Source: Balanoglossus misakiensis
Lineage: Eukaryota; Animalia; Hemichordata
Length of the DNA: 64,000 nt
Reading direction: 5' to 3'
NCBI GenBank assembly: GCA_040954595.2
Contig: CM082589.2
Coordinates: 5,391,186-5,455,185, forward strand
Made by a program: the position numbers and the translations under genes
Notes under the pieces: model-generated
What the model saw: the letters and a program-made list of their open reading frames with translations, nothing else
What the model was told of the DNA's origin: nothing
Database searches by the model: none
Shown here: piece by piece, positions 1-64,000 of the stretch
Position numbering within the stretch: position 1 is the first letter of the stretch
How the letters are laid out: each line of letters starts with the position of its first letter

Positions 1-11
1 CTGTCTTGCAG

Positions 12-997
12 TTGGACACAAGAGAATGTTCCCTTCTATTACGCCAAAGCCTGTGATTTCAGTGAGCCGTATATTCAGTTGCTCTGGGAAAAACTGTATC
101 AGCTGGGCGTTTACATAACGGAGGTGACGGAACCGCAGAGGAAATGGCTGAACCAGAAAGTGCCACTTCTGTTAGAATGGGTAAGTCTTGGTTTTGGCCA
201 TTGAATGTAACTATATTCATGGGGGGTCTGACCACTGCATTGTTGAATGGAAGTGTTCTACCCGGAATTTTTTGATAGAATGGTGGCTATCTGGGGAGAA
301 CACTTATGGTGCTGCGAATGAAAGCAATAACCTTATACAACACGAATTAATGATCTACAGAGCTTTTGAGTGGTTTTGAATTTTTGACTTGGAAGATAGA
401 AATATTTGCTTTCTTCTTAAATTTTCATGTGATCTAAACAAAATTGATACACTCTCTCGTTTCAGATTCAAGATCGGTTACCCGCGGTGACAGATACAAT
501 AAAACACTACGTGATAGTTGTGTGGTCGGGGACATACCACTATAGTATGGTGATATGGGATACATTATCCCCTTATATTTTCGCAACCGGCACTTGGCTG
601 CAAGAAAACATCTTTACGTGAGTATCTAACACTTTGTTAAATATCCATTAATTTCCAAAACACAAAAACCCTCCAGTCTAGCATTTACATCCTTCGAAAA
701 TATCAATGTAGAATTCAAGATTATTTGAAAACCCAAAAACCCAAAACTGATTTTAATATTCCTGAAGAAGACATCACACAAGTAAATAAATTAAAGTGCT
801 CAGATAGTGAGAAAAAAAACCTATGTTGAGTTATCTGATTTTTATACATGTTTTTTTTTTTGTATCTTTTCAGGGGGAAACTGTCCCAGGAGTCTATCTC
901 ACACGGCCTGCACAGCACGTGGAATTTGGTGCAAAACTACACTGTGGCGTTTACCCATTGGTGTTCACAGGCCATGAACAGAGAATACGCCCAGTAG
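12..997 (+). CDS. TMEM214: Transmembrane protein 214, last three coding exons (gene starts before the window)
   Basis: Exons ~12-180, ~467-617, ~874-997 with GT-AG ends splice to WTQENVPFYYAKACDFSEPYIQLLWEK...IQDRLPAVT...GKLSQESISHGLHSTWNLVQNYTVAFTHWCSQAMNREYAQ*, which resembles the TMEM214 C-terminus as I recall it. AATAAA at ~1933. Confidence 0.7.
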
Positions 998-2237
998 ACT
1001 GTTTTACAGAATACAGTTCCTAAATATATTTATTGAACGTCAGTAATATAAAAAGAAAAAATAGTAAAATAAAAAAATAAATAAAAAGTTATTAAATTAT
1101 GAAATTGTTACACTGCATTTTATGTAGCGTCCGTGATCATGTGTACTTTTATGAACTTTATCTATTGTATGACCAGCTGTTGTGACGAGATTGGAGTAAG
1201 GTTTTCAGAAGAGTCTGATTCAGAGACAAACTTGAGTTTCAAAGACTTAGGAAACAGTTTGATTCTGGCTATAACAGACTTTAAAGAAGTACTGAGAAAA
1301 CAAGAAGTATCACAGATTGTATTTTTACTTACTGATAATTTCAAATGAGGAAATGAATCATGGCAAAGATCAGTCTGGTATGATCATGAATTGTAATCAC
1401 ACCGCGATGTTATTTGGTTGACAGCTTTTCAGATTTCATAATTGTGCGTCACAAATTTAGATTTCTCTGATGTACTCAAGTTGTGTACGTGTACCTTAGC
1501 CTTCTTTGCGAGTCCCCGCAACTCTTGTGTCACCACTCAATCATGATATAAATCCTTTTGTGTTCAGGGATATCTGCACAAGAAGGGGGAGAGGCCAGTG
1601 AGTTTTATCACCCGTACCCCGCAGTGCTTGCATTACAGCTGTGATCATGATCGTTTTTTTCCCATTTTTTCCGGAACATGCCACTTGGCAGCTCCCAGTT
1701 TATCGGCAATTTTCTGTGCAGTCATTGATGGAACCTGAAATAATGCATTAAGTTCTCATCCTGTCAATGTTGTACTTCCTGTATTTTTTTTTCGGTAAGT
1801 TTTTGTGCCGTGCAATACAATGTTTTCCTTCTGTTGCTTTGGGACTGATTTGTTGAATATATTTCAAATCGGCCGTCACTTTCTGGCAATCTGCCACTTT
1901 ACTTCATGGATGTTGTGGCTACTTTCTGTTCAATAAATATAACTTTTTTTCCATGAATACAAAATGCGTGTGGTTCCTTATTGTTTTATAGTCAGAACCA
2001 GGGGGCTTCTTTCTATGGTAAAGTTGGACCTCTTTCATGGTTATCCCTCAATATTCACCTTTTACTTATCTGCTTTGGTAAGTTGACAGTAATGTTGTTT
2101 AGAGGTAAGTAAAAAGTAAGTTCATGACAATGTGGTAGGCTGGTTTGACTTTAAATCTAAATCATGTTTAAAATGGTGTCTGAAAAGTCAACATATGACA
2201 TTTCTAAAATAAAAGATTCTGTTTTCTGTTTTCTTCT

Positions 2238-5200
2238 TCACCTGTGATCACTGAAGAACAGTTTTTCTGCATTTCCGTACAGTGTTGTTGCTAGTTCATT
2301 GATGTCTTCATTCCTGGCTGCTGCCATCACTTCCAAGACTTGACTGAAACGGAAAAAAGTGAAATGGATGAATTTAAAGTGTGCTTTTTAGGATGTGTAA
2401 ACACATAAGAAGTCCAAAACCCATGTGTTCTTTGCCGACATCAAAATGAACAACATTCTTTGCAGACATTGCAAGTTTAAAAATAGAGAGACAGAGATCG
2501 TCAACCTCAGAGAACACAACCTCGATGTACTCACATAATATTACACGGTTCATTGCGACTCTTCACACAGTGGTCCTTCTCCCAGCGTTCTTTCTTCTTG
2601 GCCGGAAATGTCGTCTTGATGTGTTTGGAGCCGGCATGGGATGGCCTGATCTCACACCATGGAGCATCTTTGGGTAAAAATTGGCACAGGCAGTGAAATG
2701 TTGGTTGGGGAATATTGTTAATATAGACTGATCAGATACTAGGGGCTCGCATTTGAAATTCTGTACTGGATTTGGTCGGATTTAATTTTGTTTATCTCAT
2801 AAACATTACCAACAGTCACACAGAGCATTCTGTTCTAATATACATGCACCTGGTACTGATTGTGGCACAGCGCAATATTTAGACTATGCCAAAAATATAG
2901 AATAGAAACATAATGTGCAAGACCTAGGTATAAAGTGCAATGCATTTGTCCTCCGACTTAGATGCAGTTAACTATGCAAACACTGACCTGTCTCAATCAT
3001 CAATCTTTCACTCGGTATTGAACACATCACTTCTAAATTTTCTGGAGTTTTCAAAGAACTGTGAAATTGAGAACAAAAAGCATAGTTACTTCCACATTCA
3101 GATTTGTGTAGATTATATACCGGTAGGTTGTATGTGTGCTTGTATGTGATTTTATGTGTGTGTACCATGTGAAAGAATACAGTAATAATTATATGTACAT
3201 TAATCATGATACTACAGTAGATAAGTCAAGCATAAAGGAATCTTTGAACTCACCATCCATTGATGCCAATGTAAAGTCCCATCTCAAGCAGAGCCTCTGC
3301 AGCTTCTTTGGAACCATCAAATGTGTGAACCTACGGAGACAGAAAACACCATCAGCCCTTGCTGTAGTATGACATCAACGAGCCCCATGATTATTTGAAT
3401 GAACACTTTTGTCGTATAGTTTCAACCCCTTATTTGCTCGATCAAGGGCCATGGGTCATGAAAATATCCAAAATTGTAGTAAACCAGACCCCTATGATAT
3501 TTTCAGCACATGCAAGTAGGTGACTGTGTTTGCCTGGGAGAATGAATTAACCTTACTCTGGTATACTGTGTAAATGACTCATAAAAAGTAACCATCTCAT
3601 AAAAGGACACAGTCTGTATCTGCCATCAGGGGCCCGATAAAGCCCTGACCATCCTCTGAATATTGAAATGAAACATTTGGACTTACCACTCCCCCGACGA
3701 ATCTGTCTTTGTTCCTTTTTAAAATATCTACAAAAACAAGATGTAAGGTCATGAAAGTGGCTTACTGCGACATTACTAATATGTGGTGAGTGACTAGTAG
3801 AACCGGAATCACAAGATACATACTATAGGCAAACTCTCAAACAGTGTGATCCAATTCGATACTTTTCAGGAAATGGAAGTAAATTTCAGTTGATGAATGT
3901 ACAGAGTTGTCAATGTACATACCTATCAAGTCAGTGTGCGAGTTCCTGCAGTGAAGAAACATGGGTAGCTTCGTCTGTTCTGCAAGAAGAAACTGTTTCT
4001 CAAAATACCTGAAAAGTAGGAAAGTAAATCCTTTAATTAAAACTGCCTGTATTGGTGTTGGGTTTCTGAGAAAACTGGTCAATGATTTTACGTCAGTAAC
4101 TTTTGATAATGGCATCAGCAAATGACTTATGCGACTTGGCTGAGCAATACATTGCAGTTCATATGAGCTATAACTTAGAGTATTTATACATGTATGTCAA
4201 ATACTTTTAGTACAAATGTACCTACTTCAGTTGTGTTTCCTTGGGACAAAACTGCACTCTGTCGTAATCTGTAAAATAGTAGAGACAGTTCCATGAAGCA
4301 TCATTTTTGTATAGAATTTTCATGATTTTTACCTGTCGATGTTTGCAAGTCCTAAGGTTTGTGACGTTATGATGTTCACTAAGTTACTGGTACTAACATT
4401 TTGCATATGACAGGATAGCTTTGATACTGGTGCAGACAGTGGGACAGTTATGTATACGGTATCTCTTATGTGTAATTCACACTTTTCATGGACCCATGTT
4501 CCAGTCTGATAAAACATTCTTTCACTATACATGTACTATATTTCCTCACCAAGACCGCATTCTCCAATGGCAATAACTTTCTCCTTGTTGTCCTTCACTA
4601 ATTCCAGAAGATCATTCAGATATTTGTCTGGGTCGTTGCTTTCTTCAAACTCTGTACACCTGGTGGGATGACACCCGACTGTACTGTACAAGTTTTCTGA
4701 AATGGAGTGGTAGTATATTTGCATGTAGACTGATTATGGTGTCGATTTCCTGAAATTTGGACATCAGAGTTTTTTTCGTTCGAGATTTTTTGCAGAAACA
4801 ACAACTGCATGCCATGGAGAAAATTCATGTGGTGGTTATGATAATAAGATATGAGATAACGTCATTTTACCATTCGTCTTGGCAACCTCCAATGCCTCCT
4901 TGCTGTCATTTAGGTTTCCGCCAGTAACAAAGATCTATTTATAGAAAATAGCTTTACATTGTAAATGTCTTTTTTTCATGTTGTAAGAGAATGTTGAATA
5001 AAAACAATCAATGAAAATGAACTACCCTTTACTCTTTTTTACGTGACTTTGTTCGCGTTTTGGGGGGCTCGCATGTACACGAACATTTCCTGTTTTACAG
5101 TATTATGGGTCTTATTTTCTATGATGCAACTGAGTATTTTTTTTTTACCTTTTGCACGCCAATATTAAACGCCCTTTGAAGAACATCTGTTAAGTCATCT

Positions 5201-5824
5201 ATAGAAACAGAAACAGCATACAAAGAAAATATCACAAGTTAATAAATAAAAAAAGCAGAGCGTGTAAACTATTTGACACAATGCCTTGAATCACACACTG
5301 TCACCTCATCCTGATTCACAGTACAATATACCTGCTTCTGGAGAGATAATTCAACAAATATCGTGCACTTGGGCAGACCAAAGCATGGTGATGGAAAAAC
5401 CATCAAAACTTCATGTTGTGGTATGCTTACTTGACTTAGGGTAAATTATGTGATTACCTTGATGTCTCTTTGTGCCATGATAAACCCCACGAAACATGGG
5501 ATCTGTAAATCATAAAAATGTTATGAAATGTCAAACCAATAACACAGGGGGGGGGGGGGCTTATTACTATGATTCTAACCATAGCCCCACGTTCGAGAAC
5601 TTGAAGATGATCAAAGGCTGAGCGAGAAATAGCGCCACAGGCGTGGACTTCGCGTAGAACTCACCTGTCAAGTTGGCACCAATATCTGTAAGACAAAAAT
5701 CAACGCATATTACTGTTCTTGGTCGACATACTCAAAACCATATGATGTAAGCGTAAAAACGCCGACAAAATTGAAACAAATACATACCAATAAATCGAAA
5801 CGCCGCCTTCATGGGCGCAGCCAT
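2238..5824 (-). CDS. TATDN1: TatD-family DNase (multi-exon)
   Basis: Spliced peptide [29 protein letters not shown]...[11 protein letters not shown]...IAIGECGL...[11 protein letters not shown]...VHTFDGS...[13 protein letters not shown]...[16 protein letters not shown]...SRNEPCNI shows the TatD metal-binding motifs; ATG at 5824, stop at 2238-2240. Confidence 0.93.
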
Positions 5825-6840
5825 CTTAGTATACTGCTGCACCATGGGAAAATCAAGATCAGTGAAAAAAATATTCAGTTTTTGAACGTAGGCAAAGATA
5901 GGCGTTTGTTTATGGTTAATTTTATATAGTCTGAATTTGTGCAGGACCTTACATTGTAGAATTCCTACCTCTGCAAGTGCGTTGTTTCTTGCTCTTCGGA
6001 ACAACATGCATGTGACCTAACGTGACCTTTGAACTGATATACGCCCTAGCAAATGCAGTCTTTAGTTCAAAAAGTTGGGTGACGTCACGAAAGTTTCCAA
6101 CGCTTGGTGGCGGCATTTACAATCCCGAACAGTCCTCAATCTCTTTGCCTGCCAGGTGCGAATCTGTCTGGCAATGTGCGCGTTTTCAATATATATTTAA
6201 ATAAATTGTAGACAGGCGTGTTGAATTAGGTCAAAACCCGGGTCAACGTAAATTGGAGCGTCTGCGTTGCACACATGTTCCAAGAGTGTTGAGACTAATT
6301 GACCAATCACAAGTGCTGTGGTCTACCTGTTTCGGTTGTGCGGATACCAACTGACCAATGAGAATTGTCGGGACAAAATTAATAATTAATTAGCCAAACA
6401 GGGACGTGAGTGACCTCGAATGCATATATGCTATCCGAACTGTTTATCCGCACTACAATCTATATTTTATTTGAGTACAATCTATATTTTATTTGAGATG
6501 CAGAAATTCGTCCACACATAACAGGAAATATTTTTTTAGCATCTCGAATAAATTTTGGCTGATCCCACAGTCCTTTGCGCACGCTTAATTAAATAAAAAT
6601 GGCGGCGGCTTTGAATGTCGTCTTTCCTCGCATAAAGTTAAAAAAAGGATGTTTGTACAAGTTGTTGTATGTTTTGTGGCTGTTTGTCGTCCCGTATGAA
6701 TGAGGTGTGGTCGGAAACGGTGAACGGTGCACCAGTTTTGGTCCAAAGATGGAAATTTCTAGCCCTGCGCAATAATTCGTTTTAGATAATCGCCAGCTGC
6801 AGCTTTACCTATGGTATTGACACTGTTCACCGTTACGTAT

Positions 6841-7430
6841 TGCCTAACCCATTACATAGAGTGATATTAATATTAACGGTCAATATGATTTAGCCTAACT
6901 GTTTTCCATTGGGTATGGATGGCGTGTGTTCACGGTGGCTAGACATATGTTGCCTAACCCATTACATAGAGTGATATTAATATTAACGGTCAATATGATT
7001 TAGCCTAACTGTTTTCCATTGGGTATGGATGGTTGTTCACGGTGGCTAGACATATGTTGCCTAACCCATTACATAGTGTGATATTAATATTAACGGTCAA
7101 TATGATTTAGCCTAACTGTTTACCATTGGGCATGGATGGTTGTTCACGGTGGCTAGACATATGTTGCCTAACCCATTACATAGAGTGATATTAATATTAA
7201 CGGTCAATATGATTTAGCCTAACTGTTTACCATTGGGTATGGATGGCTGTTCACGGTGGCTAGACATATGTTGCCTAACCCATTACATAGAGTGATATTA
7301 ATATTAACGGTCAATATGATTTAGCCTAACTGTTTACCATTGGGCATAATTGGCTGTTTACGGTGGCTAGAAATATGTTGCCTAACTTATTACATAGAGT
7401 GATATTAATATTAACGATCAATATAATTAA
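6841..7430 (+). repeat. 107-bp tandem repeat, ~5.5 copies, inside the foldback element
   Basis: Unit TGCCTAACCCATTACATAGAGTGATATTAATATTAACGGTCAATATG... starts at 6841, 6951, 7058, 7165, 7272, 7379. Confidence 0.95.
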
Positions 7431-7621
7431 GAGATTAATTACGATAATTGCTAATTAAAAATGAGAAATTATCATCGCATCGACTAAAAATAATACTTTT
7501 TAAGCTAGAACCTTCAGTATTTTTCACTTTTATGACTGTAAAACGTAAGAACCACGATTTTTAGTAAGAACCACGGCCACGTGTATAAAATCCTATTTAA
7601 GAACCTTTTACAGTCAATTAT

Positions 7622-7862
7622 GCCCAATGGTAAACAGTTAGGCTAAATCATATTGACCGTTGATATTAATATCACTCTATGTAATGGGTTAGGCAACATA
7701 TGTCTAGCCACCGTGAACAGCCATCCATACCCAATGGAAAACAGTTAGGCTAAATCATATTGACCGTTAATATTAATATCACTCTATGTAATGGGTTAGG
7801 CAACATATGTCTAGCACCGTGAACAGCCATCCTACCCAGTATGGCAATGGTAAACAGTTAGC
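7622..7862 (-). repeat. Inverted copies (~2) of the same 107-bp unit
   Basis: CAGTTAGGCTAAATCATATTGACCGTT...ATCACTCTATGTAATGGGTTAGGCAACATATG is the reverse complement of the 6841-7430 unit. Confidence 0.93.
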
Positions 7863-9580
7863 TAAAACGAATTATTGCGCACGACTAGAATTTGCCATCT
7901 TTGGACCAAAACTGGTGCACCGTTCACCGTTTCCGACCACACCTCATTCATACGGGACGACAAAGCGCCACAAAAAATCTAACAACTTGTACAAACACCC
8001 TTTTTTAAGCTTTATGCGAGGAAATCGACATTCAAAGCCGCCGCCATTTTTATTTCATGAAGCGTGCGCAAAGGACTGTGGGATCAGCCGAAATTAATAT
8101 CCGAGATGCTAAAAAAATGATTCCAGTCTACATAAAATCCTTTCTAACTCATTAAATTAATAAAAAAAACATAATCTAGCGTACATTTTAAGGCAGATTC
8201 GCACCTGCTGACTTATTTTGAAGGCATAGGGCTGGAATTGTAGATGTCGCCACCAAGCGTTGGAAATTTCGTGACGTCACCCAACTTCGTGAACTAAAAT
8301 GGCTGCTGCACGCGAGACGAGAAAGGTCACTCGAAGCAGTTTTCTCAAAAAATAATTGTTATGTGTGGACGAACTTCTGCATCTCAAATAAAATATAGAT
8401 TGTAGTGCGGACAAACAGTTCGGATAGCATACACGGCATGCAATCGAGGTCACTCACGTCCCTGTGCGGCTAATTAATTATTAATTTTGTCCCGATAATT
8501 CTCATTGGTCAGTTGGTATCCGCACAACCGAAACAGGTAGACCACAGCACTTGTGATTGGTCAATTAGTCTCTACACTCTTGGAACATGTGTGCAACGCA
8601 GACGCTCCAATTTACGTTGACCCGGGTTTTGACCTAATTCAACACGCCTGTCTACAATTTATTTAAATATATATTGAAAACGCGCACATTGCCAGACAGA
8701 TTCGCACCTGGCAGGCAAAGAGATTGATATCATTGACTGTTCGGCATTGTAAATGTCGCCACCAAGCGTTGGAAACTTTCGTGACGTCACCCAACTTTTT
8801 GAACTAAAGACTGCAGGGCTAGGGGGTATGTCAGGTCAAAGGTCACGTTGGGTCACATACATGTTGTTTTGAGATCCCGGCGCTGAACTACGCTGCGACG
8901 AGCAAGAAACAACGCACTTACAGAGGTAGGAATTCTACAATGTAAGGTCCTGCACGAATTTCTCCTTCTGACAACACGTTCAGTGTAGTTTGGTTCTCAC
9001 GTTTTGGAAGTTTCGCGCTTGCTTGCCTGTTTTATTTTCGAAATGGGATGTCGATTGCCGCTTCAATCATCGCGTGACGAATGGTACATGACACTGACAG
9101 TATCAATATTTGTTTGTACATTAGCTAGGCTTAGACCTTTATATCACAATCTGGTAGCGTTGACTTTCCTTAGAGTATCCCCTGATGATGTCACTGTCCC
9201 ATCCATCCGATCTACACTATACATGCTATGGGTGCTAAAACACGCTTGTAGTCATAGCAACAGTAAACGCCTTTACCGGTCATGAGATCACCATGTTTTG
9301 GTGTTTCAATCAGTTGCTGTGTTGTAAACGGCTGTACTGGTGACTGTGGTTAATATGGTAATAGATAAAAGCAAAACATACAAGCCAAAAACTAATAAAA
9401 TTAAAGATGCAAGTATAACATTTGGGGGACTGTTATAAATTGTTAAAGCCTGCAGCTACTGTGATGCTTGTCAGGTAAACACCTATCATTCAGTTTGCTT
9501 TACTAGTTGTTACCAGCTCACCACAAACCCTTCTTAAAACGTGTGTAATATATGTTCATTTTCCAGTACTACATGTAGAC

Positions 9581-12500
9581 ATGGCTTCATGCAGGTCTGG
9601 TGGTGGACCCCAGACAGGACAACCAGACATTGAAGCTGTCAGTGGTCAGGAGACTGAGGAAGAGGAGGAGGAGGAAGTGGTCTCGGAATACACGGATCCG
9701 ACATTCTCGTCAGATCTTCTGTCGACTCTGAATGACATGAGGCTCACTGGTCACATGACGGACACTGTCTTGCTGGTGGAGGGGCAGGAGTTTCCCTGCC
9801 ACAGGGTCGTCCTGGCAGCCAGCAGTCAGTACTTCCGCGCCATGTTCTCGTCGGACTTACGAGAAAGTCACGAGCCGCAGGTCACTTTGCATAACGTCCA
9901 AGCGGATTGCATGAAACAGCTTCTCGATTTCTCGTACACTGGGAAGATTGTGTTTACATCGAAGAATGCGCAGGACTTGCTGACGACGGCGGATTTCTTA
10001 CAGTACAAGAGAGTCGTTCACGCCTGCGGCGATTTTCTGAAATCGCAGCTGGACGTTTCCAACTGCCTGGGTATCCATCAGCTTGCCGAGAGACACACCT
10101 GCATCGGTCTCGGCGAAGCGGTCAACCTCTTCATCCTGCAGCACTTCACGCGCGTGATCATTCAGCAAGAGGAATTCTTCGAACTCTCGGCCGACGATCT
10201 GATCGGCTACACGTCCAAGGACGAGCTGAACGTCAGCGAGGAGGAGGAAGTGTACAAGGCCGTGCTGCAGTGGGTGATGCACGACGTGAAGGCCAGGCTC
10301 GCCGATCTCATCCGGGTGGTCAAGACGGTCCGACTCCCGCTTCTCGGGGAGAGGTTCTTCACAGAGACCGTGCAGTCTGACCTGCACGGTCTCTTGCAGA
10401 AATCCGACGACTGTAAGGAGTTGTTGAAGGAAGCAATGGAGTACAGGAAAGGGATAAAGGCCAGAAGTGGAACATGGTGTCGACCCAGGCCGTCCACTGG
10501 ATTGGTCGAAGTGATGGTTATAGTGGGCGGATCCAACCAGTCCAATAGGGGGAACAGACAAAGGCATGTACCTATTCACTTTGTGTTTGTAGCATGTAGT
10601 TTTGTTAAGGGTGGCACCCAGGTAATTGTTACCCAGGTTACCCTTAATATAACCATGCTGTCAAAGTGAAAGGTTGCAGAAGTGTTACCATGGTTTCCAA
10701 ATCATTATCAATGTTCTCTTACCTAACATTGTTATATAGTGCTGTAGAGTATTCAGTGAGTTTTTACCTTCATACTATCTATGGTAACTGATATGTAGTT
10801 TCAAAGGTGTGAATACAAAATTATACCAAAATTTAGACAATATAAGATAAGACTTGCCTCTTTCTGTGTTACCATAAAATATTGTCACCAGGCAGAGCTG
10901 TAATGTACATACTATTCATCATCAAGTTCATTCTGTCTTGCTGAAAAGAACAATACAAAGATTTATATTAGACGTTGATTTGAGGTGAGAGATAGGGAGG
11001 GCTGATACCTACAGCAAACAAAATATATGTGATAGTTGATAGGCACTGAGAAACAGGAATATTTAGAAATGAAAGCGATAGACCTTTATACAGACAATGG
11101 AAGTAGGTGTATAAATAACAACATTTTGAATGTCTATTACAGTTTGGAGCTGCTGTGCTTTGAACCCAATGAAGTTTTCTGGACCAGCCTGTGCGATCTG
11201 CCCTACTCCCTGTGCAATGTGGCCATGTACAGCACAGTGGCCTACAGAAATGACATCTACGTAACCGGGGGTTACGACGGCCAGAGGACCGGGCCCATCA
11301 ACCAGGTGTGGATCTACAAGACGTCGGAAGACACCTGGATGGGATGCAAGTCTCTGAAGAAAGCAAGGTAGGCAAGGATTTCGAAGCCAGGATGCCTCAC
11401 ATTGTATGTGTATGTGACACTCCATTCAGAGCAGATCAGTAAATGTGTTTATTTTTTTTCTCTCTCTCTCTGCAGGTATCAACATGCATCAGCCATGCTG
11501 AATGGCCAGATTTTTATCATCGGCGGTTATAACGGCAAACATTCATTGAAAGACGTTGAAGTTTACAGTGTGGAGGATAACAGATGGACTCTCATCCAGC
11601 CAATGAAGGATGCTGTTTCATGTCCATCAGCGACAGCTTCCAATGGAAGGCTGTTTGTGATTGGAGGAGTGGATGACTGCTCCTCGGTGAGCTATCCATC
11701 AACGCAGTGCTATGATGTGGCAACGCGTGATTGGACAGTTATACGAACAATGAAGGTGGAGAAGAAAGGTAATGTTCAAGAGAAGTTCATTCTTTCTGTT
11801 CTGTCATCAAGTAACATGAACCCAAAATTTCAATGGACAGTGGAAGAAACATAACCATGTGCATCAACCCTTTCACTCCAGTTCCCTTTATAGAGGCCAG
11901 ACCTTACTAGGAGTGTGGGGGCTGAACCATAATGGTGAATCATATAATGTTTCACTGTGTTGCCATGTTACATCCTGTTCTTGAGTAAGGCCTGATGTTT
12001 GGAAGGCAGCAATGAAGGGTCATTTTCACCACAGGCTGTGGCAACTCACAGTTAGGGCACTTTCCTCACGTGTTTTCTATTGGAACCTTTACAGGATATC
12101 AGAGTGTTCTCCTCAACGATCTCATTTACGTCGTCGGCGGTTCATCCCGGCAGACGTTTGTCTATGACCCGGAGGAGGACAAGACGTTTGAAGTGGCTGT
12201 AACCGAAGAAATGCACCTTTGCGCCGGTGCCACTGTTCTCAACGGTAAGTCATGAATTGATCTCACCATTCCACCCCCATTTCCCTGTGTAGAGGTCCAA
12301 CTTTACCTCAGAAAAGAATAGGTTTGGATCAAACCATGGTGGTGAAAAGGTTAAGCATATAAGTGGAAGTAAATGTGGAAAAATTAGTAGAATGAAATAT
12401 TGAATAAATAGTAAGAAAACTTCTTTTTTTCTTTTGCGTTCATTCAGGTAAGATCTACCTGACTGGAGGAGACTCGGTTGCACACAAAACTTCCAAAACC

Positions 12501-12707
12501 GTGGAGTGTTATTCACCGGACGATGACAAATGGACCGTTCTGAAAGAGTGCCCCGTTCCAAATCCCGTCTACTGGCACGGATGCGTCACCATCTTAAAGA
12601 ACATTGCGGACCTCAAGAAGAGGTGTCGGAGGACTCCCTTGCCAACGCATCCCATAATGCTCTTCCGGGGCGTGGGTGAGGCTGACCCGACCTATGACCC
12701 GAGATAA
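9581..12707 (+). CDS. Kelch-like protein (BTB-BACK-Kelch; KLHL24/35/38-like Cullin3 adaptor)
   Basis: BTB (DTVLLVEGQEFPCHRVVLAASSQYFRAMF), BACK (LNVSEEEEVYKAVLQWV) and Kelch GG repeats (IYVTGGYD, IFIIGGYN, LFVIGGVD, IYVVGGS, IYLTGG) over exons ~9581-10563, 11143-11367, 11476-11768, 12095-12245, 12448-12707. Confidence 0.9.
12262..12354. mobile_element. Diverged intronic copy of the ~90-bp MITE
   Basis: AGAGGTCCAACTTTACC...TTTGGATCAAACCATGGTGGTGAAAAGGTTAA is the reverse complement of 19746-19838. Confidence 0.65.
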
Positions 12708-13530
12708 GTGTCATAGCTCAGGTGGTCATGTTGGTGTCCCAACCTTTGACTCGATGTGTGTTCGGGATAAAGTCTGATCTTATGAGTGTCAGGCAGATGT
12801 GTACGTTTTGTAAATATCCAATTGACTATATTAAATGGGATACCACAAATAGCAAGTGTCTGTCACTTGCAGTTTTGCTGGTACCCATGAAAAAACAAAG
12901 ACACCTACCCCTACCCATTACACTAGCTGTGTGTTCACATGTGTCTATGTTTTAAAGTCTAGTCATATTGTGATCAATGATATGGTTAATTCCATTTACA
13001 GGGAAAGGGGTATGGTAGGGTATGTCCGTAGCGGACACAAATAAGCCAGTCAGTTTGATGGTTCAGTTATCTTTGCAAGGATTGTACATATAAAGTATTT
13101 ATTTGTTTTGCTTTTGATTTGTTTTTTTCTGAGTTTTATATCCCCGTTAACGTTATGAACCTTTTGTTTTAATTTGTGGTTTTATGAATTATTTTATGAT
13201 ATTCTGGAATGTGTATTGGATTTAATGTTACATTCCGTGTACAGGATGTGAATAAACAAATTTACTATTAAAGAATTTTTGCCGTGTGTTCTTGGTGTTT
13301 TTCCACACTCATACACTAGCCTAGCTGTTGAAACACAGCTATTGGGGGGGGGGGGGTGGGGCGTTTGTAAACCAGTTTGACATAATATATCTACTGTTGC
13401 CGCCTATGTTTCAGAGACAAAGTTTTTTTGTACAAGACACATTGATAGAGTGTATACTTACGTATGTTTACTCCCGGGTAAATGTTTTAAATTAAACAAA
13501 AGCGGAAAGTGATTGTCCATTGAGGGCGCA

Positions 13531-13553
13531 CAACTTCCGGTAAAATGGCTGCC
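13531..13553 (+). promoter_or_regulatory. Adjacent ETS-like and YY1-like motifs upstream of ELP3
   Basis: ACTTCCGG followed by AAAATGGCTGCC about 120-140 bp upstream of the ELP3 ATG; motif match only. Confidence 0.45.
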
Positions 13554-13669
13554 TCCATGCGAATGTGATTGCAGAAGATCTATTTCATCTTTCTCGCGTA
13601 TCATATGGTCATCAGAGACAATAAGCAGTGTTAAAGACATCAGCAACTTTCCTTGACATTTATTCAGAC

Positions 13670-17891
<4,222 letters not shown>

Positions 17892-19745
17892 ACATTAAAC
17901 TGCTTAAGGAGTCGATATTCTGACACTATTTATGAGTTTTATGTTTTGAAGGGTCTATGGCGATCCTGTGATGTGAACAAACATATTATATGAATAGGTT
18001 TCTGATCTCAGTTCAGATAACAGAATAAATATAGGATGTTCTTTTAAACCTTGGAGATGTCTTTTTTTACACATGCATATAAAGATACATGTACAACAAT
18101 CAGACACACACCTTTGATATCAATTTGACCATTTATTCCCTCTATTTACATAGTCATTTCCCTAAAAAATAATAGTCCAGTCCACATAACAATGAAATGG
18201 AACAACCATTATCCACCCAAGGGGATTTTTTTTGCCAAAATGTGCCAAGCCAAACCAGTAATAAATTAATAAAAATCACAACCGTATCAGCGTATAGCTG
18301 TTACTCTCTACAAGAATTTTATCCCTCATTGTGTGGCGTTAATGTAAAAATTGCAGAAAACACTAAAGACTTTTAACCATGAACCACTTGATAAGATCCA
18401 ACAGACTTTAGCCTCAAACATTAACTTTTCCTTTAAGTTTTACATGAAAACTAGCAAAGCGTAGAAATATTTGTATGACATAAATTACAACTGAGATAAA
18501 AATATTCCCATGAAAAACTATAGAACAAATATCATGCTTCACTATGTTAACAATGTGTAACTAAATCTAATTGGTTTTTGTGTGTGTGTGTTTGGTGGGG
18601 ACATGGACTTGTATAACATTACTGGTTTTCATCAAAAAGTTAAGTTTCAAATATTACAAACAGTGCAAAGATAGTCTTGCAGAGAGATATATCAGTACAT
18701 GTACATCTCTCAAAAATTAATTTGCAGTTCACGTTAACTGGTGGTGGATATTTTTGAAGTTAGTATATAATGTACATTTCAAGAAATTTCTATGGAATGC
18801 ATTGACGCAAGCCTTGTACAAAAAGGCCAAGAATATGTTGACCATTCTGGCCTCTGAGATATGGTCAGTATTTTTCATTTATTCTATGAAAACAAAGTTA
18901 GCACTTTTTTTCTTTAAATTTTGCTGTTTTTTTCTTTCTTTTAAGTCTCTGCATGGCAAAGATGAAGAAATGTCCATACCCTGACTTGGGAAAAGTGTAA
19001 TTCTAAAATGTCCAAAAAAGTGTTAAAGTCGACGGAGAGTGCAGTATAACAACAATAATTAAGTAGAATGCATTCCTGAAAAGATTCTAAAATACAAAAC
19101 CGATAAAAAGGAAAAAAGTGATTATTCATGCAGTCTTGTTGAAAAAAAAATTAAAATTTTAAGAGAATAGTGTCTAGAAACACATTATGACCAGACTTAG
19201 CTTTCCATACTGCGTACCAACCAATGTAAAAGATTGACAAATGGCAAATGTAGAGGCAAAAAACACAAATATAAGGTATCTATCTGGAAGAGAAGCGCCT
19301 ACTTTCTGTATGTACAGAAATTTACAGGGAAAAAAGATAGATACTGGCTATATTTGATCACGAAGAATATCTCGAACCAGTTTTCTAACACCAACGAAGC
19401 TATAAACACACGTGTGGTTGACCTCTCTCGGCACCTTTTGTGACACACACATGCAACTTCAGCCCTTGAATGGAATATTTTGCCTTGATACACCTCATTT
19501 CAAAATCTAAAAGGGGCTGCCACTGGTGATTATTAACACTACACATTTTAGTAGCACCGTTACATGAATAAAAGTCAGGAATCCGTGAACAAAAATAAAA
19601 TAATGCTACACAAACCATTAATTTTGTAACAACCGCCATCAACTCTGTTTACAAAGAATTCTTAGAAGCCAAAAAAATAGAAGAAGCTTTGTACAAATTG
19701 GGATCACCATTTATCCCAAAGACCTTAACACCACACCCGCCCTGT

Positions 19746-19838
19746 TTAACCCTTTCACCACCGTGGTTTGGTCCAAATCCATTGTTTTCTATGGTAAAGT
19801 TGGACCTCTATAGAGGGAACTGGGGGTGAAAGGGTTAT
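19746..19838. mobile_element. ~90-bp MITE with TTAACCCTTTCACC...GGTGAAAGGGTTA ends (piggyBac-like)
   Basis: Terminal inverted repeats beginning TTAA-CCCT; related copies at ~12262-12354 and ~11866-11940 (reverse orientation), fragments at ~15015-15040 and ~2011-2036. Confidence 0.7.
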
Positions 19839-20298
19839 TGCTCCAACCACATCAATGGAAAACACGTGGTTGGATCAGAGAACGATTGCGAACAGGTTAC
19901 GACTGGTCCCTGATAAACTTGACGTGGCTGAACCATCAGCAGTTTGCTAAGTAGCAAATCACAAGGTACAATATTAAACTTGTTAGCCTTTGTGCCGAGC
20001 TGAGAAATATGACACACAGAAAAAAAAATTCAGCTGCCAAAATTGAATCACTAACCTACAAAATTCGAGTTTTTGATAAAAATTCAAAGCAACCAAAGCC
20101 CAACAACCAAATGCCCCTTTTACGAGATTTCCTGTGGATGTGCTGACTGTGACAGAACCACCAAGAAAACCAGCGACCAGACTCACCCCTTCACAGGTGA
20201 CTACACTACAACTGTAGTGAGCACACACTTTGTATAACCGACTCTATTGTTTTATCACTGTGACGCACTTTGGCAATAACGATGTCACCCGTTGTTTT

Positions 20299-23200
20299 TT
20301 AATCAATCTTGACAGCAGCGTAAATTCTCCTGATGAAGGTGTAGGCGGCGAAGAAGCCGATTGTGCCAGTCAGGATCCAGAAAGTGAACACCATGAGGAA
20401 CGAGTAGCCAAAGTACAGCAAACTAGGGATGAAGTCGGTAATTTCCAACTGAAAAGCAGACAAACACAAATATTCACAAAATCAGACATTTGTTCAACAG
20501 ATACCACGTTTTACAATCCCACACTGAGATATTTTTTCCCATATTTTTCAGAATTATTCTCTGAAACAACAAGAGTAGCATGTTTGGGTATTTGGCTAGT
20601 TAACATGGCCTGTATGTATGTATGTATGTATGCATGCATGTGTGGTGTGTCACTGCATTTGTAATGTTCAAAATTGAAACTTTCTGGCAGTTTGCCTTCT
20701 AAGCCAATATGATGCGCCATTGATTCAACACACTCACCAGAGCATACAAACCCTGAACAAAGGAATTCTACACGATGGAAAACTCAATTATGAGAGAAAA
20801 CTTACCTTGGTAACAAAGTAGAAAATGGCATAAAGGAACACATAGAAGGCTGAACCACCAGACACTATAAAAGAGCGCCACCACCAATGATAATCCTGTT
20901 AAGAGAAAACACGTGACGATTTGAGCAAATCAATCATAATTCATGATTTTTGGAACTTCAGAACAACATTCTGTAGTTTTTAATAGGTTTCAGAAGGCTA
21001 GTTGACATTGGAGGAATGTACCTACCTCTCCACATAACTGGAAATACACCATAACTATTGCAATTTGTGAACAGGAAATAACTAGGATAATAAATACTAA
21101 GAATAAGAAACCAAACAAATAGTAGAACTGGTTTTCCCAGATGGCCTGAAAAAAAGAAATCAAAACCACATTAGTTGTTTGCTGACAACACCTATCAAAT
21201 GACATGAGCATATCTGCTTATTTCCACTAGTTATCTGACAAAATTGTCACTTTGATGTTCTGTCATATAACTTAACAACAACACTAAATAGTGTCCCAAA
21301 CTTCATATTAGGGGCTATACATGTTCAACTCTTCCAGACAGCATACTTACGGTGAGGATGAAGAAGAGTTCTATGAAAACAGCACCGAATGGTAGAATGC
21401 CAGCCATGAGAGTGCTCAGGATAGGATTCATGTACCAGATCTGTTCTGGAACTTGTCTTGGAATTTGATTGGTTCGCACTGGGTGATCATATGGCTGCAT
21501 TTAGAAAAAGAGAGAAAGTAGGATTTAATAGTGAATATTATATTCTTACAAGCCATCCACATTTCTTCAGCTGTGGATGTTGCTATTTACTAGAGAGAGG
21601 GACTTTAGAAGTCAAAGAGATTTTGTTGAAAAAAATTTTTGGGATATATCAAATGAACTGTGTAGGAGTTCCCAGCACTCACCTGTTTCCTGTATCCAAA
21701 GAAGTAGCCAAAGAAGACCAAAGGAAGCGAGATTCCGAACCACATACACAAGAGGGCAATCATGGTGCTGAACGGCACGGCTCCGGACGAGCGCTTCCCC
21801 CAGATGAAGAAATTCAAGAAGAAAACAATGCCGAATACAACGCTAGGGTATATCATGGCAGTCTGTGGAAAAAAGACATGAAAGCTGGTTAGTTGATGTC
21901 CCTTCTCTGTAGCTTATACAGTGGAGCTCCGCATTGACAGTGCAATCTGTGATGAAGCCAGTTTATAATGTCAAATTTCGATATGGGAATCCCACCGCGC
22001 ATGTGCATTGAATGGTAGTAATCACATGTTTGGAGTCACCTGATCACTGCAGTTGATAATGACTTTACGCTGAGTAGTTGAACGTATGAATATTTCGCCA
22101 CATTCTCATTGGTCTGGCGGATTGAATGCAATTTTTCTTTCGGCATTTGCCATTTTTATCTCATTCTGCAATTGTGGCGAGTGCTAGCGCGACTCCTGTG
22201 TGTGTCACATTCATTCAACCAACTCTTACCATGAAAGCAGCTCTTTTCCAGTTGGTGCCTCTCATTGTTTTGTACATTCTTCCGGCATAGAAACCAGCAA
22301 AGGCTCTGGAAGTGAAAATGTAAATTTACCATCAGAATCATACCACATTCATAACAAGATAATCATCACATTTTTCAAGTCGCCAAATACAGAAATTTCT
22401 CCATAGCTACAGAGCTACAATTTTACCAGTTTATGTCACTTACCCCATGAAGACAAACAGGAATAATCCAGCTGTCAGAAGAGCCCCTCTACTGCTGGGA
22501 GACAACATGCCAAACATGGCTAAAACTAGAGACAAAACAAGAAAAATAGGACTCGGTTTATAGAACTACAAATACAGAAACAACTGACTAAACTGGATGC
22601 CAAAGTGACTTGAGAAAAGTGTTCAATATACAAGGGTCTATGGTTTGTATATAGAGGTTCTTCAACACACTGTCGATTTCTACTAGTACCATTGCTAATC
22701 AACCTGTGCCATTGAGTACACTGGATTATAGTGCTCTACAATAGCACGGTGGTCTTACCGATTGTGATCAAGGCCATACAGAAAATCTGTACACCAGCAC
22801 CGATGAACGAAGACAGCAGGATCTTTTTCTGTGGTGGCCGGAACACGTCACCATGAACCAGCTTCCATCCTGTTTCTTCCATTGTATCTTCCTGTGTGTG
22901 GAAATTTATCACAGAAAGTCAGATTATCAAGTGCAGAAATAATCATGGCAGTAGTTTTCATTTCATTCTCATACAAACACTTATTTTTCAACAGGAATTA
23001 AAATAGTGCCAAGTGCACTGTGCTCCCATTTTATCAGAATCAGTACATATAAGTTACATATTTATTTGTGGTGCTGAAGGTGTAGTACTTACAGCATCTT
23101 CCTCTTTGTTGTATCTTGCAATATCTCGCCTCAGAGTTCGAACAATGATCATGGTAAGGATACCTGAAAGAATTTTACAAATCAAGCATTTAAAAAAAAT

Positions 23201-26200
23201 CCAACCATAGTCGTCTGCAAGTAACACTACACTAGCAGTGCGTGTATGAATTGCGATTTCACATTTGTTGCATTGACAAATACCTTCCCAAAAAAGTGTG
23301 GATATTTTCATGCACTGTAAGATTAATACTCATTCTTGTAATGACATTTTGAATGTATCACACACATCACAGACAATGGAGACAACTTACCAGCCAGGAA
23401 GAAGACGACCACGACCGAGTTGATGATGGAAAACCAATGGATCTGCACGTCGCTCATGGCCAGGTACGTGTCCCAACGACTGGCCCAGCGGACGTCACTG
23501 GAAATCCACTGAACTTCATAGGTGAACAGGATTTTGTTCTCCTCTGCAGGAAGCAAATAGTGAAAATATCAGCAAATCCATCAGAGGTCTGAGTTCAGAA
23601 TTTGATAAACTGGAATGAACGAACAAAACAAGATTGTTTTCTAACTGTAGCTTACTGTCAGGTAACAGCTCCTGTCTTTCGGCATCGGCTGGAAATTTGC
23701 AGGTGTTTTCGGCGGTCTTGTCAACCGCTTCATTTTTGACACTCTTGGTCTCCACTTCAAAACCAACAACGCGATACGTTTCTCTGCAAGGAAAGTAGGT
23801 ACATACATCTTATGTCTGCCTTACAGCAAAAGCACTCAAGTTCAAGATGTACTTACAGCAACATGCATGAAAGGATCTCATATACAACAAAGTGCAAGAC
23901 TGTGCCACATTTAATGTATACTTACTCTTCATCAGTATCCGTATGATATTTGAATATCAATTTGAGGTGATTGTTGATATAAACCTACGAGAGAAAAAAT
24001 CAACAAGATTATCAGAATCGTGTTAAGGTGATGAACCATTCAAAATTTCAAAACTCGACATCTGCAATCTCTCCCCGTCCGTGAAATCAAATTACAAGGC
24101 ACGAATCACGACTCACTTTATCGTCTTGATGATGTCCCAATCTGTAGCCGTGTTCGTATTGATTCTCGCCAGTGTCCAACATGACAAATCTCGTGGCCGC
24201 AGGCAAATTGTCCGATATCCTGTTGACAGATACAGACCAATCTCAGTGAGAAATCATGATGCAACAATTCTGGTTGCCTTAAACAGGTTTTCACTTCGTG
24301 CTAGGGGGTCAAATCACATAATTGTGATACTTACAAATGGACGTAGTAATTATCTCTAACTCTGGCAATCATCTGATTGGACAGCTTGGCGTCAACAGTT
24401 TGCTCACACAAAACCTGGCATTCCATGCCCACGTTCATTTTCACCTAAAAAAACACAAATAGAAATAAATATGAATTTTCATATTTCAGTAACTGTATCG
24501 CTCTTCTCTACATTTTTTGCAACTATTTAATTTCACGTTTTCCCAGCTCTCGCAAAGTTCGCAAAAATTTATCATTCGCAAAAAATATCCCAGTAATGAG
24601 AATGCGAGAATGACAGTTGCCATGGATACCTTGTATGGAGTGTTGACGATCCTATCGCCCCGCAACACCTCTCCCAGATTCTCCGGCTTGTAGTGCAGAT
24701 CTCCCTCCGGCTTACAAAAGGGGAGGGAGTAGTACTCGTAGGGTAGCTGTGTCTTCGTACTCGTCATCTTCACCGCTCTCACCTCCACCTCTTCGCCTTT
24801 GGTGAATTCCACGGGGGCAACGCCCGGAACGTAGAAGGCCGAACAGTGATGTATTCCCAACAGAAAAACTAGGACTAAGGATGTAAGCATCTGCAATGAA
24901 GAGACAGGAAAATGACAACGGTGGATTCTACAGTTCTAAATGTACGAGGAATTTATTCACTGCACATGGGATTGTACATGAAATTTACTTAACCCCTTGA
25001 CTACCATCGGTCATCATGTAACCCTAACATACCAATTAACCACAAATCCTTAATTATTTCGCCGGAATTATGAGGCATGCAAAGTATATAGCAATTAAAT
25101 ATGGCGCAGGAAATTTCCGTCACTCTAGGTAGTCAGGGGTTAACTTCAGTGGTGGTTGATTCACACTTATTGGGAAGTGAGGTTAAGGCTTACAGAATTT
25201 CAAGCAGGTATCATTAAAGTTCATTGCATGGTGTTCCTATCTCACTGTACAATTTATATTGCACAACACAAATTTACTGTCTACCCGAGTTCGGCATTCG
25301 TAACTGCACATCACTCAAACCCTGTCCTTATTGCAAGTAACACATGTTGAAACACAGAGTGGTTACCAAGGGATTATGTACATTCACTACAACAGCAAAT
25401 CACATGTGAGACACCTGTTGCAGGGGTTAATACATGTCAGCCCATTCATATTCATTCTGACACAGCCAGCAGTGAATCCTGCACTGCTTACACGTGGCAC
25501 GCGACAATTAATTTCTATCCTCCTTTTCACTCGTTTTCTCTTTTTTCCCCATTTGAAAGATAAACATCCCTCCTCTATGGGGGACCATAAAACCCAATGA
25601 AAATGCCTACTTTGCGACGTGCCTACTGCAAATTCTACACGAACACTGAAATCGACAGATTATATTACAAATGAATGTTTCTGAAAAGATTATGCCTCAG
25701 CAGGTTTGGATCTTTGTTGGGTAAACAGGTTTATCTATATTAATTCTTTTCACAAATGCAAGCATTTTAAGAGCATGAAAATACCCACAGTAAGCAGATT
25801 TATGTTATAATAATTTTTAATATCACTGTCCAAAATTACACACTTGCAGCAACATGCTGCATTGTCAGTGTTTAAATATCTACTGCTGATAGCTTAAAAA
25901 GTTCCAGGGCATCTCTTCATGGCCCATTGATCCACACTTGGGTTGAATAAGAATGTCTGCGAGACACTTTGAGTCACACAAGAACCTTACACTACCCAGT
26001 ACAGAACCAGTGTCCCTTTGGACTAGCAGCAGGTTGGCCCCAATATCAACCACCTGAATTTCTCAAACACCCATTTCCTTATGTTCTTCACTGACCCACG
26101 TTTGACCTTTACCCTGGACAATAGTCACTTACAGTACATACTGGACCAAGACAGGTTCTGTAGAGTCTAAAATAGTGGGAATTCTTTTTTTTATGAGAGT

Positions 26201-27411
26201 GGGTGGATAATTAAAACATGCACACAATAAAAGTGTAACTACCACAATAAAGGCGCTGCCTGTAATAGATTCTTTTCATTATCTAAGTAATGATAATAGT
26301 TCTTGTCTTACATCATATCACATGTATACATATGAATAAAGGGGAAGTCGCAGAAACATTGACCTTTTTTAGCTCATTGTTTTATCTCCTATAGTTTTCT
26401 ATATTAAGTGCCTGTGTAGAAACCTGTCCAGACTTAAAATTTTAATATTTAGTCAATTCAATATCAACACCGACCGAGCATATGCAGTCTGCTCTGGAAT
26501 AGTACAAATCAAAACTGTGTTCCTCTGACTTTACACGTGAAATAGCCTCAGTGTTAGCTAATTATTACATGTATTTGTATTTTTTTTTCTAACCTGAAAT
26601 AGGCTGTGCTGTTGTTTAGGTTGCTGTATAAGAATGGTAACAGGTCACTTCGACCCCTGAGCATTTCTACCCCAGTGATTCACACCTCTTTGTGGTGACC
26701 TTGGGTTAACCAAGGAGCTGACCTTGTTGGAAACTGAGATTGTAATTGTATCTGTTCTACATGTTTATGAATACTGGGTAGGACTAGGGTACTTTATTAT
26801 GTTTTACAACATGCATCTGATTGAGATGAGCAACATTAGTATTATGTTACGTTATATGTGTGTGCATCTATTGCCAAACGACTGAAATATTACATCAATA
26901 ATTTTAATATGATTATGTCTTGACAGCTGTACTAACTCTCTTTTGACTCTAAGTACATGAGCAAACCGATGTCCCACTGAAAATTGCTGAGAAATACACA
27001 CGCCCAACTTTAACGATTCACCGATTATAATTAACATGACGGGCGATTCCCGAATAATTCTTGTCATTTAAAGTTACTTTCAAAGTTATGGATGGTGCTG
27101 CAAATCTCTACATCGTCGCGGGGTGGTCACGATACTATAATTTTAAATTTCGGGGCCACTGAAAGCTGTGCGAGAAACGAAAGTCGAGATGACACGCGAA
27201 TGTTGGCCGGGAAATGAACACGTAGTCAACAGTGTGTTACCAACGTGTCACTACTCACAAGGCCACCGAGAAGTGAAATTTCGAAGCCTGATACGAGTCC
27301 ATATTATCTGGACCCTGTGTCGATTGAGAGATGTGAAGGGTGTGCAAAGAAATGACGTGGAACTACGAAAAATTCATCGCCTGACACAACACAACTCACC
27401 TTCTCCGCCAT
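20299..27411 (-). CDS. TM9SF4: Transmembrane 9 superfamily member 4 (nonaspanin), multi-exon
   Basis: Short first exon MAEK, then ...[12 protein letters not shown]...[19 protein letters not shown]...[69 protein letters not shown]-terminus IYAAVKID*. Confidence 0.93.
24989..25143. mobile_element. ~150-bp piggyBac-like MITE in TM9SF4 intron 1
   Basis: TTAA-CCCCTTGACTACC ... GGTAGTCAGGGG-TTAA: inverted termini (one indel) flanked by TTAA on both sides. Confidence 0.7.
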
Positions 27412-27700
27412 CTTGGATTCCAACGTGGAGGTGGATGATGGAACTGAAGCCAGCTTGGTAGCACCAGTACGCAAATTCGTTCTTATATGCATCGTTCCGT
27501 TATGCATATTTCTAATAAACTATTTTTCATTGTTGAACAAATAATACTTATTTATTTATTTTCTCAAGACTAATAATTCGATGACTCTTCTTAACTGTAG
27601 ACAATAAAATCGAATACTTCGTTTACTTTTAGCGCAACACTTTTCTCGTTGCATGATGGGAAACCACGACCTGTCCTTTCACGTTTGGTCCGCCATAAGT
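27412..27700. promoter_or_regulatory. Compact bidirectional promoter TM9SF4/RPS20 with polypyrimidine (TCT/5'TOP-like) start for RPS20
   Basis: Start codons are head-to-head ~370 bp apart; CCTGTCCTTTC at ~27670 followed by CGCCAT (YY1-like), typical of ribosomal protein promoters. Confidence 0.55.
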
Positions 27701-27782
27701 GCAACTTCACGAAACAAGCTCCTGGCTCACCGCTGTTCATTGCGTACCTAGCAATTGATTACGTCGGCCAGATCAAAAGACG

Positions 27783-28736
27783 ATGGTAAGAATACATCAA
27801 TTTTCCGTGGACGAACTTTGATTCATCGCCGTTCACGGCATATAGAGAAAAAATCGCGCAAACGTTTGCCTGTAGATGGATGGTACACGCGTGGACAAGG
27901 CATGGCGGAGGACAGCGCCACCAACGGCGTGTTATAAAATTCTATCAGATACACAATGTATGTTACTCTATGTTTATTTCATTCCACAGGCTCATTTTAA
28001 GGAAAGTGGCAAAGGTGCCCCGTCCGATGAAGCACCAATTCACAGGATCCGTATCACTCTGACCAGCCGCAATGTGAAAAGTCTGGAAAAAGGTGAGATT
28101 ATTCGTTACGTTTCAAATGAATGATACTTTCCGTACATTACACATTGTGCAAGAAATATTTTCACAACAACAAAGAAATAGACCGCTTTTACATTTTACG
28201 TGAGTGAGAATGCCTTGCAGACTTTCTTTGAAAAATAACGTGACTATATCTCTATTCAGTGTGCGGTGATTTGATCCGTGGTGCCAAGGACAAGCAGCTG
28301 CGCGTCAAGGGACCAGTGCGTTTGCCGACCAAAGTGCTGCGCATCACCACCCGTAAGACCCCCTGTGGTGAAGGTTCCAAGACGTGGGATCGATTCCAGA
28401 TGCGCATTCACAAACGAGTCATCGATCTGCACAGCCCATCTGAAATCGTCAAGCAGATTGTATCCTTTCTGTTCTGTTCAGTTACCCGATTATGTCTGTA
28501 GTTTTCGGCCTCTGTCCGGGTTCAGGGGGTTGTGGGTGTCCCTGTACCACTGTCCAGTTGAATCCCAGCGTTTACCTAGGGGTGGATGGGCTTGACCTGC
28601 TAAAACCCTGCAGTATTACCAAAGCAGTTGTTTGTGTACATTAATATATGTGATTTATCCTTAACCTGTTGCATTGCAGACCTCCATCAGCATTGAACCC
28701 GGTGTTGAAGTGGAAGTCACCATCGCTGACGCTTAA
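27783..28736 (+). CDS. RPS20: 40S ribosomal protein S20 (uS10), four coding exons
   Basis: ATG|gtaag, then [44 protein letters not shown]...[70 protein letters not shown]; AATAAA at ~28777. Confidence 0.98.
28460..28679 (+). other. U12-type GT-AG intron in RPS20
   Basis: 5' splice site GTATCCTTT, perfect branch site TCCTTAAC at 28658-28665, no long polypyrimidine tract before the AG; splicing joins KQI|TSISI. Confidence 0.92.
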
Positions 28737-29477
28737 AACGTACACAGGATGAGGCTTGATGCTTGTGATAATATGAAATAAAACAACATAAAAATGACTA
28801 GTTTGTTTTGGCTTGTGGTTATATCTTGTTGTGAGAGATGCATGTAGAAAATGGTTGTCAGAAAGATGGGGAATGAATAGCTACGAGCGAAATAAAGAAC
28901 GCTGGCTGTGAATATGTCAGTTCAGTAGAAAATATTGGCCAGTAAGTTGTTAAAACGCCCACTTTTATTTTAAACTCATAAAAATGATATTTTAGGGTTG
29001 CTGGCATACATACTGGTAGCAATTACTGTGGCATGCTGTAGGGGTATAATTATAACTCTTACTCGCTTCAGACATCTGGTACCTATTCTCATGATTCTGT
29101 TTTGTCGACTTGCTGTCTCACATTTCCGAGTTATACTCAAGCTCAGAAAATGATTATTGAAATATGAGGTTGTCATGCATTCGCGCTGAATGTATTTTTT
29201 CCCCGGGGAAGTGATGCTGTCCAGGGACATGGTGGTAATAGTAAAGGACACGTTTACCTTCTTCATGTTCTCAAAGGGCGAACCGCGTGAACTCTGCGCA
29301 TGCGTGTGAATCAGCTAGGGGGCGAAATCAATGATAAAATCGACACTGCAGTGTGACGACGCCATTGTGTCAAGAAGTAATGAATATTGGAAAAGGACAA
29401 TGAGAGCGCATAGCTTGTTACGTAGTCCTCAGTGCTTGTCAGGTTGGCCTTTGATCTGGGGTTAGGGTCGCAAGAAA

Positions 29478-31662
29478 ATGGCCCCTTCGAACGGTGAAGA
29501 TGGCGGATGTTATGCCTGGCTAGTCGTAGTGGCTTCACACGTGTGTATGATGTTCGTGTTTGGGTTGTACCAGGCATTCGGTACAGTGTTTCTAACGCTC
29601 CAAAGCTACTTCGAAGAGACGTCCGCAAACACGTCATGGGTCATCGCTGTTATGATGTGCACAGAATTTGCACTGGGTAAGTGTTTCGTACGCGAAGCTT
29701 AGGTCTACTGTTGATCAGTGAACTATCACGCGCCATCGTTGCCCATAGCAACGTAATCTACTCCATTTCTGGTGTGTGCTTTTGAGACCGAATGCACGCA
29801 AAATCATTTTCAATTATTTTATTTCATTTGTGTGGACAAAAGCAGACTGAATGGGTCTCCATTATATAATTGTCTCGACGTTATGCAATCTCAAACATGC
29901 AAGTGACGGGGAATTAATACTAAGCTCATTGGGGTCCTGAATTGGTTCAAATTCTATGAAAGAAAAAGAGCTGAATTTACGATTTGTTTCCCAGGGCCAG
30001 TATCTGGTATGTGCAGTACCAAAATAGGACACCGTAGGACAGTAATGCTGGGAGCCATTATCTCCACGACGGGCTACCTCGCCAGCAGCCTTGCTCCCAA
30101 CATTAAAGTTCTATACCTGACTTTCGGATTCGTTGTTGGTAAGTAGAAGAAACGGACAATGAAATATACATGTATTAATTTCATTTCAAGACTCGCTCTT
30201 CTAGTGGTTGCACCAATTTAAGCAAATGCAATAAAATGTGCCTAGATGTCGTGATTTTTTCTGAATGTAAGCATCCAGATGGAAATTTGTCATCCAAGAT
30301 CTATCCTTGATGAAAGACTTATAGATAATGTCGCGATACAAAATACTCTATATGATATGATGCGATTCAATGTGAAATTATGTGATGTGATGTGAAGTGT
30401 TATTATATTATATTATAATACTAGTTCAATGCACACATCGCCCAAAATATAATTTTGCCAAATAGCGCAGAAAACTTTCCTTTGCCCCACATAAACCGAG
30501 TTCATTTATCTTTTACACAGGATTTGGGTACGCTCTGGTCTTCAGTCCGTCTCTTGGTATAGTTGCGCTGTATGTCCGGAAGAAGTACGCCTTGGCAAAT
30601 TCAATAGTCATGTCTGGGTCAGGAACTGGGAGTTTTGTGTTTTCACCCTTATTTCAAGTTCTCATCGACCGGTATGGTTGGAAGGGTGCCTTCATTGTGT
30701 TCGCGGGCATCAATGCCCAGATGTGCGTGTGCGCTTGCCTGTTCCGGGTTCCCGGGGAAAACTCTCGACAAGATGGAGAGAGTCGCGTAAATGGAGTCAA
30801 AGACAGGGCGAAGACCGTGTGCCAGGTGTTTGATTTCCACGTGTTCAGGGATCACCCGAAATTCACTCTCATAACGGTGACCTACACCCTCGGCTACAGC
30901 GTTGGTTTCGTCGGATCGCCCTCGCACATCATTCCGCGCGCCGGCGAGCTCGGCATCGGCGACGCTCAGTCCCGCGCGCTCTTCATGTCGATGATGGGGG
31001 CCTTCACTTTCATCGGCAGATTTGTCCCCGTTCCGATCCTGATGCGAGAGGAAACGGCCCTGACTGCCTCGAGAATCTTCGGATTGTCTTTGCTGTGTCT
31101 GGGGATTACGAACCTACTGAGCCCCCTGGCGGTGACTTACGCGACGCACGCAGTGTATGTATGTGCGGCGGGAGTATTTAATGGGGTTTGCGTCAGCGTT
31201 TTAAGCTACTGCGTGAAGGAAATTGTTGGTGCTGCCAGATTTACAACTGCAATAAGTGTTTCTTCAGCTCCTGTTGCCGCTGGGGTATTGGTCGGTCCAG
31301 TTTTGGCAGGTGAGTACATGTACAGGTGTACAGAGACCAGGTGCAACTCCGCGATACTCGCCGTTGTTTGACTCCAAATTATATTATAGCTTTATAAACA
31401 CCAGTGAATTTTGTGACGTCATCAGAGTCCTACATTCCACTCAATCATCGCCCATTCTGCTTTGATTACAGGTTACATCTATGACGTCACCGGCAACTAC
31501 AACAACTCGTTTTACTTCTACGGCACCTGTTCAGCCACTGCCGGCATTCTTATGCTGTCATTAGACTCGTGCGCTACCCGGCTTGACAAGAAGCTCGAAG
31601 TACAGCGAACACACAAAGAAATAATTGAACTTGACGTTCACAGTGACGGCGTCGTAACTTGA
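29478..31662 (+). CDS. SLC16/monocarboxylate transporter family MFS protein (MCT copy 1)
   Basis: EDGGCYAWLVVVASH...TSWV, GPVSG...GHRRTV, LANSIVMSGSGTGSFVFSPLFQVLIDRYGWKGA, VGPVLAGYIYDVTGNYNNSFY; four coding exons. Confidence 0.9.
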
Positions 31663-32857
31663 TTCACTAGTACGACCCTGTCCCATGATAACCTGATTTT
31701 ATTTATTTGCTTGCTTATGTATCCTGGTTGTTCTATGGATTGATTTCCAGGAAGGACTTGTATAAAACAAATACGTTGAAGTACAATACAGAAATACCTG
31801 AAATAGACAACACCAGAATACACAGAAAACAATTGAACAAACACAATGAACAAAGTAACAATAGCCGCATGGCAACGACGATAACATTTATTGGCCTCAT
31901 CCCAAATGACATTCCAATAGGGAAAAAAGTTGGATTGGATAGTCCGACGCAATATTTTGTCTAATACGGGCGAAACATTACAAGGAGCATCCGTTGTGTT
32001 GTCTTTAGTTTGAGTGTTGGTCTGTTCAATTCTATCATCTCTATACTTTTCAAAATATTAAGAATCTTGTTTCTAGATTTCCTGTAAGAAATAATAGCTG
32101 TATCGCCAGCACACGTCTATGATTGCTTCAGAAAAATCTAGTCACGTGATTAAAATGATATTGTGCACCTGTGATGTGTTGTCATGGTGATATCGCCTTT
32201 CCTTCAAGGATGGAAAAGGGTGGTTTCATGTGCCTTCTACTAAGTGCAATAATGGCGTGGTTTATTTCGCCATCGCCAAAAACGGTTATTTCAGTAACGC
32301 ACAGATACTTAAATCATGCTATGTGAGAATCACTATGTACATGTACTTTGATGGCTAATTGTTCTGGCAATAAAGAGAAAAGGAAAAGGGCCCTCTAAGC
32401 GTGTCGCATTTGTGGTTTTTTTTTGTGTGCAAGACTATACGACCATAAACAGAAATTAAAAATGTCGTTTGTCGATGAAGGATAAGAAGGAGAATGAAGT
32501 ATTCCACCGATTAAAAATACAAAGTATGCCAAAAGTGGCAGCTACTGGGGTTTTAATGTTAAACATTATTGCAGCATTAGTTAAAATCGTGCAATCATGT
32601 GTTCTGCTTTTGCATATTTTTTTGTTAATTTCTGCATGGAAATTGCTGTATTGAAGACGGGATTCATCTTGTAAATATCTGTCCAATTATACAGATATTC
32701 GTAACATTGGAAAAATTCCTTGGACCTGTATTCAATGTCCACACGATAAACCTGACATCATGGATTTGTGTGGAGTATACAAATTGACAATTGAAACATC
32801 ATCAAAAAACCGCTCCGCAAAGCGATAAGGTAGTTCGCGAGGTGAAAAGGGGTTACC

Positions 32858-35800
32858 CTATAGTCTCATTGGCTCGTAAATGATGTTATCAACAAAGCCA
32901 GTTTCAATATCATCCTCCGACTCGGACGGCGGCATGGCTGTGTCAGTCTGGACTACTGGTGGTGAAGCTTGGACATTGCCGCCTGTGAAGGAAGTGACCG
33001 TTTCGTCTTGAAGAAACTGAAAGTTTCGTACAGTGGAGTCAGAGGAGGTAGAATTCAACTCATGGTCCTGTTGACTTGCTTCGTCCGTGACCTCAACTGT
33101 GTTGGGGTTATCGAAAGCCATGTCAACTGCTTCGTTACCATGATTACCGGCAGGTATGTTCCTCCTCTTTTCATCTAATAGTTGCCTTTGCCGCCTGGAT
33201 GCAAAAAATAACATAAACTATATTACCAAATTCTGTACTCTTGACACGTCTGTTTTTATGGTCGGTCCCGCAAAGCTAACCACTACAAAAATGCAACTGA
33301 CCAAAATTATGAAGTAAATTATACAGCAACTTTCGCTCGGTATAGTAGAAATAAAGTGATGGAATGGAAATTAAATGTAATAATATCGCACTGGGGAACA
33401 AAATTGATGAAGATGAAAAATGTACCTGCAATTTCTGTGAATAAGAACACTGAGGAAGATCACCATTGCCATAGAAATTCCAATGGCCACTGCGAAACCA
33501 ATATACAAACTTAAATATACACCTGAAATAAATAAATATAAAGAGATAGATGGTCAAATCAATCAGTCAATCAACCAACCAATCTTTCAATCGACGGGGT
33601 AAATTTTTATGCGCTTTTACAAGAAACATCTTGAGAGCATTTAATACAAGAATATATTAACAGAGGCAACAATGGAAACAATAATTTGTGCTTACCCGGC
33701 AGCGATTTGTCTGTCACTTTCATTTGAACTGGAGCTGAGAACGATGAAACAGGAAATATACATATATATATTTTATCAGAACAGCCTTACTTGAATATTA
33801 CACTAATTACATTATGAGTATGACAAATTTAACCGATCTGTCAGTGGGGAAATGATAAGTTAGCCATGAAATGGAACACGTGTTGTTACGACTGCATAAT
33901 GACCCGGAAGACGATTTGATATATATATAGTTGGTGATAGAAAGATAACCATGTCAATGCTGAGCAGTTTATAATGCAAGGTAACTCTAATATATGCAAC
34001 CCAAAGCGTTCTCATTGAAGCCAGGAGTACGGTGATCGGCCAAGGAGCAAGCAATAAACTTACCAACGCAGCGCGGGCTTCTTCCTGCCCATTTACCAGA
34101 AGCTGTGCAGGTTTTATTTGCATCAGACTGGACCGTACTGTTGTAACCATCAAAACATCGATAGTGCACGATGCTACCTACAGTTATTTTCTCTCCTGTG
34201 TAGTTGGCGTATTCGACCGTGGGAGGGACTCCACACGATATAGCTGTGGAATATATACATATTCACATATGGATAACTCGAACAATAATCACAAAACTGA
34301 ATAAATTACCATACCATTATTACCGTCGCTGAAAGCATTAGAAGGATAACCAGGCAAAGTTACTGCGAACTTGTTTGAAAAACATAGTCGACCTACACAA
34401 GCTGAAGTATTCCACCACAAACAGTGAAGACGAGGAACTGGAATTCGACGTGAAATGCACGGTTACACTCGAAGTGTCCACAAATCGGATTATATCATTG
34501 CTTGCGCTAGTAATGAACCTCTCTTCTCCGGAAATCCCGTCTGTCAAGGTAAGCTTGTCGCCTCCACGTATGTTTGCCACAAGGAATCGGAAAGCGAGTC
34601 CGTCAGTCGCGTTCATGTCTATCGTCCATCGGCAGTTTGCGTGTTCTGTTGAGCTACCAGGAAAGCCGGGCGAGTAGATGTAACCATGGCGACTGGATAC
34701 GTCGAACCCACAAGCACCTACGTTACCTGCGATGAAATCAGTTTCTGAATTACTGCGAGATCTCACGAACTTTGTGGTCTATTCCTAGGCGATATTTTTC
34801 TCGGAATGAAAAAGGTCATGTATTGTCATATAGAATCACCATGTCACCACGTCTTTGACTCACGTGATCTCGCTGTTATATTGTGGCAGCCGCTACTACT
34901 ATCTCAATAATTGTGAACGCCAAATTACTTACTTTCGTAAACATCAAATTGGTAGTGTCCTCCACAGCCCTGACCAGGGTCTCCGGAACACTGCATTGTC
35001 TTATACCCAATCAGAGGCGACGTGTATATCCACTCCCCCGGTAAGACTTCACCGTATCGGGAATAATCAGTACTTTCATTTGCACAATAACATTCATTAG
35101 AACTTTCAATAACAGCAAGAGGCGTCTCCTCTTCACGACAGACTTGTAGGCACTTCTGGATAGTAATGTCAGTTATGTCGGCCTTTTCGCTTTGAGCGAA
35201 TAGTCTTTCACTCAGACTTTCTCTAAATCGACCAAGATAGCCTGGAACTAATACAAAAATGATTTCTCTAAGTCATATTGGTGCGTATATAAGCATTCTC
35301 AGCTGATCAGGTAAACGACCACTGAGCAACGACCCCTTCCATTATATTGGTGCTATACAGTTTCTTTATAGCGAATTTACAGATGTGTTTTAGTATAGGT
35401 AAAATCAATTTGTGTTATTGGCAAAATTGGTAGATTGCGACGCATTTGTGTGCATCTTTTAGCTCAAGTAACCATCGTTTGATAAAAGCAATTTCTTGTG
35501 AGATTTAAAACTGACATTTGTAGGGGAAATATGTCTTGTAACTCACAATAACACGTGACCCCCGCGTGAACAGTCTCTCCGCAGGGACAGTTACCCGTCG
35601 TGTCCCAGTTGATGAAACAGTCTTCAAGGGAAGTAGATGTACGACTGCACGCTATGCCGCACACTGGTGAATCGAGGCGACTGAGGCCAAACGTGTTGTT
35701 GTGCCACATGGCAGACACGAACCCTGCGAGAGAACATCGTGGCAAATGTTACGAATAATGAGAAAACGGTCGACTAGACATTCGAAAGACACGGGGCCGG

Positions 35801-36869
35801 ATGAATGGATATCTTTACCAATGAATGTTAATTTATCCATGCTTGTATGCATTTTTCCTACCTACCTCTCTCATTTATGAAAAACCCTACCGCAATCACA
35901 TACCTAGCTGCCCACATATTGCCCGTGCTATGGTTAGATCCCAGCGATGGCTGTCTGCGCATAGATATCTCCAGTCTGTGCCTTCACCCCGCAGTTCAAC
36001 TCGGCCTTCGAAGGGCGTACGACCACCTGTTAGTCGTACTTCCACTATGCAAATAAGAACGTGAAAGAAAAAAGTGAGACGTCACATTTGTGAAAGGTCT
36101 ATTTTTACACATACTTATGCATGGAGCATACCAAATGACCTACGGGTCGTGATGCTTGACCATGTTGACTACACCCCGCACGTAGTCATTTCCCGTTTTA
36201 ATATTGAACAGTGGTTGATCCGAACATCGTTGCTGCAACGAATATAAAAGTAAAAGCTTCTTACTTGATACAAGACAAGGTTTTTGCAAAACACAGCAAT
36301 AATAACTTCAGGTCGTCAAACGGAACGTGTCGTGTGGAGATCACCATACATTTTGTGACAACGCATTCGTTGTTCAGTGCTCGGGTGTTAAAACACCTCG
36401 CCCTGTTTCACGACAAAACAATTCTTTGCAATAGATTCACTGTGCGTTACAGCACAGTGATTTGTTCTGGGGTCACCCATTGACGTGGTGGCGATCCGCG
36501 AGTATCGATTCTCTACAGGGTTGCGCAGTTGTGATGCGTCTCAGTCAAGGCTCAAATACGTTTAAGAAAATACACACAAGTTATATTCAAGGTGACATTC
36601 CACCAAACAGCTACGACTCATGCTGTCAATTTATACCTTACAAGCTTATTTAGGAGTGCGTCAAAAAAGACAAACGATTAATTATTTTTCAATTTCCGGG
36701 TACCAAGTGAAAGTGATGTGGAATCATTGCCTATCGCTGTCTATACCACAAACGAGAGAAGAGACATATTAACTCGCCACTTACCATATTCGGTCAAGAT
36801 GACGGGTAGAAGACAAACAACTAGTAATATGGACAATGTCAATGAAATCTGATGGCCCGATTGCTGCAT
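32858..36869 (-). CDS. Type I membrane receptor: signal peptide-SRCR-WSC-CUB-Sushi-TM-short tail (receptor 1)
   Basis: Signal exon [28 protein letters not shown]; [19 protein letters not shown]...AICGQLG...AGVTC; WSC CLQVC...ECYC...[11 protein letters not shown]; CUB CG...GYIYSPGFP...CRWTI; Sushi CGVPP...YRCFDGY...[14 protein letters not shown]; [25 protein letters not shown]; tail ends [13 protein letters not shown]. Confidence 0.85.
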
Positions 36870-37540
36870 ATTACCGCGTTTTAACTTCTAGTCTGCAAAC
36901 GAGAACACCATTTTTCATCGTGCACTCACCTGAACTCCGTCGGACCTCGGTACGCCTTTGTTATGTAAAATAGGCAAACTCTCTTGGGTGGCCTGCCTGG
37001 TTGAAAAGTTGAAAAGTCGAAATGTATAGCACATTCCATTTCAAGAAGCTGGGAGTGACATTGGCAGGCCTGGCGTATACATTTATAGATTTCTCACTTT
37101 CGCGGTAGTGGTTCAAGGTTTCACTGAAGCCGAACGTTTTATCCAATTATCAAAATTGGTTAGGTCAGTTCCGAGGTGCATAGGCCTACTTCAAAATTTT
37201 GTAAATTTCAGTACATGTAATACCACGTGCGCGTTTTACATTTTTGGGGATTATACAAGGGCAGCTTAATTAAATATGCAAATTAGAACGTAGGCCTAAT
37301 TGACATTACGTGGCAGTCAGAACTAAGTCATCAAATACAAAATTATAACGAAAACCAAGACGTGCGTATGGCAGAAAGGTGCCCATCTACATGTAAGCAA
37401 ACCGTACAATGGACTTCTATAAACAGCGACCTCAAACACCTGTGACGGGTGATCGTTGATTATGTACACTCTTTCACAAGACAGGCACCGAACTTACCTC
37501 CTGAAATCAATTCGAATAAGTAGTGCATCGCCTTAATACC

Positions 37541-39775
37541 ATGAGGGGAACGGCATACGGCAGTGTACAACCGACAAGGTCTGGAACCGTCGGCGAAGTG
37601 CGAGACGGCGGTGTCCGTGGTTGGCTGGTCGTTCTGGGCAGCCATGTTTGTTGTGTCTTCACGTTCGGTGGGTTCATGGTCATAGGTTTGTTCTTCGTTG
37701 CCATACAGCAAACATTCGAAGCAAGTTCAGCGAGTGTATCGTGGATATTATCACTGCAAATGTGTCTTCAATATGCCCTCGGTAAGTTTTCGGCAAGTTT
37801 TTGAATGCTGCAAGGCGACACGCCCTCAAACTGGGTCACAGTCCCCCAAGAAAGGGACTGTGACTCGATCAAATGTCTTCGGCGAACAAAAAAGAATGCA
37901 TTTCATTTCTTTCCGTATTCACTGATAGATATGCCAAAGTTCTATGTTTTGATGTAAGAAAACACGATCTTTTATTGAACAGTTGGAAATATGAAGAAAC
38001 GACCTTCTTGCACTTTCTCAAGGTTATTTATACAGTACAAGAATAAAGGGGACAACTCGAAGGCCGATTCGGGTGATTGATCAACTCCCTTTATTTATTG
38101 ATATTCCGAACCAAAGAGCCTCATTTACCACTTATAACCTCTTCACTTTGAATACTTCAATAGGTCCCGTTTCGAGTCTGTGTGTCACCAGAATGGGGTT
38201 TCGATTAACTGTTGGTATCGGAGCTTTGGTCTCTTCACTGGGATTTTTCCTGAGTGCGTTTGCTCCAAACTTGGAATACCTGTACTTCAGTTGTGGAATT
38301 CTTGTTGGTAGGTTTCTGATTTGTTATTTTACAATTTATTGGCATTCAATTAGTCAAGACAGTCGTCCCCCTCTTTGAGAAATATACGAATGACTTATGT
38401 CATAACTTCTGGAAAAAAACTACCCATACCTACTTGTTTCTAAAGGAGGCGCTTGAACTTTTAGAAAATGCGCGCATAAGATATTTTTAAAATCCTAGCT
38501 GTTTCCTCATTTTGCGCACGTTTGTTGTCAAATATTAGAATTAATACAACTATACTTTGTTTCTCTTAAGGTATAGGATACGGTCTTGTGATGACCGCAT
38601 CTTTAGGAATAGTGCCTCTTTACATCAAGAAAAAGTATGCCGTGGCTAATGCTCTAGTCGTGACAGGAGCCGGTACTGGTGCATTGTTTCTCTCGCCTTT
38701 GATACAACAGCTGATAGCCTTCTACGGATGGAGAGGTGCGTTTATTGCCTACTCTGCCATCAATGCCCAGATGGTTGTCTGTGCCACGTTATACAAAAGG
38801 CCAAACACTGAAGCAGACAAGGAAGAAACGCAATATTTGAACGATAAAGAAGGTCTTGGGGAACCCAAACGCAAGAACATTACTGAACTTGTTGCAGGAT
38901 TTGGCTGTAGGCTTTTTGTGCAATACCCGTCATTCGCTGTTATATGTGTAGCGTATCTATCTGGGGTCGGGATTGGTCATTTGGGAGCTCCAGCGCACCT
39001 GGTTGCACGCGCTGAAGTTTGGCAACTGGGGAGCGAGCAAGACGTCGCCCTCCTGGTATCAGTCCACGGCATTGGTAGTATCGCCGGGCGGTTGTCAGTT
39101 CCAGCCCTGCTCCATCTAGGACGCCGACGCATGACCAGTCTCCACTGGTTCGGGTTAGCGTTTCTGATAGCAGGAGTGATAAACGTCATCAGTTCGCTGT
39201 GTAGAACATATGAACTATACATAACCTACTCAGTTGCTCTTGGAATCTTAAGTGGGATATTTTTCGCTTTCACCATACAAGCTATTAAGGACTCTGTAGG
39301 CGCCGAAATGGTAACAACTGCCCTTGGACTTTGCTTCCCGTTTGGTGCACTTGGGGTATTAATCGGCCCCCCTTGTGCAGGTAAGTTGTGATCACACAGC
39401 CATGCACGTGTCACGAAATGACACTAATAGAATCTCACATCCCCAAGAAATTTGATCAACGCTATTTATATAACCTATTCTGAAATATTTATGGGTAATA
39501 ATGTACACAACACGCTTAAATCGAATAATTAGATAATCTACTTTGTGTAACGATGTCAAACTACAATTATAACATGGCTGCGTCAGGGTCTCCTTGTCTT
39601 AATCTATTGTACTCTGTTGCATTTTGCAGGTTATATATATGACGTGACGGGTGATTACAACAATTCCTTTTACTTCTACGGTGCATTTTTACTTTTTGCC
39701 GGAACGATAGTACTCGTGTTTGGTCTGATCACACGAAAACAAGGGAGGCCGGGGTACGAACAGTTGGAGAAATAA
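37541..39775 (+). CDS. SLC16/MCT family transporter (copy 2)
   Basis: RDGGVRGWLVVLGSH, YGWRGAF, GPPCAGYIYDVTGDYNNSFYFYG...GYEQLEK*; same four-exon structure as copy 1. Confidence 0.9.
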
Positions 39776-40373
39776 CAACGGAACTGTGAAAGAATTCACA
39801 GAGTTAGTAAATTTACTGAGATGGCGACCTGAATGGACATTCGCGTTGTTTTCTCAATTATATATATTTTCTAAGGCGTATGTGAATTTGATACCTTTGC
39901 AGTTTTAACAACTTATTTACAACATGAAGTCCCTAAGGATATTATATTATTTCAGTATCATTTAATATTATAAATAAATAAACAATCGGAATAATAAATT
40001 GCAACATAAATTTCACTCCAGCAGTATTTGGTATCGAAGATTAATTTTTGGATTTGTTTTATAAGTACACATAAGTTGGCTTCTCAATATCAGGAAATAT
40101 GACAATGTGTACCATTATTTATTACAAAGCTAAAGCATTCTATGGTAGCCAGAGCTTAGTGACCAAATCTTCAATTTATAACGAACACCAGGAGCATTGT
40201 GTACGTATGATAGAAACGTGGCTTATCTACGTTACCCCACACGTCACACGTGCAAAGGGGTGGTGTACTATTAAATCTGCAGCGACTGTCATTGGCTTGT
40301 TAGTCGTTCTCCAGACAGGGGCACCGAACCTACGTCCTGAGATCAATTCGGATATGCATTGCATCGCCTCACC

Positions 40374-42797
40374 ATGAGAGGAACGGCATACGGCAGTGTA
40401 CGAGCCACACCGCAAACAGCGGCAAAGTCTGGAACCGTCGGCGAAGTGCGAGACGGCGGTGTCCGTGGTTGGCTAGTCGTTCTCGGCAGCCATGTTTGTT
40501 GCGTCTTCAACTTCGGTTTCTTCGTGGTCATAGGGTTGTTCTTCGTTGCCATACAGCGAACATTCGAAGCGTCTTCAGCGAGTGTATCATGGATATTATC
40601 ACTGCAAATGTTTCTTCAATATGGCCTCGGTAAGTTCTCGGCAAGTTTTGGAATGCTGCAAGGCGTTTTTGAAGTGTGCATCTGGGCGACACGCACTAAA
40701 ATCTGTCAACAGCCCTCGGCGAAGAACAGAACCGCATTTATTCTATTTTCTTTCACAACTCCCCTCAACCACAGCAGAAACAATTAGAGGCCGTGCTCCC
40801 TGACATATATTCCAAAGTTCTGTGCTATTATATAAGAAAACACGACCTCAACATTTACAAACATGGAGATACGACCATGTACTTTCGCAAGGTTATATGA
40901 CATCAAGTTGAAAAGGTCGATTAGAATGCTTGACCCACTTTCTTGATTTATCGCTATACTGTCGCGTGAAGTGTTTGGTCGTCTGGTAGGAAGGGGGTGG
41001 GTTCTATGGGCATGTAATATTGAAATGGGCAGTAATCATCCTTCATCGAATGAGTTATTTGCATATTTAGCCATTTCGTTAATTAGAAATATCGCATGGG
41101 AAACGAGCCCGATTTACTGGTTCCGTAAATAAAACCAAAGAGTCTCAATTACCACTAATAAACTCTACATATTCAATACTTCGATAGGTCCCGTTTCGAG
41201 TCTGTGTGTCAGCAGAATAGGATTTCGATTAACTGTTGGTATCGGAGCTTTCATCTCTTCACTGGGATTTTTCCTGAGTGCGTTTGCCCCAAACGTGGAA
41301 TATTTGTACTTCAGTTGCGGAATTCTAGTCGGTAGGTTTCTGAATCGTTAATTGATTTTCAACAGCCGTCCACCTCTATTGAGAAATGTACGAATGGCTA
41401 TAGTTAATTAAAGGTACTTGATTTTAAAGGGGCGCTTGTACTTTAAGAAAATGCACGACTGTCTACCAACTTTCCAGTGAAATGAAATGCCATTCGCACG
41501 AGTGATGTACACAGTTAGTGATTTGATATGTTATCAACCTCTTTTCGACTGTTTTCTGGAAAGGAATTGCATGACACAAATACATCATTCAAAACAGCTC
41601 AAACATCCAAACATAGACTCTTGCACTAAAATTCTGTTTCTCTTAAGGCGTAGGATACGGTCTTGTGACGACGGCATCTTTAGGAATAGTGCCTCTTTAC
41701 ATCAAGAAGAAGTATGCCCTTGCTAATGCTCTGGTAATGACGGGAGCCGGTACTGGTGCATTGTTGCTCTCGCCTTTGATACAACAGCTGATAGCTTTCT
41801 ACGGATGGAGAGGTGCGTTTATTGCCTACTCTGCCATCAATGCCCAGATGGCTGTCTGTGCCACGATATACAAAAGGCCAAACACTGATACAAACGACAA
41901 CGATGAAACACAATATCTGAAAGACAAAGAAGATCCTGGGGAACCCAAACGCAAGAGGATGTCTCGTTCGTTTGCAGCATTTGGTTGCAAACTTCTTGTG
42001 CAATACCCATCATTGGCTGTTATAAGCGTTTCTTATCTATTTGGAGTCGGGATTGGCTATTTCGGAGCTCCTTCACACCTGGTTGCACGCGCTGAAGTTT
42101 GGCAACTGGGAAGCGAGCAAGAGATCGCCGCCATGATGTCGATACACGGCATTGGAAGTATCGCCGGGCGGTTGTCAGTGCCAGTGGTCCTTCATTTTGG
42201 ATGCAGACGCATGACCAGTCTCCACTGGTTCGGGTTGGCGTTCCTGATGACAGGTGTGGCACAAATCATCAGTTCGCTATGTAGAACATATCCACTGTAC
42301 ACAACCTACGCAACTGTTCTGGGATTCCTAAGTGGGGCAATTTTCACGCTTGCCATTCAAGCTCTTAAGGACATAGCAGGTGCGGAGATGGTAACAACCG
42401 CATTTGGTCTTTGCGTCTCATTTAGTGCATTAGGGGTTTTAATAGGACCTACATGTGCAGGTAAGTTATGACAAAGGCGTGTGTACCGAACTGGTCTTGA
42501 AACATTCACGGGTAGTAATGCACATTAAATGCGAATTAAATTAGAACAAAAATGAAAATCGACATTGTGCAACGATGTAAAATGACAATTATAATATGGC
42601 TGTATCTGGGACTACTTGTCTTAATTTGTTGTATTCTGTTGCATTTTGCAGGTTATATATATGACGTCACTGGTGATTACAACAATTCCTTTTACTTCTA
42701 CGGTGCATTTTTACTCTTGGCCGGAACGATAATACTCATGTTTGGTCTGATCACACGAAAACAAAGGAGATCGGGATACGAGCAGTTGAAGAAGTAA
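40374..42797 (+). CDS. SLC16/MCT family transporter (copy 3, recent tandem duplicate of copy 2)
   Basis: Exons 1, 2 and 4 and some flanking intron sequence are near-identical to copy 2; ends GYEQLKK*. Confidence 0.9.
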
Positions 42798-43648
42798 CAA
42801 CGGAACTGTGTCTTGTTTTTATCGTGTCCTGTTGTACATAATTGAATATATACATGTACTACCAATTGCATCGTTTATGCGGTGTTTTTTTTTTTCCTGC
42901 AGGTGATATCCAAATGAGATAAACTAGCCCTTGGTGAACCGTGCTAAAATGAAACCATCGCTTCATTATAAATCCCCTTTGCAATCATAATTAATACTGA
43001 TAGAACTTGCATTCATTCATTCATCACATGTACACGAACAGTTATCTCCTCCCTGTTCCAGTACGGTCCGTCGTGTACAAGTTATACTATGAAACATGGC
43101 TACTGTATTGATCACATTTGCACCGGACTACTTTCAGCTTGTAAACATTGAACGCCATGAACGATAGAGGTGAACATTGTGCCGTAATTTGATTATTTCA
43201 ACCAGCTATCACCAGAAACTAGAATACGATATTAAATTGTTCGTATATTTGGTAACCTCAAAGTGATTAACGTTCCTTTTTATCGCCAGTGTTCTCAAAA
43301 ATCGCCAATGTGATCTTGCCACATGTAGCTCTGAACCAAAGCACCCATTAACTGACCAAACATGACCCCACTTTGCATAACAAAGAGTGCGTAATTTGGC
43401 CAATGAACGATCGTCAAGGATATGCGTCATGACTGCCGCATTACTGTACTGAATATCAAGACGCGCATGTAAGTAATCTGTCCTGTGCTCGTGAAAGTAG
43501 TGCCCTATACACCAGGTTACTCGTGAAAATAACTTATGTTCATGTTCAGAGGGAGCTCCATATAGAAACCAACGACACTGCCCTGGTGAAAACCGGTCGA
43601 CGCCCGTCTGTTAAAAGAATCCCTTAACTGGAGAAGGTTTTACCAGAC

Positions 43649-45929
43649 ATGATGCAAGCACCATCGGAACCAAGGAACGCTTGTGGAATGCAAGACGTGT
43701 ATGGTTGGTTAGTGGTCTTGAGCAGCCATATTTGTGGTATCTTCATGTTCAGTGCATACTCATCCTTGGGTCTAGTCTTCGTGGCCATACAGCAAACGTT
43801 CGAAGAGACCTCATCGCGTGTATCATGGATGATATCATTACTCATGTGTCTGCAAATGTGCATGGGTAGGTTTGTGGAAATTGTATGTTGGCGTGACTCT
43901 TATAGACAAGATAATGATGTGTTCACGTTTGGGGTTTAGGGTATGTATCGAGAGGAAATATTACATTGATGAATGATGACTTCTCCAGAGCTGCCTATTA
44001 GAAGATAGATCAAATTTAACAGTATTAGATGGTAAAAGAACATATTAATCAGAAAAGAAAACGAAACTATCTAATTCTGGCGTTTCATTGGTTTTTATAA
44101 CAAGCTCATGTGTTTCATGAGATATCATGGGAGCATGGGTATGAGCGACGATGCTTCAGTACATGTGTTTTTGTCTCACCAGTACAATTTTTTATTTTGT
44201 TTAGTATTAAAGCGACTGCTAAAACTGGAAGGAGTGTATATATGGCATATGCCATAGGCCTATATAAAGCTTTATAAATGGCATATGTCTGACCCGGCCG
44301 AAGCCATTTATACCGGGGATTGTGGAAAATGTTTTTTATTCGAAGATAACCTGTGGTTTAGAATTCCGAAAATTTGAATTTATTTCCAAAAGGAATTCGC
44401 ATAAAACCTAAAACGTGGCATATCTTAACTCGTTTTTATCACACATGACCCCAAATCTAAAATGTGAAGACTTCAAAACGGGGCTGACACAGCCGTATTT
44501 AATCCAAACTAGTGTCCTCTAAAAAGTGTATACCCGTTATAATTATAGCTCCTATTGCAACCTTGTATGTGAAGAAAATTGGTTTCCGGTTGACAGTTGG
44601 TGTTGGCACGATGTTATCATCCCTTGGACTATTTCTGAGTGCATTTGCTGCAAGTTTGGATGGTTTGTACTTCACTTGGGGCATCCTCGCTGGTAAGTGA
44701 AAACACTTGTATATTAAGGCATATTTTCATGATAAAAAATATAAATGTATTTAACATTCCGCAAAATATTTATGTATGTTTGGTGATCAATTGTTTTTGA
44801 TAACATATTTTCTCTAAGGTATAGGATACGGTCTTGTGATGCCAGCATCTTTAGGAATAGTGCCTCTTTACATCAAGAAGAAGTATGCCCTTGCTAATGC
44901 TCTGGTACAGACGGGAGCCGGTACTGGTGCCTTTTTGCTCTCGCCTTTGATACAAAAGCTGATAGCCTTCTACGGATGGAGAGGGTGTCTTGTTGTATTT
45001 TCTGCGCTTAATGTCCACATGGCAGTGTGTGGCACGCTTTTCAAAACACCTGATATAGGAAGAAACTACACAGAAATCGGAGCGAACGACGAAGGTGCAG
45101 ACAATGGCGTGAGGGGTAAAGAAAGAGACGGCTCCAATGGCTACAATGAGTGGAAACTCCGTGATGAGTGTGGTTGCTTGGTATACGGAAACTATTCAAC
45201 GCTCACCGTTTTATGCATAGCTTTCTTTTTCGGCGTTGGTGTTGGCTATGCAGGGTCCCCTGCTCACATTATCGCCCGCGCCGAAGTGTGGCAGATCGGC
45301 AGCAAGGAAGATATCGCTTTAATGGTGTCAGCATTTGGCATTGGTGGTATTGCTGGAAGATTGTCTGTTCCAGCTGTTCTACACTTTGGCTGCAGAAGTA
45401 TGACGAGTTCCCATTGGTTTGGATTGGCTTTTCTATTGGCTGGTATTGCAAACGTTTTCAGCGCGTTCTGTACAACGTATGCATTGTACACCACTTACGC
45501 ATTTACTTTTGGATTCCTGAGTGGACTATTTATGGCGCTTTCAGTACAGGTTGTCAAAGATGTTGTCGGTCCTGAAATGGTAACAACTGCCCTTGGATAT
45601 GTCCTTCCATTTAATGGACTGGGAGCAGTATTTGGAACCCCATGCGCTGGTAAGCTCAATATTGACACTCATATACATACATACATACACATACATACAT
45701 ACATACACATACATGCATACATACATACATACATACATGACAGTGATGATTTCCATATACTGCGCCCATTGTTAACTGATATTTAGTACCAAAATTCTGC
45801 TATTATTCTTACTTTGCAGGTTATATATATGATGTCACGGGTGATTACAACAATTCGTTTTATTTTTTCGCTGCATGTTTAATTTCTTCTGGTACGACAG
45901 TACTTGTTTTTGAACTGATAAAAAAGTAG
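43649..45929 (+). CDS. SLC16/MCT family transporter (copy 4)
   Basis: QDVYGWLVVLSSH...SRVSWM, KKIGFRLTVGVG, YGWRG, GTPCAGYIYDVTGDYNNSFYFF...ELIKK*. Confidence 0.88.
45670..45738. repeat. (ATAC)n microsatellite
   Basis: Imperfect CATACATA run in the last intron of MCT copy 4. Confidence 0.9.
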
Positions 45930-46014
45930 ATGGCGAAAGAAACGACAGAAAACCAGGACATCAGCAGTTGAATTAGAAATAGTGGTACTGATTATCCTTG
46001 ACATGTTTCACGCG

Positions 46015-46070
46015 TGTCTGGATTGTTTCGTCTCAACCAACCAACCAACCAACCAACCAACCAACCAACC
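46015..46070. repeat. (AACC)n microsatellite
   Basis: CAACCAACCAACC... run downstream of MCT copy 4. Confidence 0.9.
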
Positions 46071-46458
46071 ATATCTTGAAAGTCAAGTATGTTTTGCGTC
46101 TTCCCTTGGGTTTACATCATTGTCATTACTGTATGCATATGTCACATATTTCTTGAATTATTCGGAAGAACTTGAGTTATTTCGATATTTAACAATTGGT
46201 TTTACAAACCAATGTTGATTAAAAATATCTCTATCAACTAGATGTGTAAGTGTTGCTTAATTTCCTAGTTCCCCTGGGCGAGTAACAAAAGGCCGAGAAA
46301 ATGTGTGGAAACTTGCCTACATTATACAGTCACTCAGACAGTCATTTTATTTCGCAAAAAGAAGCATTTATCAGTATACCTCACAGACCTAGAATAGTGT
46401 ACAATTTCAAGTCTTGCGTTGACTTATCTGTTTTTACGTTTATTTTCTTTACTCAACG

Positions 46459-48972
46459 TCACCGATCCATGTCATGTGCTTCGACCAATGGTGTACTGGT
46501 TTCATTTGTTTTCGTTTGCCGTACACTTTTGACCAGTGTAAATAAGAATATTGTTGCACCGGCCAAGATTAGAAATGTTCCATAGAAGTAGAAGGAGTTA
46601 TTGTAATCCCCCGTGACGTCATATAAGTAACCTGAAAATACGAGAAAAAAATGTAAATGAGCCTCAATATTTGTTATGCACCGTAAAATCGGTTGTTTAC
46701 ATCCGGCAGGTCAAAGATCAAATAGACCAAACGCGTCTCAGCATACGCCATATTGGGATTCCCCGGACAGTAAAAATACGGAAAGTTATTGCACGATTCA
46801 ACGCCATAGGTTACGGCAGTAGGTGTATAATAATGCCAAAATCTATGTTCCAAACGTGATTGTATTTTCTAAAAGACACGTGATTATGTGATAACTCACC
46901 TGCACATGGCGGTCCGATTAAAACCCCAAGTGCACCAAACGGGAAGAAAAGTCCGAGGGCAGTTGTTACCATTTCGGCTCCTAAAGAGTCTTTAATAGCT
47001 AGTACGGAGACAGCGAAAAATATCCCACTCAAGAATCCAAGAGCAAATGAGTAGGTCGTGTACAGTTGATATGTTCTACACAGCGAACTGATGACATTGA
47101 TCACCCCTGCCATCAGAAGCGCTAACCCGAACCAGTGGAGACTGGTCATGCGTCGGCGTCCTAGATGGAGCAGGGCTGGAACTGACAACCGACCGGCGAT
47201 ACCACCAATGCCACTAACAGACATTATGAAAGCAATTTCTTGTTTGCTCCCCAGTCGCCAAACTTCGGCGCGTGCAACTAGATGTGCTGGCGACCCGCAG
47301 TAGCCGACGCCGACTCCCAAGAGATAAGCCCCGCACAAAACAGCAAATTCTGGGTATTGGACAAAAAGAACACATCCAATGTCGTCAAGGAGTGAATTCA
47401 CGTCCTTGTATGTCTTCCCATCTTCTTCCCCAGGTTTCTGCGCGCTCTCTTCGATCCTCGTGTTTGCTTCGTTGTCTTGTCGTTTGAATAACGCGGCACA
47501 GACAGCCACCTGGGCGTTGATGGAGGAATACGCGATAAAAGCACCTCTCCAGCCGTAGGCGGCTATCAGAGCTTGTATCAGAGTCGGCAGCAGAAATGTA
47601 CCAGTTCCACCTCCCGTCATTGCCAAGGTATTAGCCAGGGGATATCTCCCTTTGATGTAAAGAGGCACTATTCCTAAAGATGGTGACATCATCAGACAGT
47701 ATCCTATACCTTGTAGAAATGCGATAGTCAAGTTAACTACGAAATAATAGATGGAACTGGTAAACATCTTGAAACATCCTGGCATAACTATATTATGACG
47801 ACCTTGATCAAACGTATTGCATACGAAAGGTATATACTGGCATATAAATACAGATATCGATTTGAAATGTATACATGTAATTTATGTTTTAATAGTAGTT
47901 GGCAAGTTCCTAGCTTATAATATAGTCGAGGCTAATTTTTGTAATTGAAGGCTTTGCAATTATTAAAGCCGGAACATACGAGTAACTTCTGAAATATAGA
48001 CTTACCAACAAGGACACCATAAGTGAAGTACAAATATTCCACATTTGGAGCAAACGCACTCAGAAATAGTCCGAGTGAAGAGATCGCCGCTCCGATACCA
48101 ACAGTTAATCGAAATCCTATTCTCTTCACGCAGACACTCGTAACTGGACCTGTTGAAATATTACAAAGACTGTAAAATAGATAGTACATGTATATCAATC
48201 ATATATTCTGAAATACATGTGGGCATTTGCGATATGAAGTCTTCATGCTAACTTCATAACAGTGTTTCCAAAATTCCATTTCATATGCCATACATCCGGA
48301 CCAGACAAAACCCATTGGAAGTTCTAAATATAAGTCATACACCATTTACGTCAATTCTTTGCTATTGATTCATAGTCTCAGTTTATACCCATAAATAAAG
48401 TGTAATGATTGTGCTGGTGGGATACGAAGCACACACATATGTGCTAGCATCAAACTAAAGGTTATAATACCAGGTGGTACTGCGAGAGAAATGGGTACCC
48501 ATGCATGTTCTCAAAATTACGGGAAAAGTGCTTTTTTCGAAACTAACCTGGCCCGTATAATGATTCGCATACCTATCGGATATTCCAAACACATAAGTTA
48601 CCCTCTGGGTCAAACTATAACGTGATTTTGCTTCAGTATGTTATATGTTTAGTTTGGGTGCAGAAACATTTCATCGTCACCATTCACAAACCTACCCAAG
48701 CTCAATTGCAGACACAGTTGCAATGATAGTATCCATGATATACTCGTGGAAGATGCTTCGAAGGTCTGCTGTATGGCGACGAAGAAGAAACCTATGGCCG
48801 TATATCCACCGAACACGAAGATGCAGCAAATATGGCTGCCCAATACGACTAACCAACCATAGACACCGCCGTCTCGAATTTCATCGGGGTTTTCTGTCGT
48901 TGATGGTGCTTGTTCCGTGTTGGGTGATACTGCAGGTTGTACTGTGCCGTACACAGTTTCGGTTCCTGTCAT
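46459..48972 (-). CDS. SLC16/MCT family transporter (copy 5, inverted)
   Basis: MTGTETVYG...RDGGVYGWLVVLGSH, KRIGFRLTVGIG, YGWRGAF, GPPCAGYLYDVTGDYNNSFYFYG...HDMDR*. Confidence 0.9.
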
Positions 48973-49424
48973 GGTAGGGCAGTGAACTATTCGTTCGAAC
49001 AGATCTCGGGAAGTTTTTTCGCCTTTATCGGCAAAACTTGTACACCAAAATAACGTTATGGCTGTATATCTAGTTGTCCCTGACGCTGTGAAACCCCTGG
49101 CTGACGTGTGCTGTGTGTAATTAACGAGCAACTACCCACACGACCTTGGGATCGCTATTTATAGAAGTTGAGTTTGTGCACAATGTCATGTCAGCCACAA
49201 AATAACCACATATGACTATTTGTACCGCTTTAGACGTTATCTCAATTCCATTTCAGCTTCAAATGAAATGAAATATGATAGAGATATATCCTTTCTGTAT
49301 GGTGCGAACGGTTTTGATTAGTGTACATGATTTTATTTTTAAACATTCCGGATGCAGGCAAACTTTCACAAACATAATCGCTGAACGCACAAACTTCCTC
49401 AACAGAAAGAACATCGGATTATAA

Positions 49425-49578
49425 TTAGGGGAAGTGTAACTGATACTAGGGGTTGTTGATAATTTTAGACATACGTTCCACTCACGAAATTCCTCCCCAA
49501 AGTCCTACACAAGTCCTAGACTTAAATTCAATTATATAATCTACCTATATATACCTCTTCTTTATCCACTACCCCTAA
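49425..49578. mobile_element. Degenerate PIF/Harbinger-like MITE
   Basis: TTA-GGGGAAGTG ... CACTACCCC-TAA: inverted ends with TWA flanks. Confidence 0.4.
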
Positions 49579-49655
49579 ATTGATGAGGAGTGTGATTTGA
49601 CGCTCGCTATACCGTGAAGTTGAGTAAGCTATTACTCACACTTGTGTTGGCGAAA

Positions 49656-52600
49656 ATGAAGTACACATTCGGCAACTACCTCGTTGTTGGGTTTTTGTGT
49701 GTATGTTGGACGGTTTTCAGCGAACCTGGTGAGTATGTACACGGACGCATTTTTTGCATCTTTGAAGAAAGCAACCTTAGAGCAGATATTTAATGGGTAA
49801 TTGTTAGTCCAATGTGTGCAACCCAGACGAAAAAAAAAATATTCATGAAAGCAAACCTCATGAGAAGATCTACGACAGTCTTCTGTGTGAACCGAATAAT
49901 TACTTAAAAATACTTTAATTTAAATTCAACACAATTGCGTAAATTAGTTAAGATTTCTACTATTTTGTTATTTCAGTGGAGATTCGACTGACTGGCGGCC
50001 GGACCCCGTTTGAGGGAAGAGTTGAAGTGAAAAAAGATGACGACGATTCGTGGAGATATTTGTGCGGAATCGGCAATGAATGGAACCTTATGGCAGCCAG
50101 AGCAATATGTAAACAGCTAGGTAAAGGCTTGGTGTTTATAGTTGCATGTCAAATGGTGGAACATTTTACATTCAAATATAAATGGGGGGAGTCTGTCAGT
50201 AGTTAATAAATTCGCACTGACTTCATGTTTTCTTATTCAGGTTATTATTCTGTAATGTGGGAATGGCACAATAACGAATTTGGTAAAAGTCACCTACAGT
50301 TGTCTGCCTGTATAAACAAGTGTCATCCAACGTCAAAATCGCCAAGGGACTGCACCCTGTATTGGCATGACAACCAGAACCGATGTCTATGTCACAACCA
50401 TAACTACCTTGGGGTAACTTGTTACTGTAAGTAAACCATTCCGAGAATAACCCAGACTTGATTGTTTTCTAAAGATAAGTAAGGAAGATATCCCATATTA
50501 ATGTTTTGTTAACGTGTATGATTTTAGAAAAAATGACACATTTTCCAAATTAGGTCTAATATCCATGACTATTTTTCTGTGGTATGTCGTGACAACATCA
50601 CAACCATGTATCGAATGGGGTCATTTACCATACACAGTCAAACTTGTGTTAGTGGCCACCTCTATATAGCGGAAACTTCTTTATAGTGGCCACTTTTTAC
50701 ACTTCCCTTGCAATTTTATATGTTCGTTAATGGACTTGTCTGTAAAGGCCATTTGTCTACATGTATAAAGGCCAGCTTCGGAAAGTGATATGACTGGCCG
50801 CTATAGACAGGTTTGACAGACAGGTTAGTTCCAGCGTCACTTCAGTTCCAGGTTTCCTTGGGCGCTACAAGGAGGCTGAGCCGAGAGTCTTTCCCGTTGG
50901 CACGGTAGTGCCTTTATCCCAGAGTAACGGGACGATACACGGCTGCATTAGAGAATGCCAGGATCAGCAAAAGGCTTTCGCGGTTCTTGAGAGTGGTGAC
51001 GAGTGTTACTGCGGCGATGACTCTGTCGAATACTGGCGTTACGGAGAGGCTGTTCCCGGAAAGTCCATACTGCCAGACACAGCTGCCGTGAAATACAACA
51101 CACACCAGTGTGAAGGCGATACTGGCGTGGCACCATTCATACAGGGCTGTGGAGGCGATTGGCAACTGGACGTATACACAAGTGAGTGGGCCCTACATAT
51201 ATTGTGAATGATTTTTCAATCATGTATCACTTATGCTAAACACTTGATTTGCCAACCAATCAAAGATAACGCTCATTCTCCCATACAGCTTGAGTGATAT
51301 ATTTCCGATTTTATGCGCAAATCGGCTTCTTTATTTATGGGATGAGCACCTACCATATCTACTAGTACAGATGCCTCTATCGATGTAGGCAACACCCCAC
51401 CACCCAGGATATATGTATTGTTTTTCGTTGTAGCTTCCTTTGGTAGGTGTGGTGGTGACTACACTGCTTCAAGTGGATACATATATTCACCAAACTTTCC
51501 TGGTAATTATACCAACGGGCAAAACTGCACATGGACGATAACAGTTGATGCTGGACACACTGTAGAGCTGGCCACTCTTATGCTGAGGTTACAAGACAAC
51601 GACTTGGTGATTGTAAAGGATGGCATAGATGAAGATAGTCCTATCATTATGGTTTTTAGTGGATCTTCACTGCCGCAGACATTAAACAGTTCATCCAATT
51701 CTCTTCGTGTACAAATGGGTACCGATAACTACGGCAATGATCTCGGATTTATATTACGATATGAAGGTAAAACATATCAATCATGTCTCTTGTTTACTAA
51801 ATTATAAAAGACAACAATATACATGTAATAGATATCGTATTCTCAGGATGTGAGACAAAAATTATCCCTCGGTAATAAAGTGCATATCACTTTACTATAG
51901 AAACAATTTTAAGCATGTTTACGATATATTTGCAGAAAGCACAGTGTCGCCGGTTCAAGGCGAAATCACGAGCAGCCAGCGACAAACAGCAAATACGCTA
52001 ACCACACGAAATCCCACGGTAAGAGTGTCACAAGAAACAGTCCACGTCAGCAACGTCCCACGTGATTCGACGGTCACAAGCCCGACACCAACGACTGCTA
52101 TGAGTACATGGGGGAGGACATCTCTTGAGACCTTACTTTATATGAGTAACAATCAAAGGCAATCTGCTGTGTTTACAAGGATTCAAACCTCGGTTACCTC
52201 ACTTAGCCAAACGGCCATCGAGGAGTTCGACACAAAACGCGAAAACGTGGACCCCAAGATAACTACAATTGGTGCAACGAGAGACACATCCATGCAGACG
52301 ACAGTCACAGACTCTATGCGGAGCCAATCACCAGCTTTGACAGGAAATAGAATCACAAGACCACCTAATCAACCTACAGTTGCAAACACCGCATCTCTGG
52401 GGATAGCCATTTCCGCCACAGCGACATCGTCTATTTCTACGCCACAATTGAATATGAAAACAGAAACGTATGGTCATCACACGACGGCAGGGCACATTTT
52501 GAGCCAAAAACAGAAACAAATTTTCGGTAAGTGAGTATATAAAAGCAAAACTTCTATATGATTGTAAGAGGTTATGGAATTTGGCACGTGGTCATAGTCT

Positions 52601-54055
52601 AAGAAAGATAGAAAAAATCCAGTATAGTCTAAACTCTGGTCTGATACAGTACTATACACTTGGCAGAATAGTATATAAATAATCTCATGGGTTGTTTGAT
52701 TTGCAGGTTTTCTGTATACATATATTGCTGTTGGCATATTGATCAGTTTAATCATCATCACAATCATAGCGATCCTTACCATGCTGATGTACAGAACAAG
52801 AAGGTAAGTCGTCCCTGAGTATAAAATGAAAACCATGCGAACAGCACGACCAAATAAAATTCTGTAGAAATTGGAAACTAAATTAGGATACAAAGAATAC
52901 TTCCAACAGAGAATATTTGTGTAATATTAGGTTTTTTGAATACTAGTATATGATTCTTTGGTAAATTTTGTCTTTAGATTCTTTCTATTTGTATTTTTGC
53001 ACAGAAAAAAGAGGAGAAAACCACGTAGAGAACGTGCTGAAAATTCAATTGGCGGCAACAGGCACGATCATGAGCTTGGTGAAGTTAACACTGAAGTCCA
53101 AGAAGCTAGAAGAGACTTGTCCTCGTCGATGGGACACGGCGGATCAGATGTTCAAGAGGATGATGCACTTCGAGAAGTTGTCACAGTGGAGTACGCCACG
53201 TTGGGTCCTGGTACGGATGGAGGGGAAAGACGTCAACAGACAGAGCAAGCACACGTATCTACCCCTGACAATGTCAGTGGAATAAATGAGACAGATGTGG
53301 AAAAAGAAAACAACTCGGAGGACAGTTTTGCTGAAAACCGTGAAGGCAGCGAGGCTACTGTCGATGATCCATCCGCTCTGTATGCGCAAGTCAACAAGAA
53401 GAAGGATGCCCGAAGTACAATTGATGCCGAGTCTTCGGTTCCAAGTAATGGTGGCACACAAAACCAGACGGCGCTGTATGCCCGAGTCAACAGTAAGATT
53501 TGCGAGAGCAATGTTGAATCTGTGGTTACAGACAGTGTTGGTGACCTTTATGCCCAGGTCAATAAGACCGGAAAGGGAAGTCATAGAGGAAAGAGCAGGG
53601 TGGCAAACGGCCGGAAGTTACAAACAAACAGTGTAAGCCTGATGGACAGCGCTGAAACATCTGACCAAGATGCCCCTATTGTACCAGAAAGAAGGTTGTC
53701 GTTGTCCGACGACGAGTGTCACGATGCGGAAAGCAGACAAGACAAAGTAGACCAACCAACTGGACGAAACGCGGAAGAAAATGAAGCTTTATATGAGGAA
53801 TTGAGTGCAAAATACCATACGGCAACACCCAGTACAAATGGTGATCTTGACACTGAATCGAGATTTGTGACGAACATCCTTTACGAGTCAGTCGACGGTA
53901 AACGTGGTGTATCGACCACTGGACAGGATTGTGGAACTACCAATAACAACTGTCATCAGTCGGTGCTCATCGACAATGTCATCTACGAATCGTTTGACGA
54001 GAGGCACGGTACCTCACCAGGTGGTGAAAAGAATGGTACAGTCAACACTAAGTAA
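49656..54055 (+). CDS. Type I membrane receptor: SP-SRCR-WSC-CUB-Ser/Thr stalk-TM-long Tyr-motif tail (receptor 2)
   Basis: MKYTFGNYLVVGFLCVCWTVFSEP; [16 protein letters not shown]...AICKQLG; CIRECQ...ECYCG...CEGD...GCGGDW; CGGDYTASSGYIYSPNFPGNY; Thr-rich exon ~51936-52527; TM YIAVGILISLIIITIIAILTMLMY; ~350-aa tail with YAQVNK repeats. Confidence 0.88.
50635..50819. mobile_element. Tc1/mariner-like MITE in a receptor 2 intron
   Basis: CAGTCAAACTTGTGTTAGTGGCCA ... TGGCCGCTATAGACAGGTTTGACAG inverted termini with internal TATAGTGGCCAC-like subrepeats; TA target sites are degraded. Confidence 0.6.
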
Positions 54056-54687
54056 TCGCCATGTGTGGGCTTTGTTGAGGTACAACATGAACAAGGAATC
54101 AGAATGTCTCTTTTATTTGGACATCTATTTACCCGTCAGAGACACTGTCAAGCAAGTCTTCATTAATCGGTGATCTATATGTGCTTATTAAAAGCTTATT
54201 TCTTTATTCCAAATACATAGCAAGTTTTAGTGGTAACAGTGGTAATAAAATCAGTTTACAAAGAGAAAGGTGGGCGAAGGCCGGAAGTGACAATTTCAAG
54301 AAACAAGAAAGAATAATCATAAACACGTTTGACATAAAGTGGAATACAATTAGCATAAACACAAAATGATTTAAACTAGATTAATAATGATAAAACATCT
54401 TGCTAAATATAAGTTAATTTAACACTTTAAACAGGTTATGGTTTTTCATCTTTCCGACCGGTAAATGATACTTATTTACAGCTTATTTGTGTAGCACCAG
54501 AATTACAGGTTTCACCATGCTATACTACACTGTAACAGGATAACATGTAAATGTAATTTCAAGGCATTGGTTGTATAAAACGCTTTGAAGATTTATGACC
54601 ATTATAGCGTAATCTTTCTCTGCATAATATAAAGAATTTGTATTCTACAATATGCACTAAATGTTTTCTATACTGCTGTAGTGCATC

Positions 54688-57600
54688 TTACAGTTCATTT
54701 GCTGACTCATAAACAATGTTATCGACAAAACCTTCACCTGCCATCCCCGTTGTTGCAGGTTTGGTATCGCCGAGGGATTCATAAAGCACATTATCAACGA
54801 ATTCTGCCTCGTTGTGTTTCTCCTTCTTTGATTTATCGACTTGAGCATACATTTGCTGTGGGTCATCGTCTTGTAAACGCGCCTGGCTTCTCTCTGGCAC
54901 ATCTGGTGCCCTTTCGCCGTCGTTCTCTTCAACTACATAGTCTCTCTTCATGCCGAAATCGCCATGTGGTCCGATTTCATCACTGCCATTATATCTAGTC
55001 GACCTCTTTTTGTTTACGGTCTTAGGCACGTCTACCTCGGCATACGAGTCGCGACTGTCAGGATAGTTGTGGTTTCTGGTCTGTTGGGCACCGTCGCCAT
55101 GATTATACGCAGGGTCAAGCAGGTCCTGCCCAGTTGCAAGAGCCCCGGATGTTGGAAACTCTTGTGGCTGGTCACCCGCACGTCTGTTGCCGACGGGCTT
55201 GTTGACATCTGTTACAACATATCTTCCAGGGTAGGTCGCGTCTCTGTCGTTGCCTTTGTTCTCGGGCACATCTACATTGACATACGAAGCACCAACTCGT
55301 GAAAATTTATGGTCGTTGACCTTTCCCCTCGCCCCCTCCTTCTCATCTGCAGGACCAAGTATCTCGTACTCAGCCGTCAGAACTTCAGACGTTGGTGTCT
55401 CTGCTGGTTGCTCGGCTACACCTCGGACAGGTTCGGAATTCCGCTTGCGAGACTCGTTCAACGGTGGTTCCATTAGGTCAACTGTATATCTGTTCGTGTT
55501 CGCTGGCGTTGTCAAGTCAGGATTTCCACTTTCGGTTGATCCACTTCCTTGAATCACATCAGGAATAGTTGGCATGCCGAGTTCTTCAGGTTTCTGATGA
55601 TTCTTTCTGAAATAATTGTAAATAAGATGCAATTATCTCTTTTGCAAAGTCATATTACTCAACACAGACAACGAAACATTTCTCTCAATTTTTGGTAACA
55701 GATATGCATCATTTTCTGCCAATGGTCATGTCGTTTATCTTTCAGTGCATATCAAATATAAAACAGATAATTGGTCCCAACTTACTTTGAACGTTTCCGC
55801 AACAAAACAACTACCACAATTATCAAGAGTATCATGATCAGCAGTATGGCAATACCAGCACCGACACCAATGTACATGTCTGAAACTATACATAAAAATA
55901 CAACGTTTATTTAAGAACTAACATTTCTATTTCTTAAGATGGTTAGTGTTTTGTATGACGCCGCAGATAAATATTCACCGAACCAAGATAAATGCAATAA
56001 CCAAATACATAAGTCACCTCACTGACACCACGTTTTTGTTTCGCTTGACTTGAATGATTTGTGCTATACTTCGAAAACAAAGTGCATCACTCTGCCTCAA
56101 TTAGGAAAATGGATGTATCAGTAATATCGAAGATACGCTGTGACCAGTCGTATATAATCATCTTGTCGTGCTTACCACCGCTCAATGTGTCTGGCATTCC
56201 GGAGGGGGCGTTATCGGATGTCGTTGAAGGAGAAGTGTTTGACTGCGCTGGATTTGGAGTCACCGTCACCTGTTCGGTTCTGTCACTCGTCATCCATTCT
56301 CTTGCAGTGGATGTTCTTGCATACTGTGGAGTGTCTGTATGTATAGTCGATGTTTCTGTGCCGTTCCACACAGCTGAGAATACAAACAGGTTAACTTTAT
56401 CAGTTAATGACACAATCATCACACCTTTTCCTATGATTCAAGGGTGCACTACGATGGGCTCTTGAAAAGTGATCAAATTCAATAATTAAAAACCTGCCTT
56501 CATAGTGCAGAACGAATCCCTGGCCATTTCCTTCATTTGCAATCAATTGAATATGGAGAGCGTTGGATGAACTGTATAATGGCTGCGGTAATGAAGACCC
56601 ACTATAAACACTAATGGTAGGGCTGTCTTCATCTATTCCATCCTTCACAATCACTGCGTCGATGCCTTGTAGTCTCAGCATAAGAGTGGTCAACTTTACT
56701 ATATATCCACCATCCACTGTTATTGTCCATGTACAAGATTGTCCATTTCCATAATTACCAGGAAAGTTTGGTGAATATATGTATCCACTTGGTCCAGTGT
56801 AGTCACCCCCACAGGCACCAAAGGAAACTGAAAATGATTAATCTAGAACTTAAACTGCTCTACAGCTAACAAATTATATGAGACTATATAACCCGATAGA
56901 TTGACCGGTGCACACAAGGTTCAGATAAGTGTGGGTGATATTAGATTAAAACTTATCTAAACAAGCGAACTGGTTGATAATACATAGAACACGATATCAT
57001 GAAACAACAACTGAAAACTAGTGATTACAGTAGATGGATACCTACTGTTGTAAATGTCCATTTGCCAATCACCTCCACAGCCCTGTATGTATGGCGGTGT
57101 GCCATTATCGCCAGTACACTTCTTTGTATTGTACTGGAAAGAACTATCGTCAGATACTATTATTGGTATTCCTGGAATCGCCTCTCCATAACGCCAGTAA
57201 TCAACAGATTCATCACCACAGTAACACGCACCACCACTTTGAAGACCCGCAAGAGTCTTTCCTTGGTCTCGACATGCTTTAATGCACCCTTCTATTGTAT
57301 TAGTGTCTGGTCGCGATGGTGAATTACCAAATATCCTATAGCTCGATGCTTGAACATCTTTATAACGACCAAGGAATCCTGGATCTAATACATAGGAAAA
57401 CATGCCTTAAGGTTACGTGAATATATAGTTACGACGAGAATGCATTGAACCCATGTCAGCAGTTTGCTTTTCACATGATCAAGTAAAGTCACAAATTGCT
57501 ACGGAAGGAACGATGTCAGTTTACAATTACTTCTAGATTCAAAATGATTTAATTTGGTACATATAATATATTCAAAGTAAGAAACAAACTAACACGATTT

Positions 57601-58592
57601 CTTCCAACATGACGTACGCAGATAAAATATATTTCCTGTGGAATTATTTTGAAAAGTGAAAAACTTACAGTAACATGTAATTCCTACATGAGGCCCGTCA
57701 TCACACTGACACTGATCTCCGTTTTCATTCCAATCTATGGCACAGTTCTGTAAAGAATCTGACAGTGGATCACATATGACGTCACAAACAGAGGAATTCG
57801 GATCACTTCTGCCAAATTCACTGTTCGGCCATTCCCACATCACAGTAGAGTAATCTATGTTATTAAACGGAAAACACCATGATGATGAAGATGACAGGCT
57901 TGGTTAATGCAAATGTCATATTGTAAAAACAAAATGGGCATATAAAGTATGGTTTATGAATGCAATGTTACTTGTGTTGGCATAAATGTACTTTTGCAAG
58001 CTTTATACGAACTACTTCGCTGTAATGAACGTTACCTAATTGTTTACATATGGCCCTTGCTACTGTTAAATTCCAGCCTGCATCAGTTCCACAAAAATAC
58101 CTCCACGAATCCCCTACGTTACTTCTTACTTCAACTCTTCCTTCGAATGGCGTCCTTCCACCCACCAAACGAACCTCGACTGAAAAGAAGATTGCGTTGA
58201 TTAATGTAGACCTTTCTGACGTGCTCATTTGACAAGACACATTCATAATATCCATGCATCGTTGATACAGTGAAGAAAATGCATTGTATATGGTTTGATA
58301 TGACATTCTCCTGTGTAACTTAATCCTGGCAACATATATAGAGAGATTGAAGACATGCATTACCCTCAACAATTCTGACGAGGCCTGTACAAATGGCCCA
58401 CAAATTATAGAATATTTACTTCCTGGTAGCTTTTTAAAGGGATTATTGAGCAACAAGTATACATGTCACTACTCTTTCTGTTCAACGTTTAACATTACCT
58501 TGTTCGCTGATTTCTACCAGTGTAAGACAAACCAATATCCCAAAGATAATTTTACCACGAGAAAAAACACGAACGACGACAGACAGCGTCAT
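54688..58592 (-). CDS. Type I membrane receptor: SP-SRCR-WSC-CUB-short stalk-TM-Tyr-motif tail (receptor 3)
   Basis: MTLSVVVRVFSRGKIIFGILVCLTLVEISEQ; [16 protein letters not shown]; CIKAC...CYCG...CTGD...GCGGDW; CGGDYTGPSGYIYSPNFPGNY; TM YIGVGAGIAILLIMILLIIVVVVLL; tail ends FVDNVLYES...FVDNIVYESANEL*. Confidence 0.88.
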
Positions 58593-59224
58593 TGCTGTTG
58601 ACTTCAGTTCCTTATCAACTCCAGCCCACCGCCGTCACTTATTTCCCTTTCACTTGTGTGACCGCACAGACCGACGGTACACAAAGGCGCAGTAGGCTAT
58701 TGTCACCGGTCGTGCACGTATTCATATGTAAATATCGAATGCCTTTCAAAACAACGTTCACCACTTCCCTATATGAATACATCCCGTTTGGCGTTTTGAT
58801 TCTCACCTGGGGTGGGGTAGTCCCATAAAAAGGTGTACGAGTATAACTTTCCTTTGATATGTAAAATATTGTCTGCCATCCTTGCTGAAAGGCTGTCTGT
58901 TTATACCAGGCTCCCTAAAAGGAGATGTTTGATCGTTCGTTTGATCGGTCGTGTTTAACAACATACAAGGAAAAGATGCAAAAATGACAATTTACTTGAC
59001 AATTGTAAAATAAAACGCAACAAAAAGCAAAGTAATGATTGACTACCCATTCATATCGAAAATGTCCAGGTCTGAATGTTAATTTGAACCAAAAATGACC
59101 TTGGATAACTATCACCAACCTAAGGAGAGCTTTCAGAGCAATAAAACATTTCCACTGAAAGAATCTACCAGTGCACAACGCCCACACCACTGCTGCAAAC
59201 ATTTCGTGGCACCCATCTTGCAAC

Positions 59225-61999
59225 ATGGCATTATCCAAACCGAAGATTGAGATCAAGATAGTCGGCGACGTTGTATGACCCTGGTGTTGGATCGGGCAGA
59301 GGAACCGAGAGGCTGCCATCAAGGAGACTCAAGGTAAAAACAGCGATCGTTCCGATTTGCATATGCCAGCAGCTCATTCATGTTGGGGTTCTGCTCGTTC
59401 AAATTTTGCTGAGTCACACTTGGTGAACATGCGTTGGAAATGCGAAAAAGAGTTGTAATTATCGTTTAAGCAACAAACTTACAAGTCATCAGTAATTTAC
59501 TACAAGAAAACGAAGGACAAATTTGTTGCATGCTTGAAATAATCGTTCAAGCAACATAAATCAAGTTATTTGCTACAAAAAATAAGGATTTGTAAGTTCT
59601 CATTTGAGAAATTTTAAACAGTTTTAAATTAGCAAATTCCAAAATAAATGAGCGCATTTTACATGTACTCTTGACTAGCCCACTAGTCGCTTGGTGATTT
59701 TTTGTCTTTAGGAAGATTCTGAATACTTTTCGTGTGTTTGCTTGCTTTGGGCGAGTTTCTGGTACTGAGCTGAGTTTCGAATTTGGGGGCTGGGCGTCTG
59801 GTTTTGGTCCAACTTAAGCGCTCACACTCGCGTTTGCTCCAGAGACTCGGAACAAAATTTTCTGATTTATTATAATGGAATAATGCAGCCCATAGACGCG
59901 GAACAAGTCTACATGTACAATGTACGCATAAAAACCTACCAACGACCTCGTTTTCTTTACTGCCGTGGTCATCAGTGCATGCTGGGTCAGTACCCTGGCG
60001 GCAACCCTGAAGTCGCCACGCCCACTAAGGGATAACTCATTTAATATTGGGGCGGGCGACTAGAGGATTTTCGAGAAAAAGATGTTGCTAGCCACTTTAG
60101 TAAATTATCTTATAAGCTACAGTTCCTAATCTCCCCATTAATTAGAGTTACCCGTTTGAGTCGACTTTGAATAATTCAGTACAGGTACTTGAATTTCCTT
60201 TACACCCCCCCCCCCGAAATATCTTATGTGTAATCCCTAATAAATGTCCCTCTGCCGGTGAACCAACAGTAGGCCAGTAATCTAAATTACACGCAAAAAA
60301 GTGAATGAAGTCTACGTTCAAATTAATGCCTGCAATTTTACAATGTATTTATATCGTTAACGTCCCGGCGTATTTTGAAATTTTGCAAGCGCACAGGTCA
60401 ACGACACAGTAAATCGGTCATTATGTATATGAAGGTCACATCGCACTAGTATGGAAATGAAGCTGATGCAGCTAACAATAGCAAAAGCGAGGCTATGCTT
60501 GTGAATAAATAGATCCCGACAATAAAGCCTGGCTGTGCTCTCAGCTGTGGCGAAATATCACTAACCATCGTTCACGCTTGACGTTAAGTATGAAATGATA
60601 TCGTATGACAGAGAGACTTGCACAATAAAATCAACAGCAAAATTGCCACTAAATATATGTAGCTTATAAGTATACGTACGACTATGTGTCATGAGACACT
60701 GCAATTGCAACGCCTGTAAATATTAATTAATCCGCAGAATCACTAGTAGTAAGGCACTTTGTCAAATCAAACCTTCATGTATGGATGATTGAACGTGGTT
60801 CACCCTCCAGCCCAACATTCGCGTTCGTTTTTTCAAATTTCTATAACCCTTACCTTAGTTATACATATGTAAATTGATGACATGAATAATTACTTGTCGA
60901 CCTCTATAATGAACACTTATCATATTTTAATATCTGTAGATAAATATGAGTTCACCTTCCACTGGGAGCCTTTCTTCATCAAGCCCGATACTCCACCAGA
61001 AGGCTTTGTTAAACCAAAGCCACAGCCTGGTAATCCAAGGTAAACTTTCACCTTATGAAACAGCGACAGAGTTAAAACAACGCATGAGATCGCTAATTTC
61101 TGTACTTTAAGAAACTCTGATATCAGGGTTTGATTTTTTTAGCTTGCGTCTCCATGCCTGGACATTCTTTCAAAATAGTTACCATTTGGAATATCTCATT
61201 CGCCGTTTAAAATACATTTATTATCACGCGATCAAATAGAAATTGTTAGTGTTATATTTTCCATAATTAATATTCTTACCAGGGTATCTGAACGCCTGAA
61301 GAACATAGGTGAGGGTGTGGGCATAGACTTCACTGGCAAGAGTGATATTCTGCCCAACCCCACCCTGTGCCACGCCCTGTTGGAATACGCCAAGGAAGTC
61401 GGTGGTGGAAAGAAACAAGATGAAGTCCAGGAATACATGTTCAAGGTTAGTATTCTGCGAACGAAGCTGGTGTTAAATTATCATTTTAAAATGAGTCAAT
61501 CACCTGTAATTGTGGTCGAATGGGTAAAGGGTTGTAACATTCGAAGTGCTAGGTGTATATTGCAACTTAAATCTTCATTGGCAATTCTACACACAGGCCT
61601 ACTTCACAGACGGCCCACCTGACGGACTACTGAAGGCGGACTTCGTGTTGAAGGTGGCTGGAATGTCCGGTCTGGACACTCAGAAGGCCGAGGCCTACAT
61701 GATGGATCCTGCAAACCAACAAGCAGTGGTTGCCACGGCAAAGGCATGGAGAGACAAGGGTGTCAGCGGTAAGTATAGGTGCTACAGCACCGTTTTTCCC
61801 ATGTTGAACATTTGAGTCGAAGACAAACTAGTTACTAGTGTATCGCTTAATCTAATAACGTTCATGCATATGTTCTTAAAGTATATCTCACTCTTTTACA
61901 GTTTCTCCAACTTTTTTCATGAATGGTCAGCAGATCTTCAGTGGTTACCAGGATAAAGATGCGTTTATACAGGCTTTTGAAACCGTTGCTAAATCCTAA
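59225..61999 (+). CDS. DsbA/FrnE-family thioredoxin-fold selenoprotein (UxxC), five exons, TGA at 59276-59278 read as Sec
   Basis: MALSKPKIEIKIVGDVV-TGA-PWCWIG matches FrnE DxxCPWCxIG; later exons give WEPFFIKPDTPPEG, GEGVGIDF, PNPTLCHALL, FKAYFTDG, GVSVSPTFFMNGQQIFSGYQ; all four introns are GT-AG and in phase; SECIS downstream. Confidence 0.9.
60026..60240. mobile_element. PIF/Harbinger-like MITE in intron 1 of the selenoprotein gene
   Basis: TAA-GGGATAACTCAT ... ATGTGTAATCCC-TAA: imperfect terminal inverted repeat with TAA duplication. Confidence 0.55.
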
Positions 62000-62183
62000 A
62001 GCAAGAGTACATAGCATCATACGTGACATCTTTTGGCACTGACACAATATTAGATCTAGATATTTTTTTATTATTTCCATAAAAATGTTGAGCAAGGTTT
62101 ATAGGGTAACATGACAAAATACTTCGACGTTTTCTGGTTGTACATAATGGCACGCATATCTCTTCACTCTATCAGCTAATTTC

Positions 62184-62243
62184 TTGCAGTTAATGATGAC
62201 TCTGGATCAAATCCAGGATTTAGAGTCTGATAAAGCCCTGCAG
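62184..62243 (+). promoter_or_regulatory. SECIS element (type I) in 3' UTR
   Basis: TTGCAG-TTA-ATGAT-GACTCTGGATC-AAATCCAG-GATTTAGAGTC-TGAT-AAAGCC-CTGCAG: helix I, AUGA/UGA non-Watson-Crick quartet, 11-bp helix II, apical AAA; ~190 nt after the stop codon. Confidence 0.9.
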
Positions 62244-63733
62244 ATCTAGCAAATGTAGACAATGGACGATGAGCGTGCAAATTGTGTTTCTCCAGCAAAC
62301 GGGCATAGTATTTTTATGTAATAAAAGAAAACGATACGATAATATTTTTTAAATTGAATATGTGATGTACTTCATGATATGTCAATATATCCTGATTATG
62401 CACGTGAGACAAACCGATCAATTGTAATTTGTTCTTGTATTTTCATCTTTGGGACATGAAGATGTATGTATTTTCTGTTCTGTTTTGGCATTGCGAGAAA
62501 TAAACTTTTTAGATCTGCTCAAACATTGGAATACTTGTCATCATTACATACTTCATAACTTGAATTACGATTGTCACCAATCATCGACCTTGTCAACACA
62601 TTCATATTTATAATGAGATCAGATGCTTCATTTCGTACTTAGAACATGCACTTTACAGTTTTCACGCGTATCATGAGATTCTTAAAAACATAGCTATCTA
62701 AAGATTTTGCCAACATTTATCGAGATAGAAAAAGTGCAGGCATGGGCGTGGGAAAAGATGAACAACACATCTCTACGGGAGGTCTGATACAGTTTGGTGA
62801 AAGACAGAACCCAAGGTCAGACCACTTCGACTGAAAAGAAATTTATGCCGTCGCAGCACTGCCTCATGGAAAATATGAAATGTATCCATGGATACCGACA
62901 GTCAACATTCATAAATTTCAATACATTCTCGATCAACCATATCAAGATTTTACTGCCCAAACATCCAAATTCTGGGCAGAATTCCAAACAGTCTTTTATA
63001 CCTATAGAATTGGCCATTATACAGTACCCATAAACCAGTCCGGGTTATGACCTTGGGTGGGACCAGGATGCATAGACAGTTTGCATATTCAATAACAAGT
63101 CAAAGCACATGTTGAACGCTGCCCCAGCTGCTTCTGGTCGTCCTGACCGACATGACTCAGCCAGTTCACGGTTCTCATTGGATAACATGATATACACAAT
63201 CACATATAGGCATTTTTATTTCAGCGTTCTTAAATATAAATTCGTGGTTATGACTGAAAAGCGCTAAATGAATACACTTTTTACATAAGATCCATTCAAA
63301 TGCCTTCAGATCTCGAGTTAACATAATCGTTTAATTTCGTTAATAATTAATTGGTATGTATTATATTTGCGTTATTTTACCCTGTTCGAATTCTTTAACT
63401 ATTTAGTGATTCGTCGTTTTAGCGTGTTTGTTTAAAGTTGCAAAAACGCCTGACAGCAAGTAAACAACTTACCAGTGAAAGTCTATTATTGACATAATAA
63501 TAGCATCATAAATCGTGACCGGTTAGTCGGGTTGCGTCTGATTGGCCGAGCGCAGAGCCCATCCCCTGCGTCGCAACAAACTACGCATTATTCTGCGGCT
63601 AGGCACACAAGGATAGGATCTAGGTCGCCCAGTTAATAGGGAGTACGTACATACACGTCGCGCATCGCACCACAAACTGCTATAACGCCATTACAATATT
63701 CTGTATTCGCATTTTCTCAGGTTAGCAAGCAGG

Positions 63734-63839
63734 ATGGCATCCAAACCGAAGATTGAGATCAAAATTGTCGGCGACGTTGTATGACCCTGGTGTTGGATCG
63801 GGACGAGGAACCGAGAGGCTGCCATCAAGGAGACTCAAG
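63734..63839 (+). CDS. Second DsbA/FrnE selenoprotein paralog, first coding exon (gene runs off the window)
   Basis: MASKPKIEIKIVGDVV-TGA(63782-63784)-PWCWIGTRNREAAIKETQ followed by a GT donor at the same position as in copy 1. Confidence 0.82.
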
Positions 63840-64000
63840 GTAAAGTCAATCACCCACAATGCAAGCCTAGTACGGTTGAACTACAGTGCATTTAAGCTTA
63901 CCTCGCCAACTCGATATCACTGTGTGAATCTGACAGTTATATTCACTGTATGTATATTTTATGTACAATGTACACAAATAGCGCAGTCATTAGTTCAGTT

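Follow-up and report, generated by a model that had tools for sequence, protein, structure and literature searches.

An intact five-exon gene that very probably encodes a predicted selenoprotein of the FrnE/DsbA family was found in the window, by which we mean the whole stretch of 64,000 nucleotides that was analysed. The UGA at codon 18 of this gene would very likely be decoded as selenocysteine by means of a SECIS hairpin in the 3' UTR, and the combination of a UGA at the catalytic position with a SECIS-shaped hairpin past the stop codon makes a selenium-containing redox enzyme the very likely product. The gene belongs to a selenoprotein family known from reports on marine invertebrates from 2010 onwards. 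Its parts are the following:

59225-59333, + strand: coding exon 1, with the ATG; residues 1-36, with the first strand and the active site (U-P-W-C)
59276-59278, + strand: in-frame TGA, codon 18, predicted selenocysteine, in the context D-V-V-[TGA]-P-W-C; the first splice donor follows 55 nt later
60940-61039, + strand: coding exon 2, GT-AG, in phase and collinear with homologues
61283-61445, + strand: coding exon 3, helical insertion domain; the third Cys is residue 99
61597-61768, + strand: coding exon 4, weak Pfam DSBA match (E 0.037)
61902-61999, + strand: coding exon 5, Val-Ser-Pro loop (Pro184); TAA stop at 61997-61999
62184-62243, + strand: type I SECIS-like hairpin, without a third helix; core 194 nt past the stop codon and about 780 nt past the UGA in the spliced mRNA
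62320-62325, + strand: first AATAAA past the stop codon, 3' of the hairpin, presumably used as poly(A) signal

A script check of this gene model confirmed that all exon borders are GT-AG with the phase kept, and that the spliced coding sequence of 642 nt specifies 213 residues, the four introns being 1606, 243, 151 and 133 nt long. The TGA at codon 18 is the one internal stop among the 213 codons and no frameshift was found, so that the four further in-phase exons of the original prediction are all confirmed; its placement of the TGA at the first Cys of a CPWC motif proved equally sound, since codon 18 falls on the first Cys of the CPWC of FrnE (5cnw) when exon 1 is compared with PDB sequences. 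Independent support for all four junctions comes from one protein, P0229, the closest homologue, which spans them in an ungapped alignment with 168 of 210 residues identical (80%). At the Sec position P0229 shows W, and this may well reflect a UGA read as Trp by a gene caller. The UGA of the window gene, 55 nt before the first junction, falls at the edge of the 50-55 nt rule and, speculatively, selenium shortage might therefore lead to degradation of the mRNA. In prokaryotic DsbA-like selenoproteins the recoding hairpin adjoins the UGA. A candidate recoding hairpin beside the UGA of the window gene was rejected, as between 205 and 629 of 1000 synonymous recodings were equally stable. Several homologous loci (L161, L189, L223, L180, L126 and L236) are predicted to form a small hairpin with upstream codons, the loop of which contains or borders the UGA; the window copy does not form this hairpin of its eukaryote-like homologues.

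The hairpin downstream of the stop codon consists of helix I, an internal loop, an A-UGAU core at 62193-62197 with UGAU at 62228-62231 on the 3' side, and a helix II of 11 bp that contains no mismatch and two G-U pairs and is closed by an 8-nt loop beginning with AAA. Excerpts of PMC3753652 describe a type I SECIS by a UGAN/KGAW core, unpaired apical adenines and a spacing from the UGA that exceeds about 111 nt; the hairpin has this core, helices I and II and the apical AA, and it lies on the same strand as the gene, past the stop codon and beyond that distance from the UGA. A point against it is the small size of its 8-nt apical loop. When both strands of the window were scanned with our own pattern, it was the most stable and the sole mismatch-free hairpin among 18 loose candidates, and among 2000 dinucleotide shuffles of 62000-63000 a match to the strict form of the pattern occurred in four, and matches to two looser forms in 29 and 77. 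The fold of the 131-nt hairpin region had a z of -4.29, with none of 200 shuffles equally stable. The canonical SECIS that had been proposed at this place is accordingly upheld in its anatomy and by the rarity of strict-pattern matches in shuffled sequence. An Rfam scan over 58000-64000 returned no SECIS match, and a scan of 101 bases placed SECIS_1 at the top of five matches, though its 22.9 bits (E 0.01) fall short of the gathering score, which is 35. Rfam likewise found a SECIS in none of five related intronless eukaryote-like Sec loci and therefore appears insensitive here; with our own pattern, the downstream hairpin in these five loci was good in L140 and L180, weak in L132 and L167 and absent in L176. 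A match of Hammerhead HH9 over the SECIS was rejected (17.3 bits vs 52), the CUGAUGA and GAAA core being missing from the alignment. A second AATAAA occurs at 62499, and a weak variant, CATAAA, at 62078, upstream of the hairpin.

The assignment to the FrnE/DsbA family is carried by the N-terminal exon and by close relatives of the protein. Exon 1 matches positions 2-25 of Pfam DSBA (E 0.00039) and has Deinococcus FrnE as its best PDB match. Single exons of the window gene stay below the Pfam DSBA cut-off, while P0229, the 80% relative, matches PF01323 DSBA with 69.2 bits vs a cut-off of 25.6 over profile positions 2-189 of 191, and the Atlas clusters nearest to exon 3 have DSBA in 17-45% of their members. 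The fold was assessed from models of two relatives, P0005 (the L140 protein) and P0229. The P0229 model (pLDDT 96) had Deinococcus FrnE as its best Foldseek match, with a TM of 0.81 and an E of 1.6e-13, and FrnE was likewise the top match of the P0005 model; all top matches were FrnE, pointing to a thioredoxin fold with a helical insertion, closest to FrnE, and the earlier expectation of a complete thioredoxin-fold protein agrees with these models. U-P-W-C at residues 18-21 corresponds to the N-terminal CP(W/F)C-type motif, and no C-terminal CxxxxC is present in the window protein. Also in agreement with the original prediction, no hydrophobic leader was found, the highest 19-residue hydropathy being 0.79 and the domain beginning by residue 10; the predicted protein is likely cytosolic. 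The NCBIfam Rcas_1661 selenoprotein family was rejected as an assignment (27 vs 190 bits, far under the cut-off).

The same active site is widespread. The DNA pattern D-x-x-TGA-P-W-C was found at a minimum of 120 loci in prokaryote genomes and at least as many in metagenomes; in 142 of the 240 listed loci the reading frame remains open for 150-260 codons past the TGA, and many of the others stop at the locus edge or at an apparent intron. Two intronless, eukaryote-like loci, L132 and L140, have the TGA in the same place and are 42-45% identical to the window protein over 210 residues, the best among the matches listed. The UPWC site also occurs in eukaryote-like loci that contain introns (L126, L209, L189, L161 and L133), and their apparent first introns lie at positions unlike that of the window gene. 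Homologues gathered via L140 and profile searches came from animals, protists and bacteria, many of them being cut just past the Sec position; ORF-based annotation had been expected to truncate such genes, and many database entries are indeed N-terminally cut. The anticipated Sec/Cys pairing at codon 18 was evident in the 217 other aligned homologues, 159 of which show C in this column (four of these being TGA counted as C), with W in two; the sequence is conserved to either side of it. A quick tree of 53 rows pairs the window protein with P0229 (SH-aLRT 100) on a long stem, which sits in a clade of 24 rows (SH-aLRT 95) that includes the named animal members, from Acanthaster, Diadema, Saccoglossus, Aplysia, Littorina and Neocalanus. 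This tree and the nearest neighbours of the protein are consistent with a marine invertebrate. A protein labelled as belonging to a Paraglaciecola MAG (P0078 / P0023) groups with eukaryotic homologues beside Creolimax in the same tree, which may be due to contamination or transfer. Word-based protein searches with exon 1 and exon 4 gave no match, and no relative of the gene was found in viral contigs.

Two features of the locus were overlooked by the original prediction. One is a second exon 1 with its own TGA:

63734-63839, + strand: second exon 1, with ATG, TGA at 63782-63784 and an intact GT donor

This exon is 96% identical to exon 1 over 106 nt with flanks that are not alignable, and a tandem paralogue, extending past the end of the window, likely begins with it. 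The retention of the TGA in the second copy despite its diverged flanks counts in favor of the selenoprotein reading. Shortly 5' of the second exon 1, at about 63720, lies the end of a tract resembling a splice acceptor, which suggests that this copy has a first exon that is non-coding.

The other feature is an altered loop beside the active site. Compared with the 217 aligned homologues, the window protein matches 37 of 47 well-conserved columns and departs at ten. Residues 182-184 are Val-Ser-Pro in place of a near-invariant Gly-Val-Pro, with Pro184, the putative cis-proline, kept; the residue before it is Val in 207 of 215 homologues and Ser in one, the close relative P0127. In the sources consulted, Gly-Val-Pro is frequent in the FrnE subfamily without defining it. 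Tyr197 stands where 194 of 214 homologues have Ala. A splice error behind Val-Ser-Pro was rejected because P0127 and P0229 carry identical residues, and the exon 5 junction together with this loop is common to both proteins. P0229 shares all ten departures, including Ser72, which indicates a stable lineage in which they are old and fixed and argues against decay; the changes fixed between these two 80% identical proteins include Val-Ser-Pro, Tyr197, Gly14, Gln25, Arg28 and Pro96. The residue preceding the cis-proline tunes the redox potential in thioredoxin folds, and thioredoxin with Ser, Thr or Cys at that position was more oxidising and showed increased insulin reduction (excerpts of PMC2665069). 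Given the ten departures from the family, the window protein may not share the activity known from bacterial FrnE.

The same evidence bears on the question of whether the gene is alive. Its ten departures from the family consensus, an adjoining duplicate that could supply the function, the Rfam score of the hairpin under the cut-off and the interpretation of tandem selenoprotein copies lacking a SECIS as dying genes (PMC3473315, in excerpt) could all be taken to mean that this is a pseudogene or truncated gene, whose TGA is a true stop and whose hairpin arose by chance. However, all ten departures are common to P0229 and hence old and fixed, every splice site is intact and neither a frameshift nor a second stop is present, the second copy and at least 240 loci have TGA in this very column, and a comparable hairpin arose in just four of 2000 shuffles, which leaves a dead gene highly improbable. 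The second exon 1 could in turn be an uncollapsed allele or an orphan fragment without a working paralogue, a view to which its 96% identity to exon 1 lends some weight, as does the fact that the window contains this exon alone of the second copy, whose further exons and SECIS would lie outside. Yet similar flanks would normally be expected of a duplicate that is allelic or due to assembly, whereas those of the second copy are dissimilar past the donor site, and start codon, TGA and GT donor are all retained; we therefore regard an allele or fragment as rather unlikely.

With a living selenoprotein gene as the preferred reading, its activity has to be considered. We lean, by analogy, towards a disulfide reductase/isomerase role for the predicted protein. 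An altered loop and pocket could have moved the selenoprotein off the protein disulfide reduction of the FrnE type; a more oxidising potential would be one such change, and chemistry on glutathione or small molecules, as in DsbM and kappa-class glutathione transferase, another. Tyr197 and the Ser before Pro184 would fit such a shift, as would the more oxidising Ser, Thr and Cys variants of thioredoxin, and DsbM and kappa GST do occur lower in the fold search. The same thioredoxin variants, however, gained insulin reduction (excerpts of PMC2665069), UxxC and Pro184 are unaltered, and in the fold search with the P0229 model FrnE is far ahead (TM 0.81 vs 0.63-0.68), so that a moved activity appears improbable, if worth bearing in mind. 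Similarly tentative is the idea of a lineage-specific, tandem-duplicated Sec-FrnE branch which has rebuilt the surroundings of its Sec and thereby acquired a new redox potential or substrate; this, too, we think unlikely.

A mechanism can be outlined from known systems. By the known eukaryotic pathway, the SECIS kink-turn would bind SBP2 or SBP2L and recruit eEFSec with Sec-tRNA. In keeping with thioredoxin-fold chemistry and with Deinococcus FrnE, the selenolate of Sec18 would attack a substrate disulfide and Cys21 would resolve the mixed bond. The resulting Se-S bridge would be re-reduced directly, by thioredoxin reductase/NADPH or glutathione, because the window protein lacks the CxxxxC relay at the C-terminus of Deinococcus FrnE. 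A probable role of the predicted protein, by analogy, would be to guard against disulfide, metal or oxidative stress.

FrnE of Deinococcus radiodurans (DR_0659; PDB 5cnw, 5co3) is described in excerpts of PMC8945050 as a cytoplasmic disulfide reductase/isomerase that has isomerase and insulin-reducing activity, is reduced via thioredoxin reductase and confers protection from cadmium and diamide. It shares with the window protein the CP(W/F)C-type motif near the N-terminus and the lack of a signal peptide, and is the best match both in sequence (exon 1) and in fold (P0229), at about 25% identity to the modelled relative P0229. The window protein differs from it in having Sec for the first Cys, no CxxxxC and an altered active-site loop, although some bacterial FrnE also are without the C-terminal CxxxxC (PMC8945050, in excerpt). 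Prokaryotic DsbA-like selenoproteins (PF01323, UxxC) have the same UPWC site, at the 120 or more bacterial genome loci mentioned above, but are intronless, and of the bacterial loci listed even those with the best scores do not exceed about 36% identity. With E. coli periplasmic DsbA, a disulfide oxidase, the window protein has in common the thioredoxin fold, the helical insertion and Pfam DSBA; DsbA, however, is exported and oxidises its substrates, whereas the window protein is without a leader, and classical DsbA structures score far under FrnE in the fold search with the P0229 model (TM about 0.5-0.6).

Closest by description, as distinct from sequence, are the metazoan DsbA/FrnE selenoproteins. 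According to excerpts of PMC2874816, a Sec-DsbA with a SECIS is present in Ciona intestinalis, C. savignyi and Branchiostoma floridae, and the Sec exon of those genes was mis-annotated as 5' UTR; excerpts of PMC3473315 report Sec-DsbA across marine invertebrates, including Nematostella, Lottia and Capitella, and its loss in vertebrates. The prior prediction of such proteins in aquatic invertebrates, to which our starting point had referred, is thereby corroborated. Like these proteins, the window protein has a UxxC site with Sec first, encoded in a first exon that annotation misses (excerpts of PMC2874816), its gene has a predicted 3' UTR SECIS with apical AA, and the protein groups with the animal homologues named above. 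It may be the product of the published amphioxus gene or of an orthologue. A single DsbA is tabulated for B. floridae, and the cluster section names no DsbA tandem, in the available parts of PMC3473315; likewise, the available parts of PMC2874816 and PMC3473315 make no mention of a Val-Ser-Pro loop. SelenoDB 2.0 curates the family as FrnE (PMC3965025, in excerpt). A functional or experimental study of an animal family member was not found in the literature searched.

Other genes in the window were delimited by Pfam matches:

9479-12700, + strand: BTB-BACK-kelch gene
14550-17110, + strand: ELP3-like radical SAM gene
21600-24935, - strand: EMP70/TM9SF gene
28244-28500, + strand: ribosomal protein S10p/S20e gene
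about 29400-49130, both strands: cluster of several major-facilitator transporter genes (MFS_1)
about 49950-54050, + strand: gene with SRCR, WSC and CUB domains
54690-58465, - strand: related gene with SRCR, WSC and CUB domains

The names of the first four are those we presume on top of their Pfam domains, and the genes of the MFS_1 cluster we take to be monocarboxylate-transporter-like. The two SRCR/WSC/CUB genes form a facing inverted pair; the last exon of both is long, of low complexity and matched by no Pfam entry, and the minus-strand one begins at most about 1 kb from the selenoprotein gene, head to head with it.

In summary, the gene offers a correction of annotation, as gene callers lose the active-site exon and leave the N-terminally cut entries described above, and its clean gene model with a SECIS provides a starting point for the study of animal members. 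To selenoprotein specialists the altered loop and the tandem copy could matter as well, small as these additions are. The family is one of the few selenoproteins common to bacteria, algae and invertebrates and is reported to be lost in vertebrates; if a retuned branch does exist, it would represent a natural experiment on a UxxC enzyme that vertebrates lost.
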